Program-made: the position numbers and the translations under genes
The notes under the pieces: model-generated
Seen by the model: the letters and a program-made list of their open reading frames with translations, nothing else
Databases searched by the model: none
Told to the model about the DNA's origin: nothing
NCBI GenBank assembly: GCA_022511445.1
Contig: JAFLVE010000012.1
Coordinates: 26,514-90,513, forward strand
Source of the DNA: Clostridiales bacterium
Lineage (GTDB): Bacteria > Bacillota > Clostridia > Christensenellales > Pumilibacteraceae
Direction of reading: 5' to 3'
DNA length: 64,000 nt
In this document: in pieces, positions 1-64,000 of the stretch
Position numbering within the stretch: position 1 is the stretch's first letter
Layout of the letters: every line of letters begins with the position of its first letter

Positions 1-2
1 TG

Positions 3-173
3 GGCGTTACCGAGGGCAGGATAGACAGGTGGAAAAATAATTTTTCCATGTACGACGGCGACGTTGACTCGATAACTTACAAGGTGGAAATAGTGGAAAG
101 CGACGCGGTCGCGTTCGAAAAGGATTGCGCAGGCGTCGCGGTAAAAGCGCTTGCACGCGTTCGGCTTGATTAA
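3..173 (+). CDS. 3' end of an upstream gene entering from outside the window (product unknown)
   Basis: Frame 3 is open from nt 3 to TAA at 171-173 (...ITYKVEIVESDAVAFEKDCAGVAVKALARVRLD*). It is on the same strand as the 1500-aa helicase ORF and ends 11 nt before its start. It is absent from the ORF track because no start codon lies in the window. Confidence 0.35.
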   Translation, partial: GVTEGRIDRWKNNFSMYDGDVDSITYKVEIVESDAVAFEKDCAGVAVKALARVRLD

Positions 174-184
174 CGAGGTAAAAA

Positions 185-3100
185 ATGGAATTAGATAGCT
201 TTATTATCGATCTTTTGCATATAAACGACGTCGAGAACAACTCCCTTCTCGACGTCGGCGCCAAGCCGGAAAAGGCGTACAGGCTTTCCCATCCCGACTA
301 CATAGACTTCGGCGAGCACATTATAAGCACCGCCAAGCGCACCTGCGGCAAGCCCGCTTCCACCGTGCTTGCGGGAAGCGCGCTCCTCGGCGAACAGATT
401 GTGGGCAAGATGGTCAGCTCGCTCGAGTGGCGCCGCCTCGACGGTACGCACGACACCTCGAGTCTCGACAAGTTTATTTCGAGCGCGTACAAGGCGATTT
501 CCCAAAAGGGCAACAACCCCCTGTTTTTGGGCGTGGGCGCAATCAAGTGGAAGCTCGCCGGAAAAAAGGATAACGTTATTATTGCGGAGTCGCCGCTGCT
601 CGTTTACCCCATACGCCTCATCCGTTCGGTAAACACCGCGCCCGTATCAATCGAATTTATTAACGACGAGGTGTACCTTAACCCGTGCTTTGTCGCTAAA
701 TTGCAAAAGGTTTTCCCGCTCGTTGCCGAAAAGTTCCCGCACCCCAACGGCGAGGTGGACCTCGACGAGCCCGTCGACACCGAGATTTTGGGCGACGGCA
801 AGGCGTACTTCGACACGGTTGCAAGGTTTGTCAGGGACGCGGTCGGGTCTAACGACACCGTTTTCGAGTTCGACGGCAATTCGGTTGTTATAGCGCCGTA
901 CGAGCACAACGAGCTGTGCATGTACTACGACATCAGGCGGAGAAGGGCGGCTATCGACGCGCACCCGCTTATCGACAGAATTTTCAATAAGCGCGAAAAA
1001 TACACCGTGCCGAACGCTTCCGCCGAGCCCGAATTTATCCGTCCGCGCGACACCGCGCAGGAGAGAATAGTGCGCAGGATTGTGGGCGGCGAGTCCTTAA
1101 TAGTAAAGGGTCCTCCGGGCACGGGCAAAACCCACACCATAATAAACACCGTCGCCGCGCTTATCGCCGCGGGTAAAAAGGTGCTTTTATCCTCCGCAAA
1201 GCTGTCCGCACTATCCGAGGTGTATCAGCAAATGCCGGACGAGCTTCGCGATTACTGTATGCTTCTCGAATGCGAAACGGAGGCGGAAGCGGCAAAGCTC
1301 AATCCGTCGTCCGTAAAAAAGGAGTTCAGAGACCTTTTGGAAAAGCGCAAGGGAGCAAGCTCGCTTCCTCCGTCGGTGTACGAAACCATTCGCCGCTCGC
1401 GCGCCGAAAAGGCGGAGGCGGCGCGGTCGCTTACCGAGTACGTGCGCGAAACCTTTGAGGACAGGAGCATACTCGGACACACCTATTACGAGGCGCTCGA
1501 CAAGGTTTGCGCTTTTTCGGACGGGGTGGACTTCGCTTCGGGAATAGAGCTTTCCTCCCTCCCGCAGGACAAGTTCGGCGATCTTGCCGCCAAGGCGGAC
1601 AAGGCGGGCGAAGCGCTGAAAAAGGCGACGGCGGGCGGAAAGGTTCCATTTAAAAAATGTCCGTGGGCGCCGAATATAGAAAAGCACGCGATGCTTAGCT
1701 ACTTCTCCTGCGATAAGGAAAAGGCGATTAAAACCTATTCCGAGCTTAAAAAAGAGAGCGAGGGCTTGTCCGCCGCGCTTAAAGACGTCGAGAGTAAATG
1801 CGGAGCGTCCGGGCTAAAGCTGTCGTATGCGCCCGCGCTTAACGGAATCCCGTTCGACGCGGAAAAGGCGCGGACTATACTCGAAGCGCTTGCGGGCGCG
1901 GGAGCTATTTCCGCCGCGCTCGACACGTTCCGCGCCTGCGACAAGGCGGAATATAAGTGCGACGGCTTCGACGCGGAAAGTCACGCCGAGTTTGCGTTTT
2001 ACGCGCATCCCGACGAGGAGCTTACCGTTGACGACGCGAGAAAGATTGCCGAAAAGATAGGACTTATAAGCTCGCTGTCCGACGAGGCGGGCGTGGACAG
2101 ACTGTTTGCTTTTGTAGACAGAATCGATAAAATCAACGGGGAAATAAAGGAGCTTGAAAAAACCGTTTCGCGCGCGTTCGATTTTTCGGAGCTTACAAAG
2201 GACGATATTGCCAAAATCGACAAGCTTTCCGCCAAGTTCGGCGGACTTCTCGGCGCGCCCGAAAAGCCTACGCTTTCCATGCGCGGCGCGTATAAAAAGC
2301 TCAGTAAGTTCAGCTACCTTCCCGATATAGAGTTTGCCGAGGTGGCGCGGGCGGCGATTGCGCGCTGCGATATCTCGGCGCGCCTCGGCTCCGTTTACGA
2401 GACGGAGCGGGAGATTAGCCGTATTTACGGCAGGCGCATGGACGAGACCGATTTGTCCGCGGTAAAGTTCGTCGTCGGACGCTGCGCCGCACTCGGCGTT
2501 AAATACGTCGATTACGTTAAGTGGTTTAACTCCAATAACAGAGAGCTGTTTGCCTGCGCCGAAGGGCTTAAAGCGGGCGGCGGCGCCACGCTCGGCGCGG
2601 TGGCGCGCTCCGTTAAATACGCCGCGGCGCGCGACAGACTTATAGAGTCGATGTCGTCGCTCGAGGGTACGCTCGATATTTCGAGCGACAACGCCGCGCA
2701 CGTTGCCGCGCTTGCCGTAGCTCTTTCCGATATCAAGATAACGAGCGGAAAAGAGGACGGGGAGGTTGCCGCGTTTGCGGTCGAAATTGCGGCGGCGCTT
2801 AAAGGAACGGCGCATAAAGCTGAAAGGTTTATCGAAAAAATGTCGGCGTGCGGAGAAAAGCTGTTCGGGAGCTATTACTCGGCAAACGCGGACGACCTTA
2901 CCGCTGCTGACCTCGATATATTTATCGAGCTCTGCGCCGACCGCGACGTGCTCGGCGCCTCGACGGAGTTTTGCAATGCGCTCACCGTCGAAGTGGGGGG
3001 AGTGGGACTGTTGCGCTTCTTTGCGCCCTTTATCTCGGGTGAAAAGACCTTCGATAAAGATACCGACTTCGGCGAGATATTCAAGCTGTCGGCGGTGGCT

Positions 3101-4687
3101 ATCGTTACCGACTATTTTACCGCAAAGCTCGGCGACCGCAAAAACGGCGTAGGCAGGCGCGTTGCCGCCGCGCTCGACGGTTGGGCGGAGGCGGAAAAGG
3201 CGCAGGACGAGGCGACGGTCAAAAAGATTGCCGCAGACTGCATGGCAAAAATCGATCCTAAGGACAGGGATTTCGACTTTCTCGACGCGGACAAGGGCTT
3301 TGACACCACACTCAGGCGGCTGTTCAAAAACCGCGCGAGAGAGATACTCAAGCTTAAAAAAGTATTCCTGCTTTCGGCGTCCACCGCAAGCGTGCTCCTC
3401 GGTAACGACGAGTACGCGTCGTTCGACGTGGTTATTATCGACGAGGCGAGCCAGCTCGAGCCGGTGTGCGCTTTGCCCGTCGTGTCGCGCGCAAAGCAGG
3501 TAGTGCTCGTTGGCGACGAAATGCAAATGCCGCCCATTCACCACTTCGGCGGCAGGGAGGAAAAAACGGAGGAGGACAGCTACGGCGAAACCGTCGTGCT
3601 GACCGGCGATCTTTCCGTTTTGGGACTTGCGCTTACCAACGAGGCGTTCCCCGTCGAGGCGCTTACGGCGCACTTCAGGAGCCGCACCGAGGCGCTTATC
3701 GCGTTCTCGCAGGAGCGGTACTATCCGTACATGCGGACCTTCCCCTCGGCGGTGCCGCGGGGAAGCGGGCTCGGGTTTAAGGATATTCTCGTTAAGGACG
3801 GGCGCTGCGACGGCGGTGTTAACTCCGCGGAAGCAAAGGCGGTCGTCGGCGAGTTAAAGGCGCATTTCGACGAATACTTTAAGGACGGCAAGCTGACCGA
3901 ATCGGTGGGCGTGGTGGCGTTCGGTGTTCAGCAGATAAACGCAATCACTTCGCTTGTCGAGCGCGACAAGGAATTAAGCGAAAAAATAGACAAGGCGCTT
4001 GCGGCGTTTGACGATTTGCCCGAAAATCTGATATTCTTTAAGACGATTGAAACGGTGCAGGGTCAGGAAACTGACCACCTTATTCTGTCCGTCACCTACG
4101 GGAAAAACAAGGACGGCAAGATAGTGCAAAGCTACGGCGAGCTTAACCGCGGCGACCTCGGCGAACGCATATTCAACGTTGCGGTTACGCGCGCAAAGAG
4201 CTCGGTTACCGTCATTCATTCGGTCGAGCCCGTAGATATAAGAGGCGAAAACGTCAGATATATCGGCGAATACATAAAGCTTGCGGAAAGCTTTGCTCGC
4301 GCCGAGGATTCGGTGTTCTCCCGCTCGGGCGGAAGCGAACGCCACGGATTCTTTACGCGCGTCAAGCAGTGCCTTACTTCGCTCGGTATCGACGAAAAGC
4401 GTATCGTATTCGATTGCGGCGTTACCGAGGGCTCGGTGCGCATCCCCGTTGCGGTGCTTTCGCCCGACCTAAAGAGCGCGGAAATAGGAATATGGTGCGA
4501 GACTCCGCCCCGCGTCAACGAGCCGTACATCGACGAAAACTCCAGGTACTATCACATTCTCGAAGCGCGCGGCTGGAAGATGCACAGAATTTGTATCCGC
4601 GACTTCGTGTACAATACCGACGCCGAGGTAAAGAGGCTTAACGCGGCAGTAAAAGAGTGCGTAACGGGACTTGTCGCCGAGGGCTGA
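185..4687 (+). CDS. DUF4011-type Upf1-like SF1 helicase with C-terminal Vsr/DUF559-like endonuclease fold (Hhe-like)
   Basis: Walker A GPPGTGKTHT (nt 1109-1138) and Walker B VVIIDEASQ (nt 3428-3454). Further motifs VLVGDEMQMPP, TVQGQETD and NVAVTRAK are typical of AAA_11/AAA_12 helicases. The C-terminal segment IGIWCE...ILEARGWKMHRICIRDF resembles the Vsr-like end of DUF4011/DUF3320 proteins. Confidence 0.85.
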   Translation: MELDSFIIDLLHINDVENNSLLDVGAKPEKAYRLSHPDYIDFGEHIISTAKRTCGKPASTVLAGSALLGEQIVGKMVSSLEWRRLDGTHDTSSLDKFISSAYKAISQKGNNPLFLGVGAIKWKLAGKKDNVIIAESPLLVYPIRLIRSVNTAPVSIEFINDEVYLNPCFVAKLQKVFPLVAEKFPHPNGEVDLDEPVDTEILGDGKAYFDTVARFVRDAVGSNDTVFEFDGNSVVIAPYEHNELCMYYDIRRRRAAIDAHPLIDRIFNKREKYTVPNASAEPEFIRPRDTAQERIVRRIVGGESLIVKGPPGTGKTHTIINTVAALIAAGKKVLLSSAKLSALSEVYQQMPDELRDYCMLLECETEAEAAKLNPSSVKKEFRDLLEKRKGASSLPPSVYETIRRSRAEKAEAARSLTEYVRETFEDRSILGHTYYEALDKVCAFSDGVDFASGIELSSLPQDKFGDLAAKADKAGEALKKATAGGKVPFKKCPWAPNIEKHAMLSYFSCDKEKAIKTYSELKKESEGLSAALKDVESKCGASGLKLSYAPALNGIPFDAEKARTILEALAGAGAISAALDTFRACDKAEYKCDGFDAESHAEFAFYAHPDEELTVDDARKIAEKIGLISSLSDEAGVDRLFAFVDRIDKINGEIKELEKTVSRAFDFSELTKDDIAKIDKLSAKFGGLLGAPEKPTLSMRGAYKKLSKFSYLPDIEFAEVARAAIARCDISARLGSVYETEREISRIYGRRMDETDLSAVKFVVGRCAALGVKYVDYVKWFNSNNRELFACAEGLKAGGGATLGAVARSVKYAAARDRLIESMSSLEGTLDISSDNAAHVAALAVALSDIKITSGKEDGEVAAFAVEIAAALKGTAHKAERFIEKMSACGEKLFGSYYSANADDLTAADLDIFIELCADRDVLGASTEFCNALTVEVGGVGLLRFFAPFISGEKTFDKDTDFGEIFKLSAVAIVTDYFTAKLGDRKNGVGRRVAAALDGWAEAEKAQDEATVKKIAADCMAKIDPKDRDFDFLDADKGFDTTLRRLFKNRAREILKLKKVFLLSASTASVLLGNDEYASFDVVIIDEASQLEPVCALPVVSRAKQVVLVGDEMQMPPIHHFGGREEKTEEDSYGETVVLTGDLSVLGLALTNEAFPVEALTAHFRSRTEALIAFSQERYYPYMRTFPSAVPRGSGLGFKDILVKDGRCDGGVNSAEAKAVVGELKAHFDEYFKDGKLTESVGVVAFGVQQINAITSLVERDKELSEKIDKALAAFDDLPENLIFFKTIETVQGQETDHLILSVTYGKNKDGKIVQSYGELNRGDLGERIFNVAVTRAKSSVTVIHSVEPVDIRGENVRYIGEYIKLAESFARAEDSVFSRSGGSERHGFFTRVKQCLTSLGIDEKRIVFDCGVTEGSVRIPVAVLSPDLKSAEIGIWCETPPRVNEPYIDENSRYYHILEARGWKMHRICIRDFVYNTDAEVKRLNAAVKECVTGLVAEG

Positions 4688-4787
4688 TTGCCTTTTCGCG
4701 GCGTATTAAACGGTAAATATCCCGATATATCGTCGGGCAATAATAATAAAAAAACTTCGACTTTTTGTCGCAAATAAGGAGATAATC

Positions 4788-5480
4788 ATGGCAAGACAGA
4801 GTGTATTCACGGAAATGGAAACAAGCGTAGGTAAGCGCGTAAAAGAGGTGGGCACCGAATTGCACGAGCAAGCGGTACGCGAAAAGCGCAACGAGTTCAA
4901 CACGCGTATCGACGCTATCGCCGATAAAATAATCGAGTTTCGCGAGAGAAACGCGGAGGAGTATCTTATAGAGATGCTCACCACCTTCCTCGACGTTGCG
5001 CTCGACATGCGCGATCTTATGGACGCGCTCGAAGCGACGAGCCAGGGCATGCAGTGCATAGCCACGGCGGTAGGATTTATCGACGAGATGCTCGAGTTTA
5101 ACATGGGCATGTTCGAGGTTTCGCTCAACCACAATTACGGGTTTTGGCAGAGGCTTAAAGAAAAGCGCCGCATAAGAAAGGCGATAAGGAACAACGCCGG
5201 ACGAATGAAGATGGTCGTTTATAACATGACCGGTCAGCTCAGGTTTGCTCAAGAGCTTGTAGGCGAGATGAAAAACGTCACGGTACAGCTCAAAAAAGCG
5301 ACCGGCAAAAAGAACAAAAAAGGCGAGCCTTCCGGAGGAAAAGCGGAATCGTACGTTCAGCAGCGTTTAAGCAAACGCGGCGGCGAGACAACCACGGAAA
5401 GCAACGGCGGCGCTTCGACGGCGACTCCGCCTCCCGCCGCACCGTCGGGCGATCTCGACAGTATCGACGATATACTTTAA
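4788..5480 (+). CDS. all-helical hypothetical protein with G/S/T/P-rich linker and acidic C-terminal tail (ESCRT-III-like candidate)
   Basis: AAGGAG ribosome-binding site 7 nt upstream. The first ~170 aa are heptad-like and helical in composition. A low-complexity linker (KKATGKKNKKGEPSGG...TATPPPAAPSG) follows, and the protein ends in DLDSIDDIL. I recognise no family by eye. Confidence 0.7.
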   Translation: MARQSVFTEMETSVGKRVKEVGTELHEQAVREKRNEFNTRIDAIADKIIEFRERNAEEYLIEMLTTFLDVALDMRDLMDALEATSQGMQCIATAVGFIDEMLEFNMGMFEVSLNHNYGFWQRLKEKRRIRKAIRNNAGRMKMVVYNMTGQLRFAQELVGEMKNVTVQLKKATGKKNKKGEPSGGKAESYVQQRLSKRGGETTTESNGGASTATPPPAAPSGDLDSIDDIL

Positions 5481-5500
5481 TCTGTAAAGGAGAATAAACT

Positions 5501-6700
5501 ATGGCTATCGGCGGGAGAGCAGGCGGCACGCCCTCGGGCAAGGGCGACGGCAAGCCGGACGAAAAGGACGATTCCATAAGCGCGCTTAAAGAAAAGTTCA
5601 GAGAATCGTACGACAAAATTAAAAAGATTATTGGCGGGCGCAGCGACAAAAAGGATTTCCGTCAGGAGGAGCGCGACGAGCTTCGCCGCGAGTATACCAC
5701 GGCGGCGCGACTTGCCAAGGATATATCAAACCGCGTGACCGACGAGGCGGACAGCGCTAAGTACCTCGAGTTCTACAAGCAGCTTTCGGAGCGCGCCGCG
5801 TCGTACGGCTCGGTCATGAAAAACGAGATTCCCAAAACGACCATGGACGACATAAAGGGGCTCGACAACGTTAAAAAGCTTGTCGACAGCTTCCTGTTTA
5901 TGGCGCAGAATCCCGATATACTCAAGTATTACAAAATGGAAGGCGGACTGGGCGTCCTCATGTACGGCGCGCCCGGAACGGGTAAAACCATGTTCGCGGA
6001 GGCTATCGCAAACCGCATGCAGCTGCCGCTTTTTATAGTTACGCCCGCGGATATTTTTAAGTCGTACGTCGGCGCTTCCGAGCAGGCCGTGCGCGCAATC
6101 TTCGAGGATATAGAAAGCTGTCCCGACGGTGCGGTGCTGTTTATCGACGAGTGTGAATCGATTTTCAGTAAACGTACGGATAGAACGGAGGATTATAAAT
6201 CGGCGGTCACTACCGAGCTATTACAGCGCATTAACGGCTTCGGCGTGGACGGGTCCAAGCGCATCATGGTAGGCGCGACCAACCGCCCCGAAATGATCGA
6301 CCCCGCGTACCTCAGATATAAAAGGTTTTCCTACCTTATCCACGTAACCCCGCCCGACGAGACCGCGCGCCGCGCCATTATCGAGAGCAAGCTTAAAGGT
6401 ATTCAGCTAAGCGGGATTACGCTCGACGAAATTGTCGCCATGACGAACGCCACTTCCTCTCGGCTTACAAGCATGGGCTACGTGCCGGACGAGGACGCTT
6501 ACTACTCGGCGGCGGACATCTGCGGAATCATAGAGGAAGCGTGCCGCCTCACACTCGAAAAAGTGCAGGAGAGCGGGAAACGTCAAACGCTCCCGCTTAC
6601 CCGCGACGTTTTCGAAAAAGCGTTTAAGCAGATTCCGCCCGGCATCTCCGCAAGCCTCCTCCAAAAGTACGAGGACTTTAGGAAAAGCATAAAGTCGTAG
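5501..6700 (+). CDS. single-cassette classical-clade AAA ATPase, Vps4/katanin/spastin-like, with N-terminal three-helix region
   Basis: Walker A GAPGTGKT (nt 5966-5989), Walker B LFIDECES and pore loop KSYVGAS. The second region of homology reads GATNRPEMIDPAYLRYKRF. The C-terminal LLQKYEDFRKS resembles the terminal helix of meiotic-clade AAA proteins. AAGGAG ribosome-binding site upstream. Confidence 0.85.
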   Translation: MAIGGRAGGTPSGKGDGKPDEKDDSISALKEKFRESYDKIKKIIGGRSDKKDFRQEERDELRREYTTAARLAKDISNRVTDEADSAKYLEFYKQLSERAASYGSVMKNEIPKTTMDDIKGLDNVKKLVDSFLFMAQNPDILKYYKMEGGLGVLMYGAPGTGKTMFAEAIANRMQLPLFIVTPADIFKSYVGASEQAVRAIFEDIESCPDGAVLFIDECESIFSKRTDRTEDYKSAVTTELLQRINGFGVDGSKRIMVGATNRPEMIDPAYLRYKRFSYLIHVTPPDETARRAIIESKLKGIQLSGITLDEIVAMTNATSSRLTSMGYVPDEDAYYSAADICGIIEEACRLTLEKVQESGKRQTLPLTRDVFEKAFKQIPPGISASLLQKYEDFRKSIKS

Positions 6701-6716
6701 TATTTCGGCGAAATAT

Positions 6717-6747
6717 AAAACCCGCGAGAAAGCGGGTTTTTGTTTTT
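6717..6747 (+). terminator. intrinsic terminator after the AAA ATPase gene
   Basis: aaaaCCCGCgagaaaGCGGGtttttgttttt: a GC stem followed by a T-run, 17 nt after the stop codon. Confidence 0.7.
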
Positions 6748-6769
6748 GGGGAAAGGTTGAGACTCTTCG

Positions 6770-7235
6770 CTGAAGCTCAGAGTGACAAAAAATGTGCGGC
6801 TGTCGTCAAGCCTTCGGTTAGTGCATAGGACAAAAAGTAAGTATGTCGGCTGTTTATTGTGAGTTCTTCTTATTACCGCTACTACATCATTTCGACCGAA
6901 GCGAGCGAAGCTAAGCGAAACGGAGAAATCCAGGCAAAGCCGCACACTTGCCTCCCACTTTTGCAAAGCCAAAGGGGAATGTGTCCGAATGGCGGTGGGG
7001 GGTTAATTCTTTACCACTTTGCGGCGGTTCGCCTAGACCCCTCGACAAGCTCGGGGTGATGTACGGTAGGCAAGATAGAAATAAGCTGTTACGCCCCGAG
7101 TCGCGCAGCCTTCGGCTGTCGTCAAGCCTTCGGCTTGTCTCTACGGATAAAACGGAGTGCTTTTTTCGGGTGTGAAGTAAAACAAGCAGGTAGGTCTACA
7201 CACGACATACGCCAAGCCTTCGGCTTGCATAAAAA
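6770..7235. repeat. cluster of short hairpin-repeat modules (same family as 12.1, 37.7, 39.3 and 60.7 kb)
   Basis: gtcgtcaagccttcgg(c/t)t occurs at about 6803, 7118 and 7213. The module catcatttcgaccgaagcgagcg (about 6886) and the module cctcgacaagctcgg..tacggtag (about 7040) match modules at 39.3 kb. Confidence 0.55.
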
Positions 7236-7247
7236 AATACAAAACTA

Positions 7248-7276
7248 TTGACACTTAGGCGTGTGTGTGGTACAAT
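7248..7276 (+). promoter_or_regulatory. sigma-A-type promoter (TTGACA-17-TGgTACAAT)
   Basis: Consensus -35, 17-nt spacer and extended -10, located 31 nt upstream of the lipoprotein gene start. Confidence 0.55.
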
Positions 7277-7306
7277 ATAAAATAGGCTTATTAAAAAGGG
7301 GGAAGT

Positions 7307-9139
7307 ATGAAAAAAAGAGTTATCGCATCTGTCGTCGCTTGCGCTGCGGTAGGGCTGGCCTTTTTCGGTTTTGCCGCTTGCGACAAGGCTCCCACGGGCG
7401 ACGGATCGGGTGATAACACCCTTGCTAAGATCGACGTGGGCTCGATAACGGTATCCGAGGAGATCTTTCCGAACGGCAAGCTCGGCACCGTTTTTTCTTG
7501 GAGCGTTGTGGAAAACGCAACCGCGTACTTATTTGACTGCAACGGCACTGAGGTTAAGAGCACTTACCCCAGCGTTACAGTTCAGAACTACAATCAAATT
7601 ACCCTTCCTTCGGACGGTGTATTTAACGTATCAATAAGCGCGACGGCGTACGGATATACACCTTCCGAGCCTGTCTCCTATACCTACACCGTAAGGGGGT
7701 GTGAATTGAACGGCATTTCTGTTACTTCGTTTGACGACGGCATTCTTAAATGGAAAGCCGATCCTTTGGCAAAAGGCTATCTCGTGTCCGTTAACGGCGG
7801 GGCGAGCGTTGCCGTAACTGCCAACGAGTTCGACCTGAACGGCTCCGAGTACGCGGGCGCGGCTAAAGTTACGGTACGCGCCACGGGCGACGGGCTGTAT
7901 ACCAAAACGGGCACGGCGTTTACCGTTAAGATAAACGCCGAACATACCAAGGTTCACCTTCTTCCAATCGAGGAATATACCGTAGCGGACGGCGTTGTCA
8001 GATGGAGCGCGGTGCCCGGCGTTACAAAGTACAAGGTGGTGGACATCGAACGCAACACCGTTGTAACGGAGGATCTTTTTTACGACTATTCGGAAAGCCT
8101 GCCCGTTTACGGCGTTTACCCGATTTCCGATAACGCCGCCTTAGAGAGCGCGGCTGTGGAGCCCGTTCTCATTCCCTATCTCGAGGGCGAGGGCACGAAC
8201 GCTTCCCCGTACAAAATTAAAACGCCTGTAGACTTCCGCGCTATAGACTACTACGAGGCGCGCTACGCCGAAAAGCTTAAAACCGATTCCGACGCACCGC
8301 GCGTCTCCTATGTAATCAATAACAACATAGATTTCAACGCGGTCGGCGCACTCGAAGAAGAGTCCAACTTCTACGCTCTTTCCCAGCCGTTTTACGGCAC
8401 GCTTAACGGCAACGGCAAGGAATTATCCAATATTCGCGTACGCCACCGTTCGGGCTATTGGGCAATGTTCGACTATATAACGAATAAGGGCGCGGTTATG
8501 AACATTAAGTTCGTTTCGCCCGATATTCAGAACTCCATGATTCAGCCCACGCTTCCGCTTAACGCGTCGATTGCCACAATCGCGTATAAAAACTACGGCA
8601 TAATTTCCGCTATAACCGTAAAGGACGCCAACTACAAAACCGCGGGCGGCGAGATTGGCGGAATATGCTGGGACAACCGCGGCATCGTTCAAAACTGCGT
8701 GTTCGGCGGAATTATCGAGCAAAAGGCGACGGGTCAGCCCAACCAGGCGTGCTTTGAGATGGCGGGAATCGTTTCCGAAAACAACGGCACCGTAAGCGGC
8801 AATAAGGTTACCACGCTCGAAATCCGCGGCACCGCGATACCCGATAACGGCAGCTCGTACAACAACGTGCGCTGCGCCGCGGGAATCGTTTCCGTTAACC
8901 GTGCGGGCGGAACGGTTTCCAATAACTCGTTCGAAACGGTTACAATGTCCACCGTTCTTAACGCAATTACCGAGCACGAGTTCGGCGGAATCGTCGCGTA
9001 CAACGCCGGCACGGTAGTAAAGGGCTCGGGCTCGCTCGGCACTTTCATTCACAACGGCACGACGGTAAGCGCGGAGGTGGGAACGAGCTCGTCTCTCCTC
9101 GGCAAGCTTATCGGCAAAAACGAAGGCAAAAGGTCGTAA
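7307..9139 (+). CDS. surface lipoprotein with Ig/FN3-like repeats and GLUG-like motifs
   Basis: Signal peptide with lipobox (LAFFGFAAC). Repeated GGI(C/V)..N.G motifs: GEIGGICWDNRG, AGIVSENNG, AGIVSVNRAG, GGIVAYNAG. Confidence 0.75.
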   Translation: MKKRVIASVVACAAVGLAFFGFAACDKAPTGDGSGDNTLAKIDVGSITVSEEIFPNGKLGTVFSWSVVENATAYLFDCNGTEVKSTYPSVTVQNYNQITLPSDGVFNVSISATAYGYTPSEPVSYTYTVRGCELNGISVTSFDDGILKWKADPLAKGYLVSVNGGASVAVTANEFDLNGSEYAGAAKVTVRATGDGLYTKTGTAFTVKINAEHTKVHLLPIEEYTVADGVVRWSAVPGVTKYKVVDIERNTVVTEDLFYDYSESLPVYGVYPISDNAALESAAVEPVLIPYLEGEGTNASPYKIKTPVDFRAIDYYEARYAEKLKTDSDAPRVSYVINNNIDFNAVGALEEESNFYALSQPFYGTLNGNGKELSNIRVRHRSGYWAMFDYITNKGAVMNIKFVSPDIQNSMIQPTLPLNASIATIAYKNYGIISAITVKDANYKTAGGEIGGICWDNRGIVQNCVFGGIIEQKATGQPNQACFEMAGIVSENNGTVSGNKVTTLEIRGTAIPDNGSSYNNVRCAAGIVSVNRAGGTVSNNSFETVTMSTVLNAITEHEFGGIVAYNAGTVVKGSGSLGTFIHNGTTVSAEVGTSSSLLGKLIGKNEGKRS

Positions 9140-9157
9140 TAGGTAGGGGGTAGAGTT

Positions 9158-12028
9158 ATGAGAGAGAATTTTAAAAGCTTACGCTTTCTTAATCTGAAAA
9201 GGATCGCCGTCTTACTCGCGCTTGTAGTTTCGTTTGTGCTTATCGGCGTTTCCGGCATTGTGGGAAGTCACGCGACTTTGCCCGTTCCGCTCGCCGACGA
9301 TACGAAAACGCTTACCATTCACGTTTACGACACGACGCAGGAATACCATACGCTTGCCGCATGGGTTTGGCTGAAGGGTGAGGACGGCGTGGAGTACAGA
9401 ATGAGCACCTCCGCGGCGCCCGACGAGGGTTTCCTAAAAGAGTACGAGCTGGACGGTCAGACCGTAACCAACAAGGCGTTTACCGTTACTGCGTCGTTTA
9501 CCGCCGCGCAGCTTTCGCGCGCTACGGCAATAGGCTTCCTTATCTGCAAACAGACAGGCGGAAGCGGCGAAAAGTTTTGGGACAGGTACGTTAAAGAAAC
9601 CGCCGACGTGTTTATAGACGTAACGTTATTTGACGGAAACAACACCGTCGACATCTACTATATCAGAAAAGACTCCGTTGCATATACTAATTTGGAGGAA
9701 GCGAAAATGGCGCTCGAAAAAGTTTTAAGCGCGCGTTTTATCAGCCAGACCGCCGTTGAGTTCGAGGTTACAAGCCCGCTCACCACGTCGACCCCCGTCG
9801 TGCTTTTGGACGGCGGCGTCGAGAAAATGACGGTCAACGCATTGCCCGATTCCGCAAACCCGTTTAAGGGCACGGCGGCGTTTACCAATCTCGACTTCGA
9901 CTACGCCGCGGATTACAGCATTAAGGTAGGGCTTATCCCCACGCCCGCGCCCGTTTCCAAAGCGGCGCTCCTCGACGACGACGGCTTTATAAAAGCGTAC
10001 GAGACCGAAGAAGTGCAGAGCATGGAGTACGGCGCTCTCTATACCCCCGAAAAGACGGTGTTCCGGCTGTGGGCGCCGTTTGCAAGCACGGTCAGTGTTA
10101 TGTTCTATGCTCACGGCACGGACGGCGAGGTGACCTACGGCATGCCTATGAAAAAGGTCATAGACGGCGCCACCGGCAAGTGGGCGGGCGTTTGGGAGTA
10201 CGAGCGCCAGGGCGATTGCCACGGTCTGTACTACACCTATTTAATCAATAACGGCGGCATCGAGGTGGAAACCATCGACCCGTACGCCAGGGCGTGCGGT
10301 CTTAACGGCTTGCGCGGCATGGTTGTCGATATGAACAAGGTCAACCCCGACGGCTGGGAAAGGGACAACTTCCTCTTTAAGCTCAACGAGGACAACGCCG
10401 AAGTGCCTATCATCTGGGAGCTGCACGTCCGCGACTTTTCCTCGTCCGCCGATTCCGGCATGGTCAACAAGGGCAAGTACCTCGCCTTTACCGAGAAGGG
10501 TACCACCGTTCCCGGCACCGATATAAAGACGGGCGTCGACTACCTTAAGGAGCTCGGCATTACTTACGTTCACCTTAATCCCGTGTACGACTTCGGCTCT
10601 ATCGACGAGAGCATCACGACCGATATCTACAATAAGGATAAGTTCAACTGGGGCTACGACCCGCAGAACTATAATATTCCCGAGGGCTCTTACTCGTCCG
10701 ACCCGACCAACGGAAGCGTGCGTATCAACGAGTTTAAGCAAATGGTTATGGCGCTCCACGAAGCGGGCATCGGCGTTATTATGGACGTAGTTTACAACCA
10801 CACCTATTCCACCGCAAACCTCCCGCTCGGCGACGCAGTACCCGGCTACTTCTACCGCACAAACGTAAACGGCGAGTACACCGACGGCTCGGGCTGCGGC
10901 AACGAGATTGCTTCCGAACGCTCCATGGTCCGCAAATACATGGTCGATTCGGTGCTGTACTGGGCAAAGGAATACCATATCGACGGCTTCCGCTTCGACC
11001 TTATGGGCGTTCACGACCTGATTACGATGAACACCATTCGCAGCGAGCTCGACAACCTTTACGACGACGGCAGCACACGCAAGCTCCTTATGTACGGCGA
11101 GCCTTGGACGGGCGACGGCGTGGACAGCGCAAGACAAGAGGGCGGCGAGTATGTTAAATATTCGTACCACACGAGAGTAAACGCGACCTCTTCCGCTATC
11201 GAGGGGACGGGCAAGTATACTCTTAACGCAGATAATAAGCTTGTAGTCGATTCTTATTACAAAGGCTCTATACGCGACCTCGACTCCCGTATCGCGGTGT
11301 TCGACGGCTACGGCAGAGACGGCGTGCGCGGCGGAAGCTGGGATATAGACGCGCGCCAGGACGGCTGGGTGCAGGGAAACACCGGCAAGGCGGGCGACGT
11401 AAGAGGTATGCTCTGCGGCAGTAACATGGGCATGAGCCAGGCTTCGCAATCGGTTGCTTACGCGTCTGTTCACGACAACTTTACGCTGTACGACCACCTC
11501 GTCGGCAAGTCGAGCGGAAAGGAAACCATGCTGAGCTACAACGTTCCCATCGACCACTTTATGAATATGCAGAATACGGTATCCGCGGTTTGCCTTATGT
11601 CGCGCGGTATATCGCTTATGATAGCGGGCGAGGAGATGTCGCGCACAAAGTACGGCAACCACAACTCGTACAACTCGCCGATTAAGCTTAATCAGATAGA
11701 GTGGAGCAGACAGGTTGCATTCTCTAAGGTGCACGACCACTACAAAAAGCTGATTGCGGTAAGAAAGGCGTACAAGGATATTTTCTCGTACACCGCGGCG
11801 CAGGACCGCGACGCCGTTTCCGTAACGGTCAGCGGCTCGGGCGTTATTACTCAGACCCTCACCAAGGACGGCGTAACACTTAAAGCGGTGTACAACGGCG
11901 GCGAAACTACGGCAAGCGTATCCACCGGCGGCTACAAAGTGTACGTCGCCAACGGCAATGTGACGAACGGCTTCAGCGGCTCGCTCGCCCCCAAGTGCTG
12001 CGTAGTATTCGGCACGCTGGATGTGTAA
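9158..12028 (+). CDS. pulA: type I pullulanase (GH13)
   Basis: GH13 conserved regions DVVYNHT, DGFRFDLMG, YGEPW and SVHDNFTLYD. N-terminal membrane anchor and CBM-like N-terminal domains. Confidence 0.9.
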   Translation: MRENFKSLRFLNLKRIAVLLALVVSFVLIGVSGIVGSHATLPVPLADDTKTLTIHVYDTTQEYHTLAAWVWLKGEDGVEYRMSTSAAPDEGFLKEYELDGQTVTNKAFTVTASFTAAQLSRATAIGFLICKQTGGSGEKFWDRYVKETADVFIDVTLFDGNNTVDIYYIRKDSVAYTNLEEAKMALEKVLSARFISQTAVEFEVTSPLTTSTPVVLLDGGVEKMTVNALPDSANPFKGTAAFTNLDFDYAADYSIKVGLIPTPAPVSKAALLDDDGFIKAYETEEVQSMEYGALYTPEKTVFRLWAPFASTVSVMFYAHGTDGEVTYGMPMKKVIDGATGKWAGVWEYERQGDCHGLYYTYLINNGGIEVETIDPYARACGLNGLRGMVVDMNKVNPDGWERDNFLFKLNEDNAEVPIIWELHVRDFSSSADSGMVNKGKYLAFTEKGTTVPGTDIKTGVDYLKELGITYVHLNPVYDFGSIDESITTDIYNKDKFNWGYDPQNYNIPEGSYSSDPTNGSVRINEFKQMVMALHEAGIGVIMDVVYNHTYSTANLPLGDAVPGYFYRTNVNGEYTDGSGCGNEIASERSMVRKYMVDSVLYWAKEYHIDGFRFDLMGVHDLITMNTIRSELDNLYDDGSTRKLLMYGEPWTGDGVDSARQEGGEYVKYSYHTRVNATSSAIEGTGKYTLNADNKLVVDSYYKGSIRDLDSRIAVFDGYGRDGVRGGSWDIDARQDGWVQGNTGKAGDVRGMLCGSNMGMSQASQSVAYASVHDNFTLYDHLVGKSSGKETMLSYNVPIDHFMNMQNTVSAVCLMSRGISLMIAGEEMSRTKYGNHNSYNSPIKLNQIEWSRQVAFSKVHDHYKKLIAVRKAYKDIFSYTAAQDRDAVSVTVSGSGVITQTLTKDGVTLKAVYNGGETTASVSTGGYKVYVANGNVTNGFSGSLAPKCCVVFGTLDV

Positions 12029-12092
12029 TCAATAAAAAAGAATGCACAATGAATAATTAAGATTGAAATTTATATAGATTATCCCCACAGAG

Positions 12093-12460
12093 GGTGTATT
12101 TCATAGGGATTTACCCGTGGACGAAAAAGCCCACTACACTTCGGGAACGAAGTATAGTGGGCTATACTTTTACTATGCGGCTAACGCCTTAGGCTCCCCT
12201 GTGTAAGGGGAGCTCCGCCGTTAGGCGGTGAAGGGCTGTAAGCTCCGCTGCGTTCGCTACGCTCACTTCGGTCGAAATGATGGGCAGGCGGTAGTAAGTG
12301 CGACTATACTTAGTTTAAGCGGTAACGTTTATACTACCGTCCGTCATTCCGAGCTTGTCGAGGAATCCAGGCGATCCGCCGCACTTACTGTTAAACAAAT
12401 ATGATTATGGTATTTTCGACAAAGACAAAATCGGTATTATACCACTGCGGTACAATACCT
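12093..12460 (-). repeat. left copy of a ~370-400 bp inverted repeat element (partner at 39159-39564)
   Basis: The reverse complement aligns with 39159-39564 at roughly 90% identity by eye, apart from one ~45-nt indel. It contains stacked hairpins and a hairpin plus T-run terminator that reads on the minus strand (12129-12162). Confidence 0.8.
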
Positions 12461-12495
12461 TTTCGCGTTGTGGCGTACTAATTTAAGGAAATGGG

Positions 12496-12524
12496 TTGCA
12501 AAAACGAAATTTGTGTGCTAAACT
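12496..12524 (+). promoter_or_regulatory. sigma-A-type promoter (TTGCAA-17-TGcTAAACT)
   Basis: -35 hexamer, 17-nt spacer and extended -10, upstream of the GH78-like gene. Confidence 0.45.
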
Positions 12525-12588
12525 ATAGGTGCCGAACTATACGGCTTTGTTTGTCGTGAAAAAATAAGTTCGGAAAAGAGAGGGAGCT

Positions 12589-14757
12589 ATGTCTAAACCT
12601 GAAGAGCCCACCGTACTTTTCGGCAAGTCCAAGTGGATATGGACCGCCGAACCGACCAAGAAAAATTCCAACGTGATTATGCGTAGGACGTTTGACTTCG
12701 GAACGGAAAAACCGCCCGCGCGCGCGTTTTGCCGCGCCGCGTGCGATACGCACTACTATATGTACGTAAACGGCTCCGCCGTGGTGTGGAACGGCGGCAT
12801 GAACCGCAACGCTTCCCACGCCTTTTACGATGAGTTCGACATAGCCAAGTATCTCGTTAAGGGCGCCAACGTGATTGTCGTTTACTGCCAATACTTCGGC
12901 ACGGCAGGGCGCGATCTCGTTCCCTCCGAGCGTGCGGGCTTTATCTTCGAATGTCACGACCTCGGCATTTACAGCGACAGCTCTTTCGAGGTGTACGAAA
13001 ACCTCGGTTATAAGACCCCGCGCCCCAACAATTGCTGTTACGCGGGACACGACATATTCTACGACGCGTCGCTCGAGGGTCAGATTGACAGGATTCTCGA
13101 TCCCGCTTATAAGTCCAATCTGTTCGCTCCCGCGACCGAGCTCGATTCCTATCCCGACGCGGTGATAGGCACGCTCGTTCCTCGCCCCATACCGCTCGAA
13201 AAGTTTTCGCCGTCGCCCGTTATCGCAAGGTTTAAAAAGCTTACCGATCAGTTCAGCGGCGATACATACGTCGTCACGTTGCCGCGCGCAATGCGCGTTA
13301 CGCCCTACTTCGAGGTTACGGGCAACGGTCAGGAAAAGATACTGATTAAGACGGACAGGACGGCGTGTCAGGGTACTTTCGCGGACGAGGGCAGTACGTA
13401 CTACGCCCACTCCGTCGAGTATATCACAAAGGGCACCGTCAATATCTTCGAGTGTCTTGTGCCCATGGTCGGCGAGACTCTTATATTCTCCATGCCGCGT
13501 ACCGTAAAGGTGCTTAAATTAGGCTACCGCGAGATAGGTTACAACACGGCGCGCACCGTCGAGTTCGAGTCGGACAGCGACGTCCTCGACACCGTTTTCG
13601 AAAAGGCGATGAACACGCTTTACTTAAGCCTCGGCTCCACGCTTATCGACACGCCCGAGCGCGAGCGCACAATGTGGCTCGGCGATAGCTCTATCGCCGC
13701 GCACGCGCTGTACCTCGGCTATGCCGACGCCGCGCCGCTTGTCAAAAAGGTGATAGGGGACGTTTTGGACTACGCAAAAAACGACGTGCTGTATTCGTGT
13801 GTGCCCGGCAACCTGCCCGCGGACATTCCGTCGCACGGCTTGCTTGCTTTAAGCGAGTACGGACTTTTTGCACAGTACCGCAATTTTACGCGCGACGTAG
13901 ATCTTTTCCGCGCCGAATACGAGCGGCTTTGCGACTACCTTATGCTTTGGCAGATGACGGAGCACGGCGTTGCGCTTCGCGACGGGGTTAACCGCTGGTA
14001 CGACAACCTCTATAATATCGACGAGTCGCTTGTTGAAAACGCGCTTTACTATTCGGCGTGTAAATTCCTCCGCTCGGTGAGCGAGCAAATAGGCAACCAC
14101 GATTACGACGAGTATATCGAGGACAGAATGGAAAATATCGCGGCGTATATCGAAAGCTGCTGGAACGGGCTCGGTTACACCTCGCGCGACGGAGTGTACG
14201 ACGATCGCGCCAACGCGCTGATTGCGCTAACGGGTCTTGTCCCCGACGATCGCCGTTCCGCGGTTGCAAGGCTTATCGCGGCTACCCAAAACTCGTCGCC
14301 TTACCTCGAGTGGGCGAGCATAACGGCGCTTTCCGCGCTCGACAGGCGCGACCTTGCGCTTGACAGATTTTATTCGAGATACGCGCTTGCCGCGGAATCG
14401 GAATGCTCCACGCTCGGCGAGGACTTTAACGGCTTCGGCACCAAGTGCCAGAGCTATCAATCGGCTGTCATCTTCGAGCTTATACAGGTGCTCGGCGGCA
14501 TCGATATTCAGTTGGGCGCCTCGAGAGTTACGATAACGCCCGACTTTACCGCGCTTAAAAACTTCCGTACCAAGATTAAGCTTGCGGGCGGCGTTCTCGA
14601 AGTTCGCTATAAATATTCCGCGGGCAAGATAGACATAATAATCGAAAACGGGCTCGACGGCAAGGTCACGCTCGATATCAAGCCCGAGAAAGTCGGTAGA
14701 CAGGTGGAACGCCGCACCATCGTTCTTAATAAAGGCAAAAACAAATTCTCTATCTAA
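12589..14757 (+). CDS. GH78-like alpha-L-rhamnosidase family six-hairpin glycosidase
   Basis: N-terminal KWIWTAEP...YYMYVNGSAV pattern of rhamnosidase N-domains. DTPERERTMWLGDS resembles the D.P.RDERLGWTGD catalytic-domain motif. Confidence 0.6.
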   Translation: MSKPEEPTVLFGKSKWIWTAEPTKKNSNVIMRRTFDFGTEKPPARAFCRAACDTHYYMYVNGSAVVWNGGMNRNASHAFYDEFDIAKYLVKGANVIVVYCQYFGTAGRDLVPSERAGFIFECHDLGIYSDSSFEVYENLGYKTPRPNNCCYAGHDIFYDASLEGQIDRILDPAYKSNLFAPATELDSYPDAVIGTLVPRPIPLEKFSPSPVIARFKKLTDQFSGDTYVVTLPRAMRVTPYFEVTGNGQEKILIKTDRTACQGTFADEGSTYYAHSVEYITKGTVNIFECLVPMVGETLIFSMPRTVKVLKLGYREIGYNTARTVEFESDSDVLDTVFEKAMNTLYLSLGSTLIDTPERERTMWLGDSSIAAHALYLGYADAAPLVKKVIGDVLDYAKNDVLYSCVPGNLPADIPSHGLLALSEYGLFAQYRNFTRDVDLFRAEYERLCDYLMLWQMTEHGVALRDGVNRWYDNLYNIDESLVENALYYSACKFLRSVSEQIGNHDYDEYIEDRMENIAAYIESCWNGLGYTSRDGVYDDRANALIALTGLVPDDRRSAVARLIAATQNSSPYLEWASITALSALDRRDLALDRFYSRYALAAESECSTLGEDFNGFGTKCQSYQSAVIFELIQVLGGIDIQLGASRVTITPDFTALKNFRTKIKLAGGVLEVRYKYSAGKIDIIIENGLDGKVTLDIKPEKVGRQVERRTIVLNKGKNKFSI

Positions 14758-14788
14758 CTACTCGACTATTCGTGGCTTAAAGGACGCA

Positions 14789-16162
14789 ATGAAACAAAAG
14801 GTTCTGTTACTATACTTGGAATCGGGCTTCGGGCATATTTCGTCGATGGACAGCATTTATCAGGCGCTTATCGACAATTATTCCGACCGCTACGACATTC
14901 AAAAAAGTTATATCATGCGCGAGGACGGATATGACCATCTTACTTGGATGGAAAAATTCTTTTGCAAGCAGGTGGAAAATACCAATAAAATTCCCGGCTT
15001 CGGCAGATTTATTTTTTGGATAATCAGTCTTCTCGGCGGTCAGCACATAATGCGCTTTTACCACCGTCAGCTTGCCGTACGCTCGTTCCGTCAGGGGTTG
15101 GAGGCGCTCCGCCGCCGCAATCCCGACGTTATAGTATCCAATCATTATTTTACCGACCTTTTGGCCGTCGAGTACAAGCACAGAATTAATCCGGACTGCG
15201 TGGTTGTAAACTACAATCCCGATAACACCCTCCACACCTTTTGGGATAAGCGTGACGGCGTTTTTGTCGTCAATAACGAAAAGGCGTTTAAGCGCGCGTT
15301 AAGGCTCGGATTTAAAGAGGAGAGTCTGCGCCTTGTAACGCCCTGCGTAAGACAGGTGGTGGAAAAGAATACGCTTACCCGCGCTCAGCTCCGCGAAAAG
15401 TACGGTCTGCCCGCGGACAAGTTTACAGTCGTGATCGCGGACGGCGGGTACATGGCGGGGCGCGGACCCAAGTTTGCGCGAGAGATTATTAAACGTAAGT
15501 TGCCCATTACTCTCTGCGTTATCACCGGCAAAAACCGCAAGTGCTACGAAAGGTTTCAGGCGATAGCGGAGGGGCGCGACAAAAGGCTTAAGGTCGACGA
15601 CAATATGACTCTTAAGGTTTACGAGTTTGTGCCCGAGGCGTACGAGCTTTACGGCGCGGCGGACGTTTTCCTTACAAAAGGCGGACCGAACGCCGTTCTC
15701 GACAGCGTTTACATGCGTACGCCCGTTATAATCGACTACTGCCCGCACGTCATAGAGGAAACCACGGCCAAGTTCTTTATCGACGAGTATCATTGCGGCG
15801 AGACCGCGTTTACCAAGGGCAAGGCGGTAAAGCGTATTCGCGCGCTTATGGCGGATAGGAGCGCGCTCGACGGTTACCTTGCCAATATCGAAAAGTTTGT
15901 CGCGATAGGTAACGGCGCAAATGCCGTGGCGGATATAGTCGTCGAGGAAGCCGAAAAGGCGAGAAGTGCAATGCAGGACGGCGAAATCGACGGAATCGAC
16001 GTTGACGGCGGCGAGGATACTCCTTGCGACGAGTCGACGGACGCCGAGTACAAAGTGGAGGGCGTCGCCGCGGACATCGTTACCGACGGTCTTTCCTACG
16101 CCGCGGACGAGGAAATGTTCGTTTCCGAAGCGGCGGCTCAAAGCTTTCAGCCCGCCAAATGA
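14789..16162 (+). CDS. GT28 MGDG-synthase-like diacylglycerol glycosyltransferase with acidic C-terminal extension
   Basis: N-terminal LLLYLESGFGHISS motif of MGDG_synth/UgtP-like enzymes and a GT-B C-terminal half. Acidic tail DGEIDGIDVDGGEDTPCDESTD. Confidence 0.75.
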   Translation: MKQKVLLLYLESGFGHISSMDSIYQALIDNYSDRYDIQKSYIMREDGYDHLTWMEKFFCKQVENTNKIPGFGRFIFWIISLLGGQHIMRFYHRQLAVRSFRQGLEALRRRNPDVIVSNHYFTDLLAVEYKHRINPDCVVVNYNPDNTLHTFWDKRDGVFVVNNEKAFKRALRLGFKEESLRLVTPCVRQVVEKNTLTRAQLREKYGLPADKFTVVIADGGYMAGRGPKFAREIIKRKLPITLCVITGKNRKCYERFQAIAEGRDKRLKVDDNMTLKVYEFVPEAYELYGAADVFLTKGGPNAVLDSVYMRTPVIIDYCPHVIEETTAKFFIDEYHCGETAFTKGKAVKRIRALMADRSALDGYLANIEKFVAIGNGANAVADIVVEEAEKARSAMQDGEIDGIDVDGGEDTPCDESTDAEYKVEGVAADIVTDGLSYAADEEMFVSEAAAQSFQPAK

Positions 16163-17118
16163 AGACCAAAAAGTACAAACGCTTTTTTAAGTCGCTTTCA
16201 GAGGCGGGGGATATACCCGAGGAGCTATACGACGCGCTTATAAAAAAGATAGAATCGGAAGGCAAAATGAACGGGCGAGTCTACGAGTTTTTCCTCTCCG
16301 AGCTCGAGCGCCGCGGTCTGTTTGAGGTGGACGGCACGCCGTTTTCCACAAAGAACAGCGCAAAGACGGACGGCTCGTTTAAGTACAAAAGCCCGCGCAA
16401 TCCGTTTTGGCATATAGGCCACGCGATTACGTCCACGGTCTTTAAGTTTTTGGGCTGGTTTGCAAGCGCCTTCGTCTTGGGCGTGTGGCGGGTGCCGGAC
16501 AGAAAAAAACTAAAGGGCGTGCGCGCGTGCATATCCGTTTCCAATCACGTCGGCTATCTCGACGCGGTGCTTACAAGATATGCGTTCGGGTGCAGAAAGC
16601 AATACATAGTTGTTGCGCCGCACAACTGTAAAAACGATTTCGGCGGCGCGCTTTTAAAATCGGCAACCGTCATCCCGCTCCCCATAAACTTTCACGGCGC
16701 CAAGGCTTTTACCGATATGCTTTTGTACGTTAAAACTCGGGACGGCGCGCTTCACTTCTATCCCGAAAAGAGTATGTGGGTGGGATACAAAAAGCCTCGA
16801 CCGCTTAAGGACGGACCGTTCCATTACGCCGACAGACTGGACATCCCCATTGTTCCGATGCTGTACGTGTATCCAGAGCCTAAGGGATTAAGAAAGCTGT
16901 TCCGCATGCCTAAAATGGCGATTAAAATAGGCGATCCGCTGTACGCCGACTTCACTCTTCCGCCGGCGGAGCGCGAGGCGGAATTAAAACGGAGGACGCA
17001 GGACGCAATGAAAAATCTGTACGAGGACTTTTACGGTATTCCGCTGTCGTATACCTGCGACGACCCCCAAACCGCGGATGCGGTCAAGGCGGAAACGCCC
17101 GAAACCGACGGGCAATAA
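16159..17118 (+). CDS. PlsC-family lysophospholipid acyltransferase
   Basis: NHVGYLD (H-x4-D) acyltransferase motif. The start ATG at 16159 overlaps the upstream stop codon (ATGA). The longer ORF-track start at 16024 lies inside the previous gene. Confidence 0.8.
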   Translation: MKTKKYKRFFKSLSEAGDIPEELYDALIKKIESEGKMNGRVYEFFLSELERRGLFEVDGTPFSTKNSAKTDGSFKYKSPRNPFWHIGHAITSTVFKFLGWFASAFVLGVWRVPDRKKLKGVRACISVSNHVGYLDAVLTRYAFGCRKQYIVVAPHNCKNDFGGALLKSATVIPLPINFHGAKAFTDMLLYVKTRDGALHFYPEKSMWVGYKKPRPLKDGPFHYADRLDIPIVPMLYVYPEPKGLRKLFRMPKMAIKIGDPLYADFTLPPAEREAELKRRTQDAMKNLYEDFYGIPLSYTCDDPQTADAVKAETPETDGQ

Positions 17119-17175
17119 ATAAGTCGACCGAGCGGGAAACCGCTTGTAAATATCAACCGAAGAGAAAGGGTAATT

Positions 17176-17988
17176 ATGGCAAAGACAATAGCAATAGCCA
17201 ATCAAAAGGGCGGCGTGGGCAAGACCACGACATGCGTTAACATAGCGGCGTATTTTGCCGCGTTCGGAAAGCGCGTTCTCATTATCGACAACGACCCGCA
17301 GGGCAACGCGTCGAGCGGGCTTGGTATCGAAAAGCATAAGGTTAAAAAATCGGTGTACGGGCTTATCGTGGGCGATTGCACCGCGCGCGAGGCGATTATC
17401 CCGACAGGGGTCGACAAGCTCGATATTATCCCGAGCAATATCGACTTGGCGGGCGCCGAGGTGGAGCTTGTAAGCCTCGAGCAGCGCGAGAGCTCGCTTA
17501 AACGCGCGATAGCGCCCGTTCAGGACGACTACGATTACATATTTATCGACTGCCCGCCGTTTATCGGACTTCTCACGCTTAACGCGCTGACCGCGGCGGA
17601 TTCCATCCTCATCCCCATGCAGGGCGAGTACTTTGCGCTTGAAGGGTTAAGTCAGCTTATGAACACCATTAAGCTTACCAAAAAGATTCTCAATCCCAAG
17701 CTCGAGATAGAGGGCGTCGTCGTGACAATGTTCAATTCGCGCACTAACCTCGTCAACTCGGTTGCGGAGGAGATCGCGCGCTTTTTCGGCAAAAAGATGT
17801 TCGCAACCCGTATTCCGCGCAGCGTGCGTCTCGCCGAGGCGCCCTCGTTCGGCATGCCTATATCGCAGTTTGACCCCACGTCGACGGGCGGCGTCGCGTA
17901 CAAAAACCTCGCGGAGGAAATGCTTAACCGCAACAGAGACTCCTTCGAGCCGATTAAAAATCTGTCCGCGCTCAAAAAGAAGCAGTAA
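17176..17988 (+). CDS. parA: ParA/Soj-type partition ATPase (no adjacent ParB)
   Basis: Deviant Walker A NQKGGVGKTTT, and the typical Soj sequence continues throughout the protein. Confidence 0.9.
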   Translation: MAKTIAIANQKGGVGKTTTCVNIAAYFAAFGKRVLIIDNDPQGNASSGLGIEKHKVKKSVYGLIVGDCTAREAIIPTGVDKLDIIPSNIDLAGAEVELVSLEQRESSLKRAIAPVQDDYDYIFIDCPPFIGLLTLNALTAADSILIPMQGEYFALEGLSQLMNTIKLTKKILNPKLEIEGVVVTMFNSRTNLVNSVAEEIARFFGKKMFATRIPRSVRLAEAPSFGMPISQFDPTSTGGVAYKNLAEEMLNRNRDSFEPIKNLSALKKKQ

Positions 17989-18054
17989 TGCGGCGGCGCA
18001 TTCGGTTTACGCGATTAAAAAATCTGCAAAAGGTCAAAAACATACCCAAAACGT

Positions 18055-18083
18055 TTGATTTTCTCAGTCTGTTTTAGTATAAT
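18055..18083 (+). promoter_or_regulatory. sigma-A-type promoter (TTGATT-17-TATAAT)
   Basis: Good -10 hexamer with 17-nt spacing, upstream of the PrsA-like gene. Confidence 0.5.
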
Positions 18084-18171
18084 ATAAAATACCCTAAGCG
18101 TCGAAGTGTAGGATTATAAGATTTCGGCGCTCGGACGGAGCGGGAAACGCTCTCCAAATTAAAATAATTTA

Positions 18172-19959
18172 TTGGTACAGGTAACGAAAGTGTTTAAAAG
18201 AATCGGTTTAATAATATTGTCTGCCGTGCTTGCCGCGACTACGCTCTGCGGCTGTGCGTTCTTTACTCACGATACGGAGCGCGACCTTCAGCAGGTTGTG
18301 GCGACGGTTTCTTCGTACGACATCACCAAAACGGTGGTTGTGGACGACGGCGAGGACGAGGACGGCTTCCCTCAAACGCATACCGAACAGGTTACCTACA
18401 CCACAAAATCCGTGGATATCTATAAGTACGACCTTGTTCAGTACATCAACAACAACGCAAACAGTCTTGCCAATCAGTTCGGCTCCAATTATGAGGGTTT
18501 GTACAAGTACGGCGTGAGAATGCTTGTTAACGTCGAGCTTATCACAAACGACGTCGACGCGCTAATCAAAGCGGGCGAGATAAAGTGGTACGAAGGCAAG
18601 TTCGACGAGGCTACCGTTATTGACAATGATTACACCCAGTACAACACCGTTAAAAAGAACATTTACAGCGTTATCGACAGCACGCTTTTGAGCATTAAAA
18701 ACGATATGCTCGAGGATCGCAATCAGCCCACCGTTTCCACCGACGGAGATTCGGACATCAGCACCGAAACCACGTACCCCGTCAAGCCCGAGGAGAAAAA
18801 CGACGAGGACGTAGTCGAGACCGAGGAGTGGGAGCCGAGCTATGCGCGTTATCCCGGCGTTTGGGGCGACGACGACAATCAGTCGCTCGAAAAAGAGGCA
18901 ATGCGCCGCTTTATTCAGCTTCTCGAAAGCCGCGTAAAAGACGATTTCCGCCTTACCAAAGAGGATAAGGAAAAGTTCGAAGCGGACAGAAAGCTAATCG
19001 ACGATATAACGGATAAGCAGGGTATTTCGTACGTTTATCCTGCGATCGGACAAACGCACCTTATGTACTACGTTTCCGGCAAGCAGATAGAGCGCTCGCA
19101 GAAAATAACCGCGCTCCAGGATTACCTCTCCAAAAACATCGAGGTTACCGACGCCGAGGTTATGAGCGCTTACACCGCGCTTCTTAACGAACAGACGAGC
19201 ACGTATTCCAAAGATATTTCCGCGTTCGACAGTGCAATGAGCGGAAACTCGACTGTTTTATTCTATCCCAACGACAACTACTTCTATGTAAAGCACATTC
19301 TTCTCCCGTTCTCCGACAAGCAGAAAGACGAACTTACCGCGTACAAAAACCGCGTAAACGTAACCAAGGCGCAGATAGAGGCTTTCCGCGCTCAGCTTGC
19401 CGAAAGCATCGTCGCATACCCGCACGTTGCGGGCGAGGACGATAAGAGCCGTCCCATGACCGTCGCGCAGATTATGAACGAGATTAAAGCGAAAATGCTT
19501 CCGCTCGCCGTAAACACGCGCGAGGCGGACCTTGCGTTCGACGACCTTATCTACCTTTACAACACCGACCCCGGCGCGTTCGGCAACAACAAGGGCTACG
19601 TCGTTAAGTACAAGCTGGACGAGGGCGAGAGCGAAACGTATATGCAGGAGTTTGTCGACGCGGCAAGGTATATGCGCGAAAACCTTTCGGTGGGCGAGGT
19701 CTACTACGAGCCTATCATCACCGACTACGGCGTTCACATTATGTACTTTGCGTCGACGACCAAGCCCGGCGTTGCGACGATTAACGATTACACCACTCCC
19801 GGAGAGCTCCAAACTTACTACGATATCCTCAAAGAGCCTATCGAGACCGCGCGCAACAATGCGGCGTACGGTAAGTGGCAGAGCGAGGTGCTTATGTACA
19901 ACTACAACGCTCATACCAAAACATTCGACAGCACCTTCTCCGATCTCTGGAAAAAATAA
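18172..19959 (+). CDS. PrsA/SurA-like membrane-anchored parvulin peptidyl-prolyl isomerase
   Basis: Lipobox-like LCGCAFF. Parvulin signature YFYVKHILLPFS...DYGVHIMYF. The exact start is uncertain (TTG at 18172). Confidence 0.7.
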   Translation: MVQVTKVFKRIGLIILSAVLAATTLCGCAFFTHDTERDLQQVVATVSSYDITKTVVVDDGEDEDGFPQTHTEQVTYTTKSVDIYKYDLVQYINNNANSLANQFGSNYEGLYKYGVRMLVNVELITNDVDALIKAGEIKWYEGKFDEATVIDNDYTQYNTVKKNIYSVIDSTLLSIKNDMLEDRNQPTVSTDGDSDISTETTYPVKPEEKNDEDVVETEEWEPSYARYPGVWGDDDNQSLEKEAMRRFIQLLESRVKDDFRLTKEDKEKFEADRKLIDDITDKQGISYVYPAIGQTHLMYYVSGKQIERSQKITALQDYLSKNIEVTDAEVMSAYTALLNEQTSTYSKDISAFDSAMSGNSTVLFYPNDNYFYVKHILLPFSDKQKDELTAYKNRVNVTKAQIEAFRAQLAESIVAYPHVAGEDDKSRPMTVAQIMNEIKAKMLPLAVNTREADLAFDDLIYLYNTDPGAFGNNKGYVVKYKLDEGESETYMQEFVDAARYMRENLSVGEVYYEPIITDYGVHIMYFASTTKPGVATINDYTTPGELQTYYDILKEPIETARNNAAYGKWQSEVLMYNYNAHTKTFDSTFSDLWKK

Positions 19960-19977
19960 GTTTTTAGGAGGCCCATT

Positions 19978-20307
19978 ATGGCAAGATTCGGCGGCTACGG
20001 CGGTGGCGGCGGCATGAATATGCAGCAAATGATGAAGCAGGCGCAAAAAATTCAAGAGCAAATGGCTAAGGCCAAAGAGGAGCTCGAAAATGCGCGCGTT
20101 ACCGGCTCGGCGGGCGGCGGTGCGGTTACCGTCACCGTTTCGGGTACAAAACGTTTCCTGTCCGTAAAAATCAATCCCGACGTTGTCGACCCCGACGACG
20201 TGGAAATGCTCGAGGACCTTATCACCGCGGCGGCTAACGAGGCGTACGCTCAGGCGGACGAGCTTCTTAAGGGTAGCCCGCTCTCTCAACTCGGCGGCGT
20301 GATTTAA
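19978..20307 (+). CDS. ybaB: YbaB/EbfC nucleoid-associated protein
   Basis: Typical [20 protein letters not shown]...VTVTVSG...INP sequence. Conserved position directly upstream of recR. Confidence 0.9.
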
Positions 20308-20891
20308 TGAAGGAAATTCGCAGTATCGCCGCGCTCGCCGGCAGGTTTTCCGCGCTCCCCGGCGTCGGGAAAAAGACCGCGCTGCGGTATGCCTACGCCG
20401 TTATCGATATGACGGAAGAGGAGGTCGAGGCGTTTTGCACCGCACTCCGCGACGTTAAAAGCAGCGTAAGACTGTGCTCTGTGTGCGGCAACTTCACCGA
20501 CGGCGAGGTTTGCGATATCTGCAAAACAAGAAAAGCCGACAAGATTTGCGTCGTTGCTTATCCCAAGGACGTCGACGCTATCGAAAAGTCGGGTGCGTTC
20601 GACGGTGTGTACCACGTCCTTCACGGCACGCTGTCGCCAATGGACAACCGCACCCCAGACGACCTTAATATTAAACCGCTCATGGCGCGGCTAAGCAACG
20701 CAAGCGAGGTCATAATCGCAACCAATCCCGACGTGGAGGGTGAGGCGACCGCGGTGTATCTCGCAAGGCTCATTAAGCCGCTCGGAATCCCCGTAACAAG
20801 AATAGCGCAGGGCATCTCGATGGGCTCCGAACTCGAGTATGCCGACGCGGTAACCATCTCGCAAGCACTCGGTCGCAGAACGGCACTGTAA
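20307..20891 (+). CDS. recR: recombination protein RecR
   Basis: The C4 zinc finger CSVCGNFTDGEVCDIC and the Toprim region are unmistakable. ATGA-type overlap with ybaB. Confidence 0.95.
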   Translation: MKEIRSIAALAGRFSALPGVGKKTALRYAYAVIDMTEEEVEAFCTALRDVKSSVRLCSVCGNFTDGEVCDICKTRKADKICVVAYPKDVDAIEKSGAFDGVYHVLHGTLSPMDNRTPDDLNIKPLMARLSNASEVIIATNPDVEGEATAVYLARLIKPLGIPVTRIAQGISMGSELEYADAVTISQALGRRTAL

Positions 20892-20917
20892 AAATACATA
20901 TTTGCCCGCGTAATTAT

Positions 20918-20946
20918 TTGCAATTTTTCCCGCTTTGTGCTATAAT
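20918..20946 (+). promoter_or_regulatory. sigma-A-type promoter (TTGCAA-17-TGcTATAAT), probably for the tRNA locus
   Basis: Near-consensus extended -10 promoter, ~90 nt upstream of the truncated tRNA copy. Confidence 0.55.
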
Positions 20947-21035
20947 CCTTTTTGTCGCGGCAGATAGGAACGACCCTACGGGTCGCGGCGGTTCTTCTCA
21001 CCGCCGACCCCAACAACTTAATATCTTGACAGTTT

Positions 21036-21071
21036 GCTACTGTGGCTCAGTCGGACCAGCTGATTCGTAAT
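21036..21071 (+). pseudogene. truncated duplicate of the 5' half of tRNA-Thr
   Basis: gctactgtggctcagtcgga-ccagctgattcgtaat matches nt 1-39 of the intact tRNA at 21208 with a 3-nt gap, then diverges. No T-arm or acceptor 3' strand is present. Confidence 0.6.
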
Positions 21072-21195
21072 TAAATGGTCGAACGGTCGCAGATAGATGA
21101 AATACCTTAAAACCCTATGCTTTCGGTGATTTTCACGGGGTAGCGAGGAAAACAAAAAAGGCGTTGTAAAAAAATTGTAAAAAACACCGAACAAA

Positions 21196-21462
21196 TTAAC
21201 AAAATATGCTACTGTGGCTCAGTCGGTAGAGCAGCTGATTCGTAATCAGCAGGTCGGCGGTTCGAGTCCGCCCAGTAGCTCCAAACGGCATATAAGGGCG
21301 CATCTTGCGCCCTTTTTGCGTGCCTTGCGCTCGGTCCTCGATTCTCGATACGGAGCCGCGGCATACATATACGGCATACAATTCGAGTTTGTCGGGAAGT
21401 TTTTGCCGGCTCATTTTCAGTTTTTTGCGGAGCTTTGCGACATTTTCCCCGATGAGATTCAT
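21196..21462 (-). pseudogene. remnant of an XRE-family HTH regulator that runs into the tRNA
   Basis: The N-terminus MNLIGENVAKLRKKLKMSRQKL...SVSRIE looks like an XRE helix-turn-helix. The C-terminal third is simply the antisense translation of the tRNA, and no ribosome-binding site is seen. Confidence 0.35.
21208..21283 (+). tRNA. tRNA-Thr (anticodon CGU)
   Basis: I folded the cloverleaf manually. It has a 7-bp acceptor stem, a D-arm gctc/gagc, an anticodon stem gctga/tcagc with loop ttCGTaa, a T-arm ggcgg/ccgcc, and an encoded CCA. Confidence 0.9.
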
Positions 21463-21812
21463 TTTGTTTCCGTCGATTATTCGTGCCGTTTTTTCTCCTT
21501 ATATTAATAAATTGTCTTGACATAGGACAAACACTGATACTTTGCGTTGTACGTTAATATACTTAAGGACTTCAATACGGCTTTGGGTCTGTCCGATTAC
21601 GTATATCAATCTATGATAAAAACCACGGCGATTCAGGAAACCAAACCGCTACGGCAAACGGAATAACCGTGTCGTGAACATACCATCCCAATAAAGGACT
21701 TGAAGCAATGTATATTTTAAGCAATTAGTTTGAAAGTGCATTCTCAATCTTATTAGTAAACTCCTGCTTATCGGCGGGGGTTTTGTTTTTCGTGCGGTAA
21801 GGTTATATTGTA

Positions 21813-21841
21813 TTGACAAAGGCGGGTGCAAATGATACACT
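21813..21841 (+). promoter_or_regulatory. sigma-A-type promoter (TTGACA-17-TACACT)
   Basis: Consensus -35 with 17-nt spacing, upstream of the LRR gene. Confidence 0.45.
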
Positions 21842-21867
21842 TTAACGGTAGATAGAAATGCTCGGAG

Positions 21868-22389
21868 GTGAGTATTGTGAACGTGTCCGAAGGATTGATA
21901 ATAATTAAGGGCGTGCTTTGCGATATAGGCAAGTGCACCGACGTGAATATAGTCGTTCCGCACGGCGTTCTTTCCATCGGTCCGAAGGCGTTTTCCGGCT
22001 GTAAAAGAATTAAAAACATGGCGATTCCCGCGACGGTTTCAGACATCGGCGCGGAGGCGTTTAAAAATTGCGTAAACCTCGAAAGCCTTACTATCTATAA
22101 ACCCGAGGACATGCTTGAAAAGACCGCTAAAGATATAACGCCCGAGGAGTCGGGAGCGCCGTCCAAGGAGACGAAGACTGTGAATATTCCGCTCGGCACA
22201 AAGGCAATCGGGCAGTATACCTTTTACGGATGCAAAAAAATAAAAGTTGTCGTTATCCCCGAAAGCGTAAAGTATATAGATAACTTTGCGTTCACCGGGT
22301 GTAAGTCGCTTAAGGTTGCCGCCGTGCCCAAAAACACAAGCGTGTACGGTCGCGCTTTTGACAGCAGCGTAAAAATAATGTACGTGTAA
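21868..22389 (+). CDS. BspA-type leucine-rich-repeat protein
   Basis: Repeated I(P/G)..V..IG..AF..C..L motifs. The true start may be GTG at 21877, which lies 8 nt after a GGAGG. Confidence 0.7.
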   Translation: MSIVNVSEGLIIIKGVLCDIGKCTDVNIVVPHGVLSIGPKAFSGCKRIKNMAIPATVSDIGAEAFKNCVNLESLTIYKPEDMLEKTAKDITPEESGAPSKETKTVNIPLGTKAIGQYTFYGCKKIKVVVIPESVKYIDNFAFTGCKSLKVAAVPKNTSVYGRAFDSSVKIMYV

Positions 22390-22414
22390 GCAGTTCGATA
22401 CGGAGAGGTTTATT

Positions 22415-22648
22415 ATGAACGAGAGAGACGCGGTTTTGTTGCTTCGAGAGGACAGGTACCCGAGCGGAGCGAATTATCCCACGACCCACAGCGAATATAA
22501 GTGCCCCTGCGGGCGCGGCAAGATAGTAGAGGAGCGCGTCGTCGGGTTTAACGATTATTACGTCACTATCGAGTGCGAGGCTTGTAAGGACAAGTACGAT
22601 ATTATATACGGCTGCGGGCATCTTTGGGAGACGCGCGAAAAACGCTAA
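22415..22648 (+). CDS. small zinc-ribbon protein
   Basis: Cysteine pairs CPCG...CEAC. GGAGAGG ribosome-binding site upstream. Confidence 0.55.
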   Translation: MNERDAVLLLREDRYPSGANYPTTHSEYKCPCGRGKIVEERVVGFNDYYVTIECEACKDKYDIIYGCGHLWETREKR

Positions 22649-22660
22649 CGGCGGGGTTTT

Positions 22661-23470
22661 ATGATAGTATCCGATATGCACACACATTCCACCTTCTCGA
22701 CGGACGGCCGCGCGCCGCTCGACGAGATGATTTCGACAGGGAAAAATCTCGGGCTTAAATACTACGGCGTGACCGAGCATTTCGACCTCGACGAATACTC
22801 GATTAAGCTGTACGGCACGATCGACGAGGCGGCGTACTTTGCCCGCGCGCGGGAATTGCAGAAAAGATACAATTCCGATAGGTTTACTTTCCTTGCCGGC
22901 GGCGAGTTTAATTACGTTACGGACGAGGCGGTTTTCGAAAAGTTTATTCGCGTTTCGGAGACGTACCGCCCCGACTTTGTCGTTAACAGCGTTCACATAG
23001 TGGACGGCGAAGAGTGCTACCGTCACGAATACTTTGCGGGCAAGAGCAAGCATTACGCTTATTCGCGCTATCTCGAGCAGGTGTTAAAAAGCCTTGACGC
23101 GCCCTATAAATTCGACATCGTCGGGCATTTGGGCTACGTCTCGCGCAATGCGCCGTACGAGGATAAAAAGATTAACTACGCCGATTTCTCCGACCTGTAC
23201 GACGCTATACTGAAAAAGCTTATCGATAAGAATATTATTCTCGAGGTGAACAGCCAGTCGCGCGGCGCCGGCAGCGACTTCTTGCCCGATACCGACGTTC
23301 TGCGGCGCTACTTCGAGCTCGGCGGTCGGGCGATTTCGTTCGGCTCCGACGCGCACTTTCCCTCGCGCGTCGCCGAAAAACGCGACACCGTGTGCGCCGC
23401 GCTTAAAGGTTTGGGTTTTACATATATTACCGTTCCCGATAAAGGGAAGCGTATTGCGGTGGATATTTAA
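22661..23470 (+). CDS. PHP-family histidinol-phosphatase-like hydrolase (HisJ type)
   Basis: DMHTHSTFSTDG N-terminal PHP motif, and a GSDAH motif near the C-terminus. Confidence 0.8.
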   Translation: MIVSDMHTHSTFSTDGRAPLDEMISTGKNLGLKYYGVTEHFDLDEYSIKLYGTIDEAAYFARARELQKRYNSDRFTFLAGGEFNYVTDEAVFEKFIRVSETYRPDFVVNSVHIVDGEECYRHEYFAGKSKHYAYSRYLEQVLKSLDAPYKFDIVGHLGYVSRNAPYEDKKINYADFSDLYDAILKKLIDKNIILEVNSQSRGAGSDFLPDTDVLRRYFELGGRAISFGSDAHFPSRVAEKRDTVCAALKGLGFTYITVPDKGKRIAVDI

Positions 23471-23616
23471 GCGCCGCAATACAATTGTGATGTTTTCGAT
23501 TTTCTTTCGCAAACACCTTTAGTTGTATTCGCCTATCGGCGGGAGATATATCGCTTCGCGATGTGCAAGGTAAATATGAAGTGTATTGGGCTTTACGACG
23601 GCTCGGATAATTAGGG

Positions 23617-23645
23617 TTGACTGATTTTAAAAAGTTTGGTATAAT
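23617..23645 (+). promoter_or_regulatory. sigma-A-type promoter (TTGACT-17-TGgTATAAT)
   Basis: Near-consensus extended -10 promoter upstream of the CotH-like gene. Confidence 0.55.
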
Positions 23646-23679
23646 TATTATATCTATTATATTCGTAGGGGGGTGAAAC

Positions 23680-25623
23680 GTGAAAAAGCCGATTTGGATT
23701 TCTTCCGTCGTTTTGGCGGTGCTGTCGTGTTTGATTTTTGTTTTTGCGTTCGGGTGCACCGAGGCGGGAAACAGCGACGGTAACGGAGAAACAAAGACTT
23801 ACACCGTTACCTTTGTAACGGGCGTGGATTCTCTTGCCTTCGAGTCGATTACGGCTACGGCGGGCGAGACGATAACGCTCCCGAGCGATCTCACTCGCGA
23901 CGGGTACCGATTCGGCGGATGGAAGGACGGCGACGTTCCGTTTACCTCGAACGTTATGCCCGAAAAAGACCTTACGCTTACCGCGGTTTGGATAAAGCTT
24001 TACACCGTCGCATTCGTAACGGGTGTGGACGGCACGTCCTACGATTCGATTACAGCCGCGGCGGGCGAGACGATAACGCTCCCGAACGATCTCACTCGCG
24101 ACGGGTACCGATTCGGCGGATGGAAGGACGGCGACGTTCCGTTTACTTCGAGCGTTATGCCCGAAAAAGACCTTACGCTTACCGTGGCGTGGATAAAGCT
24201 CTACACAGTCACGTTTAACAGCGGCGTGTCGGGCGTATCCATTCCCAAAGCCGCTTATGCGGCGGGCGAGGCCGTTACGAAACCTACCGCAAACCGTGCG
24301 GGCTATATCGTATTGAAATGGCTGCTCGACGGCGAGCCGTTCGACTTCAAGGCGATGCCCGAGCGGGATATAACGCTTAAAGCGACTTGGCTTGCGGTTA
24401 CCAACCTTCCCGCGGTGGTTGTCGATCTGTTCGACAAAAACGGGAACACCGTGCCGCTCGGCAAGGTTACGCGCGAGGCGTACGTCGACAGCGTTATTAC
24501 GCTTACGAACACCGAGGATAAATACGTGCTCGATTCGCTCAAATCGAGCTTTAAAGGGCGCGGCAACGGGTCGTGGAACGAAGGCGACAAAAAGGGTTAT
24601 AAGATTAAGTTTGACAAAAAGCAGTCTGTTTTCGGCAGGGAGAAAAACAAGCACTGGGTGCTTATCGCATGCAACAATTTTGACGATATAACCATGAGCC
24701 GAAACTACCTCGCTTACAATATGGCCGGCGAGGTGTTCGACGGTATAGAATACACCACTCCGGCGTATTGGGTCGATTTAACGGTAAACGGCGAGTACCG
24801 CGGCGTGTACCTGCTTTGCGAGCACGTTCGCGTGGATAAGGGAAGAGTGGATATCGAGTCCGAGTACGGCGTAGACGATACCGGTTATCTTATCGAGTAC
24901 GACGCATACGCAGGCGGTGAAGAGGGCGTTGACTTCTTCCGTATAAGCGGCGTTAAATACGGCTTTACCGTCCATTCCCCCGACCCCGAAGACGGCAAGT
25001 ACGAAGCCGAGGGCGGAATAACCAAAGAGCGGTTTAAGCAGCAGGTCGCATACATAAAGAATTACATCTCGCGCGTTTACTCTGCGGCGCTCTCCGGCGA
25101 TTATGCAACCTTTTCGAGCCTTGTCGACGTCGACTCGTTTGTCGATATGTATGTTCTTCACGAGCTGTTCAAAAACGTCGACACGGGTTACAGCTCCTTC
25201 TATCTGTACAAAAAGCCGGGCGGGTTGTTGTACGCAGGTCCCGCCTGGGATTTTGACGCGACGACAAGCGGCGCCACCGACCGCGGCGACAGAAGCCCGC
25301 AGGGAATTTACGTTGCGGACGCCGTGCGTTCCGGCTCTAACTACACCGCAAGCGAGCTGTTTATTTCGCTTTATAAAACGTCCGGCTTCCTGAACGCAGT
25401 CAAAGCGCGCTGGAAAGTCCTCTCTCCCAAAATCCGTACCTTCCTCGACCAAAGGCTTAACGATGCCGTGTACGAGGAGAATAAAGCGGCCATGGGCAAA
25501 AACTTTGCCAAATGGAAATATAAAACCCAAGCGGCGGCGGAGCGCGATTGGCTAAACGATATTAAGGCGTTAAAGCAGTGGCTCCTCGACAGAATAACCT
25601 GGCTCAACTCCGCCTGGGCGTAG
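23680..25623 (+). CDS. secreted CotH-kinase-family protein with three Listeria-Bacteroides (Flg_new) repeats
   Basis: GTG start after a GGGGGG ribosome-binding site, and a signal peptide. Three repeats of the DGYRFGGWKDG type. CotH-like core KHWVLIACNNFDDITMSRNYLAY...YRGVYLLCEHVRVDKGRVDI. Confidence 0.8.
   Translation: MKKPIWISSVVLAVLSCLIFVFAFGCTEAGNSDGNGETKTYTVTFVTGVDSLAFESITATAGETITLPSDLTRDGYRFGGWKDGDVPFTSNVMPEKDLTLTAVWIKLYTVAFVTGVDGTSYDSITAAAGETITLPNDLTRDGYRFGGWKDGDVPFTSSVMPEKDLTLTVAWIKLYTVTFNSGVSGVSIPKAAYAAGEAVTKPTANRAGYIVLKWLLDGEPFDFKAMPERDITLKATWLAVTNLPAVVVDLFDKNGNTVPLGKVTREAYVDSVITLTNTEDKYVLDSLKSSFKGRGNGSWNEGDKKGYKIKFDKKQSVFGREKNKHWVLIACNNFDDITMSRNYLAYNMAGEVFDGIEYTTPAYWVDLTVNGEYRGVYLLCEHVRVDKGRVDIESEYGVDDTGYLIEYDAYAGGEEGVDFFRISGVKYGFTVHSPDPEDGKYEAEGGITKERFKQQVAYIKNYISRVYSAALSGDYATFSSLVDVDSFVDMYVLHELFKNVDTGYSSFYLYKKPGGLLYAGPAWDFDATTSGATDRGDRSPQGIYVADAVRSGSNYTASELFISLYKTSGFLNAVKARWKVLSPKIRTFLDQRLNDAVYEENKAAMGKNFAKWKYKTQAAAERDWLNDIKALKQWLLDRITWLNSAWA
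23800..24201 (+). repeat. two near-identical 201-bp tandem repeats inside the CotH-like gene (third degenerate unit to ~24400)
   Basis: Units 23800-24000 and 24001-24201 share long identical runs (ggcgagacgataacgctcccg...ggatggaaggacggcgacgttccgttta...). Confidence 0.85.
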
Positions 25624-25646
25624 ACTGCCAAAAAACAAAAATTCTA

Positions 25647-25675
25647 TTGACATCGCGGCATAATTATGCTATAAT
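25647..25675 (+). promoter_or_regulatory. toxin-antitoxin promoter (TTGACA-17-TATAAT) with direct repeat ATAATTATG x2
   Basis: Consensus hexamers. gcATAATTATGctATAATTATGt overlaps the -10 and is a probable autoregulatory operator. Confidence 0.55.
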
Positions 25676-25714
25676 TATGTATAGAATAATTAAAGCAAGT
25701 CACGGAGGTGCGAT

Positions 25715-25975
25715 ATGCCGCAAATAATTCCTATCAGAGATTTGAGAGATACGACTAAGCTGTCCGAAATGTGTCACACAACCGACGAGCCTATTTTCGT
25801 CACCAAAAACGGTTACGGCGATATGGTTGTTATGAGCATGGAATCTTATGAAAAGCGCCTTGCGCAAATCGATATTTATACAAAAATCATGGATGCGAAA
25901 GCGCAGGCGGATAAAGGCGAGCTGTCGGACGGTCCCGTCACCCTTAAAAAACTGAGAGATAAATATGGTAAGTAA
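25715..25975 (+). CDS. Phd/YefM-family type II antitoxin
   Basis: IIPIRDLRDTTKLSEM...EPIFVTKNGYGDMVVMSMESYE is the typical Phd N-terminal fold sequence. It overlaps the downstream toxin gene by 11 nt. Confidence 0.8.
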   Translation: MPQIIPIRDLRDTTKLSEMCHTTDEPIFVTKNGYGDMVVMSMESYEKRLAQIDIYTKIMDAKAQADKGELSDGPVTLKKLRDKYGK

Positions 25976-26288
25976 GTACGGCTACCGATTTACGCCGCTT
26001 GCCGAGAGCGACATCGACTCGGCGCTTACATATATATCCGTAACGCTTTGTAACGGTCAAGCCGCAGGTAAATTACTTTCGGATATTGAAAGCATTATAA
26101 CAACGATTTGCGAGTTTCCGTATTCCGCCGCCGACTGCAAGTGCTTTCTTGTGCAGGACGAAAAAATCAGGCACGTTTCAGTTGATAACTATATTTTGAT
26201 TTACGAAATTCGAGAGGAAGAAAAAACGTTGAATATTCTGCGCTTTCTCTATTCGAGAATGGATTTAACAAAGCTCGATATTAAATAA
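25965..26288 (+). CDS. ParE/RelE-family type II toxin
   Basis: YRFTPLAESDIDSALTYI...YILIYEIREEEKTLNILRFLYSRMD is a typical ParE pattern. Confidence 0.8.
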   Translation: MVSKYGYRFTPLAESDIDSALTYISVTLCNGQAAGKLLSDIESIITTICEFPYSAADCKCFLVQDEKIRHVSVDNYILIYEIREEEKTLNILRFLYSRMDLTKLDIK

Positions 26289-26299
26289 ACGGTAAATAA

Positions 26300-26333
26300 A
26301 ACGCCCGAGGTTTTTTTCTCGGGCGTTGTTTTC
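26300..26333 (+). terminator. intrinsic terminator after the toxin-antitoxin pair
   Basis: AACGCCCGAGgtttttttCTCGGGCGTTgtttt. Confidence 0.7.
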
Positions 26334-26505
26334 AATCTACTTCCAAATTGTCCGAACGGAATAGGTCGTCGTCCAGAAATTCGAATATCGTCATATCAAA
26401 TCCTCGTATATAACTTTTTTCTTTAATTTTTTAATGTTGACATAATGCTGTCAGTAATACGGTGTTACACTGCGCTCGATAATAAATGTGCGCGAGGAGG
26501 GCGGT

Positions 26506-26952
26506 ATGACACGCAGCGAGAAAAACGCGATATCGGATATTATAAGGATATACCCCTATATTTACGGGTTGCAGGATAAAATTGACAAGGAGACGGAGCG
26601 GATTTTAAGCGATAAGAGCATGCCGACGAAAACGGTTATCGGCAAGCTTAAGGATATAGAAAACCGCAGAATCGACTTGTGCAATCTCAAGGTGCTTTAC
26701 GGGATAATAGAGCGGGGGCTGGGAGAGGAGTTTTCCGTGCTGAAGCTGTGCGCTAAAGAGCGGCTCGACTGCACGCTTTTTCCGCGCGCCGAAAAGTATA
26801 TAAAATCGGTTGGGTACGATTGCAAACGGGTTATTAAAGAATTTAAGTATTTGTTCAATAAGCTGTCGACTCCGCGTGCAAAAAAGAGCGCCGAGCTGAA
26901 TAATATCGATTATTCCTCCGGCGCGGAAGTTACGGTGGCGGCGCACGTTTAG
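26506..26952 (+). CDS. hypothetical protein (possibly a phage late-gene regulator)
   Basis: ATG at 26506 follows a GAGGAGGG ribosome-binding site. It lies just before the packaging module. No family is recognised. Confidence 0.5.
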   Translation: MTRSEKNAISDIIRIYPYIYGLQDKIDKETERILSDKSMPTKTVIGKLKDIENRRIDLCNLKVLYGIIERGLGEEFSVLKLCAKERLDCTLFPRAEKYIKSVGYDCKRVIKEFKYLFNKLSTPRAKKSAELNNIDYSSGAEVTVAAHV

Positions 26953-27608
26953 CCGCTGTCCTTCTCTTTGTTTTTAGGAGTTCTGAACAGATATAACATT
27001 ATAAACGGAACGGGAACGCAGAGCGCAACGATTAATATTATTACGGAAACGGGCGGCAAATCGCGCTCCGTTTCCTCGGGCAGGGCGTCCGTGGGTAAGT
27101 TGGGCGGCTCGTCCTCCTCTTTTTCTATAATGTTGACGGGAGTGGGGTCGACCGAGACGTGTGCGGTGTAGCAGTAACCGCGAACGCCGCCTACCTCGAC
27201 GTAGTACCATTTTTCGCCCGCGCCCGCAATAAGCTGTTCCCCGTCGATATAACCGTAGCATCTGCCGCTTTCTCCGTCGGGGAGGACGGAAATTATCGCG
27301 CCGCTTTTTTTGGGCGAGGCGCGGAGGTTAATCGGCTGGCCGTCGTTGTTCACTCGGAATTTAACCGTTTTTTCGAATTTGGTCACGGGGCGGAAGTCAA
27401 CCCGCTCGACGGAGCTTTCCAAAACGTACCCTGCGATGTCGTCGTACAATACCGCAACGTAGCCGCTCGGCGCGTTGCCGTCAGTCTGCACTACAAAGTA
27501 GCTTGCGGGAAGGGTAACCACCGGCTCGAGGTCGGCGTTATAAAGCATGGTGGGCGCGGGCATCAGGAAAAAGGTAAGCGCCGCAATAACGGAGTATACC
27601 GATAGCAT
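26949..27608 (-). CDS. SH3b-domain membrane protein
   Basis: N-terminal signal or anchor sequence. Two SH3-like segments (...WYYVEVGGVRGYCYTAHV). C-terminal TM helix VSVIILIVALCVPVPFIMLYLF. Confidence 0.65.
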   Translation of the reverse strand: MLSVYSVIAALTFFLMPAPTMLYNADLEPVVTLPASYFVVQTDGNAPSGYVAVLYDDIAGYVLESSVERVDFRPVTKFEKTVKFRVNNDGQPINLRASPKKSGAIISVLPDGESGRCYGYIDGEQLIAGAGEKWYYVEVGGVRGYCYTAHVSVDPTPVNIIEKEEDEPPNLPTDALPEETERDLPPVSVIILIVALCVPVPFIMLYLFRTPKNKEKDSG

Positions 27609-27735
27609 GATATAAATTGTACAGCATGCTTGCGGGCTTAATTTGCATTTGTGTGTCGAATAGCAATTGTTTTTGGTTTTTCGGGTTTTTTGTGCCGCGG
27701 GAAAACGCCGAGAGATCTATTTGCTCGGAGGGGAG

Positions 27736-29151
27736 ATGTACGAGAAGGTTAAAAAAATACTCAAGATAGAAAAGGAAAAGGCGCGGCGGTACAAAAACGG
27801 CGCGCTGTCTCGGTACAACACGACTAAGGTCCACCGCAAGCAGATGGAGTTTCATAAATGCCAAAAGCGCAACCGCTGGGTGTTCGGCGGTAACCGCACA
27901 GGCAAAACGGAGTGCGGCGCGGTGGAAACAGTATGGCTTGCGCGCGGCATTCATCCGTACCGAGAGAACAAGCCGACCGACGGCTGGGTGGTAAGCCTTT
28001 CGCGGCGAGTTCAGCGCGAGGTGGCGCAAAAAAAGATTTTGCACTACCTCGACCCCGACTGGATTGCCGATATCGTGATGGACAGCGGCAAGGCCTCAAG
28101 TCCCGCGGGCGGGGTTATAGACTACATTGCCGTTAAAAACGTTTTCGGGTCGATAAGCACGATAGGGTTTAAGACGTGCGAGGCGGGACGGGATAAGTTT
28201 GCGGGCGCGTCGCTCGATTACGTTTGGTTTGACGAGGAGCCGCCCGAGGATATTTACGCCGAGTGCGCTATGCGCGTAGTCGACAAAAAGGGGCTTATAT
28301 ACGGCACGATGACCCCGCTATTAGGTCTCACCTTCGTTTACAACAAGATATACCTCAACTGTAACAACGACCCCGAAATCTGGCACATCTTTATGGAATG
28401 GGCGGACAACCCCTATCTCGACCCCGACGAGATAGCGCGGGCTTCCGCCGCAATGACGGACGGTGAGCGAGACGTTAGGCGTTACGGCAGATTTGTCGAC
28501 GCGCGCGGCGCGGTGTACAACGAGTTCGACGAGCGCGTGCACGTTATCCCGCCGTTTGATATTCCGCGTGATTGGCAGGACCGACTGTCCATTGACCCCG
28601 GGCTTAACAACCCGCTGTCCTGTCATTGGTACGCGGTCGACTTCGACGGAAACGTGTACGTGGTCGCGGAGCACTTCGAGGCGGGTAAGCCGGTCAAGTA
28701 CCACACCGACGCGATTAAGCGGATAAGCGCGGCGCTGTCCTGGCACACCGACGGCAAAGGCAGGGTAAACGCGCTTATAGACAGCGCGGCGTCGCAGCAC
28801 ACGCTTAACGCCGAAAAGTCGGTGGCGGAGCTGTTTTGCGAAAACGGCGTGCTCGTGGACACTCGGGTCAACAAGGATTTATTCAGCGGGATTAACAGGG
28901 TAAAGAGCTATCTTATGACGGACGGCAAGCCCCGCCTTTTTATCTTCGAGGGCTGTACCAATCTTATACGCGAGATAAAGGCGTACCGCTGGGGCGACGG
29001 CGACCGTCCCGTAAAAACGGACGACCACTGCCTCGACGAGCTGAGGTACTATCTTATGAGCAGACCCGCGCCCGCAAAAGCAGAGCCGCAAAAAAGCGAT
29101 ATCGCGCTCGACAAAGAGAGGCTTATCCGCCGCAGAAAAATAGGGAGATAA
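27736..29151 (+). CDS. terL: terminase large subunit
   Basis: Walker A GGNRTGKTE, Walker B LDYVWFDEEP and a C-terminal nuclease-like half. ATG at 27736 follows GGAGGGGAG. Confidence 0.85.
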   Translation: MYEKVKKILKIEKEKARRYKNGALSRYNTTKVHRKQMEFHKCQKRNRWVFGGNRTGKTECGAVETVWLARGIHPYRENKPTDGWVVSLSRRVQREVAQKKILHYLDPDWIADIVMDSGKASSPAGGVIDYIAVKNVFGSISTIGFKTCEAGRDKFAGASLDYVWFDEEPPEDIYAECAMRVVDKKGLIYGTMTPLLGLTFVYNKIYLNCNNDPEIWHIFMEWADNPYLDPDEIARASAAMTDGERDVRRYGRFVDARGAVYNEFDERVHVIPPFDIPRDWQDRLSIDPGLNNPLSCHWYAVDFDGNVYVVAEHFEAGKPVKYHTDAIKRISAALSWHTDGKGRVNALIDSAASQHTLNAEKSVAELFCENGVLVDTRVNKDLFSGINRVKSYLMTDGKPRLFIFEGCTNLIREIKAYRWGDGDRPVKTDDHCLDELRYYLMSRPAPAKAEPQKSDIALDKERLIRRRKIGR

Positions 29152-29152
29152 A

Positions 29153-29563
29153 ATGGACAGTGACGAGATATTAAGCGCGGTGGTCAAGCGCGCACGCGGC
29201 TATATAGCAATGGAGACAGTGGAAGAGTATGCGGTGGTCGACGGCTCGCTCGAGCTTGTTAAAAAGCGCGTTACCACCAAGGACGTGCCTCCCGACATGA
29301 CCGCCGCAAAAATGCTGTTCGACGACAGCGATTTTTCGTCCATGACGGACGAAATGCTCGAAGCGGAACGAAGGCGTCTCCTCCTCGAGCTCGAACGGGA
29401 AAGCAAAACCGACGACGCTCCAAAGGACGGAAAAGACTCTGAAGCCGCGAATGATACAACGGTCGAAAACGGTCCCGATACCGCAAAGGATAAAGGCGGG
29501 TCGGAGACCTCAAAAAAAACGAGAACTAAAAACCCAAAAGGAAGGGAATATGAAGGTAATTAA
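29153..29563 (+). CDS. acidic small protein, possibly terminase-small-subunit-like
   Basis: VKKRVTTKDVPPDMTAAKMLF resembles the ..PPD.tA...L motif I recall from some Firmicutes TerS proteins. Its position after TerL is atypical. Confidence 0.4.
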   Translation: MDSDEILSAVVKRARGYIAMETVEEYAVVDGSLELVKKRVTTKDVPPDMTAAKMLFDDSDFSSMTDEMLEAERRRLLLELERESKTDDAPKDGKDSEAANDTTVENGPDTAKDKGGSETSKKTRTKNPKGREYEGN

Positions 29564-29828
29564 TTGCAGTAAGAACATTAAGTGCGAGCTTGGCGCGTGC
29601 AAAAACCGCTCCACCCGCGAGATTGTGTTCGACCGCGTGGGAATCCGCGGTCGGATTCACCTGTGCGACAAATGCCTAAGCGAGCTGTATTCGGCGATAG
29701 GCGAGGTCATTGTGCCTAAGTCGGTTGAAACGGCGAAAAAGCGGGACAAGGCGAGTAGCTGTAAAGCCGAGCCCGCGGGCGAGGACGAAGCAATCTCCGG
29801 CAAGCGCGCAAAGGGCGGTGGTAAATGA
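29550..29828 (+). CDS. small Cys-rich (zinc-ribbon-like) phage protein
   Basis: ATG at 29550 follows AAGGAAGGG. Cysteines at C..C....C and CDKC. Confidence 0.45.
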   Translation: MKVINCSKNIKCELGACKNRSTREIVFDRVGIRGRIHLCDKCLSELYSAIGEVIVPKSVETAKKRDKASSCKAEPAGEDEAISGKRAKGGGK

Positions 29829-31675
29829 GACGGGTGTACGAAGAGGATCTCGTTGCGGACATCCGCCGAGACTTTGGCGAGCGCGCCGAAATGCGCCGCC
29901 CGTTTGAAACGCAGTGGCGGCTTAATATTAATTTTTATATAGGCAATCAGTACTGCACCGCGTCGGCAAACGGCGAGATTCGCGACGTCGAGCGCGATTA
30001 CTATTGGCAGGAGCACGAGGTGTTTAATCACATTTCGTCGCTTGTGGAGACGCGCCAAGCAAAGCTTGCAACCGTGCGCCCGTCGCTTACGGTAAGACCG
30101 TTCTCGTCGGACGAGGGCGACGTTAAAACCGCAAAGAGCGCGACAAAGATACTCGCCTCGTCCTGCGACAAGCTCGACATGGACGCGATACTGACTAACG
30201 GAACTATGTGGTCGGAGATTTGCGGCACGGCGTTCTACTACGTCGGTTGGGACGACAGCGCGGGGCTTAAGATTTCGGACGGAGTGTACGAGGGCGACGT
30301 GTGCGTAAAGGTTATCTCGCCGTTCGAGATTTATCCCGACAGCATTTTCGCGCAGAACGTTAACGACTGCCGTTCGATAATCCGCGCCCGCGCAATCGAC
30401 GTAAACGAGATTAAGCGCGTTTACGGTAAGACGGTTAAGCCGGAGTCGAGCGACGTCATCGACCTTATGACGGTGCCTGTCGGCGGCGGGCTTACCGCGG
30501 AGAGCGCGCTTAATAAGCTTGCGACGAAGCGGTCGGACAACACCGCCGTTGTTATCGAGCGGTATTCGCTCCCCACCGCGGACAAGCCGGACGGAGAGTA
30601 TGCCGTTATAGCGGGCGGAACGCTTCTTTACTACGGCCCGCTCCCGTACATAAACGGCGTGGACGGTAAGCGCACCTTCCCGTTCGTAAAGCAGGTCGCG
30701 CTCGAAAACGCGGGGTGTTTTTTCGGAACGAGCATAGTCGAGCGGTCGATCCCCATTCAGCGCGCGTACAACGCCGTTAAAAACAGAAAGCACGAGTTTT
30801 TGAACAGGCTGTCTATGGGCGTAATGGCCGTTGAGGACGGCTCTGTCGATATGGATAACCTCGAGCAAGAGGGTATCTCTCCGGGCAAAATCCTCGTCTA
30901 CCGCCAGGGCGCAACGCCGCCGCGCATGATAGACTGCGGCGCTATCCCGAGCGGATTCGAGGCGGAGGAGAGCAGGCTTCTCAGCGAGTTTACGCAAATA
31001 TCTGGCGTAAGCGAGATAATGCGCTCCTCCCAAACCCCCGCAAGCACAATGAGCGGCGTGGCGCTTCAGCTTTTAATAGAGCAGGACGACACGAGGCTTT
31101 CGCTTTCCGCCGAGTATATCCGCCTTTCCGCGCGCGAGATTGCGCGGCATATCCTAAGGCTTTACAAGCAGTTCGGCTCTGACGCGCGGCTCAGCCGAAT
31201 CGTAGGCTCGGGCGGGCGAATAGAGCTTATACGCTGGTCGGCGTCCGACATCTCGAGCGACGACGTCGTGTTCGAAACGGACAACGAGCTTCTTTCAACT
31301 CCCGCAATGCGCCAAAACATGATGTTCGAGCTTTACAAGCTCGGGCTGTTGTTCGACGAAAACGGCGCTATGTCGGACGGAGCGCGGCACAGGTTTTTGG
31401 AGGCGCTCGGCTACGGCGGCTGGGACAGCGATATGGATTTGAGCGGAATCCAAAAGAACCGCGCCGAGGAAGAAAACTACAAAGGCAAGTTCGAAGTGGG
31501 CGAGTTCGACGATCACGACCTGCATATCGATACGCATATAAAATACCTTCTTACCGACTGCCCCGCGGGCAAGAGGGCGGAAAAGGTTAAGGCGCACATA
31601 CAAGAGCACCGTATGGCGATAGAAAGAGAAAAGATGAACGCCGTGCAGCCCGAGCAAAGGAGTGAAATTAAATGA
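29825..31675 (+). CDS. phage portal protein
   Basis: 616 aa, immediately after the terminase module. N-terminal ...ETQWRLNINFYIGNQY pattern typical of portals. Overlapping start and stop codons with both neighbours. Confidence 0.7.
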   Translation: MRRVYEEDLVADIRRDFGERAEMRRPFETQWRLNINFYIGNQYCTASANGEIRDVERDYYWQEHEVFNHISSLVETRQAKLATVRPSLTVRPFSSDEGDVKTAKSATKILASSCDKLDMDAILTNGTMWSEICGTAFYYVGWDDSAGLKISDGVYEGDVCVKVISPFEIYPDSIFAQNVNDCRSIIRARAIDVNEIKRVYGKTVKPESSDVIDLMTVPVGGGLTAESALNKLATKRSDNTAVVIERYSLPTADKPDGEYAVIAGGTLLYYGPLPYINGVDGKRTFPFVKQVALENAGCFFGTSIVERSIPIQRAYNAVKNRKHEFLNRLSMGVMAVEDGSVDMDNLEQEGISPGKILVYRQGATPPRMIDCGAIPSGFEAEESRLLSEFTQISGVSEIMRSSQTPASTMSGVALQLLIEQDDTRLSLSAEYIRLSAREIARHILRLYKQFGSDARLSRIVGSGGRIELIRWSASDISSDDVVFETDNELLSTPAMRQNMMFELYKLGLLFDENGAMSDGARHRFLEALGYGGWDSDMDLSGIQKNRAEEENYKGKFEVGEFDDHDLHIDTHIKYLLTDCPAGKRAEKVKAHIQEHRMAIEREKMNAVQPEQRSEIK

Positions 31676-32235
31676 AAGAAAAAGAGACTACCCCCGCTCC
31701 GAGCGGGGAGACGGAAATAAATACAGGCAAGTTCAAGTCGGCAGAAGAATTGCTTTCGGCTTATAACGCGCTCGAACGCGAATTCACCAAGCGCTGTCAG
31801 CTTATAAGTAAGCTACAAGCGGCGTTGTCTTCGCGCGACGGCTCGCAAGCCCAAGCGGCGGACGGGGGCTCGGACAGCACCGAGACCGAATGCGAAAAGA
31901 CCGCCGACAAAAGCGACGGCGCGGACGGTCAGATAAACGTCTTAATGCAAAACGAAAAAGTAAAGACCGACGCGCAGAGCGAAATAGATACCTTTAAAAA
32001 GCGGCGCGAGGCGACCTGCCCCGATAACGCCGCAGAGTACGCAATATCCCATGCCGAGGAGCTGTCGGCTATCCCCGAGGTAATGGCGGCGTGCATAGAA
32101 AGGTACAAACGGAAAATTATTGCGGCGGGGAGTGTTCCGTCGCCCGAGGGCATGGCGGTGATCGTGCCCGCGAAGCGACCTAAGACCCTCGCCGACGCGA
32201 AGCTGCTCGCCGACAGCATGCTCGATAAATTCTAA
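31672..32235 (+). CDS. putative scaffolding protein
   Basis: Acidic, helical, 187 aa, located between the portal and capsid genes. Confidence 0.5.
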   Translation: MKEKETTPAPSGETEINTGKFKSAEELLSAYNALEREFTKRCQLISKLQAALSSRDGSQAQAADGGSDSTETECEKTADKSDGADGQINVLMQNEKVKTDAQSEIDTFKKRREATCPDNAAEYAISHAEELSAIPEVMAACIERYKRKIIAAGSVPSPEGMAVIVPAKRPKTLADAKLLADSMLDKF

Positions 32236-32248
32236 AAAGGAGATAAAA

Positions 32249-33397
32249 ATGATAACTTTACAGAACGCGGAAAACGCATTAAAAACCGTGTACCTCGGTA
32301 CCGTTACCGAGTTACTCAACACAAGAAGCAATCCGTTGCTTTCCAAGATAGAACAGACCTCCGCCGACGTGTGGGGCAAGGAGATACGCACCGCAGCCAA
32401 GTTCGGCATTAACGGCGGCGTAGGCGCGGGCGACGAGGACGGAGAGCTCCCCGGCGCGTACGGCAACAACTATTTGCAGTTTGTCACCACGCTTAAAAAC
32501 CTTTACGGTCAGATAGAAATTTCGGACAAGGCGATTCGCGCTTCGGCGGACGGCAGAGGAGCGTTTACCGACCTTCTCAACGCCGAGCTCGAAGGACTTC
32601 TCGCCGCGTCCAAGTTTAACCTCGGCCGCATGCTTTACGGCGACGGCACCGGCAAGCTTTGCACGTTTACCTCGGCGTCGGGCGGCGTAAAGTGCGACAA
32701 CGCACGCAACCTTATCGAGGGGCTTGTGGTGGACGTGTACGCTTCGGGCGGAAGCAAAAAGGGCACCGACAGAATCAGATACGTAGACCGCGCAAACAAG
32801 ACGGTCACCTTCGAGGGCAGCTCGATAACCCTTGCCGACGGCGATACTATGTACGTTCAGGGCTCCAAGGACAAGGAGATTACGGGTATCGGCGCGCTGT
32901 TCGAGGGCAGCTCCATTTACGGCGTGGAAAAGTCGGCGCATCCCTTCCTCAATCCGTACACCAAAAACGTGGGCGGCGAGATGGACGAGATGGTCATTCA
33001 GGAGGCAATCGACGCGCTCGAAAACGAGGCGGGCTCCACCGTCGACTTTATCTCGTGTGCGCAGGAGGTTAAATACTCGTTTATAGACTACCTCTCGTCA
33101 TTTAAGCGCAACGTCGACTTTATGGAGCTTGACGGCGGGTTTAAGACCATTTCGTACAACGGCATTCCGCTCGTTTACGACAGGTTTGTGCCCGACGGCA
33201 CCATGTACCTTTTGAACACCAAGGCGTTTAAGCTGCATCAGCTTTGCGACTGGCGCTTCCTCGAAACCGAAAACGGCAAGATTCTCCGCCAGAACCAGGG
33301 CAAGCCGACTTACACTGCGACGCTCGTCAAGTACTGCGACCTTATCTGCTCCAAGCCTAACGGTCAGGCAAAGCTTACCGGCATAGTGCGCGGATGA
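32249..33397 (+). CDS. major capsid protein (HK97-fold type inferred)
   Basis: 382 aa in the canonical position after the scaffold gene. Strong AAGGAG ribosome-binding site. Composition is typical of major capsid proteins. Confidence 0.7.
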   Translation: MITLQNAENALKTVYLGTVTELLNTRSNPLLSKIEQTSADVWGKEIRTAAKFGINGGVGAGDEDGELPGAYGNNYLQFVTTLKNLYGQIEISDKAIRASADGRGAFTDLLNAELEGLLAASKFNLGRMLYGDGTGKLCTFTSASGGVKCDNARNLIEGLVVDVYASGGSKKGTDRIRYVDRANKTVTFEGSSITLADGDTMYVQGSKDKEITGIGALFEGSSIYGVEKSAHPFLNPYTKNVGGEMDEMVIQEAIDALENEAGSTVDFISCAQEVKYSFIDYLSSFKRNVDFMELDGGFKTISYNGIPLVYDRFVPDGTMYLLNTKAFKLHQLCDWRFLETENGKILRQNQGKPTYTATLVKYCDLICSKPNGQAKLTGIVRG

Positions 33398-33714
33398 TAG
33401 GTAACGGGAGAGTTATAGACGACGATTTGTTCGGGATAGCGGGGCGGCTTAAAAGCATAGACGACGGGTACTATATCGTGCTCAATTACAAAACCGGCAA
33501 GTTCGAGGTGCACAACAGCAAGTGTGCGCCTCGAACACTTTGCCTCGTTCTGCCTTTCGAGACGCTCGACGAGCGCACCGTGCGTAAAGTAAACATGACG
33601 CGCGCGGAGCGAATCAAGGAGCTTTTGGCACAGGCGGAGCGAGATAACGAGCTGCTCGAGCGGAGAAGCAAGGCCGCCGCGCTTGACCGAATTTTATCTA
33701 AAGTCGGAGGATGA
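33394..33714 (+). CDS. hypothetical phage head-associated protein
   Basis: Overlaps the capsid stop codon; 106 aa. Confidence 0.5.
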   Translation: MIGNGRVIDDDLFGIAGRLKSIDDGYYIVLNYKTGKFEVHNSKCAPRTLCLVLPFETLDERTVRKVNMTRAERIKELLAQAERDNELLERRSKAAALDRILSKVGG

Positions 33715-33715
33715 T

Positions 33716-34267
33716 ATGACACTAAAGGATATAGCGGTTGCCGCCGCGGTGATATTGCAGGCGGACGACATAGAGTACGCGCTTACCGAAGGAGATAAGA
33801 CCGATTTCGAAAAGGACGGCGACCTTAAGTGTATGCTGTGTTCCGCCAATCTTGCCGTAAAAGAGGCGTGCGCCGACGGGTTTCCCATACTTCGCGAGGT
33901 GGAAGCCGTGGCGGAAAACAAGCGCATACCCCTTTCCGCCGTACCTAATGCGGACTCGATAAAGTCGGTTGTGCGCAGTAATAAACGCTGTTCGTTTTGC
34001 GTGGATAACCGCGGTATCTCCGTTCCGAGGGACGGGCGGTATACCGTGGTGTACTCCGAGGCGCCGCGCGATCTTTCGGCGGACGACGAGGTTACGGTAG
34101 GAGTCTTCGGCGATAAAAGCATGCTCGCTTATCTTACCGCGCGCGACTACTGCCTTATGACCGGGCGCACGGACGAGGCGGCTATATGGGATCAAAGATA
34201 CGTCGCCGAGTCCGAAAAGCGCAGACTTAAGGTGCGCGCCTACCTCCCCGCAAGGGAATGGCGATAG
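33716..34267 (+). CDS. hypothetical phage protein (head-completion/adaptor-sized)
   Basis: ATG at 33716 lies 5 nt after a GGAGG and 1 nt after the upstream stop codon. Confidence 0.5.
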   Translation: MTLKDIAVAAAVILQADDIEYALTEGDKTDFEKDGDLKCMLCSANLAVKEACADGFPILREVEAVAENKRIPLSAVPNADSIKSVVRSNKRCSFCVDNRGISVPRDGRYTVVYSEAPRDLSADDEVTVGVFGDKSMLAYLTARDYCLMTGRTDEAAIWDQRYVAESEKRRLKVRAYLPAREWR

Positions 34268-34282
34268 AAAGAGGAGAAAAAC

Positions 34283-35680
34283 ATGGGAGCAATGAAAATA
34301 CCGTCGCGGGCGAGGTACCGTAAGCGCGTGGGCGCTTTTTCCGCAATGAACGTTTCGAAGGACGAGAGCGTCCTCGATTTTTCGACTGCGGCGGAATGCT
34401 ACAACTTCGATTTTTCGACGGGTGCGCTCGCCGACGGCTACGGCGTTACCGCTCATAAGTTCGTTCCGAGCAACGCGACGCGGTACTGGGTTTACAGATA
34501 TTATTCGGAGGAGCACGAAAGGTACGTCGAGCAGTTTGTCTACCAGGTAGCGCGAGGGCAAATTCTCATGTCGAGCGTAGACAGCGACGATCTGCTGTAC
34601 TTGTCCGGCTTTGCCTATCCCGAGATGAACGCCATAAATTACAGGCTCAACTCCAGGGACGTGCTCCTTCTCTCGTGCAAGGGCAGGCACCTTTACGTGT
34701 GGGACGGCGTGCGCCTCGTCGAGCACAAGGACGCGCCCGTCATCTCGTCTATGGCGCTTCACTACGAGCGCCTTTTCGTAACGAGCGACGAGGAGCCGAC
34801 AAAGGTGTTTTTCTCGGACGACCTCGACCCGACCAACTGGTCCGTAAGCTCGGGCGGAGCGGGATTTATAGAGCTTCTCGACGAGCGCGGCGATCTTACC
34901 AAGGTGGTGTCGTTCGGCGGGTTCCTTTACTTGTTCCGCGAGCACGGGATAAGCCGCGTCACCGCGTACGCCGATCAGAGCGAGTTTTCGGTCACCAATC
35001 TGTTCGTGTCAGCGGGCAGAATTTTTCCCGAGAGCATTGTCATGTGCGGAGCCGTTATAATGTTTTTGGCGTCCGACGGACTGTACGTGTTCGACGGCTA
35101 CGAGTGCAGAAAAACGCTTAAAAACCTCGACGGATTGTTCGGCGCCAAGTGCTCGTGCGGCGAATACTACAACGGAAAATACTACCTGTCGTGCGAGATG
35201 AACTTTTCGGACGGCGAAAAGGTCGGCTGCGAAAACGGGGAGTACACCACCAACGGGCTTCTCGTCTACGACCTGTCTACGGGCGCGTACTCCGTATCGC
35301 GCGGGGTGGACATTTCGTATTTAAAGTCGGTGTCGTACAAAGGGCTCGATTACCTCGTGGCGTGCGATTCGGACGGGTGCGGCGTTATCGACCGCTGCGG
35401 CAGTCGGCTCTCGGGCGCTCTTCACAAGCTGTGGCGCGGCCCGTTTACCGACTTCGGCACGCCCGACAAAACCAAGTCCGTGCGCGAGGTGTACTTTGAC
35501 GGAAGCGTGCCGTGTACGCTTACCGTTACGGGCGACAAAAAGAAAAAGAGCGCTTTCGTTAAGTCGGGCGCGCGGCGGCTCCGCACCAACGTCAATACTA
35601 AAAAGCTCGCCCTGTCCATATCTACGGACGAGGTCGGTTGCTCAATCAAGGCGCCCACGGTAATCTACTCGAGCTATTAA
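34283..35680 (+). CDS. hypothetical 465-aa phage structural-like protein
   Basis: Beta-rich composition. It is the largest ORF after the capsid gene. No tail-fibre or tape-measure signature is seen. Confidence 0.55.
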   Translation: MGAMKIPSRARYRKRVGAFSAMNVSKDESVLDFSTAAECYNFDFSTGALADGYGVTAHKFVPSNATRYWVYRYYSEEHERYVEQFVYQVARGQILMSSVDSDDLLYLSGFAYPEMNAINYRLNSRDVLLLSCKGRHLYVWDGVRLVEHKDAPVISSMALHYERLFVTSDEEPTKVFFSDDLDPTNWSVSSGGAGFIELLDERGDLTKVVSFGGFLYLFREHGISRVTAYADQSEFSVTNLFVSAGRIFPESIVMCGAVIMFLASDGLYVFDGYECRKTLKNLDGLFGAKCSCGEYYNGKYYLSCEMNFSDGEKVGCENGEYTTNGLLVYDLSTGAYSVSRGVDISYLKSVSYKGLDYLVACDSDGCGVIDRCGSRLSGALHKLWRGPFTDFGTPDKTKSVREVYFDGSVPCTLTVTGDKKKKSAFVKSGARRLRTNVNTKKLALSISTDEVGCSIKAPTVIYSSY

Positions 35681-35689
35681 GGAGGCGTT

Positions 35690-36016
35690 ATGGATAAAAT
35701 AAACCGCGCGCTTCTCGACATAGACGACATTCGCTCCCGCCAGCAGTCGATGGAGCGCAAGCTTTCCCCCATTGTTATCGAGGGGAAAAAGTCGAACGGG
35801 GGAATTTCGTTCGGCGTTATCGAGGCGAGCCATACGGCGCTTGTCGTCTCGTTCGAGGGCGGGAACGGAACTCTTACATTTAACGGCGTGACGGTGGGGG
35901 AAGGAATCAGCCCTATCGTTGCCGCCGTGAACGGAACGGGCGAGCTCGTTCTTGAAGGAATTATAGTTAGTGCCCGTGCGCTCGTTTTGGGCGCGAAAGT
36001 AAAAACGGGCGCGTGA
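35690..36016 (+). CDS. hypothetical phage protein
   Basis: AAGGAGG ribosome-binding site; 108 aa. Confidence 0.5.
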   Translation: MDKINRALLDIDDIRSRQQSMERKLSPIVIEGKKSNGGISFGVIEASHTALVVSFEGGNGTLTFNGVTVGEGISPIVAAVNGTGELVLEGIIVSARALVLGAKVKTGA

Positions 36017-36026
36017 GGATATTAAT

Positions 36027-36305
36027 ATGAACGAAGTAATTTCAACGGTGGTCGCAAACGGGATTTGGGCTATGCTGTTCGTCTTTTTGCTCGTGTACGA
36101 GCTTAAGGACAGCCGTAAGCGCGAAACCCGCTACACGCTGACCATTCAGGCATTGTCCGACAGACTTTCCGCCGTTAACGAGATTAAACTCGATTCGAAG
36201 GATATCAAGTCGGACACGGACAGTATAAAATCGGATACCGGGCGCATTCTCGTCGCCGTCGAAAAACGACGGGAGCGTTCGCCAAAAAGCGAGGGCGCGG
36301 TATGA
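36027..36305 (+). CDS. BhlA/UviB-like holin
   Basis: A single N-terminal TM helix (NGIWAMLFVFLLVYEL) followed by KDSRKRE and a coiled tail, as in the BhlA family. Confidence 0.55.
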   Translation: MNEVISTVVANGIWAMLFVFLLVYELKDSRKRETRYTLTIQALSDRLSAVNEIKLDSKDIKSDTDSIKSDTGRILVAVEKRRERSPKSEGAV

Positions 36306-36362
36306 TTTTTCAATTTAATAGGACGGCGGTAACCGTCGACTGACTCGGCAAGGAGGATAACA

Positions 36363-37220
36363 ATGAACGATTACGAAAAATGGGAATCGAGGCGGAAACT
36401 CGAGGACGAGATTTTGGCGCTCGAGGAGGAAAGCGCCGCAAAAAAGGGGAACACAACCATTCCCGAAACAAAGCTTTCCGAAAAAACCTACGACGCGCCG
36501 AGCGACGACGAATTAAAGTCGTCCGCCGAAAGCAGTCTCGAGGACTACAAAAAGAACGGTATCGACTCCATCAACGAGTCGAGCGCCAACAGCGAGAAGG
36601 AGCTTAATAACAAGCGCGATACGGTGGAGAACAATATGAACGGCGCCCTGTCCGCGCTCGAAGGCGACTACGCCGCCGCGGCGGAAAGGATAGATAACGA
36701 CGTGATAAGACGGGGGCTTGCGCGCTCGTCCATCGCCGTTACCGGTAAAGCCGATCTCGAGCGGGACTATTTGACGCGCGCCGACAATATTCGCAGCGGG
36801 TACACGAAACAGCTCGACGATCTTGACACGGAAATAAGCGCGATAGGCACCAAGCTGAAACAGGCGCTCGACGACTTTAACCTGAGCTACGCGGCAAAGC
36901 TTAACGAAAAGCTTGCCTCGCTCAAGGCGGAGCGCGCGAAAAAGCAGGAAGAGGTGCTCGAATACAATAACGAGATTCGCGCCAAGCAGGCGGAGCTCGA
37001 CAGAAAGCGTATCGAGACCGAAAGCAAAATCAACGGCGACAAAAGTCTGACGAAGGACGAACAGGATTTGCTCGACAAGGCGGTTTACGCTAAGTTCGAC
37101 GCATACCTTGCGACAATGAACAAGACCGACGCTCGGCTCGAAATCCGCAATCATTCGCTGTACCAAAAGCACCTTTCGCCCCTTTACTACTACATGCTTT
37201 TCGATAAGTACGGGAGGTAA
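36363..37220 (+). CDS. coiled-coil hypothetical protein
   Basis: 285 aa, E/K/L-rich heptads, AAGGAGG ribosome-binding site. Confidence 0.55.
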   Translation: MNDYEKWESRRKLEDEILALEEESAAKKGNTTIPETKLSEKTYDAPSDDELKSSAESSLEDYKKNGIDSINESSANSEKELNNKRDTVENNMNGALSALEGDYAAAAERIDNDVIRRGLARSSIAVTGKADLERDYLTRADNIRSGYTKQLDDLDTEISAIGTKLKQALDDFNLSYAAKLNEKLASLKAERAKKQEEVLEYNNEIRAKQAELDRKRIETESKINGDKSLTKDEQDLLDKAVYAKFDAYLATMNKTDARLEIRNHSLYQKHLSPLYYYMLFDKYGR

Positions 37221-37221
37221 C

Positions 37222-37602
37222 ATGACTAAAATAAAGGAACGAATGAAAAATATCGGGTTTTGGATAAGCCTCGTCAGCTCCGTTATGCTTATACTCGGCG
37301 CATTCGGCGTGGAGATAGGGGACGAGACGGTGTCCGCGGTCATTAACGGCGTGGCAAGCTTCCTCGTCGTCTGCGGAATCGTATCCGACCCGACGAGCGG
37401 CAAGGGCTACCTCGACAAGCTTTCCGGCGTTCTCGACGCCGCGGAAAACGCGGATATTTCCGTCGCCACCGCCATAAAGTCCGCGCTCGGCGAAATGCAG
37501 TCCAAGCAAGAGCAGGATTCGGATAACACCGATACGCCCAAAGGGGAAGAAAAGGGCGACGAAAAAAACGACGAAAAAAACGACGAAAGTAAAAGTGAAT
37601 AG
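37222..37602 (+). CDS. phi-LC3-type phage holin with acidic tail
   Basis: KNIGFWISLVSSVMLILGAFG...VASFLVVCGIVSDPTSGKG matches the two-TM pattern of this holin family. Confidence 0.6.
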   Translation: MTKIKERMKNIGFWISLVSSVMLILGAFGVEIGDETVSAVINGVASFLVVCGIVSDPTSGKGYLDKLSGVLDAAENADISVATAIKSALGEMQSKQEQDSDNTDTPKGEEKGDEKNDEKNDESKSE

Positions 37603-37880
37603 CGTATTATAAGGAAGAGATTCTTCGCTTTCTCGGAACGGTAACAAGTAAAGATTTTTGCGCATAAAGCAAATTATCTTTTTGTCATTCCGAGGCTTTG
37701 CCGAAGAATCTCATCTTTTTTTGCCCTACCGCTTGAATCGAATTTAACTATAATATATAATTAAGGAGAAGTTAACGAAAGAACTGAACGCCGCTGCCGA
37801 ACAGATAAATCTGTTGTTGTAACAACCGGCTGGATGGTTAGACCTAACGGCCTAATAACCTGTAATACACCATTTGGAGA

Positions 37881-38378
37881 TTGATAACAATGCAAATAAG
37901 TGATTATGTAAGACTAATAAACGATACCGAAGAATTAAGCGCAAAAAACATCTTTAAGGGTTTTGACGGTATTCTGGTATCTTATATAAGTGCAACCGAC
38001 GAGTGGGTAGTGGAGTTTTTTGACAGCTATAACTTCGGTGAGTTTGCGGTTGCTAAGGCAAAAACAAAAGACTTAGAGTATACCGGACCTTATACACCCG
38101 AATTGTTGGATGAGTTTTTAGAGGAAATTAAAAGCCCCGATTTTTACACTCACACTCAATTAAAGCCGCCTAAATTCAAGGAATACGACAGGGTAATAAT
38201 AACAAAAGTTAAACCCGAGTACGAAAAACATGGGGTCAAAAAGGGGATGCACGGTTGTATTGCAAGTACCTATGCCATAAGAAGTAAATGGAACGTTTTG
38301 GTTTCTGTAAAACCCTCGTATGATGCAGATATAGACGTCCATGAGGATGATATGGAGTTGGTGAAAAATATATTGTAG
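37881..38378 (+). CDS. AT-rich orphan ORF with tandem DUF4926-like (SH3-like) modules
   Basis: EYDRVIITKVKPEYEKHGVKKGMHGCIAS...VLVSV...IDVHEDDMELV resembles DUF4926. GC is visibly lower than in the flanks. Confidence 0.45.
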   Translation: MITMQISDYVRLINDTEELSAKNIFKGFDGILVSYISATDEWVVEFFDSYNFGEFAVAKAKTKDLEYTGPYTPELLDEFLEEIKSPDFYTHTQLKPPKFKEYDRVIITKVKPEYEKHGVKKGMHGCIASTYAIRSKWNVLVSVKPSYDADIDVHEDDMELVKNIL

Positions 38379-38441
38379 CTTTGCATAGTCAAGCCGTAGC
38401 AACCAAACAGCGCCATGCGAAAATTCTTTGTATGATTTGAC

Positions 38442-38470
38442 TTGACAAAACTTTGTATCGGCGTTATTAT
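38442..38470 (+). promoter_or_regulatory. sigma-A-type promoter (TTGACA-17-TATTAT) for mscL
   Basis: Consensus -35, 17-nt spacer, 27 nt upstream of the start codon. Confidence 0.55.
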
Positions 38471-38497
38471 ATTCGTAGTAAATCAAGGAGAAAAATC

Positions 38498-39109
38498 ATG
38501 AAGAAGATTTTGAAGGAATTCAAAGAATTCATCACCCGCGGCAACGTTGTCGACCTTGCCGTAGGTATGATTATCGGCGCGGCGTTCACCGCTATAGTGA
38601 CCGCGCTCGTCAACGGTGTGTTTAAGCCGCTTATCGACATGATCCCCATGGGCAATCTCGACGGACTTATCACCATTCTAATCGGCAGGGACGTGGACGG
38701 CAACGTCGTGTCCGATCCGTACGGCGCCGGCGCCGCGCTCGTCGATTTGTCCAAGTCGACGTACATCGATTGGGGCGCGTTCATTATGGCGATTGTCAAC
38801 TTCCTTTTGACTGCGCTCGTTCTGTTTATCATCATCAAGGCGATTAACACCGTCAGAGGCGGATTGGAAGCAGGAAAAATCAATCTCGACAAGGAAGAAG
38901 TCAAACGCCTTAAGGGCGAGGGCATGAGCCGCAAGCAGATTAAAGCCTACGCCGAGCAAAAGGCGAAAGAGGAAGCGGAGAAAAAGGCGGCGGAGGAAAA
39001 AGCCAACGCTCCCGAAACCGCCGAGCATATCCTCGGCGAAATACGCGAGCTCCTCAAAGCTGTTAACCCCGAGGCCGCCGCAAAGCTCAACGAGACAAAA
39101 TCGAAATAA
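38498..39109 (+). CDS. mscL: large-conductance mechanosensitive channel with K/E-rich C-terminal extension
   Basis: MKKILKEFKEFITRGNVVDLAVGMIIGAAF is the canonical MscL N-terminus. ATG at 38498 follows an AAGGAG ribosome-binding site. Confidence 0.9.
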   Translation: MKKILKEFKEFITRGNVVDLAVGMIIGAAFTAIVTALVNGVFKPLIDMIPMGNLDGLITILIGRDVDGNVVSDPYGAGAALVDLSKSTYIDWGAFIMAIVNFLLTALVLFIIIKAINTVRGGLEAGKINLDKEEVKRLKGEGMSRKQIKAYAEQKAKEEAEKKAAEEKANAPETAEHILGEIRELLKAVNPEAAAKLNETKSK

Positions 39110-39158
39110 TAAAGCAAAGAAAAAGCCCGCATTGTGGTGTTTGCGAAATGAAATATAA

Positions 39159-39564
39159 TCGGTATTATACCGCAGTGGTATAATACCGATTTTGTATTCG
39201 TCGCAAATATGCTATTGCAAGCAAGTTTACTCCTCGAATCGCAAACACCATAATCATATTTGTTTAACAGTAATTGCGGCGGATCGCCCGGATTCCTCGA
39301 CAAGCTCGGAATGACGGACGGTAGTAAAAACGTTACCGCTTAAATTAAGTATAGTTGCACTTACTACCGCCTGCCCATCATTTCGACCGAAGTGAGCGCA
39401 GCGAACGCAGCGGAGCTTACAGCCCCTCACCGTCTAACGGCGGAGCTCCCCTTACACAGGGGAGCCTAAGGCGAAGCCGCATAGTAAAAGTATAGCCCAC
39501 TATACTTCACTTATAAAGTATAGTGGGCTTTTTCGTCCGCGGGTAAATCCCTATGAAAGACACC
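39159..39564 (+). repeat. right copy of the inverted repeat element (partner at 12093-12460); candidate ~400-nt transcribed element
   Basis: See the left copy. It begins with a perfect 14-bp hairpin (atcggtattatacc/ggtataataccgat) and ends with a hairpin plus T-run at 39495-39533. Confidence 0.8.
39495..39533 (+). terminator. intrinsic terminator closing the repeat element
   Basis: GCCCACTATACTTcacttataAAGTATAGTGGGCttttt. Confidence 0.65.
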
Positions 39565-39648
39565 GTTCGGGCGACGTTTAATAGCAATATATTGCAAAAT
39601 AAAACTCCCCCTCGGCGATAATTCCAAGGGGGATTTTTTATCCTAATA

Positions 39649-41247
39649 CTATTTCTTAAACAGCTTGGAAAACAGCTTGCTTCCCGAAGGCTTTTCGTCT
39701 TTTTTGTCCTCTTTCTTTTCAGGCGTTTTCGGCTTTGTCGCAGTCGTAGCGGTCGTCTTTGCCGTTGCCGCGGTTGCGGGTTTAGTAGCGGCAGTCGCAG
39801 TCGCAGTTTTCGGAGCCGTCGTTGCAGTGGCTTTGGTGGTTGCGGAGGCGGCAGGCTTTGCCGAAGTCGCGGGTTTTACCGTAGTTGCGGCGGTCGGCTT
39901 TGCGGGCGTTACCGCAGGCTTTGTCGCAGTCGATGTCGCAGGTTTCGTTGCAGAAGCCGCGGGTTTTGCCGTGGCGGCTGACGTAGCGGGTTTTGCCGCA
40001 GTCGAAGTCGCGGGCTTTGAAGTTGAAGCGGGGTTTGTCGTGGGCGACGCCGTTCTTGCGACGGGGCGAACCTGTACGGTCGGGGTGGGGGTAACTGTTA
40101 TCGGTCTCGATACGGGCTTTACCTGCACGGGCGCGACGGGCTTTGACGGCGCTCCCGTATTCGGCGAGGCGGCCGTTATGCCTGCGGCCGTGCGCGGAAT
40201 TATCGTTTTCTGCGGGGAGGCGGGCGCGGGAGCGTCGGTCGTTATTACGGTAGAGCGCGAGCCGCGCGCGTTGTACAGACCGTTTATCATGTTCTGCACG
40301 TCCTGAAAGCGTTTCGCCTTGTCGACGGCGAGCGCTTTCATGAGCGCGTTTTCCACGGACGTGGCGATTGCTACGCCCATTTCGGACGGGCGCTTTATAG
40401 CTTCCTTGCCCATCATGACTCTAATCGATTCGGGCGGGAGAGTGCCCGTAATAGCGTAGTAAATCGTAACGCCGAGCGCGTACACGTCCGTCCAAGGACC
40501 TTGCTCGCCGTGGGTGTCGTACTGCTCAGGCGGAGCGAAGCCTTGCTTTAGCACGATGGAAAGCGATTTGCCGTCGGGGTTTGAATACTTGGCGGCGCCG
40601 AAGTCGATAAGCTTGACCTCGTTGTTCTTTGTTATAAGAATGTTGTCGGGCGAGATGTCGCGGTGGATAAGTCCCAATTTATGGACCTGAACAAGCGATT
40701 CCATAACGGGGCGCATAATGGTAAGCACCTCGTCGACGGATATTTTCCCGCCCTTGCGTTGAAGGTACTTTTTGAGCGACACGCCGTCGAGAAACTCCAT
40801 TACGATATACGCCGTGCCGTTTGCGGAAAAGAAGTCGCGGACGTTGACGACGCCCGAAAGGTTTTTTATTTTTGCGAGCGCGCGCGCCTCGTCCACAAAG
40901 CGTTTCATGCCGCGGTTGCTTGCCTGTTGGTTTTGCTTGGAGTTTATGATAACCTGGTTGTTGCCCGCAACGCGCGTTACGTAGCCGGACGGGAAATATT
41001 CCTTGACCGCAACCTTAACGCCCTGCTGAAGATCCCAGGCAAGATAGGTAATGCCGAAACCGCCTTCGCCGAGCGCCTTGCCTATAAGATAGCGGTTTTG
41101 CGGGCCGATTACGGTGCGCTGAGGCAGGTGGTGGGGCGGGGAAGGATTGTCGTCCGCTTTTTTATGGCAGTTCATACATGTTCGCTGACTGTCGAGGTCA
41201 CCGAAGCAGTACAAACATATGTTTTTGTTTGTTCTGACCCTTGCCAT
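39649..41247 (-). CDS. Hanks-type Ser/Thr protein kinase with N-terminal zinc ribbon and C-terminal KPATS-rich low-complexity tail
   Basis: CLYCFGDLDSQRTCMNCH, then GEGGFGITYLA...VAVKE, HRDISPDNIL, DFGAAK and APPE. There are no PASTA repeats or TM helix. Confidence 0.9.
   Translation of the reverse strand: MARVRTNKNICLYCFGDLDSQRTCMNCHKKADDNPSPPHHLPQRTVIGPQNRYLIGKALGEGGFGITYLAWDLQQGVKVAVKEYFPSGYVTRVAGNNQVIINSKQNQQASNRGMKRFVDEARALAKIKNLSGVVNVRDFFSANGTAYIVMEFLDGVSLKKYLQRKGGKISVDEVLTIMRPVMESLVQVHKLGLIHRDISPDNILITKNNEVKLIDFGAAKYSNPDGKSLSIVLKQGFAPPEQYDTHGEQGPWTDVYALGVTIYYAITGTLPPESIRVMMGKEAIKRPSEMGVAIATSVENALMKALAVDKAKRFQDVQNMINGLYNARGSRSTVITTDAPAPASPQKTIIPRTAAGITAASPNTGAPSKPVAPVQVKPVSRPITVTPTPTVQVRPVARTASPTTNPASTSKPATSTAAKPATSAATAKPAASATKPATSTATKPAVTPAKPTAATTVKPATSAKPAASATTKATATTAPKTATATAATKPATAATAKTTATTATKPKTPEKKEDKKDEKPSGSKLFSKLFKK
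39700..40110 (-). repeat. degenerate short tandem repeats encoding (K)PA(T/A)(S/T)A tracts
   Basis: Repeated gcgggtttt/gcaggcttt...gtcgc units visible on the plus strand. The protein reads TSKPATSTAAKPATSAATAKPAASATKPATSTATKPAV... Confidence 0.6.
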
Positions 41248-41256
41248 AGCCTTCTC

Positions 41257-42006
41257 CTATTCGGTAACTATAGCTACGATTGCGGTGTAGTTGTCGTTGT
41301 ACTTGGTAATGCGCTCGAGGAGCCGCGCCTCCAAACGTGCGAGCACTTCCTCGGGATTGTCGGAGGAAGCGAGGTCCTCTTCCATCTCCTCCTCGTACAC
41401 GTACTCCCAAAATCCGTCGGTGCAGATTATAAACGCGTCGCCCGCACAGAGCGGGGAGTTATACACGTCGCAGTCGGGCGGAATGTAGTAGTCGGAGCCG
41501 AGCACGCGGGTCAGCTTGTTCTGGTCCTTGTGCGTGCGGATATCGCGGAGCGAAACTTGCCCCATTTCCACCGCAATCTGCGCCAAGGAATGGTCCTTGG
41601 TCTGATAGTGCAGTTTTTTGTTCTTAAAAAAGTAAATGCGCGTGTCGCCTATGTGCGACATCACCGTCGAGTTGAAATCGGTAACAACGCAAGCCACCGT
41701 AGTGCACGACGACTTAATCTTGGGATTTTTCTCCTTTTCGTCGGTTACGCAGTTATGCGCGGTCTGAATGTAGCTTTGGACAAACTCCGGCTTGACGGCG
41801 CGCGCGGGATCGAGCTCCTTTATCTGCTTGTAGTTTTCCACAACCTTGTTGGCGCACGTCTTGCTGGCGACCTCGCTCCCGTAGTACGAGCCGAGTCCGT
41901 CGCACACGACAAGGCACGCCCCGTCGTCCGATACCGTCATGTCGAGATAGTCCTGGTTGTACTCCCGACCGCCTTGCTTGCACAGTGAACTTGTAACGAT
42001 TTTCAT
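41257..42006 (-). CDS. PP2C-family Ser/Thr phosphatase
   Basis: REYNQDY...LVVCDGLGS and the DGFWE motif. It lies 9 nt upstream of the kinase gene. Confidence 0.9.
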   Translation of the reverse strand: MKIVTSSLCKQGGREYNQDYLDMTVSDDGACLVVCDGLGSYYGSEVASKTCANKVVENYKQIKELDPARAVKPEFVQSYIQTAHNCVTDEKEKNPKIKSSCTTVACVVTDFNSTVMSHIGDTRIYFFKNKKLHYQTKDHSLAQIAVEMGQVSLRDIRTHKDQNKLTRVLGSDYYIPPDCDVYNSPLCAGDAFIICTDGFWEYVYEEEMEEDLASSDNPEEVLARLEARLLERITKYNDNYTAIVAIVTE

Positions 42007-42192
42007 ACTAACTCCGCACCGTATATGGCATAAAACTCCATATTACGCTTTTATACATTCAGTATATAATATAAGTTGCGGATAGTCAAGAGTTTTGAAA
42101 AAATAGACTTGTCGAATACCTGCTGCGGAGATATTGACAGCAAGGTGATATCGGGATATAATGTATTCGGATATTATAATTTCGGTGGAAAC

Positions 42193-42966
42193 ATGTTAAA
42201 CAGTTTTTCGAGAACGGAGCTTCTTTTGGGTAAGGATGGATTACAGCGGCTTAAACGCGCGCGCGTCGCCGTGTTCGGAATAGGCGGCGTGGGCGGTTAT
42301 GCGGTGGAAGCGCTCGCGCGCTCGGGCGTGGGCGCAATCGACATTATCGACGACGACAAGGTGTGCCTTACCAACATCAACCGCCAAATAATAGCAACCC
42401 GCAAGACGGTTGGAAAGTTCAAGGTGGACGTCGCCGCCGAAAGAATAGCCGAAATCAATCCCGAATGCGTTGTGACTAAGCATAAAACGTTTTATATGCC
42501 CGATACCGCCGACAGCTTTGACTTTACGCTATTCGACTACGTTATCGACGCGATAGATACCGTGACGGGGAAGATAGAGCTTGTCGTACAGGCGGCAAGG
42601 TCGAACACGCCTATTATAAGCTGTATGGGTGCGGGCAATAAGCTCGACCCGACTGAATTCGAGGTGGCGGATATTTACAAAACGTCGGTGTGTCCGCTGG
42701 CGCGCGTCATGCGGCGCGAGCTAAAAAAGCGGGGGATAGAAAGGCTTAAGGTCGTTTACTCCAAGGAAGAGCCGGTCCGCCCCGACGACGGAGCCGAAAT
42801 AAGCTGCAAAAATAACTGTATCTGTCCGCCCGGAACCGCGAGAAAATGCACGGAGCGGCGGGATATTCCGGGCAGCGTCGCGTTCGTCCCCGCCGTCGCC
42901 GGGCTTATAATCGCGGGAGAAGTGATTAAAGACCTTTGCGCCGGAGCGCCTTCGGCGAGTGAATAG
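42193..42966 (+). CDS. tcdA: tRNA threonylcarbamoyladenosine dehydratase (ThiF/E1-like)
   Basis: FSRTELLLGKDGLQRLKRARVAVFGIGGVGG...IDDDKVCLTNINRQ is typical of TcdA/CsdL. The ATG at 42193 is chosen over the longer ORF. Confidence 0.85.
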   Translation: MLNSFSRTELLLGKDGLQRLKRARVAVFGIGGVGGYAVEALARSGVGAIDIIDDDKVCLTNINRQIIATRKTVGKFKVDVAAERIAEINPECVVTKHKTFYMPDTADSFDFTLFDYVIDAIDTVTGKIELVVQAARSNTPIISCMGAGNKLDPTEFEVADIYKTSVCPLARVMRRELKKRGIERLKVVYSKEEPVRPDDGAEISCKNNCICPPGTARKCTERRDIPGSVAFVPAVAGLIIAGEVIKDLCAGAPSASE

Positions 42967-43119
42967 GTAAGAGTGAATAGTGAATAAATAAGGGCCGCTT
43001 CGCGGTCTTTTATTTTAACCGCTCGACGGCATTAAAACGGAGAGTTTTTTCGCCGTCAAAAGCGGGCGGGCAAGATTGCGGCAGGTGTAGAAAAAAATCG
43101 TGTTTTTTTGCCGAAACAC

Positions 43120-43148
43120 TTGCAATGAAATGTGGTATGTGCTATAAT
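43120..43148 (+). promoter_or_regulatory. sigma-A-type promoter (TTGCAA-17-TGcTATAAT) with a ~160-nt leader
   Basis: Near-consensus extended -10 promoter. The start codon lies at 43316. Confidence 0.55.
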
Positions 43149-43315
43149 CCCCATTAGATATTTTTGTGCCGTTTTGCCGTGATATGCGAGTCGAATCCAA
43201 GCGAATTTTATACGCTTCGGCAAAGCCGTTCGGTAAGGATAATATAATGATAAATATTATCGCGTTACCGTTTTGAGGCGCAGAGCGACATGATTTTTTC
43301 GATTAAGAGGTACGA

Positions 43316-45385
43316 ATGAAAATACTTACTATCGAGCTTGAAGACAGATGGATTTTTGCTCACCGCGACGATGAGGAATTACCCATTGCCGTACTAAAGG
43401 CGGAGCTTGCCAAGGTTAAAGGCGTTTCCGTAACGTCGAGCTCTCTTACCGCCGTTACGCTCGAATACGACGAGAAAAGCTCCGACTGCGCCGACATCAA
43501 GGGTTTTGTCACCCGTCTTTTCAACGAAAAGTACCCGGGCGATCCGGTAGAGGAAATAGCGTCCTTCGAGCTCTCCGACGCGGAGGCGCCGACCAAGGAA
43601 AAGGACGAAGCCGAAAAAGAGGTGGGTGCCGCGGAAAGCGAAAGCGAGCCGCCCGCTCCCGTCCAATCGCCTTCCGAAGGCGTGCAGGCTGCTCTCGAGA
43701 AGGCGGAAAAAGAGCGCAAGTACAGATGCGCCGCCGCGCTTGAAAAGATAAACGGGCTTGTGGGCGCCGCGGAGTTTAAGGCGCTTGCAAAGGAAGTCGC
43801 GGAGGTCGCGGACGAGATTAAGCGCACGCAGACCGCCGACGTGTTTATGAACAGGTGCTATTTGTTTTCGATAGGCGACGGCGACGGACTTTCCACCTAT
43901 CTAGATTTATTCGGAAAGCTTATTTACGCTCACGATATTTGCAAAATGGCGTCCCGTCCTGTAAACGAGGTTGCGCTCGGGCCGTATCCGTACAGACCCG
44001 AAAATCAGGGACCCGATCCGTTCTCGGCGGCGCGCACGCTCGTAGAGGGCGGCGTATCCTCAAGCGTCAGAATAATCTGCGTAGATATTTGCGAGTGGAT
44101 GAATCACACCGACGACCGCTATTTTAAGCAGTTTTTACGCGTCGTCGAAAAGAACTACCACACGCATATTGTCGTTTTCAGAGTGCCGTTTGTGGACAAG
44201 GACGTGCTTGCCAAGATAAAATATTCGCTTTCCGACCTTCTTTCCATAAAGACGGTTTCCTTCCCGCCGCTCAGTCGGGACGAGCTGAAGGTTTGCGCGG
44301 AGGCTGAGCTTAAGCGCTATAACTTTACAGTTGCTAACGCGGCGTGGAAATACTTTTTTACCCGCATAGCCGAGGAAAAGAGCGACGGCAAGTTCTACGG
44401 CATGAACACCGTAAAAAAAGTGGTGCGCGAGCTCGTTTACCAAAAACACGTTTCCAACGCGCACAAGACCGTAAAGAGCAGTCAGATTACCGCCGGCGAC
44501 GCGAAAGCCTTATGCTACAACGCGGACGGCGACAGCCTTTCCGGAATGGAAATGCTTAATAAGCTTGTCGGCGTGGAAAGCATTAAAAAGCGCGTCGAGG
44601 AGATTATCGCTCAAATCGAGCTTGCGGTTAAGGAGGATCCCAAGGACCGCCCCTGCATACATATGCGCTTTGTCGGTAACCCCGGCACGGGCAAAACGAC
44701 TATTGCGCGCGTTATCGGCAAGATACTTAAGGAAAAGGGAATTTTGCGTATCGGCGCGTTCTTCGAATACGCCGGCCGCGATTTTTGCGGAAGGTACGTG
44801 GGCGAAACGGCGCCCAAAACCTCGAGCATCTGCCGCGACGCGTACGGCTCGGTGCTGTTTATAGACGAGGCGTATTCGCTGTACAGGAGCGACAGAGATT
44901 CCGTCGACTACGGCAGGGAGGCGCTCGACACGCTGATTGCCGAAATGGAAAATCACCGCACCGACCTTGTCGTAATAATGGCGGGGTATACGCAGGATAT
45001 GAACAAGCTTATGGAGGGCAACGCGGGCTTGGCGAGCAGAATGCCGTACACTATCGAGTTCCCCAATTTTACAAGGGAACAGCTTTACGACATTTTCGTT
45101 TCCATGGCGAGCGAAAAGTTCAAATGCGACGGCGACGTGCTCGATTCCGCCAGAAAGTTCTTCGACGGACTGCCCGACGCGCTGATAAGCGCAAAGGAAT
45201 TTTCCAACGCGAGGTTTGTACGCAACCTGTTCGAGCGCACCTGGGCAAAGGCGGCAATGCGCTGCCAGCTTGCAGGCAAAAAGAATATCTCCTTGATTAG
45301 GGAGGACTTCGAGCAGGCGAGCGCGGACAAGGAGTTCGCAGGCAATAATATTCCGAAAAAAACCAGAATAGGTTTTAATATTTAA
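43316..45385 (+). CDS. SpoVK/CbbX-family AAA ATPase with N-terminal domain, acidic linker and a degenerate first AAA-like module
   Basis: Functional cassette: FVGNPGTGKTT, VLFIDEAYSL, VVIMAGY. The upstream module lacks a P-loop. Confidence 0.85.
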   Translation: MKILTIELEDRWIFAHRDDEELPIAVLKAELAKVKGVSVTSSSLTAVTLEYDEKSSDCADIKGFVTRLFNEKYPGDPVEEIASFELSDAEAPTKEKDEAEKEVGAAESESEPPAPVQSPSEGVQAALEKAEKERKYRCAAALEKINGLVGAAEFKALAKEVAEVADEIKRTQTADVFMNRCYLFSIGDGDGLSTYLDLFGKLIYAHDICKMASRPVNEVALGPYPYRPENQGPDPFSAARTLVEGGVSSSVRIICVDICEWMNHTDDRYFKQFLRVVEKNYHTHIVVFRVPFVDKDVLAKIKYSLSDLLSIKTVSFPPLSRDELKVCAEAELKRYNFTVANAAWKYFFTRIAEEKSDGKFYGMNTVKKVVRELVYQKHVSNAHKTVKSSQITAGDAKALCYNADGDSLSGMEMLNKLVGVESIKKRVEEIIAQIELAVKEDPKDRPCIHMRFVGNPGTGKTTIARVIGKILKEKGILRIGAFFEYAGRDFCGRYVGETAPKTSSICRDAYGSVLFIDEAYSLYRSDRDSVDYGREALDTLIAEMENHRTDLVVIMAGYTQDMNKLMEGNAGLASRMPYTIEFPNFTREQLYDIFVSMASEKFKCDGDVLDSARKFFDGLPDALISAKEFSNARFVRNLFERTWAKAAMRCQLAGKKNISLIREDFEQASADKEFAGNNIPKKTRIGFNI

Positions 45386-45400
45386 TTGGAGGGAGTCAAG

Positions 45401-45877
45401 ATGACAGACGAAAAAAGTTTAAAACAGGCCAAAGCGGTTTACGGCGCACTTTGCGAAATGCTGAACGACCGTGGTTGGCGCTACGACAAAGACGAAGCGG
45501 GGTTGAGCATTTCGTGCAGCGCTCAGGGCGACGATTTGCCTATCGAGCTTCACATCAGGGTGGACACGCAGCGCAATCTTGTTTCGCTTCTGTCCCCGAT
45601 GCCGTTTACCGTTGCTCCTAACCGCAGGGACGCACTCGCGCTTGCGGTAAGTCGCGCAAACAACGGCATGGTAGACGGAAGCTTCGACTACGACTACGTA
45701 AACGGCCGTATCGTGTTCAGAATGACGTCGAGCTATCTCGAGAGTCTTATCGGCAAGAACATGTTCGAGTACATGCTTATGTGTGCGTGCTACACCATAG
45801 ACGAGTACAACGACAAGTTCCTTGTTGTAGCCAAAAACGAAATGTCGTTCGCCGAAATCGCGAACTACATTAAATAA
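45401..45877 (+). CDS. YbjN-family (T3SS-chaperone-like fold) protein, paralog 1
   Basis: KQAKAVYGALCEMLNDRGWRYDKD...LVSLLSPMPFTV...DGSFDYDY..GRIVFRMTSSY. ATG at 45401 follows GGAGGGAG. Confidence 0.65.
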   Translation: MTDEKSLKQAKAVYGALCEMLNDRGWRYDKDEAGLSISCSAQGDDLPIELHIRVDTQRNLVSLLSPMPFTVAPNRRDALALAVSRANNGMVDGSFDYDYVNGRIVFRMTSSYLESLIGKNMFEYMLMCACYTIDEYNDKFLVVAKNEMSFAEIANYIK

Positions 45878-45888
45878 GGAGGTAAATC

Positions 45889-46368
45889 ATGGTAGACGAG
45901 AAGAAATTAAAAAAGGCACAGACCGTGTACGAAACCCTGTGCGCGATGTTGGACGAAAAGAAATTCCATTACGACAAGCACCCGCAGGATTTGGTTATCA
46001 CCTTCGTTATGCACGGCGACGATATCCCCATGCAGTTTATAGTTAAGGTGGACGCGCAAAGAGATCTTGTTCGCGTAGTTTCGCCTATTCCCGGCGTAGA
46101 GTTCCCGACCGATAAGCGCCTTATCGGCGCAATCGCCACGTCCACAGCCAACTACAAGCTTGCGGACGGCAGCTTCGACTACGACTACGATACCGGCAAG
46201 GTGGCGTTCAGGCTCACGTCGAGCTACCTCGACAGCATAATCTCCAAACAGCTGCTCGAGTACATGATAGGCGTTTCCGGCTACACTATCGACGAGTTTA
46301 ACGACAAGTTCCTGTTGCTTGCAACGGGCGGCATGACGATTGACGACTTTGTCAAAAAGTACAAATAA
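45889..46368 (+). CDS. YbjN-family protein, paralog 2
   Basis: Collinear with paralog 1 (KKAQTVYETLCAMLDEKKFHYDKH...DGSFDYDYDTGKVAFRLTSSY). Confidence 0.65.
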   Translation: MVDEKKLKKAQTVYETLCAMLDEKKFHYDKHPQDLVITFVMHGDDIPMQFIVKVDAQRDLVRVVSPIPGVEFPTDKRLIGAIATSTANYKLADGSFDYDYDTGKVAFRLTSSYLDSIISKQLLEYMIGVSGYTIDEFNDKFLLLATGGMTIDDFVKKYK

Positions 46369-46404
46369 TCGCCGATAATTCGATTTTAATTCCAAAACAA
46401 ACAT

Positions 46405-46439
46405 ACCCGCGGCGTAAAGCGCGCGGGTTTTGTTGTTTT
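46405..46439. terminator. bidirectional intrinsic terminator between convergent operons
   Basis: aaacaaacataCCCGCGgcgtaaagcgCGCGGGttttgttgtttt. A-rich on the 5' side and T-rich on the 3' side. Confidence 0.7.
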
Positions 46440-46487
46440 AAAGAATTATATGATTTACGGTTAAGTTCGGTTAGGGGATACGGTTTT

Positions 46488-47138
46488 TTACGGTTTGAAG
46501 CTACGGAGAAGCTTACATAGGAAATCGTTTTCGGTAAAGGAAGGGTTATTAAAAATCAGCGAGTCGCGGATTTTTTTGCCCTCGCGCGTGCGGATTTTCT
46601 TGTCGGAAACTTCGTTCAGCCATTCGAGGCAGGATTCTTTCGTGTATTTTACACGCCCGTCGACGCAATATATAAAATATCTGTGTACGCCTTGTATATA
46701 ATCGATTTCCTTTGCGATTTTGGCATTGATGTTTTGCGGGTTTCCCGACTCCATGTCCTTCCACAGTTCGTCCAGTTTATCGAAAAGGGCGACATTGTCG
46801 CGACCCGATTTAGCCGCCTCCAAAAACGTGTGAACGGATTGATATTCGCGGCGCTTATCCTCGGCGCTTTTCGTGCCGCGTATTTTATCGCCGATATCTA
46901 TTTCCCCGAAGTCGTGTATCATTACCAAAAATACGGTTAAATCCTTATCGTAATCTTTATAAAGCTCGTCGGAAGCGTTCAGCTCCGTTTTATCGGGCAG
47001 GAGGCACAACAAGATAACCGCGGAGCTCAGCGAGTGCGAGGAAACCGATTCGGGGTTATCTATGCCTCGTTTTATCCAGCCCGAGCGTTTTATTTCATCT
47101 ATTTTAAGATACTTGTTCAGCGCTTCGATAATATTCAT
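46488..47138 (-). CDS. YfbR/HDDC2-type HD-domain phosphohydrolase (5'-deoxynucleotidase-like)
   Basis: KRSGW, PESVSSHS and VMIHDFGEIDIGD (HD at nt 46911-46916), plus a downstream EIDY acidic motif. The start overlaps the upstream stop codon (TAATG). Confidence 0.85.
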   Translation of the reverse strand: MNIIEALNKYLKIDEIKRSGWIKRGIDNPESVSSHSLSSAVILLCLLPDKTELNASDELYKDYDKDLTVFLVMIHDFGEIDIGDKIRGTKSAEDKRREYQSVHTFLEAAKSGRDNVALFDKLDELWKDMESGNPQNINAKIAKEIDYIQGVHRYFIYCVDGRVKYTKESCLEWLNEVSDKKIRTREGKKIRDSLIFNNPSFTENDFLCKLLRSFKP

Positions 47139-50100
47139 TACGACACATCTCCTTTATTTTTGGGTGCGTTACCGTAAATTTCGTTAAAGTATTTTACGAT
47201 ATACTTATTCCTGTCAAACCAATCGTTGTCTTTGTCGCGTTTTTTTACTTCGGCGGGGAAATTATAAATGCTTTTTAGAGTGCCGATAAAGTCCTCGTTA
47301 TTCGCCAAGCTTTTGAATTTGTACTTGCGCGTTTTCAGCAAACTGCAATACGTTACCATTTGCAGGATAAGAATAGGCTTTATCGCTTTTTGCTCTTTGG
47401 CGGAAGCGATACCTCCCGAGATATCCATCCGCAGCTTGCGGAAGGTGTTGACCCCTCTTGTCGTATCCTTGTCCTCGTACCCTTCGAAGCTGCCCGTTAG
47501 GTCGAGGCATTTGTAGGTGTCGCCGTAGTAGTCTAAGTGGAAGGCGCGGTTGACGTCGTCCGCCATCGGATTGTACGTTTTTTCGGAAGTGTAAACTATC
47601 GTCTTAATGTAATCCAAAAACTTTTTCTCGACGCCCAGCGATCCCAAGGCGATTGCTATGCATCTGCTTAAGAACAGGTTTTGTCTCGTTTCGGCGTCCG
47701 ACATGGTACGATTGGAATTGTCGCCGCTCATCGATTGGTTTAAACCGTCGTTCAAGCGTTTTTCCATTTTATTTAACAGGTTGACGGAAGCGGTCAAATA
47801 CCTTTCGCCCAAAACGCGCAGAATGTACGAGACCTGACATTCGAACTTGGGGTAGTTGTTGATTAAATCGATATTGCGGTCGCAGAACAGAATCAGGTTG
47901 TACACGTCGTTGTTGGAAAGCTCGCACGTTACGAATCTGTTAACGCTCTTGGGTAAGAACAGATTAAGCCTGCCGCCGAGGTTGCGTATAACTGTATATT
48001 CGTTTTGCGGAAGTATTGTCTCTCTTAACAGCGTGATGTAGTGGCGTGCGACAAGATAGTCGATCATGCTTCTGTGCTCTCTTGCAAGCGTCCAGTTGTT
48101 GTTGCAAAGCTCGCTGTAATTAAAATGCTGGTTTTCGTACTCGAAGGCGTAAACGCTTTTCGCCAAATCGTCGTATTGCTTTTTGTCCATTTCCGGCGTG
48201 TATTTTAATAGCCCGATGTCGTACAAGGTAAGAATGTCTTTGCTGTAATTTTTTAGGTAGTCCGTACGCTTCAAAACTTTAATCAGCCAGTATGCGTCCA
48301 GCGTGTAAAAGTTCAAACGGAAGAGTTCGGCGCGTATGGCGGTTGCCGTTTCGCGGTCCGACGGACCGCCGCACACAATAGAGCAATTTTGTATAAACTC
48401 GATACACTCTTCCGTTCTTGCGATATTCATCGGACTTATGTTGATGACGGGGGTGTCGTCCATTTCCCCGGGGGCGAGCTTTTTCAAATCGTGGAACGCC
48501 GATTTTTCCTTTTGCTCGGAGTTTAGCGTGTAAAGAATATCGCAGCCGAGGATAAGCCGATAATCTTTAACGTCGTTCTCGAGGAAGGAGCATATTTGAG
48601 TATATATATGATTTATGCCGCAGTGAAATTCCCGAACGTTGTCAATAAAGAACAAAGGTTTTTCCTTATTGCTGTCCTTGTGCAGGTCTATTATTTCCTT
48701 AATCTTTTCAAAGTCGTCGGTTATGGCGCCGATGTCGAAGTCGTTTTCGTATTTGGAAACGTCTATGTAAAACACGTTGGAGTTGATGTTGACCGACTGC
48801 AATTTAAGGCAGACGTATTGAAGCAGTCTGTTTTTGTACGAGCCGATAGGACCGTTGATTTTAAGTATAAGTCCTTTTTTGCGGTTTTTGGCTATGAGTG
48901 TTTCTATGCCTTCGTGCAAATCCTCGTCGAGCGTGTTAAGTATTCCGACAATTTTGGTTTTGATATACCGCGGAGCGTCGGGACCGCCTACGGGCGGCAC
49001 GGTTGTAATATCCTTGAATATTTTGGAAAAGTTTTTAAGATTGGCGTTTACGGCGGGGATAATGTCGCTCCATTTTATAAGATTGTATTCGAGCCCGCGT
49101 ATCGTGCTTACCCCGCATTTTTCGGCCAGAAAGCTTTTTACGTTGGAGCTGAAAAACTTGGATGAAAAGGAAAACGCGTTGGGCGGTTGCTTTTGCGCTT
49201 CGCCGGGCGTGTCGGAGGCGGAAACCATAATAAGCGGGCTTTGCGTATCGAAAATGTCGTCCGCTTTTTCGAGTAAATACAGCAGGGTGGGCTCGGCGAC
49301 GTCCGACGAGAGGAATTTTTCCTTTTCGAATTTGACGGTGATTTTACTCGGCAGGACTATATTTCCGTATTTTACCGTTCCGCCGGTTTTTTTGCCTTTG
49401 GCATTAGCGTCGCTTAGCACGACCGTGTATCTTATGTAGTTTTTGTTAATGGCGGGGCGGAGGAAGGGGTGCAACGGGATAAAAGCGGCTATGCGCGGAT
49501 GTTTGTCGATAAACTTTTTCTTTTTAATTTTTTCGATTTTTATTCCGCTGTATTCCTTGCCGACCAATTCCTTAATAAGCTTATCGTCGTCGGTTATTTT
49601 GCGGTAGTCGGGCGACTTCGGCGCGGACGCCAAAGCGTAAACAAAATCTTTCAGGAAGTCTATTACGTCCGACTGATAATATTGCTTGTCGGACACGTTT
49701 TGAAAATGGTTTATCCTGCCGAGCAGGTCCATGCAAATGGGCAGAAACTCCCAGGACGGTCTGGTCTTGTGATTTTCCTCGAAGTTTTCTATCGTGTGGA
49801 AGATAAACTGGAGCTCCCTTGCAAAGTTACCTTGCTCCTCGCTCCAAAATGTGTATCTGGGCAGGTTGTAGAAAATCGCGATCTCGTCGCCCGAGTTGAC
49901 TATGTTTTCGAGGACGGGCACGGACAGCTTGGTTATCCTGCCTATCTTGCAGCAGTACGACAGGGCGGAGCGCAGATACTTTTTGTCGTAGGGCCCCTTT
50001 TTTGTGTTTTCAAAGTAGGCGCGAAGCTCGTAAATTTTTACTTCCTCGTTAAGCTCAAGCTGTTTGACGGTTCGCCTTATTCCGTTAAGAAGCTTGGGGT

Positions 50101-50656
50101 TTGTAAAAACCTTTTTAAGCGCGTCGAATAAGCGGTCGTAAAAAGCCTTGTCCTTAACGTCGTAGCGGATTAGCTTTTGGGTGGTTATCTCGACGTTGTC
50201 GAAAACAACCTCGTCGTTGTCGTTTATTATGTTCGCCGCTTTTAACACGTTTTTTATTTGGGGATTGCCGGTTATCGCTCCGACGCCCCAGATTTTTTTA
50301 ATCGTGTTCCTTACGTCGTTAAGCTCGATGTTAAGCAGGTTGAGAAGCGACTTGTACCGCCTTAAATGCTGTAGGCGCGAAATAAATACCGAGTCGCCGA
50401 TAAAACCTGCGACAACACCTATTAACCCGCCTAAAAAGTCCGCGAGATACGTATAGTCGGGCTCTGCCTCCGTGCCTATATTGAGTATGGGAAAAAACGT
50501 GAAAACCCAAAACAGCAATCGAATCAGCCCTATAAAAAAAGCAACCGACAGCGCCAGCGTCAGTAAAGCGTACAGCCACAGCAACGCTTTGTGCTTGCGT
50601 ATACTGTAGTAACTCAGCTTGTCCGCCGATTGTTGTGATTTATCTCTTTTACGCAT
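47138..50656 (-). CDS. membrane-anchored NACHT/STAND-like giant protein with degenerate Walker A
   Basis: N-terminal TM helices (ALLWLYALLTLALSVAFFIGLIRLLFWVFTFFPIL and FLGGLIGVVAGFIGDSVFI). NTPase core: LILKINGPIGSYKN (48830-48853), PLFFIDNVREF, RLILGCD, INISPMNIARTEECIEFIQN. Helical C-terminal ~400 aa. I chose the start at M24 of the ORF because the first 23 codons contain the promoter. Confidence 0.85.
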   Translation of the reverse strand: MRKRDKSQQSADKLSYYSIRKHKALLWLYALLTLALSVAFFIGLIRLLFWVFTFFPILNIGTEAEPDYTYLADFLGGLIGVVAGFIGDSVFISRLQHLRRYKSLLNLLNIELNDVRNTIKKIWGVGAITGNPQIKNVLKAANIINDNDEVVFDNVEITTQKLIRYDVKDKAFYDRLFDALKKVFTNPKLLNGIRRTVKQLELNEEVKIYELRAYFENTKKGPYDKKYLRSALSYCCKIGRITKLSVPVLENIVNSGDEIAIFYNLPRYTFWSEEQGNFARELQFIFHTIENFEENHKTRPSWEFLPICMDLLGRINHFQNVSDKQYYQSDVIDFLKDFVYALASAPKSPDYRKITDDDKLIKELVGKEYSGIKIEKIKKKKFIDKHPRIAAFIPLHPFLRPAINKNYIRYTVVLSDANAKGKKTGGTVKYGNIVLPSKITVKFEKEKFLSSDVAEPTLLYLLEKADDIFDTQSPLIMVSASDTPGEAQKQPPNAFSFSSKFFSSNVKSFLAEKCGVSTIRGLEYNLIKWSDIIPAVNANLKNFSKIFKDITTVPPVGGPDAPRYIKTKIVGILNTLDEDLHEGIETLIAKNRKKGLILKINGPIGSYKNRLLQYVCLKLQSVNINSNVFYIDVSKYENDFDIGAITDDFEKIKEIIDLHKDSNKEKPLFFIDNVREFHCGINHIYTQICSFLENDVKDYRLILGCDILYTLNSEQKEKSAFHDLKKLAPGEMDDTPVINISPMNIARTEECIEFIQNCSIVCGGPSDRETATAIRAELFRLNFYTLDAYWLIKVLKRTDYLKNYSKDILTLYDIGLLKYTPEMDKKQYDDLAKSVYAFEYENQHFNYSELCNNNWTLAREHRSMIDYLVARHYITLLRETILPQNEYTVIRNLGGRLNLFLPKSVNRFVTCELSNNDVYNLILFCDRNIDLINNYPKFECQVSYILRVLGERYLTASVNLLNKMEKRLNDGLNQSMSGDNSNRTMSDAETRQNLFLSRCIAIALGSLGVEKKFLDYIKTIVYTSEKTYNPMADDVNRAFHLDYYGDTYKCLDLTGSFEGYEDKDTTRGVNTFRKLRMDISGGIASAKEQKAIKPILILQMVTYCSLLKTRKYKFKSLANNEDFIGTLKSIYNFPAEVKKRDKDNDWFDRNKYIVKYFNEIYGNAPKNKGDVS

Positions 50657-50684
50657 TGTTAATCCTTTGTATAACGGTATACTT

Positions 50685-50713
50685 ATTATAGCACCGATTG
50701 CGGCGCATTTCAA
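50685..50713 (-). promoter_or_regulatory. promoter of the AT-rich cassette (TTGAAA-17-TGcTATAAT)
   Basis: Read on the minus strand: -35 at 50713-50708, -10 at 50690-50685, TG at 50693-50692. An AAAGGA ribosome-binding site and the ATG at 50656 follow. Confidence 0.6.
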
Positions 50714-50835
50714 TAGAAAGTACAAAATTTTCGCGTACGGAGCGAAGGCGGTTTCGTTTTTACGGGCAGATGTCCCGAATATGGTACATTGGGCGTGATA
50801 TATTGAGGTACACTCTTAAATGGGGAGGTCTTCGC

Positions 50836-53800
50836 GTGAAAAAACCGAGCGTTACGAAAGGACAAATATCGCTCTTCGAATCGGGCAATCTGGCGCTTAA
50901 GCTTGACGGACCCGATTATTCCGTTACCGATTTGCCGCTCGATTGGGAAGATCTTTTCGCGCCCGAGGCGCAGAGCCGAGACGGGCAGGTGGACGAAATT
51001 TCGGACGCGCTCGTTATGAGCCTTACCACCTTCGGAAAGGTGGATATTGAATACATATCCAAGGTTACCGGCGAGACGTTAAAGTCGGTAATCGTGGCGC
51101 TGCGCGGCTCCATCTATCAAAACCCCGATACTTGGTGCGAGTGCTTTTATAAGGGCTGGGAGACGAGCGAGGAGTATCTTTCGGGCAATCTTATAAGGAA
51201 GCTTAACGCCGCCGAGGCCGCCAACAGAATTTACCGCGGACGGTTTAACGACAATATCGAGGCGATAAGGCGCGTTTTGCCCGACGCAGTTGCGACAAAG
51301 GACATTTACATTACGCTCGGCTCGCCCTGGGTGCCCACCGATATAATAGACGACTTTATCACGTACATGCTTAATCTAAAGCGCGTTCCTTTTATTGGCA
51401 CCACGCACGACGAGATAACCGGCTCGTGGGAGATTCCCAACAAAAGCTTTTACAAATACAGCGTGCGCTCCGAGAGCACGTACGGCACGCCGCGGCTTTC
51501 CGCGCTCTATATACTCGAGCGGACGCTTAACATGAAGACGGTTGCCGTTACCGACGAGATAGTTTCCTACACCAACACGAGCGGAAAAAAGCGGATAATA
51601 AACAAATCGGAAACGGTTTCCGCGCTCGAAAAGCAAGCCAAAATGATAAGCGACTTTCAGCGCTGGGTGTGGCGTGACGAGGAGCGGAAGGCGCGCCTCG
51701 AGGAAATTTTCGAAAACAAGTTTTCTTGCGTGCGAAGGAGAGTTTTCGACGGCTCGTTTCTGACTTTCCCCACGATGAATCCGTCGGTAAAGCTGTATCC
51801 CTACCAAACGGACGCGGTGGCGCGCATTCTGTTTACTCCCAACACACTCCTCGCTCACGACGTGGGGTCGGGCAAGACCTACGTCATGATAGCGGCGGGC
51901 ATGGAAAAGCTCCGTATGGGGCTTTCCAAAAAGAATATGTACGTCGTGCCCAACAACATTGTGGGGCAGTGGCAAAAGATATTTTACGAGATGTATCCCG
52001 GTGCAAAGCTGCTCGTCGTCGAGCCGAAGTCTTTCACGCCCGAAAAGCGCAAGAGCGTAGTGCGTTCGATTCGCGACGACAAGTACGACGGCATTATTAT
52101 TGCGTACAGCTGTTTTAAGCAAATCCCGCTGTCCAAACAGTATTACTTAAGCGCGCTAAAAAGGGAGCGCGCACAGCTCGAAGCGCAGTTAAAGCAGCAG
52201 GGCAAGGCGACGACTCGGCTTGAAAAAAAGTGCGCCGCCATTAATAAAAAGCTTAACGAGCTTGCCGCCGAGCTCGATACGGGCGGCGACGAAATATACT
52301 TTGACGAGCTGGGCGTTACGGGACTGTTTGTGGACGAAGCGCACAACTTTAAAAACGTACCGCTCGACACCAAGGTGAACAACGTTTTGGGCATAAGCGA
52401 CGGGTCGAGCCGTCAGTGTAAAGAAATGCTCGACAAGGTGCGCGTCGTTCAGCGCCAAACGGGCGGCAAGGGGGTTGTACTCGCAACGGGTACGCCCATT
52501 ACCAACTCCGTAACCGACGTGTTCGTAATGCAGCAGTACCTGCAAAGCGGCGAGCTCGGCTTACTCGATCTTCAGTCCTTCGACAGCTGGCTCGGCATGT
52601 TTGCGGAGCGCGTGACCGAATTCGAGATAGACGTGGACACCAACAGCTACCGCCTTGCGACCCGCTTTGCAAAATTCCACAACCTGCCCGAGCTTACCGC
52701 AATGCTCGCCGCCATAGCCGATTTCCACGCCGTGGACGTAACCGACGGCATACCCGAAACGGACGGCTATAACGACGCGCTTATCCAAAAAACGCCCGCG
52801 CTTGCGTCCTACCTCGAGGAGATATCGCGCCGTGCGGACGAGGTGCGCCACGGCAGTATAGACCGCAAGGAAGACAACATGCTTAAAATCACCACCGACG
52901 GCAGAAAGGCGGCGCTTGACATAAGGCTTGTAAAGGCTGCGCTCCCCACCTACCAAATGAAGGTGGTGCGGTGCGCGGAAAACGTGGCGGACATATATCA
53001 CAGGACGAGCGAGCAAAAAAGCACGCAGCTTGTTTTTTGCGACACTTCGACCCCCAAAGCGGGCTTTAACGTTTACGACGAGGTAAAGCGCTTGCTTATA
53101 AGCTTTGGCGTTCCCGAAAAGCAGATTGCGTATATTCACGACGCGGACACCGAAAAAAAGCGCGAAAAGCTGTTCGCATCGGTGAGGAAGGGTGAGATAA
53201 GAGTTTTGATCGGCTCGACTTTTAAGCTCGGGCTCGGAGTAAACGTTCAGGACAGGCTTATCGCTCTCCACCACCTCGACGTGCCCTGGCGACCTGCCGA
53301 CATGACTCAGCGCGAGGGGCGAATACTTCGTCAGGGCAACCTCAACAAAAAAGTCAAAATCTTCCGCTACATCACCGAGGGCTCCTTCGACGCGTACTCG
53401 TGGCAGCTTCTCGAGACAAAGGCGAGGTTTATAGCCGACCTGCTTTCGGGCTCGTTTACGGGCAGGAGCGGCGGCGACATAAGCGACACCGTGCTCGACT
53501 ACGCGGAGGTAAAGGCGCTTGCCGTGGGCAATCCGCTCGTCAAAAAACGGGTGGAGACCGCAAACGAGCTTACGCGTTATCTCACCCTTCAGCGCAAGCT
53601 GATAGATACGAGAATCCACCTCGAAAAGGTGCTTATGGAAATACCCGCCAAGCGCGAGCGCACCCGCGACCTTATAGAAAAGTGCAAAAGCGACGCCAAA
53701 GCCTATTATAAGTGGTTAAAAGCCAATCCCGAGCCGACGGATACCGCCGGGAAAAAGCGGGAGGCGGAGCAGAGGAAGGCGCTTCGCGAGAAAATTCACG

Positions 53801-54162
53801 AGGCGGTTTCATCCAATATTCTCGAAACGACCGAGCGGCAATTGTTGTCGTACAAGGGCTTTACCGTCGTTCTCCCCGCCAACATGACGCCGTACACCCC
53901 GTACGTGTATTTGGAGCGCGAGGGCAGATATTACGTAGAGCTGGGCGATACCGAGGTGGGCAATCTCCAAAGGATAGACAACTACCTTAACGGCTTGGAG
54001 GATCACCTCGTCAGGCTGAAAGAGGGCTTAAGTAAGCTCGACCGCGACGAGGTTGAAATTCGTGCCGAGCTTGTCAAAAAGACGAGCTACGCCGACAAGA
54101 TAGAGGCGTGCCAAAAGCGTTTGGAATCAATAGACAAAAAACTGGGAGCTAAAGAAAAATGA
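50836..54162 (+). CDS. SNF2-family helicase resembling the helicase half of mobile-element methylase-helicase proteins (no methylase motif seen)
   Basis: GTG at 50836 lies 7 nt after a GGGGAGG. Motif I LAHDVGSGKTY, motif II LFVDEAHNFKN, motif III ATGTPITNS, motif VI QREGRILRQGN. Long coiled C-terminus. Confidence 0.9.
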   Translation: MKKPSVTKGQISLFESGNLALKLDGPDYSVTDLPLDWEDLFAPEAQSRDGQVDEISDALVMSLTTFGKVDIEYISKVTGETLKSVIVALRGSIYQNPDTWCECFYKGWETSEEYLSGNLIRKLNAAEAANRIYRGRFNDNIEAIRRVLPDAVATKDIYITLGSPWVPTDIIDDFITYMLNLKRVPFIGTTHDEITGSWEIPNKSFYKYSVRSESTYGTPRLSALYILERTLNMKTVAVTDEIVSYTNTSGKKRIINKSETVSALEKQAKMISDFQRWVWRDEERKARLEEIFENKFSCVRRRVFDGSFLTFPTMNPSVKLYPYQTDAVARILFTPNTLLAHDVGSGKTYVMIAAGMEKLRMGLSKKNMYVVPNNIVGQWQKIFYEMYPGAKLLVVEPKSFTPEKRKSVVRSIRDDKYDGIIIAYSCFKQIPLSKQYYLSALKRERAQLEAQLKQQGKATTRLEKKCAAINKKLNELAAELDTGGDEIYFDELGVTGLFVDEAHNFKNVPLDTKVNNVLGISDGSSRQCKEMLDKVRVVQRQTGGKGVVLATGTPITNSVTDVFVMQQYLQSGELGLLDLQSFDSWLGMFAERVTEFEIDVDTNSYRLATRFAKFHNLPELTAMLAAIADFHAVDVTDGIPETDGYNDALIQKTPALASYLEEISRRADEVRHGSIDRKEDNMLKITTDGRKAALDIRLVKAALPTYQMKVVRCAENVADIYHRTSEQKSTQLVFCDTSTPKAGFNVYDEVKRLLISFGVPEKQIAYIHDADTEKKREKLFASVRKGEIRVLIGSTFKLGLGVNVQDRLIALHHLDVPWRPADMTQREGRILRQGNLNKKVKIFRYITEGSFDAYSWQLLETKARFIADLLSGSFTGRSGGDISDTVLDYAEVKALAVGNPLVKKRVETANELTRYLTLQRKLIDTRIHLEKVLMEIPAKRERTRDLIEKCKSDAKAYYKWLKANPEPTDTAGKKREAEQRKALREKIHEAVSSNILETTERQLLSYKGFTVVLPANMTPYTPYVYLEREGRYYVELGDTEVGNLQRIDNYLNGLEDHLVRLKEGLSKLDRDEVEIRAELVKKTSYADKIEACQKRLESIDKKLGAKEK

Positions 54163-55274
54163 ACGAAATAAAACAATCGGACATACCGTCTATGTCGGTA
54201 GGGCGAGCGGTGGAATTACTTTCGAGGTCGTACACCGCCGTTATAAAAAAGGGACTGCCTATGCGCACCTTTCCTTCCGTTATGCTTTGGGGCCCGCCGG
54301 GTATAGGTAAATCGCAGGCGGTAAGGCAGATAGCGAGGGAGATAGAGTGTATCGGGAAAAAGGCGGTTGTAACAGACGTTCGCCTGCTCCTGTTTAACCC
54401 TATCGACTTAAGGGGAATCCCCACCGCAAACGCCGACAAAACGCTTGCCGTGTGGCTGAAGCCGCAGATTTTTAAGATGGACGAGAGCGATAACATTATA
54501 AACATTCTCTTCCTCGACGAGATTTCGGCGGCGCCGCAATCGGTGCAGGCGGCGGCGTATCAGATAGCGCTCGACAGGGTGGTAGGCGAACACCGCCTCC
54601 CCGAAAACTGTATCGTTATCGCGGCGGGAAACCGCGTAACCGACAAGTCGGTAGCATTCCGCATGCCCAAAGCGCTTGCAAACAGGCTGTTGCATATAGA
54701 GATAGAAATGAGCTTCGAGTCCTGGAAGGAATGGGCGGTAGGCGCGGGGATAAACGACAAGGTATTGGGCTTTTTATCGTTCAGGCAAAACTACCTCATG
54801 TGCTTCGACCCTTCGTCCAACGACCACGCTTTTGCAACGCCGCGCTCGTGGGAGATGGTAAGCAACGTTCTTAACGGCGTGGATAGCGACGTGGACAATA
54901 TGTATTCGCTTATCGCGGGGCTTGTGGGAGTGGGCGTTGCGGTGGAGTTCCGCACCTGGGCGCAGGTGTACGACTCTCTTCCGTCCATAGAGGAAATATT
55001 CGCGGGCAAGATGCCGCCCGTGCCGAGAAACACGGCGACCCTTTACGCGCTCGTTTCGGCAATGACGGCGTATGCGCGCGACCATAGGACGGATATGAAC
55101 AAGATAGCCAACTCCATTCGTTACGCCAATTCGCTTCCGCCCGATTTTTCGGTAGTGCTGTTAAAGGACTACATGTACATAGAAAAGGGGTACAAGGAAA
55201 AGCTTATGCGTATCCCCGAGTTTAACAAGTGGCTGCAAACCAAAGGGAGCTTACTGAATGGCTCTCTCCGATGA
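54159..55274 (+). CDS. MoxR/AAA_5-type ATPase
   Basis: Walker A LWGPPGIGKSQ, Walker B ILFLDEISAAP, then IAAGN. ATGA overlap with the SNF2 gene. Confidence 0.9.
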   Translation: MNEIKQSDIPSMSVGRAVELLSRSYTAVIKKGLPMRTFPSVMLWGPPGIGKSQAVRQIAREIECIGKKAVVTDVRLLLFNPIDLRGIPTANADKTLAVWLKPQIFKMDESDNIINILFLDEISAAPQSVQAAAYQIALDRVVGEHRLPENCIVIAAGNRVTDKSVAFRMPKALANRLLHIEIEMSFESWKEWAVGAGINDKVLGFLSFRQNYLMCFDPSSNDHAFATPRSWEMVSNVLNGVDSDVDNMYSLIAGLVGVGVAVEFRTWAQVYDSLPSIEEIFAGKMPPVPRNTATLYALVSAMTAYARDHRTDMNKIANSIRYANSLPPDFSVVLLKDYMYIEKGYKEKLMRIPEFNKWLQTKGSLLNGSLR

Positions 55275-56598
55275 AAAAATACGTTCCTACGTAAAGCGGC
55301 TATTGCTCTCCCGTATGCGGATTCTGTGCGACCACGGCTTTTACGGTCTGCTTCTTATGCACATGAACTTCGCTATCGACGAAAACTGCGACACCGCGGC
55401 GACCGACGGAGTAAAAATTTACTTCGGACCCGAGTTCCTCGACGACTTGTCCGACGGCGAGCTCGATTTTGTAATGATGCACGAAATTATGCACGTAGTG
55501 CTTCAGCACTGTCTGCGCGGCGGGGAAAGAGACCGAGAGCAGTTTAACATAGCGTGCGATATCGTCGTAAACTCCAATATCCTACTTTCAAACAACAACG
55601 ATATATCGAGTATAGAGCTTAAAAAGTACGGCGTCGCAATGCACGTTGCGCCTAACGGAAAGGAAGGGCACAACTACACCGCCGAGGAGGTTTACGCAAT
55701 GCTCCCGCAAGACAGCGCGGCGCAAGCCGGCGGAAACAGCGGCAGTCGCGGTAAAACCGGCGGCGACGGCGGAAAAGGGAAAGACAGAAGCGGCAACGGC
55801 GGTAAAGGTAACGGCAAAAAAAGCGACGGCGGCACGGGAAGTAACGGCGGCGGAAAGGTAAATGGCGGCGGAGGCGAGATTGACGGCGCGCAATGGGACG
55901 ACCATTCGCGCTGGGGGAGTGTGGACGACGACGGGCTTCTTAAGGATTTATGGATTAAGAGGTTTTCGGACGCGCTCGAGTCGATGCGGGTGCGCGACCC
56001 CTCCAACGAGAGGGGGACTATTCCCGCGTTTGCGAAACGGCTTTTGGAGGAACTAGTAAAGCCGCAGACCGATTGGCGCACTATACTTAACGAGTTTGTT
56101 CAAGAGGAGATTACCGACTATTCGTTTTCTCCGCCCGACAGGAGATACGACGGACCGTTTATGCTTCCCGATTTTAACGAAAAGGAAGATACGGTCGAGG
56201 ATATTCTGTTTATGATAGACACCTCGGGGTCGATGTCGGACGGCATGATAACGGCGGCGTTCTCGGAGGTAAAGGGGGCTATCGAGCAGTTTAACGGCAG
56301 GCTTAAAGGTTGGCTCGGATTTTTCGACGCGGCTATAATCGAGCCGACTCCCTTTGAGAACGTGGAGGAGTTCGAGGTTATTAAGCCGGCGGGCGGCGGG
56401 GGTACCGACTTCGGGATAATATTCAAGTACGTGGAAAAATTTATGGAAGACTCTCTTCCCGCAAGCATAATCATTCTTACCGACGGCTACGCGCCTTTCC
56501 CGCCCGAAGTCAGTGCGCACGGCATTCCCGTGCTGTGGCTGTTAAACAACACGGACGTAACCCCGCCCTGGGGCAAAACGGCGATGATTACGGTGTAG
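55258..56598 (+). CDS. Zn-metallopeptidase-like (HExxH) plus vWA (MIDAS) protein, DUF2201-type, with G/K/N-rich linker
   Basis: VMMHEIMHVVLQH, then the linker GGNSGSRGKTGGDGGKGKDRSGNGGKGNGKK, then FMIDTSGSM (DxSxS MIDAS). 17-nt overlap with the MoxR gene. Confidence 0.85.
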   Translation: MALSDEKIRSYVKRLLLSRMRILCDHGFYGLLLMHMNFAIDENCDTAATDGVKIYFGPEFLDDLSDGELDFVMMHEIMHVVLQHCLRGGERDREQFNIACDIVVNSNILLSNNNDISSIELKKYGVAMHVAPNGKEGHNYTAEEVYAMLPQDSAAQAGGNSGSRGKTGGDGGKGKDRSGNGGKGNGKKSDGGTGSNGGGKVNGGGGEIDGAQWDDHSRWGSVDDDGLLKDLWIKRFSDALESMRVRDPSNERGTIPAFAKRLLEELVKPQTDWRTILNEFVQEEITDYSFSPPDRRYDGPFMLPDFNEKEDTVEDILFMIDTSGSMSDGMITAAFSEVKGAIEQFNGRLKGWLGFFDAAIIEPTPFENVEEFEVIKPAGGGGTDFGIIFKYVEKFMEDSLPASIIILTDGYAPFPPEVSAHGIPVLWLLNNTDVTPPWGKTAMITV

Positions 56599-56603
56599 GA
56601 ATA

Positions 56604-56632
56604 TTGACTTTTCGTACCGTTTTAGGTACAAT
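56604..56632 (+). promoter_or_regulatory. sigma-A-type promoter (TTGACT-17-TACAAT) for the WYL regulator
   Basis: Begins 6 nt after the vWA stop codon and lies 37 nt before the WYL gene start. Confidence 0.55.
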
Positions 56633-56668
56633 GATAAAAAAGAAGAGAGATTTATAAAGGAGAAAATT

Positions 56669-57652
56669 ATGGCGGATTTCGAACCTAAAAAGAACGCACT
56701 GTTACACATATTGCAGATTTTTCAAAAGTACAGCGACTGCGATCATCTTTTGACGCAGGACGATATACTCCGCTATCTTTCGCGCGACTACGGCATAGAG
56801 CTCGAGCGTAAGGCGGTGGGGCGAAACATTTCGTACCTTAAGGAAGCGGGCGTGGAGATAGAGTCGAGCAAAGCGGGAAGCTATCTTTCCTACCGCGATT
56901 TTGACGACAGCGAGCTCCGCCTTCTTGTAGACGGCGTGCTTGCAAGCAGGTACATAACGGCGAAGCATTCCAAGGCGTTAATCGAAAAGCTTTGCAATCT
57001 TTCCAACGTATATTTCCGCTCGCACGTTAAAAACGTGTGCTCTGTCGATCAGTGGAGCAAGTCGGACAACAGCCAGTTTTTTCTTAACATTTCGCTTGTC
57101 GACGAGGCGATAGAATCCGCCAAGCAGATTTCGTTTACCTATAACAGATACGGCACGGACAAGCGGCTTCATAAAGGCGGGACGCACACGGTAAGCCCGT
57201 ACCAGCTTATACTGCACAATCAGCGTTACTATCTTATGGCGTACCACGAGGGGAGGAAGCACATGAGCTATTTCCGCCTCGACAAAATAACCAACATCAA
57301 AATTTCGGAAACGCCCGCAACCGATCTCCGTTCCGTCGAGGGGTATCAAGGCGGGATTGACTATAAGCGGTTTTCCTCCGCGCTCCCGTACATGTTTTCG
57401 GACGAGCCGGAGTTAATCACGTTTTCGATAGACGGCGATTGGATGATAGACCAAATAGTCGATTGGTTCGGCTTCGACTTCAGGATAGAGGACAAGGACG
57501 GGAAAAAGACGGTAACCGTAAAGGCGAGCCCGCTCGCAATGGAGTATTGGGCTATGCAGTACCTTAACAACGTCGAGGTGCTTTTCCCCTTATCACTTCG
57601 CGAAAAGATTATAAGCAATCTTTCCAACGCCGCGGAAAGGTACAAAAAGTAA
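56669..57652 (+). CDS. wHTH-WYL-WCX transcriptional regulator
   Basis: N-terminal winged HTH (LLHILQIFQKYSD...ILRYLSRDYGIELERKAVGRNISYL). WYL core ISFTYNRYG...VSPYQLILHNQRYYLMAY...YFRLDKI. Confidence 0.85.
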   Translation: MADFEPKKNALLHILQIFQKYSDCDHLLTQDDILRYLSRDYGIELERKAVGRNISYLKEAGVEIESSKAGSYLSYRDFDDSELRLLVDGVLASRYITAKHSKALIEKLCNLSNVYFRSHVKNVCSVDQWSKSDNSQFFLNISLVDEAIESAKQISFTYNRYGTDKRLHKGGTHTVSPYQLILHNQRYYLMAYHEGRKHMSYFRLDKITNIKISETPATDLRSVEGYQGGIDYKRFSSALPYMFSDEPELITFSIDGDWMIDQIVDWFGFDFRIEDKDGKKTVTVKASPLAMEYWAMQYLNNVEVLFPLSLREKIISNLSNAAERYKK

Positions 57653-57659
57653 AAAAGTG

Positions 57660-57688
57660 TTTACTTTTTTAAGATACCGTGTTAAAAT
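57660..57688 (+). promoter_or_regulatory. possible promoter (TTTACT-17-TGtTAAAAT)
   Basis: Extended -10 with a weak -35, 13 nt before the ATG at 57701. Confidence 0.4.
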
Positions 57689-57700
57689 ATTAATCGCATC

Positions 57701-59536
57701 ATGAACACCGAAGACATATTGCTCGAGCCACTTTCGGCATACGAAGCTCATTACGGAAAAACGTTTTCCGATAACGCGACGGAGCACTTCGACGGGCTTG
57801 TCGCGCGCTCCGGCATAAGCGTGGAGGAAAACCGCGCCACCGTTCGCGAGTACAATACGGAAAGGGCGCACGTAAGCGCAACGGAAAGCTCTATTTCCTC
57901 CAAAAAGGCGCTTCGCGTGTTTTTGATAGTCGTTTGCGTGGTGTGTTTCGTCGCGGCGGCGGTTGGGATTGCCGCGCTAGTTACGAAAAACACGATTGCG
58001 GGGATAATAATGCTTGCCGCGGGAATACCCGTCGGCGCGGGCATGATTCTCATTATAAAGCTTGTCATTGCGCCCAAGATCAGCGCGCTTGGAAAAATCC
58101 TCGACGAAAGGCGTCAAAAGGCTGACAAAATACTGTCTCGGGCTTGGGAGCAGATGCGCCCGCTTAACGACCTTTTCGAGAGCAATACGACAAAAATGCT
58201 TATCGAAAAGACGGTGCCGATTATAAAAGTCGACGACATTTTTTCCATGCGGCGTTACGACTACCTGCGGGGCAAGTACGGCTTCGGCGAAAAAACCGAC
58301 CCCCGCCGCTCCACAACCGCGCTTGTTTCGGGCGAGATTATAGGCAATCCGTTCGTCATAGAAAGGGAGCTTGTCCAGACGATTATAAACAAAACGTACA
58401 CGGGCTCGATTGTAATTCATTGGACGGAAACTCATACCGACTCGGACGGTCACACTCACACCGTATCGCACAGCCAAACGCTTACGGCAAGCGTGACTAA
58501 GCCGGCGCCCGACTACAACGAGTACACGCGACTTATCTACGGCAACGACGCCGCGCCCGACCTCGTGTTCTCGCACGAGCCGACTCACGCGGAACGGTGG
58601 TCCGAAAAGGAGCTCGAGCGCAAGGTCAATTCGGGATTAAAGGACATTCGGAAACAGCAGAAAAAGGCGCTCGAAAAGGGCGGCGCCACGTTTACCGAGA
58701 TGGGCAACGCCGAGTTCGACGTTTTGTTCAACGCCTTCGACCGCAACAACGAGGTGCAGTTCAGGCTTCTGTTTACGCCGCTCGCGCAAAAGAACATGCT
58801 TGCCTTAATGAAAGACAAAAACCATTTCGGCGACGACTTTTATTTCGATAAGCGCGGGTGCTTAAACTACATAATGAGCGAGCACGCGGCAAGATGCGAC
58901 CTCGACGCCGATTACAGGCGCTATTATTCGTACGACGTAGACGAGGCGCAAAAAAAGTTTATGGACTTTAACACTTCGTTCTTTAAAAACATATACTTCG
59001 ATTTTGCGCCGCTCCTTTCCATTCCGCTGTATCAGCAGCACAAGCCGCAGGAATACAAATATAGAGACAACTACGAGCGTAACTACACAAGCTACGAGAC
59101 CGAATGTGCGGTAAACCGTTTGGGCGAAAAGGCGTTTGCGCCGGACGACAGCGCGACCCGCTCCATACTTAAAACAAGCTTTATGTTTAAGGACGGTCAG
59201 TCCGACGCGGTGGAGGTTACGGCGTACGCTTTCCGTTCGGAGCGGCGGGTGGATTACATCAGCACGCTCGGCGGCGACGGGTTTTTCCACGACGTGCCGG
59301 TGTACTGGGACGAGTACATTCCCGTAGAAAGGCGCAGTACCGTAAAAATCAAAGGCCTCGGTATCGAGGACAGCGAGTTTGCGCGCGCCTCCGCCGTCGG
59401 CGGACCGCTTGAAAATATTATGGCGTCGCTTCCGGTCCGCGCCTACGGAAAAGGCTTACTGTGCTGTTTGACCGAGCCCGACGCGCCGTTTGATTCGCTG
59501 TTTTCGGGACTTAACTTAACGGAAAAAACCCAATAA
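57701..59536 (+). CDS. two-TM hypothetical protein (possibly DUF3137-like LemA partner)
   Basis: TM helices VFLIVVCVVCFVAAAVGIAALV and IAGIIMLAAGIPVGAGMILIIKLVIA, followed by a ~480-aa soluble region with no motif I recognise. Confidence 0.7.
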   Translation: MNTEDILLEPLSAYEAHYGKTFSDNATEHFDGLVARSGISVEENRATVREYNTERAHVSATESSISSKKALRVFLIVVCVVCFVAAAVGIAALVTKNTIAGIIMLAAGIPVGAGMILIIKLVIAPKISALGKILDERRQKADKILSRAWEQMRPLNDLFESNTTKMLIEKTVPIIKVDDIFSMRRYDYLRGKYGFGEKTDPRRSTTALVSGEIIGNPFVIERELVQTIINKTYTGSIVIHWTETHTDSDGHTHTVSHSQTLTASVTKPAPDYNEYTRLIYGNDAAPDLVFSHEPTHAERWSEKELERKVNSGLKDIRKQQKKALEKGGATFTEMGNAEFDVLFNAFDRNNEVQFRLLFTPLAQKNMLALMKDKNHFGDDFYFDKRGCLNYIMSEHAARCDLDADYRRYYSYDVDEAQKKFMDFNTSFFKNIYFDFAPLLSIPLYQQHKPQEYKYRDNYERNYTSYETECAVNRLGEKAFAPDDSATRSILKTSFMFKDGQSDAVEVTAYAFRSERRVDYISTLGGDGFFHDVPVYWDEYIPVERRSTVKIKGLGIEDSEFARASAVGGPLENIMASLPVRAYGKGLLCCLTEPDAPFDSLFSGLNLTEKTQ

Positions 59537-59550
59537 AGGAGAAAAATATT

Positions 59551-60222
59551 ATGGCAAACGAACTCGACGAAATGAACGGGCCCGTTCTCGAACAGGGCAA
59601 CGACGTTCACGTCATTGCAAAAAAGCTGCCCGTAACGCTTACGGCGGGCTCCAAGGTCTTTGACGTTATCTGGTGGTTTCTGCCCCCTCTTATCGGCGGA
59701 ATCATTTGGTGGGTAATGAAGACCAAGGCAAGAAGCTACCTTCAGCAATTACAGCAAAAGCTTCAGCACGACGCGTCGCAAATCGACAACTACCTCGAGC
59801 AGCGCGTTCAAATCCTTAAAAACTGCGCTCGGCTTGTGGATAAAGCGATCGACCTCGATAAGGACACGTTTGAAAAGATTGCATTGTACCGCTCGGGCAA
59901 CTCCGCAGACGGCGACGCGGCGCGGAACGAGTACGCCACCAAGATAGACGAGGTGGGGCGCTCCATCAACATCGCCGTGGAGAGTTATCCCGACCTCAAA
60001 GCGCACCAAGAGCTTGCCGAGGCCATGCAGCAAAACGCATACCTCCAGCGCGAGATAACCGCCGCGCGCGAGGTTTATAACGACACGGTAAACGTTTGGA
60101 ACCGCGAAATCTTCGCATGGCCGACCAAAGCGATAGTCGCCGCCAAAGCGGGGTACACGACGCGCATTCCGTTTATCGCCGACAAGGAAACAAGGGAAGC
60201 CGCGCGCGGGACCTTCTTCTAA
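59551..60222 (+). CDS. lemA: LemA-family membrane protein
   Basis: One TM helix, then ...ESYPDLKAHQELAEAMQQNAYLQREITAAREVYNDTVNVWNREIFAWP, the LemA signature. Confidence 0.9.
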   Translation: MANELDEMNGPVLEQGNDVHVIAKKLPVTLTAGSKVFDVIWWFLPPLIGGIIWWVMKTKARSYLQQLQQKLQHDASQIDNYLEQRVQILKNCARLVDKAIDLDKDTFEKIALYRSGNSADGDAARNEYATKIDEVGRSINIAVESYPDLKAHQELAEAMQQNAYLQREITAAREVYNDTVNVWNREIFAWPTKAIVAAKAGYTTRIPFIADKETREAARGTFF

Positions 60223-60242
60223 ACCGAAAAAAGGATAATACT

Positions 60243-60632
60243 ATGAGTAGTTCACGTAAGACGATTGCGTTAATCGCGCACGACAACAAAAAAGCGGAAA
60301 TGGTCGGTTGGGCGCTTCGCAACAAGGAAACGCTTAAAAAATTCGATTTGTGCGGAACGGGCACCACGGCGGGGCTTGTCGCCGAGGCGACGGGGCTGCC
60401 CGTCAAAAAATACCTTTCCGGTCCGCTCGGCGGCGACCAGCAGATAGGCGCGAAGATAGCCGAAAAGAAGATAGATATCGTCATATTCTTTTGGGACCCG
60501 CTGTCCGCCCAGCCGCACGACCCCGACGTAAAGGCGCTTCTGCGCATCGCGGTTGTGTACGATATCCCCATTGCTACAAACAAAGCCACGGCAAACTGCG
60601 TAATCGCCTCGGGCGGATATTGCGCCGAGTAA
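60243..60632 (+). CDS. mgsA: methylglyoxal synthase
   Basis: IALIAHDNKK...CGTGTTAG...GPLGGDQQIGA...FFWDPL..QPHDPDVKALLR. ATG at 60243. Confidence 0.9.
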   Translation: MSSSRKTIALIAHDNKKAEMVGWALRNKETLKKFDLCGTGTTAGLVAEATGLPVKKYLSGPLGGDQQIGAKIAEKKIDIVIFFWDPLSAQPHDPDVKALLRIAVVYDIPIATNKATANCVIASGGYCAE

Positions 60633-60679
60633 AAAGACAAATGTAAGGCGGCCATTTTATGTCTGCCTTGTTCTCGTCG

Positions 60680-60789
60680 TAAAATTGCCGTTGCAAGCAG
60701 AATTATTCTTCAAATAATATCGCCTAACTTAAGTATGTTTGTAAAACACAACCCACCATACCTCGCTTACGAAGTACGGTGGGTTTTTG
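60680..60789 (+). repeat. partial copy of the hairpin-repeat family ending in a terminator hairpin
   Basis: cgttgcaagcagaattattcttc and cgcctaacttaagtatgtttg resemble modules at 39.2-39.35 kb. The copy ends in CCCACCATACctcgcttacgaaGTACGGTGGGttttt (60752-60788). Confidence 0.5.
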
Positions 60790-60871
60790 ATTTATCCTCT
60801 ACTGCGTGTAGGCGAAAATCGTATATAATGTAAAGATTTTGTAAGAATAGTGTGTAGTTTTATGCATAAGT

Positions 60872-60900
60872 TTGACAAATTATGTCGGGTTTTGTACTAT
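60872..60900 (+). promoter_or_regulatory. sigma-A-type promoter (TTGACA-17-TACTAT)
   Basis: Consensus -35 with 17-nt spacing, 38 nt before the ATG at 60939. Confidence 0.5.
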
Positions 60901-60938
60901 TAACATAGACAAGTATATTTAAAAGAGCGCTGTGAATT

Positions 60939-61970
60939 ATGTCATTTAAACTAAAGACGCTGTTCATGAAGTCGATAATAGCAAAGAAACAAAGGAAGAA
61001 TCCCTTCGATTACGAAGCGGGCGAAAGCTTCGTGTTAGACGAAAACGCAGACCCCACGCTTAACAACAGCTATTATTTTTCGGCGCACGGCGCGGAAAGC
61101 GGGCAGAGCCTTTACTGTCGGTTGGGCGTAAGAAGCTGTCACAGCGAGGTGTGGTTTTACTATTCCGACGGGCTTAACCGTTACGCGCTAAAGGAAATGC
61201 TTTATAAAGACAATCCGCCCCTTAAGGTACGTAAGACGGATAGCGGGTGGAAAGTGGAGTACAGCGGCGTTTTAACGCGCGGCGACGGACAAAAGATAAC
61301 GGCGGAATTTAACGGCGATTACACTTCTTCCGAAAGCGCGGTAGACTTTTTCAGCCACATGCCGGCAGTCCGCACCGCAAAAGCGATGGCGGGCGAAAAG
61401 TGGACCAAGCAATTTTTCGCCGAGGTGCAAAACAACAATCAAGTGCACTACGAGCAGACGGGACGCCTCGTCGGTAATCTCACGCTCGGCGGTGAGGCAG
61501 TAAAAATCGATCTGCCGTGCGTGCGCGATCATTCGTTCGGTAAGCGCGATTGGAACTATATGAACAATCATCTTTGGCTGATGGCGGTAAACGAAACGAG
61601 TCAGCTCAATTTTTCCATGGTGTCCTATCCCGCAATGAGTATTCTCGAGGTGGGTAATTTCAAGTCGGAAAACCGCCCCATGGCGTACATGCTCGAGGCG
61701 GACTACGATCGTGCGGCGGTAGCCTGCGGCGCCGCGCCCGATAACTTGGGGCTTAAAATCACCCTCGACGACAAGCGCACTCTCGATATTAACGTTACCA
61801 AGTCGGACGAGGACAGTTACGTCTTTCAGGACGGCGACTACACGCTTATCGAGGGCGTTGCGGACTTTACCGTAAACGGCGAAAAGTACAGAGGCATACT
61901 CGAAGTCGGGTTCAATAAGGACGGGGCTCGAATCTATAACGGAAGGGAAATACGGGAATTAAAGGTATGA
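60939..61970 (+). CDS. hypothetical beta-rich protein
   Basis: 343 aa with no motif recognised. Its stop codon overlaps the start of the next gene (ATGA at 61967-61970). Confidence 0.65.
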   Translation: MSFKLKTLFMKSIIAKKQRKNPFDYEAGESFVLDENADPTLNNSYYFSAHGAESGQSLYCRLGVRSCHSEVWFYYSDGLNRYALKEMLYKDNPPLKVRKTDSGWKVEYSGVLTRGDGQKITAEFNGDYTSSESAVDFFSHMPAVRTAKAMAGEKWTKQFFAEVQNNNQVHYEQTGRLVGNLTLGGEAVKIDLPCVRDHSFGKRDWNYMNNHLWLMAVNETSQLNFSMVSYPAMSILEVGNFKSENRPMAYMLEADYDRAAVACGAAPDNLGLKITLDDKRTLDINVTKSDEDSYVFQDGDYTLIEGVADFTVNGEKYRGILEVGFNKDGARIYNGREIRELKV

Positions 61971-64000
61971 AAATAATCACTCTCGGCAATCTTAACGACG
62001 AAATTTTATCCTCGGTCGGCGGCAAGGCGCGCGGACTCGATTTTCTCAAAAAGCACGGATATAAAATAGCGGACGGCTTTGTCGTTACGGAGATAGACTC
62101 TTTAGGCGAGGAAGAGAACGCGGAAATAGAAAAAGCGTTCGACGCTCTCGGCGCGGAGCGGGTGTCGGTGCGTTCGAGTGCGTCCAACGAGGACGGCGGC
62201 GAATTTTCCAACGCCGGTCAGTACGAAACCTGTCTCGACGTGACTAAACAAACTCTCCGCGGCGCGGTGGATAAATGCGTAGCCTCGCTTACCGGCTCGC
62301 GCGCTTCCGCGTATTCGGACAAGTTCTTGGGCGGAGAAAAGGCGAAAATGAATCTCGTCGTCGAGGAGATGATTGACGCCGACTATGCGGGCGTTATGTT
62401 CACGACCGACCCGTCGGACGGCGACTGCGTTTTAATAGAGGCGGTAAAAGGCAAAGGCGAGCAGCTTGTAAGCGGAGCCGTAGGCGCGTTCCGCTATTCG
62501 GTAAGTAAAAGCGAGTTTAGCTACGAGGATAACGGCGGACCGAGCGAAAAGGTTTTAAAGCGGCTTTACGAGGAAGGAAAAGCAATCGCAAAAGCGTACG
62601 GCTCGGAGTCCGACCTCGAGTGGGTGGTCGACGGCGACGGCACGCTCTATTGGTTACAGCTCCGACCCATAACCGCGCTTAACGACTGCGACCTCGACGA
62701 GTTCAATCCCGCGCACTCGCTCGATAATCACCTTCTTACGAGCAGGAACATAGGCGAGATGATGCCGGGCGCGATTACGCCGCTGTCCATTTCGACAAGC
62801 GTTCTCGCAATCGACTACGGCATGCGAAACATGCTTGCGACGGTGGGCGTGATTAAGGACGTAAAAACCAAGCCCGATTATTTTGCGTCGTTGGCGGTTA
62901 AGTACCATTTGTTTATCGACCTGTCCGCGCTCCACTTAATCGGACAAAACGTAATGATGACAGACAACGATTCCGTTAATCTGTCGATTGCAGGCGAATA
63001 CATAGAGGACTATCCCAAGCCCGAGGGCAAACACGCGTCTTTCCTCGTGAAAATGGTAAACGGGATTAAGTTCGCTAAGTTCCTGTTTTCGTCCAAAAAG
63101 GCTAAACAGCGGCTCGTCGCTTTATACGACAACCTGTCGTTTACCGCCGAGGGCGATATAAAGGCTATCTACGACGAGATAACCTCCAAGCTCCAAGCAA
63201 TGAACGACGCGCTTTCCAACCACTACGTGTGCTCCAGCTTTTCGGGCGCAATGAACAGCGCGCTCGTTATGATGCTCGCCGATACCTTCCCCGACAAGGC
63301 GGACTACCAAAACTTTGTCGCCGCGCTCCTTTCCGATATAGACGATATCGAAAGCGCCGACATTCTGCGCTCGTTAAAAAAGCTCGCCGGAGAGATTTTG
63401 GCGGTCAATCCCGACGCGGCGGCTTTTTCCGACGAACAGCTTCTTTCCTTCGTGACCGACGGGAACAACGAAAAAATAAACGCGCTTTACAACGAGTTCT
63501 TGCTTAAGCACGGTCACCGCTCCATAAAAGAGGCGGAGCTTCGCAGCAAGGCTTGGAAAAACGACCCGTCGTCGCTTATGAAAAACCTTCGCACCGTCAT
63601 GCTTTCGGGCGAGCTCGACGACGAGGCGAGCAAAGCCCCGTTCGATATAGAAGAGGTGCTTAAAGATATTAAAGGCTCCAAAAAGGGCGCGCTGCGCTGG
63701 ATAGGTAAAAACGCGCGGCAGGCGGTAATAGACAGAGAGTTCAGTAAGTCGAACATAATAAAGATTATAGATAAGTTTAAGGACCGTTACGTTATCCTCG
63801 CAAAGCTTCTTTGTAAAAGCGGCTTGCTTGCAGACGAGGACAGCATTTACTTCCTGTCCCACGCGGAGATAGGTAAATTAATCGACGGGGATACCTCCCT
63901 AAAGCGCAAGGCGCTTGCACGCCGCGTAGTCTTTAAGGAAGCGGAGGAGCTGAGCTTCGACGATATTTGCGTAGGCATGCCCGTACCTGTTAAAGTGGAC
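61967..64000 (+). CDS. PEP-utilising enzyme family protein (PPDK_N ATP-grasp N-terminus), truncated by the window end
   Basis: My translation from 61967 gives MKIITLGNLNDEILSSVGGKARGLDFLKKHGYKIADGFVV...VSVRSSASNEDGGEFSNAGQYETCLDV, the pyruvate phosphate dikinase/PEP synthase N-domain signature. The frame appears to stay open to nt 64000: no ORF-track entry terminates it, but I only spot-checked the frame. It is not in the ORF track because no stop codon lies in the window. Confidence 0.8.
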   Translation, partial: MKIITLGNLNDEILSSVGGKARGLDFLKKHGYKIADGFVVTEIDSLGEEENAEIEKAFDALGAERVSVRSSASNEDGGEFSNAGQYETCLDVTKQTLRGAVDKCVASLTGSRASAYSDKFLGGEKAKMNLVVEEMIDADYAGVMFTTDPSDGDCVLIEAVKGKGEQLVSGAVGAFRYSVSKSEFSYEDNGGPSEKVLKRLYEEGKAIAKAYGSESDLEWVVDGDGTLYWLQLRPITALNDCDLDEFNPAHSLDNHLLTSRNIGEMMPGAITPLSISTSVLAIDYGMRNMLATVGVIKDVKTKPDYFASLAVKYHLFIDLSALHLIGQNVMMTDNDSVNLSIAGEYIEDYPKPEGKHASFLVKMVNGIKFAKFLFSSKKAKQRLVALYDNLSFTAEGDIKAIYDEITSKLQAMNDALSNHYVCSSFSGAMNSALVMMLADTFPDKADYQNFVAALLSDIDDIESADILRSLKKLAGEILAVNPDAAAFSDEQLLSFVTDGNNEKINALYNEFLLKHGHRSIKEAELRSKAWKNDPSSLMKNLRTVMLSGELDDEASKAPFDIEEVLKDIKGSKKGALRWIGKNARQAVIDREFSKSNIIKIIDKFKDRYVILAKLLCKSGLLADEDSIYFLSHAEIGKLIDGDTSLKRKALARRVVFKEAEELSFDDICVGMPVPVKVD

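Follow-up and report, generated by a model that had tools for sequence, protein, structure and literature searches.

A conserved gene pair of a hairpin protein and a classic AAA+ ATPase in a variable operon of gut Clostridia: a candidate client-unfoldase module

Genes D and E, adjacent in the 64,000-nucleotide stretch of clostridial DNA that we analysed (hereafter the window), are a genuine conserved gene pair and not chance neighbours. In terms of descent, the best reading of their sequences is that D represents a protein family of its own and E a lineage by itself within the classic AAA clade. The original prediction described them as a bacterial ESCRT-III/Vps4 pair; our tests do not support this homology and the evidence argues against it. 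We give about even chances to a reading in which a new system, probably of the conflict type, has in D and E its own dedicated module of client or adaptor and unfoldase, an analogue of Vps4/ESCRT-III. The pair and its signals are arranged as follows:

4776-4781, + strand: Shine-Dalgarno sequence AAGGAG of gene D, read from the sequence
4788-5480, + strand: gene D, 230 aa, a hairpin protein from a family without annotation
5487-5492, + strand: Shine-Dalgarno sequence AAGGAG of gene E, read from the sequence
5501-6700, + strand: gene E, 399 aa, a single-cassette AAA+ ATPase of the classic clade
6717-6750, + strand: intrinsic terminator closing the operon, a stem-loop (6717-6740, 9 pairs) and then a T-run

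All the sequence features initially reported for the pair were found in place, and the terminator predicted after it is visible as the stem-loop and T-run given above. The expected co-occurrence of the two genes was also observed. Related loci were retrieved with an alignment of 18 sequences. E lies 3' of D in all 22 distinct related loci with visible sequence downstream of D. It follows D directly in 20 of them, with gaps of 3-52 nt (20 nt in the window), and one small extra gene lies between them in the other two. One variant locus encodes a CvpA-like membrane protein between D and E. The pair is retained in loci where other genes of the operon, named below, are missing: C, B, or S/g1/g2/X. 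In one locus (L030), a Mg-chelatase-type ATPase appeared to take the place of E; this exchange was rejected, because the contig is chimeric, with 1.9x coverage and a join at the P-loop. Covariation between the tail of D and the N-domain of E tracks the phylogeny in around 19 pairs, too few to be informative.

The D family comprises around 200 clusters at 50% identity. It has no counterpart in Pfam, NCBIfam, PADLOC, or PHROGs, where we obtained sub-threshold noise only (Pup, UvsW.1, SSB tail). PDB sequence searches with D and with its profile returned nothing beyond coiled-coil noise, and no relative of known function was detectable. The AlphaFold2 model consists of a confident hairpin of two helices of around 55 residues each (2-53 and 58-112, pLDDT >90), beyond which two short helices (125-150 and 185-198) and a disordered tail are predicted. 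D had been described as helical and heptad-like over around 170 residues; its helical nature stands, but the helices of the model reduce this span to around 150. The flexible linker with PPPAAP and the DLDSIDDIL end that had been described were both located. We delimited these segments:

4791-5123, + strand: helical hairpin (helix 2-53, turn, helix 58-112), from the AlphaFold2 model
4983-5003, + strand: invariant TFLDVAL inside the hairpin, from family conservation
5133-5327, + strand: basic segment, residues 116-180, net charge +14, from the sequence
5187-5204, + strand: invariant RNNxGR inside the basic segment, from family conservation
5328-5450, + strand: flexible Ser/Gly/Thr/Pro/Ala-rich linker, with one predicted helix (185-198)
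5427-5444, + strand: PPPAAP stretch, from the sequence
5451-5477, + strand: C-terminal acidic-hydrophobic tip DLDSIDDIL, from the sequence

Across the family, the tip follows the consensus [G/D]-I-[D/S]-D-I-[L/V]-COOH. It was found in 110 of the 143 full-length members, against around 1.3% expected from the composition of the linker, and it lies 0-2 residues from the C-terminus in 98 of these 110. The Pro-rich stretch is not conserved across the family. The tip is a conserved C-terminal motif of the docking type. The folded body, long flexible linker, and short terminal peptide of D resemble those of ClpX-SspB, ClpV-VipB, and SSB-Ct hubs, in which the peptide docks to the N-domain of a partner; for D, we predict such docking. 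D and E have no sequence or fold relationship to these systems.

The likeness to SSB can be taken further. D might be an SSB-like hub whose basic segment, with its invariant RNNxGR, binds nucleic acid and whose acidic tip recruits helicases, two of which are encoded in the operon, rather than E, which would then act independently. D passes from a folded domain through a low-complexity linker to an acidic-hydrophobic tip, which recalls the DDDIPF tip of SSB, and residues 138-228 of D weakly match the SSB C-terminal region in NCBIfam (E 0.024). However, this match is far under the cutoff and driven by composition, and D has no OB fold. The adjacency of D and E is invariant, yet helicase C is dispensable and helicase S is missing in one locus (L028). 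We find the hub quite improbable.

The scheme put forward initially was that D is a polymer of the ESCRT-III superfamily involved in membrane remodelling, and E a Vps4-type disassemblase whose MIT domain binds the MIM-like tail of D. The layout of D fits this scheme, since ESCRT-III proteins of archaea and eukaryotes share its main elements: a helical hairpin protein of around 230 residues encoded beside the ATPase (the hairpin itself spans around 110 residues in D, followed by shorter helices) and a short conserved motif on a flexible C-terminus. A polytopic membrane protein in the operon (g2) and the CvpA-like protein of the variant locus also speak for it. Yet profile, hhalign, and Foldseek tests gave no support to the assignment of D. 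None of 133 D-family members matched Snf7 (PF03357) or PspA_IM30 (PF04012) at E<=1, and the PDB search with the D profile gave no match to the ESCRT-III superfamily. The hhalign comparisons of D with ESCRT-III references, whose sequences were verified, gave 0.4%, 5.1%, and 1.4%, whereas the positive control, PspA/Vipp1 against eukaryotic ESCRT-III, reached 68% and the relationship was detected. Foldseek found nothing at E<0.1 in PDB (best 1.8) or BFVD (best 0.45). The ESCRT-III entries ranked 16-38 in these lists with probabilities <=0.16: CdvB2 was at rank 38 (E 5.3), and phage PspA and Snf7 had E-values of 2.4-2.8, in a type of search that is weak on elongated hairpins. D also differs from ESCRT-III in its charge layout, with an acidic helix 2 and a basic middle segment, and inspection revealed neither an amphipathic N-terminal helix nor a basic alpha1. 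Finally, the tip of D, with its 5-6 residues, is too short for a MIM1 helix, is not a Pro-rich MIM2, and matches the consensus of neither motif. A looser version, in which D is a polymer or coat scaffold that is convergent with ESCRT-III or has diverged from it beyond recognition, is in our view very unlikely; D would then assemble either on nucleic acid or, partnered by g2 or CvpA-like proteins, on the membrane, and E would disassemble it through docking of the tail.

E matches the Pfam AAA profile (PF00004) with 110.9 bits (cutoff 21.2, 8e-32), and it has matches in PDB and NCBIfam. Its Walker A and B motifs, pore-loop aromatic, sensor 1, and both SRH arginines are all intact. Motifs and model agree with the previous description of a single AAA cassette with a three-helix N-region and a C-terminal helix; in the model, the N-region has exactly three helices (23-44, 55-78, and 82-103). 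Its features are:

5567-5809, + strand: N-domain, three-helix bundle, residues 23-103, from the model
5954-6346, + strand: AAA core, from PF00004 and the motif alignment
5966-5989, + strand: Walker A GAPGTGKT, residues 156-163, from the sequence
6059-6073, + strand: pore loop KSYVG, residues 187-191, from the sequence
6137-6160, + strand: Walker B LFIDECES, residues 213-220, from the sequence
6272-6328, + strand: sensor-1/SRH GATNRP...LRYKRF, residues 258-276, from the sequence
6452-6502, + strand: family-specific insertion of around 17 aa in the lid domain, from the alignment with reference AAA proteins
6644-6688, + strand: C-terminal helix ISASLLQKYEDFRKS, residues 382-396, from the alignment

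The single cassette of the classic AAA+ type, the small three-helix N-domain, and the C-terminal helix are points of likeness with Vps4/CdvC, and they count in favour of the ESCRT scheme. The C-terminal helix had been taken as a signature of Vps4, katanin, and spastin, but it is not specific to them, as p97-D2 has the same helix; the Pfam Vps4_C profile gives 15.6 bits on E, against a cutoff of 21.3 bits, and was recorded for 2 of 120 homologues. Nor is the identification of the N-domain as MIT supported. The domain superposes on the MIT domain of CdvC (2w2u; TM 0.81-0.82, rmsd 2.0-2.3 A) and on the N-domains of Vps4 and katanin, but the Foldseek E-value is 1.8, and unrelated three-helix bundles (designed bundles, BAG, 14-3-3) fit equally well. 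Profile tests were negative: Pfam MIT matched none of 22 E-family N-domains at E<=10, the PDB search with the N-domain profile gave coiled-coil noise and no MIT match, and hhalign against the Vps4 MIT gave 0.4%.

Bit scores, tree, SRH spacing, and the absent beta-domain are all at odds with the classification of E as a Vps4/katanin-type ATPase. E scores highest with p97-D2 (120/132 bits) and PAN (109/120), ahead of spastin (93/103), Vps4 (89/100), and katanin (88/103). In a small NJ tree with eight reference sequences verified against PDB, the meiotic clade (Vps4, katanin, spastin, Msp1) excludes E with 100% bootstrap, and the position of E as its sister has only 22%. The SRH of E reads LR-YK-RF and has the same length as those of p97, PAN, and FtsH (PG-type spacing), without the two-residue deletion of the meiotic clade (LRR-F instead of LRPGRF). 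The small AAA subdomain has no insertion at the position of the Vps4 beta-domain; the insertion of around 17 aa in E is a different one and lies earlier in the lid. In sequence, E is most like the D2 of Cdc48/p97/VAT, whose match includes the C-terminal helix, and PAN, and it also has the PG-type SRH spacing. It differs from these proteins by its single cassette, by the lack of a Cdc48 N-domain, PAN coiled-coil/OB ring, and HbYX tail, and by the family-specific lid insertion. Unlike Vps4 and ESCRT-III, moreover, D and E sit in a helicase-rich operon. We regard the original ESCRT-III/Vps4 scheme as highly improbable.

The operon is truncated by the edge of the window. Its full order is SNF2 helicase S, Cys-rich g1, membrane/MBG-repeat g2, Zn-ribbon X, coiled-coil A, B, optional C, D, and E. 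It is variable (5-9 genes, with D-E at the 3' end) and its hosts are gut Clostridia of the Christensenellales type. Two other genes of the operon are present, at least in part, in the window:

3-173, + strand: 3' end of gene B, truncated where the window begins; the frame-3 translation can be aligned to B homologues at their C-termini
185-4687, + strand: gene C, 1500 aa, DUF4011/SF1 (UPF1-like) helicase with a C-terminal MTES_1575 nuclease domain, from Pfam

The whole B protein has 659 aa and is encoded on the contig of the window (L026, 10001-11980). A motif HExxH...E-x-D-A-x-A-F is invariant in 15 homologues, and 2 of these 15 members give a faint match to SprT-like (E 0.065), suggesting that B is a putative zincin-like protein or protease. 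A protein search with B found 6 close homologues only, and a PDB search with the profile of its C-terminal domain gave no match. C matches AAA_11 (6e-20), AAA_12, DUF4011, and MTES_1575 (restriction-endonuclease-like) in Pfam, PDC-S37 (1.8e-118) and Hhe (1.4e-54) in PADLOC, and ProA (388 bits, cutoff 1500) and Hhe (250 bits, cutoff 2000) in NCBIfam. It resembles Hhe, PDC-S37, and ProA by its DUF4011, split SF1 helicase, and PD-(D/E)xK-type nuclease. In contrast to these systems, which are described as single-gene ones, C is an optional part of a multi-gene operon and falls under the NCBIfam equivalog cutoffs. We found nothing relevant in the literature on 'ProA' and 'TOTE'. The SNF2 helicase S gives DrmD-like matches, and g2 is a polytopic membrane/surface protein with MBG/Ig repeats. 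Searches of B, A, X, g1, and g2 against Pfam, PADLOC, and NCBIfam returned only the Zn-ribbon, coiled-coil noise, and MBG/Ig repeats. Protein A ends in a conserved tip of the I-P-L-G-D-D-D-K type; in the genome of the window it carries LDDIL, as D does. The proximity of the pair to a helicase-nuclease gene, noted previously, reflects membership of one operon, but a specific tie is not supported: C is absent from L006/L016, L015, and L027, all of which keep D-E. B is absent from L027, and S and g2 are absent from L028.

These neighbours recall the IetAS systems, made of an AAA antitoxin and a protease toxin, to which the validated ietHAS adds a DrmD-like SNF2 helicase (PMC13069673). In a toxin-antitoxin arrangement of this kind, E would continuously restrain a toxic effector, for which B and the nuclease of C are the candidates; D would be an adaptor or decoy, and infection or plasmid entry would free the effector. 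The best PADLOC matches of E are IetA (2.6e-35), a classic AAA protein of similar size, and the operon has both a DrmD-like SNF2 helicase and the protein with the invariant HExxH. Nevertheless, E reaches 112.5 bits against the 510-bit IteA equivalog cutoff, and IetA is no closer to it than generic classic AAA proteins. The candidate protease is of the HExxH type, and no subtilase occurs in any locus examined. The putative effectors can be lost (B in one locus, C in three) with D-E still there. The operon is also much larger than ietAS, which has no partner like D. We consider this arrangement unlikely, if conceivable.

Whether the operon takes part in conflicts can be questioned from several sides. 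The identity among E homologues (60-91%) is unusual for a defence gene and counts against a conflict system. So does the position of the operon, which is at the same chromosomal site in close relatives. D was not found in phage, plasmid, or IMG/VR collections, which counts against a defence role. These three observations, and the presence of g2 as a membrane/surface protein, would fit a housekeeping system of Christensenellales, e.g., for the assembly or quality control of this large MBG-repeat protein. We judge this distinctly unlikely. Such a function would leave aside the two defence-type helicases, one of them a helicase-nuclease of the Hhe/PDC-S37 type, and the modular gain and loss of components. 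All parts of the operon but E evolve fast (20-40% identity), and L028 has an ICE-like context and no g2. One operon variant is found around 5-8 kb from genes for a ClpP-like protein and a T4SS coupling protein.

The model of a substrate or adaptor with its unfoldase, which the original prediction offered as an option, is reasonable because the pair is conserved, E has a single classic AAA+ cassette with a three-helix N-domain and a C-terminal helix, and D is a helical protein with a flexible linker and a conserved tip. E, catalytically intact by its motifs and presumably ring-forming, would act as a classic AAA+ protein translocase, with the three-helix N-domain as the likely site of client binding. 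D would be tethered by its tip to the E N-domains, as A may be by its own similar tip; the tail of D could instead dock to another protein of the operon. ATP-driven threading by E would then remodel or unfold D, or an assembly built or coated by D, thereby activating or silencing the helicase, nuclease, and putative protease components encoded with them. In function, such a module would resemble Vps4-ESCRT-III, ClpV-VipB, ClpX-SspB, and IetA-IetS. We infer the docking of the tail to the N-domain, the unfolding of D, and the conflict or defence role, the latter from gene association. There is a precedent for such a combination: ietHAS, whose anti-phage defence is validated, relies on the joint action of a DrmD-like SNF2 helicase, a protease, and an AAA ATPase (PMC13069673).

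Finding a genuine ESCRT-III/Vps4 pair in bacteria would be notable, because they appear to lack a Vps4-like ATPase according to a 2025 review (PMC7619361). If D were a coat and E drove its disassembly, they would form the first assembly/disassembly cycle of the Vps4 type in Bacteria, and this cycle would be the switch of a new multi-helicase system against mobile elements. Of use in any case are the unannotated D family, in which a short linear motif stands out clearly, a new lineage of classic AAA+ ATPases that goes strictly with this family, and an operon of 5-9 genes, not described before, in which abundant gut Clostridia combine an HExxH protein and a large surface protein with two helicases of the defence type. 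If an N-domain does recognise the tail motif, this could be the way in which an unfoldase governs a conflict system of several components; similar principles may apply to the IetAS systems, whose mechanism is unsolved.

The genes for the hairpin protein (D) and the AAA+ ATPase (E) lie 20 nt apart, and each has an AAGGAG ribosome-binding site in front of it. The ORFs, motifs, tail, gap, terminator and neighbouring helicase gene (C) of the original prediction are all present as described:

185-4687: gene C, 5' of D, 1500 aa, DUF4011/SF1 helicase with MTES_1575 nuclease domain
4788-5480, + strand: D, 230 aa
5427-5444: PPPAAP, in D
5451-5477: DLDSIDDIL, tip of D
5501-6700, + strand: E, 399 aa
6717-6750: terminator-type element 3' of E, 9-bp stem-loop plus T-run

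E carries GAPGTGKT, LFIDECES, KSYVG, GATNRP...LRYKRF and the terminal ISASLLQKYEDFRKS, and all its catalytic motifs are intact. Its extreme N-terminus (5501-5518) hardly varies, reading MAIGGR here and MAGIG[RK] in most homologues, and precedes a variable low-complexity stretch. The spacer between C and D (4688-4787) is unusually long (100 nt) and A-rich, with a weak promoter-like match (TCGACT-18-GATAAT, 4757-4786); the gap in most other loci is 0-30 nt or a slight overlap. This spacer may be an internal promoter for D-E. Beyond the terminator, the window has a spacer of ~0.6 kb (6750-7306); in L009, a close relative, it reaches ~1.65 kb (11198-12851) and includes two small ORFs of 132 and 64 aa. 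This difference is an indel exactly at the 3' border of the operon. The sole RNA gene of the window (ARAGORN, Rfam) is a tRNA-Thr(CGT) at 21208-21283.

The ATPase had been classed as a Vps4/katanin-type enzyme, a view that our comparisons do not support. E matches Pfam AAA with 110.9 bits, and its NCBIfam ranking is led by the Cdc48 D2 region (141.8 bits), followed by PAN (129.4), CdvC (124.4), IteA (112.5, for a cutoff of 510 bits) and FtsH (111.9). Among reference AAA modules, checked against PDB chains (~2.1 bits per residue, i.e., essentially identical), p97-D2 and PAN score above Vps4 and katanin:

Scores of reference AAA modules (bits): phmmer with E; E-family HMM
p97-D2: 120; 132
PAN: 109; 120
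FtsH: 94; 103.5
Spastin: 93.5; 103
Vps4: 89; 100
Katanin: 88.5; 103
Msp1: 66; 75

A bootstrapped NJ tree unites the meiotic clade (Vps4, katanin, spastin, Msp1) with 100% support and places E outside it, as its neighbour with only 22% support. In the alignments, E retains two residues of the SRH (LR-YK-RF) that the meiotic clade lacks, misses the Vps4 beta-domain and has its own insertion of ~17 aa in the lid domain. The latter (window 6452-6502, TSSRLTSMGYVPDEDAY) is family-specific, variable in sequence and found in all homologues aligned. Because of the scores, the tree, the SRH residues, the missing beta-domain and the lid insertion, we regard E as most probably a distinct lineage of the classic AAA clade rather than a Vps4/katanin-type enzyme. 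The best solved-structure matches of E are p97/VAT D2, with alignments that extend through the C-terminal helix; this helix, initially taken for a signature of Vps4, katanin and spastin, is thus not specific to them.

The N-domain of E was thought to be MIT-like, which may hold for its modelled shape and finds no echo in its sequence. Its AlphaFold2 model (22 sequences, pLDDT ~80-87 in helices) has three helices (23-44, 55-78, 82-103). Foldseek gave no match at E<0.1; its matches include the MIT domains of CdvC (2w2u; TM 0.81-0.82, rmsd 2.0-2.3 Å), Vps4 (4niq), katanin (5lb7) and calpain-7, with designed bundles, BAG, Nro1 and 14-3-3 proteins about equal to them. Pfam MIT matched none of the 22 members, the N-domain profile retrieved no MIT chain from the PDB, and hhalign gave 0.4% against Vps4 MIT. 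As modelled, the likeness to MIT thus appears to be one of shape only.

D matched no family in any library searched. Clustered at 50% identity, the proteins found by an exhaustive profile search have 201 representatives, almost all of them 215-270 aa in length. In its AlphaFold2 model (mean pLDDT 78.8, from 133 sequences), helices 2-53 and 58-112 form a hairpin (pLDDT >90), followed by short helices at 125-150, another at 185-198 and a disordered tail. Charge runs from neutral to -11, +14 and an acidic tip, and the core has conserved TFLDVAL and RNNxGR motifs. The tip motif [G/D]-I-[D/S]-D-I-[L/V] occurs in 110 of 143 members (~1.3% expected by chance), in 98 of these at most two residues from the C-terminus. 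The proposed kinship with ESCRT-III is not supported. Snf7 and PspA_IM30 match none of 133 members, and the family profile finds no ESCRT-III chain in the PDB. With verified ESCRT-III references, hhalign gave D 0.4% with PspA/Vipp1, 5.1% with the eukaryotic ESCRT-III set and 1.4% when the two were pooled, versus 68% over 190 columns for PspA/Vipp1 against eukaryotic ESCRT-III in equally thin profiles. Foldseek returned nothing significant, with ESCRT-III proteins only amid many unrelated coiled coils, a comparison that by itself does not settle against homology. A review remarks on the lack of any known Vps4-like ATPase in bacteria (PMC7619361), and on present evidence the D-E locus leaves this unchanged.

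The left edge of the window falls inside a nine-gene operon (3-173 is the C-terminus of gene B), whose upstream genes we read from positions 1-11980 of L026, the locus recovered from the window's own contig:

S: 976 aa, SNF2 helicase with Cys-rich C-terminus, 5' end missing in L026, best PADLOC matches DrmD
g1: 551 aa, Cys-rich, multi-Zn-ribbon protein
g2: 1318 aa, polytopic membrane protein with many MBG (YGX-type) repeats
X: 398 aa, Zn-ribbon/Sel1-like protein
A: 498 aa, coiled-coil protein, L026 8471-9967
B: 659 aa, HExxH protein, L026 10001-11980

All genes share a strand, and apart from the ~100-nt C-D spacer the distance between neighbours goes from an overlap (g2/X) up to 34 nt. The B motif HExxH...(~50 aa)...E-x-D-A-x-A-F, invariant in 15 homologues, suggests a zincin-type protease; Pfam SprT-like matches faintly (E 0.065, 2 of 15 homologues), and such a protease would bring to mind Wss1/SPRTN acting with Cdc48. 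The C-terminal tip of A is conserved after an acidic stretch (I-[VI]-P-[LV]-G-[DN]-D-D-K and variants, homologues in L012-L031); in the window's genome the tail, REDLDDILHTER, contains LDDIL, resembling the tip of D.

Most related loci, from Christensenella-, Coproplasma-, Borkfalkia- and Clostridiales-labelled MAGs, repeat this gene order. As predicted, D and E are kept together, separated by at most one extra gene: a 76-aa acidic ORF in L028 (10888-11118) or a membrane protein of the CvpA (Colicin_V) family, 248 aa long, on the contig carrying P0223 (GCA_016648615.1). The association with DUF4011 helicases is looser: C shares the operon but is missing in L006/L016, L015 and, along with B, L027. 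L028 lacks S, g1, g2 and X, has an added LRR protein and is located near ClpP-like and T4SS coupling-protein genes. One E-like sequence (L030 2061-3377) turns ComM/YifB (Mg-chelatase)-like after the P-loop; we rejected a domain swap, as this 1.9x-coverage contig is most likely a chimeric assembly.

These results support the view that D and E make up a dedicated client/adaptor-unfoldase module. The original idea of a substrate and its unfoldase is plausible; the ESCRT-III/Vps4 homology once attached to it is not supported. The N-domain of E would probably take hold of D by its conserved terminal peptide, which sits on a flexible linker. The nearest functional precedents are Vps4-ESCRT-III, ClpV-VipB, ClpX-SspB and above all IetA/IetS, of which ietHAS is a variant with an added DrmD-like SNF2 helicase (PMC13069673). 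Two defence-type helicases, a nuclease domain, the HExxH protein, the modular make-up and one ICE-like context suggest that the operon is a conflict system. A housekeeping role must still be reckoned with, since the phage, plasmid and viral-contig collections contain no D and the conservation of E is unusual (60-91% identity between loci versus 20-45% for the other proteins). Tail docking, the substrate of E and a role in defence are what we infer for the module. The D-E locus defines a new AAA+ module that can be tested, and an operon not described before.

What the first reader, a model, noticed from the sequence alone, without database searches (positions are those of the whole stretch)
46488..50713. 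AT-rich cassette: membrane-anchored NACHT/STAND-like giant protein coupled to a YfbR-type HD nucleotidase (candidate new NLR-like defence system)
Seen: two minus-strand genes share a 1-nt stop/start overlap (TAATG, 47136-47140). They sit behind a near-consensus extended -10 promoter (50685-50713). Sampled lines give ~33-35% GC against ~50-58% in the flanks. Gene 1 has N-terminal TM helices, then ~480 aa I cannot assign, then an NTPase core with STAND/NACHT-like motif order (P-loop, hhhhD, RLILGCD, 'ISPMNIARTEECIEFIQN'), then a ~400-aa helical C-terminus. Gene 2 carries the RSGW / PESV..HS / HDxGE..GD motifs of YfbR/HDDC2 5'-deoxynucleotidases. Established: STAND NTPases with an effector-NTPase-sensor layout (Avs, bacterial NACHT proteins) are antiphage. 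Nucleotide-pool-depleting enzymes are known defence effectors. YfbR-family enzymes hydrolyse dNMPs. Inference: this is a two-gene immune module in which a membrane-bound NLR-like sensor works with, or licenses, a nucleotide phosphohydrolase. I know of no described system with this combination.
Basis: partly seen in the sequence, partly recalled or inferred. Interest (0 to 1): 0.85.

Follow-up and report, generated by a model that had tools for sequence, protein, structure and literature searches.

The report
Split membrane NLR-like HD defence module
Two overlapping genes encode a membrane-anchored relative of the NLR/STAND immune switches and its detached deoxynucleotide-cleaving HD partner; this is a rare split form of a sizeable, so far undescribed bacterial protein family that is probably an anti-phage or anti-plasmid defence.

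Summary
The two minus-strand genes, their 1-nt TAATG overlap, the extended -10 promoter and the HD motifs are real. The quoted 33-35% GC is wrong: the cassette is 45.5% GC in a 52% window.

The 1172-aa protein (true start ATG 50656) has three parts:
- an uncharacterised 2-TM module (about residues 1-470);
- an AAA+/STAND NTPase domain with a degenerate Walker A (GPIGSYKN);
- a conserved helical C-terminus.

The 216-aa protein is an HD_3 (YfbR/HDDC2/DatZ-type) phosphohydrolase with all catalytic residues.

An exhaustive profile search found 175 relatives. In 59 of the 150 listed hits, and in 61 of 62 genome loci, the NTPase core and the HD domain are one polypeptide. The TM module also occurs as a separate upstream gene. 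All four fusion/fission states exist, so the coupling is firmly supported.

The N-terminal slot of relatives holds PNP, TIR-like, OmpR-wHTH, phosphoesterase or protease domains. Distant members keep a canonical GKS/T P-loop and hit NACHT and NLRC4.

Contexts are mobile elements and variable defence-cargo slots. No defence database or paper searched describes the family. An immune function is likely but untested, and it is unresolved whether HD is the weapon or the sensor.

The parts
50685..50713 (-). Promoter: -35 TTGAAA (50713-50708), 17-nt spacer, TG-extended -10 TGcTATAAT (50693-50685).
   Evidence: Read directly in the sequence. It is the best-scoring site in the promoter scan: 11 of 12 matches with TG present.
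47138..50656 (-). Gene 1, 1172 aa. It comprises a 2-TM module, a degenerate STAND-type NTPase and a conserved helical C-terminal domain. ATG is at 50656, an AAAGGA ribosome-binding site at 50669-50664, and the stop at 47140-47138.
   Evidence: ORF list. The start was chosen from the promoter position and the alignment with homologues. AF2 model: pLDDT 85.6, pTM 0.66.
50378..50590 (-). Transmembrane helical hairpin, residues 23-93. Predicted topology is N-in/C-in.
   Evidence: Hydropathy shows two segments. There are 8 K/R before TM1, an acidic loop at 55-68, and 4 K/R after TM2. The model has long helices at 19-54 and 69-122.
49247..50656 (-). N-terminal module, residues 1-470: the TM hairpin, a cytoplasmic helical bundle to about residue 345 (with a conserved FYNLPRY motif), and a small beta domain at 372-444. 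It also occurs as a free-standing protein family.
   Evidence: About 80 stand-alone homologues of 200-430 aa. No Pfam family matches them. Model pLDDT is 80.8. There is no structural match in PDB or BFVD.
48416..48886 (-). AAA+/STAND-type NTPase domain, residues 591-747.
   Evidence: Foldseek hits: DnaA 7e-5, Cdc6/Orc1 1e-4, Apaf-1 5.7e-4, SAMD9 5.5e-4. This region aligns to the canonical P-loop, NACHT-matching region of distant relatives. The family profile hits NLRC4 at 6e-4.
48830..48853 (-). Deviant Walker A, GPIGSYKN (residues 602-609). The canonical form would be GxxxxGK[ST].
   Evidence: Translation check. Census of 53 family representatives: YKN 37, YRN 3, YKD 1, EKN 5, DKN 1, HKN 1, DGT 1, GK[ST] 4.
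48626..48655 (-). Walker B strand, LFFIDNVREF (residues 668-677). D672 is retained. The NACHT-type DGxDE is changed to DNVRE.
47141..48415 (-). All-helical C-terminal domain, residues 748-1172. It is the most conserved part of the family, and the HD domain is attached to it in fused relatives.
   Evidence: Model secondary structure. Within-clade identity is 0.64-0.67. It matches distant relatives over profile positions 835-1024.
47519..47551 (-). Family signature NRAFHLDYYGD (residues 1036-1046).
   Evidence: N, Y, Y and D are invariant across 48 fused relatives. It served as a search pattern that recovered 62 genome loci. Translation check.
46488..47138 (-). Gene 2, 216 aa: an HD_3-family metal-dependent phosphohydrolase. 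Key residues are RSGW 18-21, H35, H75-D76, E79, D84 and D146.
   Evidence: Pfam HD_3 at 4.5e-12, 46.6 bits against a 22.5 cut-off. PDB sequence hits: HDDC2 6.5e-7, YGK1 7.8e-7. The catalytic residues are invariant in 11 split homologues.
46395..46430 (-). Terminator-like GC-rich hairpin followed by a U-rich tract. It lies between the convergent HD gene and the YbjN-like gene.
   Evidence: Sequence. Fold energy -18.5 kcal/mol, z = -2.47.

Best explanation
The cassette is one transcription unit. It encodes a two-subunit, membrane-anchored member of a previously undescribed family of STAND (NLR-like, NACHT-related) NTPases. The invariant partner in this family is an HD_3 deoxynucleotide phosphohydrolase.

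In most relatives a single protein carries a variable N-terminal domain, the NTPase, a conserved helical domain and the HD domain. Here the HD domain has been split off at the linker into an overlapping downstream gene. A 2-TM module, which elsewhere is a separate upstream gene, has been fused to the N-terminus.

Shown:
- the domain anatomy;
- homology to the STAND/AAA+ group;
- the fusion/fission series;
- intact HD catalytic residues;
- the degenerate Walker A;
- cargo-like genomic contexts.

Inferred mechanism:
1. The HD subunit sits on the C-terminal helical domain of the membrane protein.
2. The complex is held inactive.
3. An infection-associated cue drives self-association through the NTPase domain. 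That domain probably binds nucleotide but hydrolyses it poorly or not at all.
4. Self-association switches on two outputs. One is hydrolysis of 2'-deoxynucleotides (dNMP and/or dNTP) by the HD subunit, which starves invader DNA synthesis. The other is clustering of the TM hairpins, which damages the membrane (abortive infection).

I take the HD enzyme to be an output because it is the only enzymatic domain in many family members and its active site is strictly conserved.
For: **Unit.** There is a 1-nt stop/start overlap, a single strong promoter and a terminator-like hairpin.

**Coupling.**
- All five TM-NTPase cluster representatives are followed directly by an HD_3 gene, in at least five different contexts.
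- 59 of the 150 listed hits of the exhaustive search carry core and HD in one chain.
- 61 of 62 species-representative genome loci have both in one ORF.
- The arrangement TM | core-HD is seen in L018, L050, L055 and L170. TM | core | HD is seen in L087.

**STAND affinity.**
- Foldseek hits on a pLDDT 85.6 model: DnaA, Cdc6/Orc1, Apaf-1 and SAMD9.
- The family profile hits the NLRC4 NACHT domain at 6e-4.
- Pfam NACHT matches at 1e-5 to 6e-3 in relatives whose P-loop aligns with GPIGSYKN.
- Walker A grades from GKS/T through EKN to YKN across the family.

**NLR-like layout.** A census of the N-terminal slot gives PNP 22, TIR-like about 17-22, OmpR-wHTH 16, metallophosphoesterase 2, trypsin-like 1 and TM 5.

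**HD.**
- HD_3 scores above Pfam's cut-off. The H...HD...D residues and E79 are invariant. The RxGW tryptophan is present; in DatZ this residue sets deoxyribose specificity.
- wHTH-type and helical-type members have no other enzymatic domain.

**Defence-like context.**
- The P0002 locus lies between Dcm-Vsr, an AAA_15/21 ATPase, PDDEXK_4, HTH-HipA and a UvrD-like helicase on one side, and Mob_Pre, a serine recombinase and an IS on the other.
- P0004 lies next to a serine recombinase and a Rep gene.
- L011 lies next to a phage-type integrase.
- L170 is on an integrase/Rep_1/Mob_Pre element.
- The window cassette occupies the variable slot upstream of a conserved SNF2-MoxR-VWA block. In related metagenome loci that slot holds GmrSD restriction genes.
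- Homologous cassettes have lower GC than their own flanks.
Against: - There is no experimental evidence of any kind.
- Neither window protein hits PADLOC.
- No relatives were found in the phage, plasmid or IMG/VR collections.
- The window locus has no adjacent recombinase, and its GC3 is nearly host-like. It is an old resident rather than fresh cargo.
- Walker A lacks the glycine and the Ser/Thr normally needed for Mg-NTP binding, so NTP-dependent switching is uncertain.
- The NACHT assignment rests on sub-threshold and transitive matches. The best structural hits are replication initiators, not NLRs.
- Classical effectors (TIR, PNP, protease) sit at the N-terminus of many relatives. By NLR logic the constant C-terminal HD would then be the sensing end, not the weapon.
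- The TM module resembles no known pore-former.
- The trigger is unknown.
Confidence: 0.55

Rival explanations
1. Same family and same complex, but with the roles reversed. The HD_3 domain together with the conserved helical domain is the receptor. It binds, and slowly clears, a deoxynucleotide cue. Candidate cues are a dNMP burst from degradation of host DNA, or phage-modified dNTPs. The swappable N-terminal domain, here the 2-TM module, is then the sole effector and kills by damaging the membrane.
For: - The N-terminal position varies among close relatives and holds classical effectors: PNP, TIR-like, metallophosphoesterase, trypsin-like and TM.
- The helical-plus-HD end is constant and is the most conserved part.
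- Members without an N-terminal domain have a separate TM gene immediately upstream.
- HD_3 enzymes bind deoxynucleotides specifically through the conserved RxGW tryptophan.
Against: - The catalytic residues are strictly conserved, which a pure receptor would not need.
- At least 16 members carry only a DNA-binding wHTH at the N-terminus and have no other catalytic domain. For these, HD must be the output unless partners act in trans.
- I know of no precedent for an HD domain acting as an NLR sensor.
Confidence: 0.22
2. The cassette is one component of a larger system together with the adjacent SNF2 helicase, MoxR AAA ATPase, VWA/DUF2201 peptidase and WYL regulator. It has no autonomous function.
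For: In 13 of 62 genome loci the core-HD gene is followed directly, on the same strand, by homologues of the window's SNF2-MoxR-VWA genes at 40-60% identity. In some of these the genes overlap or are about 40 bp apart. Two further loci have the same neighbours in other arrangements. The window shows a divergent arrangement.
Against: - In 80 metagenome loci chosen through the SNF2 protein, roughly 35 of which carry the full trio, none has a core-HD family gene within 10 kb.
- The closest relatives of the window cassette (P0002, P0003, P0004, P0016) lack the trio.
- The interval upstream of SNF2 varies in length and holds unrelated cargo such as GmrSD. Co-localisation in a cargo hotspot explains the pattern better.
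Confidence: 0.07
3. This is not an immune system. It could be a membrane-associated regulator of deoxynucleotide turnover, or a selfish addiction (toxin-antitoxin-like) pair that stabilises mobile elements.
For: - HD_3 enzymes such as YfbR and HDDC2 are housekeeping nucleotidases.
- The window copy is compositionally ameliorated and lacks mobility genes.
- There are no defence-database hits.
Against: - The distribution is sporadic and rare, and the cassettes ride on mobile elements.
- Their GC is lower than that of their flanks.
- The N-terminal domains are swappable TIR, PNP and protease domains, and the scaffold is NLR-like. These features are hallmarks of conflict systems, not of metabolism.
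Confidence: 0.12

Closest known systems
Bacterial NLR-related STAND defence proteins (bNACHT proteins; Avs families)
   Same: - A central AAA+/STAND NTPase is flanked by a swappable N-terminal effector-type domain (TIR, PNP, TM, protease, phosphoesterase) and a C-terminal region.
- The systems are single-gene or few-gene and are carried on mobile elements and in defence islands.
- Degenerate Walker motifs have a precedent in KpAvs8 (PMC13581612).
   Different: - The window protein gives no Pfam NACHT or nSTAND hit and no PADLOC hit.
- Walker A is GPIGSYKN.
- The C-terminal end is a conserved helical domain plus a catalytically intact HD_3 enzyme, not a repeat or protein-binding sensor.
- In the window the HD is a separate subunit.
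- The bNACHT and 2026 STAND survey papers do not mention an HD domain.
HD_3 / YfbR-like phosphohydrolases (E. coli YfbR, human HDDC2, yeast YGK1, OxsA-like proteins, phage S-2L DatZ)
   Same: - The HD fold and the H...HD...D metal ligands.
- The RxGW motif, whose tryptophan reads the deoxyribose.
- A size of about 200 aa.
   Different: - Those enzymes are free-standing metabolic or phage enzymes. Here the domain is fused to, or translationally coupled with, a STAND NTPase.
- Pfam YfbR-like scores below its cut-off (20.0 against 25.9 bits).
- The substrate (mono- or triphosphate, and which base) is unknown.
Deoxynucleotide-depleting defence enzymes (dGTPase/SAMHD1-like HD triphosphohydrolases, dCTP deaminase). 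This entry rests on my own knowledge, not on a test here.
   Same: If the best explanation is right, the logic is shared: an HD-superfamily enzyme removes DNA precursors during infection.
   Different: - It is a different HD family.
- Those enzymes are stand-alone proteins without an NLR-like regulator or a membrane anchor.
- No sequence match to them was seen here.
Membrane-associated P-loop abortive-infection proteins (F-plasmid PifA; Tmn/KAP NTPases). This entry rests on my own knowledge plus the PADLOC models.
   Same: A P-loop NTPase is tied to the membrane, and the expected outcome is membrane damage on infection.
   Different: - Only two distant relatives give weak PifA matches (2e-4), and the window protein gives none.
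- KAP NTPases have TM helices inserted within the NTPase domain. Here a separate 2-TM module precedes it.

Membership tests
STAND NTPases (AAA+-related signal-transduction ATPases with numerous domains) | A P-loop NTPase domain of the AAA+/ASCE fold. | tested here: met
   The AF2 model (pLDDT 85.6) has beta1-P-loop-helix, a Walker B strand and strands 4 and 5 at residues 595-740. Foldseek hits: DnaA 7e-5, Cdc6/Orc1 1e-4, Apaf-1 5.7e-4 over 594 columns, SAMD9 5.5e-4.
STAND NTPases | Canonical Walker A, GxxxxGK[ST]. | tested here: not met
   The window protein has GPIGSYKN. Of 53 aligned family representatives, 37 have YKN. Only 4 distant members keep GK[ST].
STAND NTPases | Walker B hhhhD followed by a second acidic residue. 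| tested here: inconclusive
   LFFID672-N-V-R-E676. The first aspartate is kept. The NACHT-type DGxDE seen in distant members (for example VLIDGVDEY) has become DNVRE.
STAND NTPases | A multidomain layout: a variable N-terminal effector or adaptor, the NTPase, helical modules, and a C-terminal region. | tested here: met
   Census of 122 long family members: PNP, TIR-like, wHTH, phosphoesterase, protease or TM at the N-terminus, and a constant helical domain plus HD at the C-terminus.
NACHT clade (Pfam PF05729) | A match to the NACHT profile at or above the curated threshold. | tested here: not met
   The window protein gives no hit at E <= 1. Eight of 48 fused relatives hit at 1.1e-6 to 6.5e-3; of these, the six scanned individually scored 16.8-25.8 bits, all below the 26.7-bit cut-off, at the residues that align with the window P-loop. 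The family profile hits NLRC4 residues 158-281 at E 6e-4. A relationship is likely, but membership is not shown.
HD_3 / YfbR-HDDC2 5'-deoxynucleotidase family | A match to Pfam HD_3 above the curated threshold. | tested here: met
   46.6 bits against a 22.5 cut-off, E 4.5e-12, covering residues 15-160. HDDC2 4dmb at 6.5e-7. The family profile hits HDDC2 at 1.5e-27, DatZ at 1e-3 and YfbR at 0.027.
HD_3 / YfbR-HDDC2 5'-deoxynucleotidase family | The metal-binding H...HD...D residues, the catalytic Glu, and the RxGW deoxyribose-reading Trp. | tested here: met
   H35, H75-D76, E79, D84, D146 and R18-x-G-W21 are present. H35, H75, D76 and E79 are invariant in 11 split homologues. The role of the tryptophan is taken from the DatZ literature.
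HD_3 / YfbR-HDDC2 5'-deoxynucleotidase family | Hydrolysis of 2'-deoxynucleoside 5'-monophosphates (or triphosphates, as in DatZ). | not testable with these tools
   This needs enzyme assays.
Known anti-phage defence systems (PADLOC-DB v2.0.0) | A match to a model of a known or candidate system. | tested here: not met
   The large protein has no hits. The HD protein has only a Cas3e match at E 0.063. Relatives hit only through their PNP and TIR ends (PDC-M60C, PN effector, PDC-S60).
Anti-phage defence systems in general | Protection of a host against phage or plasmid. | not testable with these tools
   Only contextual evidence is available: cargo of mobile elements, neighbours such as Dcm-Vsr, HipA, PDDEXK and GmrSD, and lower GC than the flanks.

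The most novel reading that the evidence does not exclude
The HD_3 module is the receptor rather than the weapon. On this reading the family is a bacterial NLR-like switch that monitors a small molecule instead of recognising a phage protein. The candidate ligand is a deoxynucleotide, for example the dNMP burst from phage-driven degradation of host DNA, or non-canonical phage dNTPs. The usual ATP-driven NTPase has been replaced by a degenerate, possibly ligand-locked P-loop (GxxGxYKN). Output goes through interchangeable N-terminal effectors, including a new 2-TM membrane module.
Probability: 0.2. Interest if true: 0.85.

Novelty: new variant of a known kind. Interest (0 to 1): 0.62.

Why it matters
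NLR/STAND proteins are the shared backbone of innate immunity in animals, plants and bacteria. So far the bacterial ones are known to sense phage proteins through C-terminal repeat or binding domains. This family is different in three ways:
- It places a catalytically intact deoxynucleotide phosphohydrolase at that end.
- In most members the Walker A motif is changed in a conserved way.
- It comes with a new free-standing or fused 2-TM module.

If the family is defensive, it links NLR-type switching with nucleotide-pool chemistry, either as output or as input. It also adds a family with well over a hundred sequence clusters, mostly from gut Clostridia, that current defence-finding tools miss.

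The complete fusion/fission series gives ready-made constructs for dissecting which part senses and which part kills.

Tried and rejected
1. **AT-rich island.** Rejected as stated. The cassette is 45.5% GC and its GC3 is close to the host's.
2. **TTG 50725 as the start.** Rejected. It lies upstream of the -10 box, and homologues align from ATG 50656.
3. **Direct family assignment of the large protein.** Pfam, NCBIfam, PHROGs, PADLOC and PDB sequence searches returned nothing. The word-indexed protein search found only three relatives. The exhaustive profile search was needed.
4. **Phage or plasmid origin.** There were no tblastn matches in the phage or plasmid collections and none in IMG/VR.
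5. **Identity of the N-terminal module.** None of 63 stand-alone homologues has a consistent Pfam family. Foldseek against PDB (best E 0.18) and BFVD (best E 0.6) gave nothing.
6. **Obligate link to SNF2-MoxR-VWA.** Considered because of 15 co-localised genome loci. Rejected because 0 of 80 SNF2-anchored metagenome loci carry the family.
7. **NUDIX as a general partner.** It was seen directly downstream in only four loci, all of them TIR-type relatives. It may relate to TIR products rather than to HD.
8. **The TIR call for the 17-member N-terminal cluster.** It remains weak (best PDB profile hit TIR-1 at E 0.038). One other member hits Pfam TIR_2 at 3.4e-8.
9. **Source names for family members.** None exist in the collection.
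10. **First attempt at a genome scan.** It failed with the too-diverse alignment A3 and succeeded with A5.

Full report
**1. What is in the sequence**

The minus strand between 46488 and 50725 carries two ORFs that share one base. The stop TAA of the upstream ORF is at 47140-47138 and the ATG of the downstream ORF is at 47138-47136.

The site TTGAAA-17 nt-TGcTATAAT at 50713-50685 is the best promoter-like site in 46.2-51.0 kb, with 11 of 12 matches and a TG extension. The mechanical ORF starts at TTG 50725, which lies upstream of the -10 box. The real start is therefore ATG 50656. It is preceded by AAAGGA and coincides with the N-termini of all homologues. This gives 1172 aa.

A GC-rich hairpin (-18.5 kcal/mol, z = -2.5) followed by a U-rich tract lies just after the second gene. 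The pair is therefore a self-contained transcription unit, inverted relative to its neighbours.

| Region | GC | GC2 | GC3 |
|---|---|---|---|
| Cassette | 45.5% | 0.31 | 0.57-0.61 |
| Flanks / neighbouring genes | 51-53% | 0.38 | 0.67 |

The deficit sits in amino-acid-determining codon positions, while GC3 is close to that of the neighbours.

**2. Anatomy of the proteins**

*Gene 2* (216 aa) matches Pfam HD_3 above threshold (46.6 bits, E 4.5e-12). It also matches the PDB sequences of human HDDC2 and yeast YGK1. It has the metal ligands H35, H75-D76 and D146, the catalytic E79, and the RSGW motif. The tryptophan of that motif sets deoxyribose specificity in the HD_3/YfbR-like enzyme DatZ.

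*Gene 1* gave no hit in Pfam, NCBIfam, PHROGs, PADLOC or PDB sequences. An AlphaFold2 model built on a 75-sequence alignment is confident (pLDDT 85.6, pTM 0.66). It shows:
- two long N-terminal helices forming a hydrophobic hairpin (residues 23-93);
- a helical bundle to about residue 345;
- a small beta domain (372-444);
- disordered linkers;
- an alpha/beta NTPase domain (about 591-747);
- an all-helical C-terminus to residue 1163.

The charge distribution is 8 K/R before TM1, an acidic loop, and 4 K/R after TM2. This predicts that both ends are cytoplasmic.

**3. The family and the Rosetta-stone series**

The word-indexed search found only three relatives at 44-46% identity. An exhaustive profile search of 1.84 billion representatives found 175. 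The hits split the protein into two independent modules.
- **Module 1.** Residues 1 to about 345 (up to about 390 in the longest) recur as about 80 free-standing proteins of 200-430 aa.
- **Module 2.** Residues about 450-1150 recur in proteins of about 830-1200 aa. Of the 150 listed hits, 59 carry a C-terminal HD_3 domain in the same chain.

A scan of one genome per species found 62 loci. Core and HD are in one ORF in 61 of them.

All five cluster representatives with the window's TM-core fusion are followed directly by an HD_3 gene, in unrelated contexts. Other arrangements also exist:
- The TM module is a separate gene immediately upstream of a core-HD gene in L018, L050, L055 and L170.
- L087 has three consecutive genes: TM, core, HD.

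Every fusion/fission state of the three modules therefore exists in nature. This is strong evidence that they act together. The nearest fused relative, P0017, shows that the window's split lies in the linker between the helical domain and the HD domain.

**4. Is it STAND/NACHT-like?**

- Foldseek places the NTPase domain in the AAA+ initiator/STAND group: DnaA 7e-5, Cdc6/Orc1 1e-4, Apaf-1 5.7e-4 over 594 columns, SAMD9 5.5e-4.
- A profile of 48 fused relatives hits the NACHT domain of NLRC4 (E 6e-4) ahead of DnaA, Cdc6 and Orc1.
- The most distant relatives have the layout PNP-NTPase-helical-HD. They match the window-clade profile from the P-loop onwards (E 1.8e-10 to 3.8e-6). They hit Pfam NACHT at 1e-5 to 6e-3, below the curated cut-off, at the aligned residues.

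These distant members keep GxxGxGK[ST] and hhhhDGxDEY. Across the family the Walker A motif grades into GPxGSEKN and then GPxGSYKN. Of 53 representatives, 41 have Tyr in place of Gly, and nearly all of those have Asn in place of Ser/Thr. Walker B becomes hhhhDN/GxRx.

The window protein is therefore a derived STAND-type NTPase related to NACHT. It fails the canonical Walker A test and does not reach the Pfam NACHT threshold. The altered motif is strongly conserved, so the site is under selection, but normal ATP hydrolysis is doubtful. A recent STAND survey reports a similar degeneration in KpAvs8.

**5. The N-terminal slot**

Among 122 long family members, the region before the core is as follows:

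| N-terminal region | Members |
|---|---|
| Nucleoside-phosphorylase (PNP) domain | 22 |
| TIR-like domain (plus several singleton TIRs) | 17 |
| OmpR-type winged helix (PDB 1kgs, E 1.6e-5) | 16 |
| Uncharacterised helical domains | 7, 6 and 3 |
| Calcineurin-like phosphoesterase | 2 |
| Trypsin-like protease | 1 |
| Fused TM module | 5 |
| No N-terminal domain (several with a TM gene upstream) | 29 |

This is the pattern of swappable effector or adaptor heads typical of NLR-like conflict systems.

The TM module itself has no Pfam family. It has no structural neighbour in PDB or BFVD despite a confident model.

**6. Genomic context**

Homologous cassettes are cargo:
- P0002 lies between Dcm-Vsr, an AAA_15/21 ATPase, PDDEXK_4, HTH-HipA and a UvrD-like helicase on one side. 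Mob_Pre, a serine recombinase and an IS lie on the other.
- P0004 lies next to a serine recombinase and a Rep gene.
- L011 lies next to a phage-type integrase.
- L170 is on an integrase/Rep_1/Mob_Pre element.
- These cassettes have 26-33% GC, lower than their own flanks.

The window copy keeps the AT-rich amino-acid signature, but its third codon positions are almost host-like. This suggests an old, ameliorated acquisition from low-GC Firmicutes.

In the window the cassette lies between an AAA(SpoVK-like)-YbjN-YbjN group and a divergent SNF2 helicase-MoxR-VWA/DUF2201-WYL block. Family members adjoin homologues of that SNF2-MoxR-VWA block in 15 of 62 genome loci. The reverse test is negative. 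Among 80 metagenome loci anchored on the SNF2 protein, about 35 with the full trio, none has a family member within 10 kb.

The interval upstream of SNF2 varies from 0.4 to 5.3 kb. It carries GmrSD restriction genes, a phosphoesterase plus an AAA-M41 peptidase pair, or unknown genes. The simplest reading is that the window cassette occupies a variable defence-cargo slot, not that it needs the trio.

No relatives were found in the phage, plasmid or IMG/VR collections.

**7. How it most likely works**

*Shown:*
- a three-module unit (TM module, degenerate STAND NTPase with conserved helical domain, HD_3 enzyme);
- a cytoplasmic orientation of everything after the hairpin;
- intact HD catalytic residues;
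- NLR-like modularity;
- cargo-like contexts.

*Inferred:*
- The HD subunit docks on the C-terminal helical domain, where it is covalently attached in relatives.
- A cue of infection causes NTPase-domain-mediated self-association.
- This activates deoxynucleotide hydrolysis by HD and brings the TM hairpins together to compromise the membrane.

I favour HD as an output (confidence about 0.55 for the overall model) for two reasons. Its active site is invariant, and it is the only catalytic domain in the wHTH-type and helical-type members.

The main rival (about 0.2) inverts the roles. The constant helical-HD end senses a deoxynucleotide cue and the N-terminal module is the only effector. This fits NLR logic and the presence of classical effectors at the N-terminus.

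Within the window clade the least conserved, indel-rich part is residues 346-590, between the TM module and the NTPase. The C-terminal helical domain is the most conserved. If a protein-recognition surface exists, it is not where Avs-type sensors have it.

Two weaker rivals remain: dependence on the SNF2-MoxR-VWA neighbours (about 0.07) and a non-immune role (about 0.12).

**8. Comparison and novelty**

The system works like bacterial NLR-related proteins (bNACHT, Avs) in layout. If HD is the effector, it works like deoxynucleotide-depleting defences in output. It is not a demonstrable member of the NACHT Pfam family, and it is not in PADLOC. The HD subunit is a member of the HD_3 family.

Neither the bNACHT paper, the 2026 STAND survey, the Aravind-group surveys, nor any full-text search returned a STAND protein with a C-terminal HD_3 domain or this TM module. 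The library searched is incomplete, so earlier mention elsewhere cannot be excluded.

I rate it a new variant of a known kind: an NLR-like conflict system with an unusual constant enzymatic end, a conserved non-canonical P-loop and a new membrane module. It is found mainly in gut Clostridia, with distant PNP-type cousins in Proteobacteria and other distant relatives in cyanobacteria, Verrucomicrobia, Planctomycetes and Bacteroidota.

**9. Limits**

- Function is inferred; nothing here tests protection, enzymatic activity or complex formation.
- The NACHT link is transitive and sub-threshold.
- Structure predictions are models.
- Context statistics rest on 62 genome loci, 80 metagenome loci and about 20 individually inspected contigs.
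- No systematic defence-island enrichment could be computed with the tools and caps available.

Noticed in passing
window 50698-57652 (+); also L025-L049, L056, L090-L138: There is a conserved block: an SNF2-family helicase (about 1100 aa), a MoxR-type AAA ATPase, a DUF2201 VWA/metallopeptidase and, in the window, a WYL-domain protein. It recurs at 40-65% identity in many gut Clostridia contigs. PADLOC gives only generic helicase and WYL hits. It looks like an independent, undescribed conflict system with a variable cargo slot just upstream of the helicase.
   Followed up: partly
L092:1087-3747, L108:4771-8727, L106:7529-9629: In related metagenome loci the slot between the WYL gene and the SNF2 helicase holds GmrSD-type restriction genes, or a calcineurin-like phosphoesterase plus an AAA-peptidase M41 pair. 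This marks the position of the window cassette as a defence-cargo hotspot.
   Followed up: partly
window 43316-46368 (+): A 689-aa AAA ATPase with an AAA_lid_6 domain (SpoVK/CbbX-like) is followed by two paralogous YbjN-like (chaperone-like) proteins of 163 and 159 aa. A YbjN homologue also precedes the SNF2 gene in L056. The function is unknown.
   Followed up: no
window 39649-42966: A Ser/Thr protein kinase (532 aa; best PADLOC hits mad6 and PD-T4-6) and a PP2C phosphatase lie on the minus strand. They are divergent from a ThiF/E1-like protein that matches CBASS-type E1-E2 models at 1e-18. This may be a further conflict-related gene set.
   Followed up: no
window 185-4687 (+): A 1500-aa protein combines DUF4011, AAA_11/AAA_12 (Upf1-like helicase) and a C-terminal MTES_1575 restriction-endonuclease-like domain. 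This is a typical helicase-nuclease of defence islands.
   Followed up: no
window 48596-50131 (+): Three long antisense ORFs (189, 201 and 220 aa) lie inside gene 1. I did not search for homologues or domain matches for them, so I have no evidence either way; they are most likely by-products of the unusual codon composition (AT-rich positions 1-2, GC-rich position 3) rather than genes.
   Followed up: no
L021:11008-11523, L029:12530-13036, L031:12288-12851, L039:5968-6477: A NUDIX hydrolase gene overlaps or directly follows the core-HD gene in four loci. All are relatives with a TIR-like N-terminus. It could process TIR products (ADP-ribose) or feed the HD enzyme with dNMPs.
   Followed up: partly
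L021:4047-7721: Upstream of the TIR-like relative P0020 lies a cluster of DUF4062 (recently described as a TIR-like NADase, 'Swarozyc'), a nucleotidyltransferase, a radical-SAM enzyme and a thymidylate-kinase-like protein. This is a nucleotide-modifying gene set reminiscent of viperin-type loci.
   Followed up: no
window 46488-50656 compared with L001, L009, L010, L011: The window copy has GC3 of 0.57-0.61, whereas its homologues have 0.19-0.39, although the proteins share the same K/I/N/Y/F-rich composition. This is a clear case of synonymous-site amelioration after transfer from a low-GC donor.
   Followed up: yes
L045:9266-9985, L047:8987-9718: A different small protein of about 240 aa with a single TM helix sits directly upstream of core-HD genes that lack an N-terminal domain. 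It was not detected by the TM-module profile. It may be a second type of membrane partner.
   Followed up: no

Follow-up and report, generated by a model that had tools for sequence, protein, structure and literature searches.

Within the 64,000-nucleotide stretch of Clostridiales DNA analysed here (the window), three overlapping genes encode a SNF2-type helicase, an AAA ATPase and a peptidase-vWA protein, followed by the gene of a WYL-type regulator (Table 1). On the raw sequence, the SNF2 gene starts with GTG at 50836, and its product has the same length, 1108 aa, in the database copy of the protein. Its stop overlaps the AAA start as ATGA at 54159-54162, while the AAA and peptidase-vWA genes share 17 nt (ATG at 55258, TGA at 55272-55274). 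The coordinates and both overlaps given in an initial annotation of this DNA were all reproduced in this way, but its reading of the overlap as stoichiometric co-expression was not upheld, since gene overlap indicates translational coupling, not stoichiometry. A separate two-gene defence-type cassette (a 1195-aa protein and an HD protein) is inserted right beside the trio.

Table 1. Features of the trio locus; positions are those of the window
Feature	Position	Strand	Remarks	Basis
SpoVK/CbbX/EccA-like AAA and two YbjN-like genes	43316..46368 (AAA 43316-45385)	+		Pfam, neighbourhood
Shine-Dalgarno GGGGAGG	50822..50828	+	7 nt upstream of SNF2 GTG start	direct sequence reading
SNF2 gene	50836..54162	+	1108 aa	ORF list, Pfam, PHROG, sequence reading
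AAA gene	54159..55274	+	371 aa	ORF list, Pfam, PHROG
Peptidase-vWA gene	55258..56598	+	446 aa	ORF list, Pfam, PHROG
Promoter-like site of WYL gene, TTGACT-17-TACAAT	56604..56632	+		consensus match only
wHTH-WYL-WCX transcription regulator	56669..57652	+		Pfam, PADLOC WYL 1e-23

The regulator has a wHTH-WYL-WCX architecture, its WYL domain scoring 49.9 bits (cutoff 21.8) and its WCX domain 19.6 bits, below the cutoff of 23.9. A WYL gene accompanies the trio in 37 of 80 genome loci (about 46%), on either side and in either orientation, often adjacent; it is a frequent, non-obligatory companion and likely a regulator of the trio. WYL regulators have been linked with defence islands (PMC9122601). 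Inside the promoter-like site lies a palindrome, GTACC-N6-GGTAC (56614-56629), which is a candidate operator; words shared between the regions upstream of the SNF2 and WYL genes were not clearly above control. The SpoVK-like AAA and YbjN-like genes upstream form a possible accessory module, not part of the core: such an AAA gene lies within 10 kb of the trio in 22-27 loci and is contiguous with it in the closest relatives.

Domain content of the three proteins

A profile search identified SNF2-rel_dom, ResIII and Helicase_C in the SNF2 protein. We assigned proteins to the SWI2/SNF2 helicase superfamily on the SF2 motifs I (GxGKT), II (DEAH), III and VI (QxxGRxxR) together with both Pfam domains above cutoff; here SNF2-rel_dom reaches 31.1 bits (cutoff 24.9) and Helicase_C 39.8 (cutoff 23.5), with the motifs GSGKT344 and DEAH500. 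The SF2 motifs are kept in 64-65 of 65 SNF2 members. An N-terminal winged-helix and DUF8437 region precedes split RecA lobes with helical inserts, and the C-terminal end consists of a long coiled coil and a small beta domain; the precomputed Pfam entries for the family are WH_1, DUF8437 and Helicase_dom.

The N-terminal part had been likened to the helicase half of giant methylase-helicase proteins, a resemblance that our searches confirm and extend. The protein matches PHROG 10089 'DarB-like antirestriction' with E=3.7e-250 (profile positions 2106-3212 of 4647). At 37-38% identity, 95% of it aligns with the C-terminal part of ORFs of 1955 and 3176 aa in which Eco57I/N6_Mtase domains are present. 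Homology to the DarB-like helicase module is full-length, including the pre-helicase WH region and the C-terminal region. The reported lack of a methylase was likewise borne out: a motif scan found no [NDS]PP[YFW] anywhere in the SNF2 protein, the methylase parts of the giant relatives used as queries matched neither the window nor any of the 93 trio loci from genomes that were searched, and there was no methylase in any of about 170 related loci. On these comparisons, the protein is a free-standing DarB-type SWI2/SNF2 translocase without a methylase domain, and free-standing homologues of conserved length number in the thousands.

The AAA protein scores 33.4 bits for Pfam AAA, 30.7 for AAA_3 (cutoff 27) and 24.1 for AAA_5 (cutoff 22), matches phrog_1297 (1e-95) and has a Walker A motif GPPGIGKS45 and a Walker B motif LFLDE; its catalytic motifs are kept in 77/77 members. 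The AAA domain call of the initial annotation stands, whereas its 'MoxR' label appears only marginally specific, as the generic AAA model outscores the MoxR models. The protein is 37% identical (E=4e-55) to a pSYSA protein that PGAP names 'MoxR family ATPase', but the NCBIfam MoxR model gave no match, the bpMoxR model reached 17 bits against a cutoff of 27, and the best PDB matches are generic AAA+ proteins (AFG2, RFC, Msp1). A vWA/MIDAS protein is the operonic partner of the AAA protein in 76/76 genome loci and in 9/9 metagenome loci with enough downstream sequence.

The third protein is built as originally described, from an HExxH peptidase and a MIDAS vWA domain joined by a G/K/N-rich linker. 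Both of its Pfam domains lie above cutoff, DUF2201_N (8.5e-37, 127.7 bits) holding the zinc-peptidase motif HEIMH75 (HEIMHxxxxH) and DUF2201 (3.6e-13, 50.2 bits) a complete MIDAS, DTSGS321 (DxSxS...T...D), with the low-complexity linker at about residues 149-212; the protein also matches phrog_1314 (1.4e-78). Alignment columns show H75, E76, H79, H84, D321, S323, S325, T383 and D409 to be invariant, and the motifs are kept in 84-86 of 86 members. The vWA fold is supported by a fold search, whose matches include NorD (NorQD complex) and the MIDAS domain of MDN1. No similarity of the peptidase to SprT/Wss1 was detectable, and none of the PADLOC models matched the vWA protein.

Conservation and genomic setting of the trio

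Gene order was counted in 80 GTDB genome loci, most of them from MAGs. AAA lies upstream of peptidase-vWA in 76/76 and SNF2 upstream of both in 56/59. Secondary disruption explains the remaining three loci, of which one has an IME insertion, one a deletion and one a decayed copy. The reading frames overlap as they do in the window, by 4 or 8 nt between SNF2 and AAA (57/64 loci) and by 14 or 17 nt between AAA and vWA (64/64). Median dN/dS is 0.10 for SNF2, 0.07 for AAA and 0.10 for peptidase-vWA, and the proteins are 60-75% identical across families. The helicase-ATPase-peptidase trio is a conserved co-translated operon under purifying selection. Truncated copies are rare (L066, L073). Carriers are gut and rumen Clostridia, in their hundreds, and are scattered: 185,579 species representatives gave 303 hits. 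Counted by component, SNF2 and vWA proteins make up thousands of protein clusters.

The trio sits in variable defence-island-like chromosomal sites, not in phages or plasmids, and as a real module it is not confined to intact prophages or ICEs. Its position differs between genomes, with occasional loss or disruption. IMG/VR holds 91 relatives of the vWA protein, one of which belongs to the bacterial clade and is an IME inserted in SNF2, while a SNF2 motif scan of IMG/VR returned two 33% relatives only. On plasmids, a fused SNF2 occurs in 2082 records and a vWA protein in 117, the latter from other taxa; the plasmid records examined showed no trio. Thus, IMG/VR, the flanks and the plasmid matches examined do not place the trio on a phage, plasmid or conjugative element, where DarB-like proteins are encoded. 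The flanks comprise 396 distinct protein clusters, a sample of 129 of which matched 150 Pfam families, none more than 2 times, and mix housekeeping functions with TIR, Macro and HD. Among the flanking clusters scanned, none of the recurring families is a relaxase, T4SS, integrase or phage-structural one. Besides WYL, the recurrent companions are a GmrSD/SspE-like pair, Doc, a DUF2779/Cas4-like nuclease and a soluble IetA/FtsH-like AAA protease, the last in 12 loci only. Several loci have metabolic or housekeeping genes on both sides, and in one (L167) the trio is a compact insertion among metabolic genes. At some other loci, the trio belongs to long runs of co-directional genes that include a PcfJ-like protein, CHAP, resolvase, NT5C and LRR_5. 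RtcB, NT5C and a PolIII-alpha fragment are among the neighbours at some loci.

Metagenome loci revealed a pattern that is new. None of 52 giant methylase-fused SNF2 genes adjoins an AAA/vWA pair, while a free-standing SNF2 is followed by AAA(+vWA) in 11/11, including two loci (L196 and L240) at 38-40% SNF2 identity. The DarB-type SNF2 is either part of a giant polyvalent protein of a phage or plasmid, fused to an adenine methylase, or free-standing with the AAA/vWA pair, and phages carry the AAA and peptidase-vWA pair alone, without SNF2. Because the SNF2 is coupled exclusively to the pair, with overlapping reading frames, the three proteins may be argued to form one machine.

Proposed function and rival explanations

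The trio is most likely an undescribed anti-mobile-element system, as far as its sequences suggest; no PADLOC model or paper describes it. That it is a chromosomal conflict system, in which a dsDNA translocase would be combined with an AAA+-controlled metallopeptidase, we consider to have about an even chance. A helicase-guided, MoxR/vWA-controlled protease, as proposed in the initial annotation, can reasonably be inferred from domain content and strict co-occurrence. Physical association, DNA tracking, a protease target and a defence phenotype are likewise inferred. There is precedent in that MoxR-vWA systems with peptidase effectors have been described as conflict systems (PMC7159879, PMC12839542).

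In the mechanism that we propose, the three proteins would act as one co-translated machine drawn from the chromosomal conflict (defence-island) gene pool of Clostridia. The SNF2 protein, as the free-standing form of the dsDNA-translocase module with which polyvalent proteins of phages and plasmids move a methylase along incoming DNA, would bind and track DNA, most likely foreign or damaged, and would be partnered by the AAA+ ATPase and the vWA-peptidase in place of the methylase. In the manner of other MoxR-vWA pairs, an AAA+ hexamer would then engage the MIDAS/vWA adaptor and remodel either this adaptor or a client bound to it, and the HExxH peptidase would thereby be licensed to cut either a DNA-bound invader protein or, in an abortive response, a host protein. 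Where present, the neighbouring WYL regulator probably ties expression to ssDNA or DNA damage. A more specific version, which we hold to be rather unlikely, is a translocase-guided protein-removal machine whose SNF2 motor, on meeting a DNA-bound protein, would hand it over via the vWA/MIDAS to the AAA+ unfoldase and zincin for cleavage. The bound protein could be a terminal protein or DNA-protecting protein of a phage, a complex engaged in restriction or replication, or a protein cross-linked to the DNA. If true, prokaryotes would have a functional equivalent of the p97/SPRTN-type proteolysis of proteins on DNA, built by combining two modules otherwise used by phages and plasmids, with a protease in the methylase's place as translocase cargo.

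Several observations weigh against the conflict reading itself. Guilt by association is only moderate, with many flanks plain housekeeping; the nearest relatives of both modules serve mobile elements (anti-restriction DarB-like proteins and a phage early-region pair); WYL regulators also control DNA-damage responses; and identity across families and dN/dS come without the diversification often seen in immune sensors. The trio could instead serve an element, as cargo or as a domesticated remnant whose translocase and protease strip or degrade host restriction complexes on DNA in a DarB/ArdC-like manner. We give this a small probability. Its DarB-type anti-restriction SNF2, the common combination of such a SNF2 with a zincin peptidase in polyvalent proteins (PMC5512222), the co-directional clusters with PcfJ-like and resolvase genes, and the N4-like early region of the phage AAA/vWA pair would all suit it. 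Against this, the defining methylase of the anti-restriction dyad is absent throughout, the clade is virtually absent from IMG/VR and unseen among the plasmid matches examined, the flanking clusters scanned lack recurrent mobile-element families, several loci are embedded in housekeeping genes, and the WYL and GmrSD genes next to the trio are of a kind usual in host defence. A further reading is that of a mobile-element methylase-helicase gene in decay, accompanied by hitch-hikers; the initial annotation had entertained it as the remains of a replication module. The missing methylase and the rare truncated copies would suit such decay. This reading is nevertheless refuted by the gene-order and coupling counts, dN/dS of about 0.1 and the retained motifs, and thousands of length-conserved free-standing homologues also speak against it; no replication, phage-structural or conjugation family recurs in the flanking clusters scanned, and we give it next to no credence.

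WYL factors sense ssDNA and drive DNA-damage regulons, and their genes lie adjacent to or near the trio at almost half of its loci. By functional analogy with p97/SPRTN-Wss1, the trio might be a WYL-regulated stress module for genome maintenance: the translocase would locate proteins stalled on DNA or cross-linked to it, and the AAA+/peptidase would clear them away. The domain logic of DNA motor, AAA+ and zincin fits, as do strong purifying selection with little diversification and the RtcB, PolIII-alpha and NT5C genes of some flanks; yet one would expect a core repair function to be widespread and to keep its synteny, whereas the trio is patchy, varies in position, is sometimes lost or disrupted and co-localises with restriction and toxin genes, and its peptidase does not resemble SprT/Wss1. 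We regard such roadblock clearance as improbable. Highly unlikely, in our estimate, is a dedicated chaperone or maturation role, in which the pair would assemble or process a protein complex and SNF2 would be a client or mere neighbour. MoxR-vWA pairs are classically maturation factors, the fold search points to NorD and MDN1, and a virion-assembly role has been proposed for the phage pair (PMC7824862). Against it, no candidate client complex is conserved in the flanks scanned, the exclusive coupling to SNF2 argues for one machine, and the N4-like phage pair lies in the early/middle region beside RNAP and dCTP deaminase, not in a structural module.

Should the trio prove to be a defence system, the immune repertoire known from gut and rumen Clostridia, a group in which defence is poorly explored experimentally, would grow by a widespread family carried by at least 303 species representatives. 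The either/or pattern suggests that one DNA-tracking motor has been re-used with different cargo on both sides of the host-element conflict, and offers a practical way of asking how DarB-type anti-restriction helicases work. For the DUF2201 peptidase-vWA/MoxR pair, common among N4-like and jumbo phages, the trio suggests a function that can be tested.

Comparison with known systems

As in the trio, a SNF2-family helicase is one subunit of the defence systems DISARM (DrmD), BREX (BrxHII), Zorya (ZorD), Dpd (DpdE) and Hma (HmaA). Membership of any of these was rejected: the PADLOC SNF2 match covers only about 100 residues of the generic C-terminal RecA2 lobe, NCBIfam scores against the known SNF2 defence helicases are 20-64 bits with cutoffs of 500-1500, and none of their partner genes was seen in the annotated neighbourhoods of the trio loci examined. 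In conflicts over DNA entry, a protease is linked to an AAA+ or nucleic-acid-directed module, as it would be in the trio, by ArdC, an anti-restriction protein of conjugative plasmids that joins an ssDNA-binding domain to a zincin peptidase and acts for the plasmid, and by IetAS, a defence pair of AAA ATPase and protease. IetA models match neighbouring AAA proteins and, weakly, the P-loop of the trio AAA.

DarB of phage P1 and the methylase-SWI2/SNF2(-LPD36) module of polyvalent proteins are known from phages and conjugative elements (Iyer et al. 2017, PMC5512222). Homology to the trio SNF2 spans its residues ~51-1107, with shared helical inserts and C-terminal region and 37-38% identity to the giants of both phages and plasmids. 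DarB-like giants of 1600-5700 aa fuse an N6-adenine methylase to the helicase, whereas the trio SNF2 is free-standing, of about 1100 aa, lacks a methylase in protein and locus, and is chromosomal rather than virion- or transfer-associated, always standing with the AAA and peptidase-vWA genes. The pair itself is known from jumbo phages as MoxR and metallopeptidase-vWA (Iyer et al. 2021, PMC7824862). Phage pairs, also found in N4-like Schitoviridae and Bacillus phage G, share the families phrog_1297 and phrog_1314 and the order AAA then vWA, but are only 21-50% identical to the trio pair and lack a DarB-type SNF2 (0/79, counted over flanks of at most 10 kb at the viral loci that fall outside the bacterial clade); their proposed role in virion assembly has no counterpart in the trio.

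The MoxR-vWA-centred ternary conflict systems (Kaur, Burroughs, Iyer and Aravind 2020, PMC7159879; summarised in PMC12839542) share with the trio a MoxR-like AAA+, a vWA fused to a peptidase-type effector, a third component, a predicted NTP-dependent regulated release of the effector and a defence-island context. Their third component is VMAP, iSTAND, a beta-propeller or FtsH, none of which was found as a conserved component of the trio flanks scanned; with a SNF2 helicase as third gene and bpMoxR below cutoff, the trio was not accepted as one of these types. In the trio, the third component is a DarB-type SNF2 translocase, the peptidase is an N-terminal zincin, rare in the ternary systems, the vWA-AAA pair belongs to the DUF2201 (phage-type) lineage, and the hosts are unicellular gut Clostridia. 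We regard the trio as a new variant of the MoxR-vWA-centred systems.

The three-gene locus and its conservation

The initial annotation described an overlapping three-gene set with recognizable motifs but no methylase motif, and ORF coordinates, raw sequence and Pfam all agree with it. SNF2 starts at a GTG codon (50836) with the ribosome-binding site GGGGAGG in front, its stop shares ATGA (54159-54162) with the start of AAA, and AAA and peptidase-vWA overlap by 17 nt (55258-55274), both overlaps being read from the raw sequence. A motif scan of the trio identified helicase motifs I and II, Walker A, HEIMH and the MIDAS sequence DTSGS, and found no NPPY-type methylase motif.

Features of the window in and around the trio
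Feature	Position	Strand	Remarks
DUF4011/AAA_11/AAA_12 protein (1500 aa, Upf1-like SF1 helicase), 230-aa ORF, AAA ATPase	185-6700		
Terminase large subunit (T4-like N domain), P22-like portal, then unannotated ORFs	27667-35680		terminase and portal at 27.6-31.7 kb
PP2C phosphatase, Ser/Thr kinase	39649-42966	-	adjoin ThiF-family E1-like gene
SpoVK-like AAA, two YbjN-like genes	43316-46368		YbjN-like pair in place of 276-aa protein
Insertion	46442-50751		4.3 kb
HD_3 phosphohydrolase and 1195-aa orphan genes	46488-47138, 47138-50725	-	within insertion
SNF2	50836-54162	+	Pfam SNF2-rel_dom, ResIII, Helicase_C
AAA	54159-55274	+	Pfam AAA, AAA_3, AAA_5
Peptidase-vWA	55258-56598	+	Pfam DUF2201_N (8.5e-37), DUF2201 (3.6e-13)
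MAG1210-family protein, then LemA-family	57701-60222		MAG1210: NCBIfam 1.2e-195

The name MoxR, also given initially to the AAA protein, holds in part. Its AAA_3 score (30.7 bits) exceeds the cutoff of 27, but the generic Pfam AAA model gives a better score and generic AAA+ proteins are its top hits in the PDB, so that the label is only marginally specific. However, the protein shares 37% identity (E=4e-55) with one that PGAP names "MoxR family ATPase" in Synechocystis pSYSA, whose gene precedes a VWA-like gene. PDB sequence searches with vWA and SNF2 profiles and with the AAA and WYL proteins gave generic or marginal matches only (minigluzincin/M48 at E~0.1, ISWI-like, AFG2/RFC). Due to shallow alignments, AlphaFold models of the vWA and SNF2 proteins were mediocre (pLDDT 59.5 and 55.6), and Foldseek with the former confirmed the vWA fold and nothing further. 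PHROGs labels the vWA protein "HNH endonuclease"; as none of the domains found here supports this, we take it to be a mislabel. Many RefSeq phage DUF2201 proteins bear the same name, again without support from the domains found here.

A scan with the vWA alignment, using one genome per GTDB species, returned 303 relatives, of which the best 80 loci, mostly from MAGs and with flanks of up to 10 kb, were analysed. The gene order is conserved: AAA lies directly 5′ of vWA in 76/76 loci, and SNF2 (at least 80% coverage) directly 5′ of AAA in 56 of the 59 with enough sequence. The three loci with partial SNF2 are secondary events, not alternative architectures, namely a deletion fused to an OTCase gene (L066), a frameshifted, decaying copy (L073) and an IME inside SNF2 (L013). 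This small element, carrying a Mob_Pre relaxase, ParB and a large serine recombinase with DUF4368, interrupts SNF2 at about residue 820 on two independent contigs (L013, 2399-6373; L087, 3651-8122), which suggests that SNF2 serves as a recombinase target. It is also why one trio locus, L087, is filed as viral in IMG/VR. The overlaps are kept as well, with 4 or 8 nt between SNF2 and AAA in 57/64 loci and 14 or 17 nt between AAA and vWA in all 64. Median dN/dS between closely related pairs is 0.10 for SNF2, 0.07 for AAA and 0.10 for vWA, and catalytic motifs are retained in essentially all members.

Fused and free-standing DarB-type SNF2 proteins

The initial annotation rightly likened the N-terminal part of SNF2 to methyltransferase-helicase giants: SNF2 matches PHROG 10089 ("DarB-like antirestriction"; E=3.7e-250, profile positions 2106-3212 of 4647), and among phage and plasmid proteins it aligns best, at 37-38% identity and 95% coverage, with the last ~1100 residues of giant ORFs (1955 and 3176 aa in two examples), in which Eco57I or N6_Mtase domains precede the helicase. 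The methylase portions of these giants found zero matches in the window and 93 genome-derived trio loci. In large protein databases, thousands of free-standing proteins with 1100-1200 aa are the closest relatives of SNF2; in an exhaustive representative search, the 40-54% identity range consists of free-standing proteins of 1050-1250 aa, and below ~40% giant fused proteins dominate.

Divergent free-standing SNF2 proteins were aligned and used to scan metagenomes; the 80 loci fetched gave a strict either/or pattern. Every closed free-standing SNF2 ORF with downstream sequence (11/11) is followed directly by AAA and, where the contig permits, by vWA; the one apparent exception (L203) is a 5′-truncated copy 98% identical to a giant gene, and the count therefore stands. 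Even the divergent loci L196 and L240 obey this rule, although their SNF2 proteins are 38-40% and the partners 35-47% identical to those of the window. Conversely, the pair accompanies none of the 52 giant methylase-fused ORFs among the metagenome loci, and no DarB-type SNF2 lies within the fetched flanks of the phage pair at 79 IMG/VR loci outside the bacterial clade. Thus, the trio joins two modules found apart in mobile elements. That SNF2 is either fused to a methylase or free-standing with the pair is the most interesting new fact of this analysis; in the free-standing arrangement, the pair takes the methylase's place as partner of SNF2.

The trio clade is all but missing from the 2.9 million contigs of IMG/VR, and no trio was seen among the plasmid records examined: these have the fused SNF2 or, when from unrelated taxa, the pair, which in pSYSA stands among toxin-antitoxin and DUF262 genes. 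In the N4-like Escherichia phage ECBP1 (4923-7155), AAA and DUF2201 genes occupy the early/middle region beside RNA polymerases (RNAP1/2), dCTP deaminase and rIIA. A role in virion assembly has been proposed for the phage pair of MoxR and metallopeptidase-vWA proteins (PMC7824862), with which this location in N4-like phages does not agree.

Genomic surroundings

The trio occurs in Clostridia of gut and rumen (Lachnospiraceae, Oscillospiraceae, Acutalibacteraceae, Christensenellales-type and many unnamed MAGs), with Lachnospiraceae bacterium XBB2008 (L044) and Faecousia intestinalis CLA-AA-H192 (L054) as cultured examples. Its presence in a few unexpected bins (Muribaculaceae, Eggerthellaceae, Absicoccus) may reflect mis-binning or transfer. 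Flanks vary between genomes: their proteins of 170 aa or more form 396 distinct clusters. Of these, 129 drawn at random contained 150 Pfam families, each at most twice, mixing ribosomal protein L1, LysRS, SpoVAD and His biosynthesis with TIR, Macro and HD, and included no recurrent phage-structural or conjugation family. Together with the near-absence from IMG/VR, this speaks against the prophage or ICE location raised at the outset. One recurrent companion is a wHTH-WYL-WCX regulator, present at 37/80 loci and in many cases the immediate neighbour on one side or the other; at L167, trio and WYL form a compact insertion between metabolic genes. Further recurrent companions are a GmrSD/SspE-like pair, Doc toxin, a DUF2779/Cas4-like nuclease, a soluble FtsH/IetA-like AAA protease, a PcfJ-like protein and a SpoVK-like AAA with a 276-aa partner.

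The latter, a SpoVK/CbbX/EccA-like protein of 670-690 aa whose N-terminal half has no assigned domain, is usually followed by the 276-aa protein, which has no Pfam match ("K" and "k5" genes in loci L002, L005, L008, L013, L016, L023, L031, L034, L039, L054 and others). Of ~88 loci, 22-27 have it no more than 10 kb from the trio, and its position differs among them; for these reasons it was rejected as a fourth core component. With its follower it could be accessory to the trio or form a two-gene module of its own.

The closest relatives of the window's locus (L001 and L007, 81% DNA identity) are syntenic in the order SpoVK-like AAA, two YbjN-like genes, trio, WYL, MAG1210-family, LemA and mgsA, and in L001, whose contig extends further upstream, from ThiF on. 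Synteny of the MAG1210-family protein, which has predicted membrane segments near its N-terminus, and LemA is confined to these closest relatives. Both lack the insertion, which has a GC content of 45.5% versus 52-54% in its flanks. Its 1195-aa orphan has zero matches in Pfam, PADLOC, NCBIfam and PHROGs, and the pair with HD is a very rare, conserved and self-contained module, represented by four other clusters among 5.8 billion proteins; in other genomes it lies in defence or mobile islands, beside AAA_15/21 ATPase, PDDEXK_4, HipA, a UvrD-like helicase or Vsr with Dcm, and near serine recombinases and integrases. As the trio is absent there, we read this pair as a co-resident, independent defence-type cassette, marking the neighbourhood as an island hotspot, and not as a trio component; it is itself a candidate new two-gene defence system. 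A fused homologue, a single 976-aa gene, lies directly 3′ of the divergent L196 trio. Directly 3′ of the most divergent trio, L240, is a 1017-aa ORF (13906-16959) with no detectable similarity to the L196 or the window's 1195-aa family; these ~1000-aa ORFs being mutually unrelated, a conserved fourth gene after divergent trios was rejected.

Elsewhere in the window, the phage terminase and portal cluster, which precedes the trio by ~15 kb and represents either a prophage remnant or genes like those of a gene-transfer agent, is unlinked to the trio: the closest relative has sugar-transport genes in that place. At its C-terminus, the DUF4011/AAA_11/AAA_12 protein weakly matches the restriction-endonuclease-like domain MTES_1575 (29 bits, below the 38-bit cutoff), and its locus is possibly another of defence type. 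The PP2C, kinase and ThiF genes resemble TerY-P-type signalling modules, which have been treated alongside defence systems, although the TerY vWA gene is lacking.

Proposed function and relation to known systems

By analogy to DarB-type modules (PMC5512222), SNF2 would act as a dsDNA translocase moving a partner activity along DNA. As in MoxR-vWA systems (PMC7159879, PMC12839542), the AAA+ ring would engage the MIDAS/vWA adaptor in order to remodel a client and switch on the peptidase fused to it; the fold search with the vWA-protein model retrieved NorQD and MDN1 as structural precedents. The WYL regulator may tie expression to ssDNA or DNA damage; words common to the SNF2 and WYL upstream regions were not clearly above control in a shared-operator test, and a palindrome in front of WYL (56614-56629) is a candidate operator. 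From these analogies we favour, at roughly even probability, a chromosomal conflict system coupling DNA tracking to AAA+-controlled proteolysis. The peptidase might cut a protein bound to the DNA of an invader or, in an abortive response, one of the host.

An anti-defence or element-serving role would suit the descent of the two modules and, at some loci, a long co-directional cluster that includes PcfJ, CHAP and resolvase genes, but it is unlikely given the chromosomal housekeeping flanks, the lack of a methylase and the absence of the trio from the phage and plasmid records examined. We likewise doubt a WYL-controlled system for DNA damage or roadblock clearance, since the patchy, mobile distribution and defence-type neighbours count against it, whereas the domain logic and low dN/dS would fit. 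There is only a slight chance that the pair is a plain chaperone. The relic option of the initial annotation is excluded by fixed order, kept overlaps, dN/dS of about 0.1 and intact motifs, and its probability is close to nil.

PADLOC, NCBIfam and PHROGs gave no system-level identity for the trio, and zero PADLOC models cover the vWA protein. Compared with DrmD, BrxH, ZorD, DpdE and HmaA, SNF2 matches in the generic C-terminal lobe only, far below family cutoffs. In full-text literature searches, the trio was not found, while the phage pair (PMC7824862) and MoxR-vWA ternary systems are described. We class the trio as a putative MoxR-vWA-centred conflict system with a DarB-type SNF2 as its third component.
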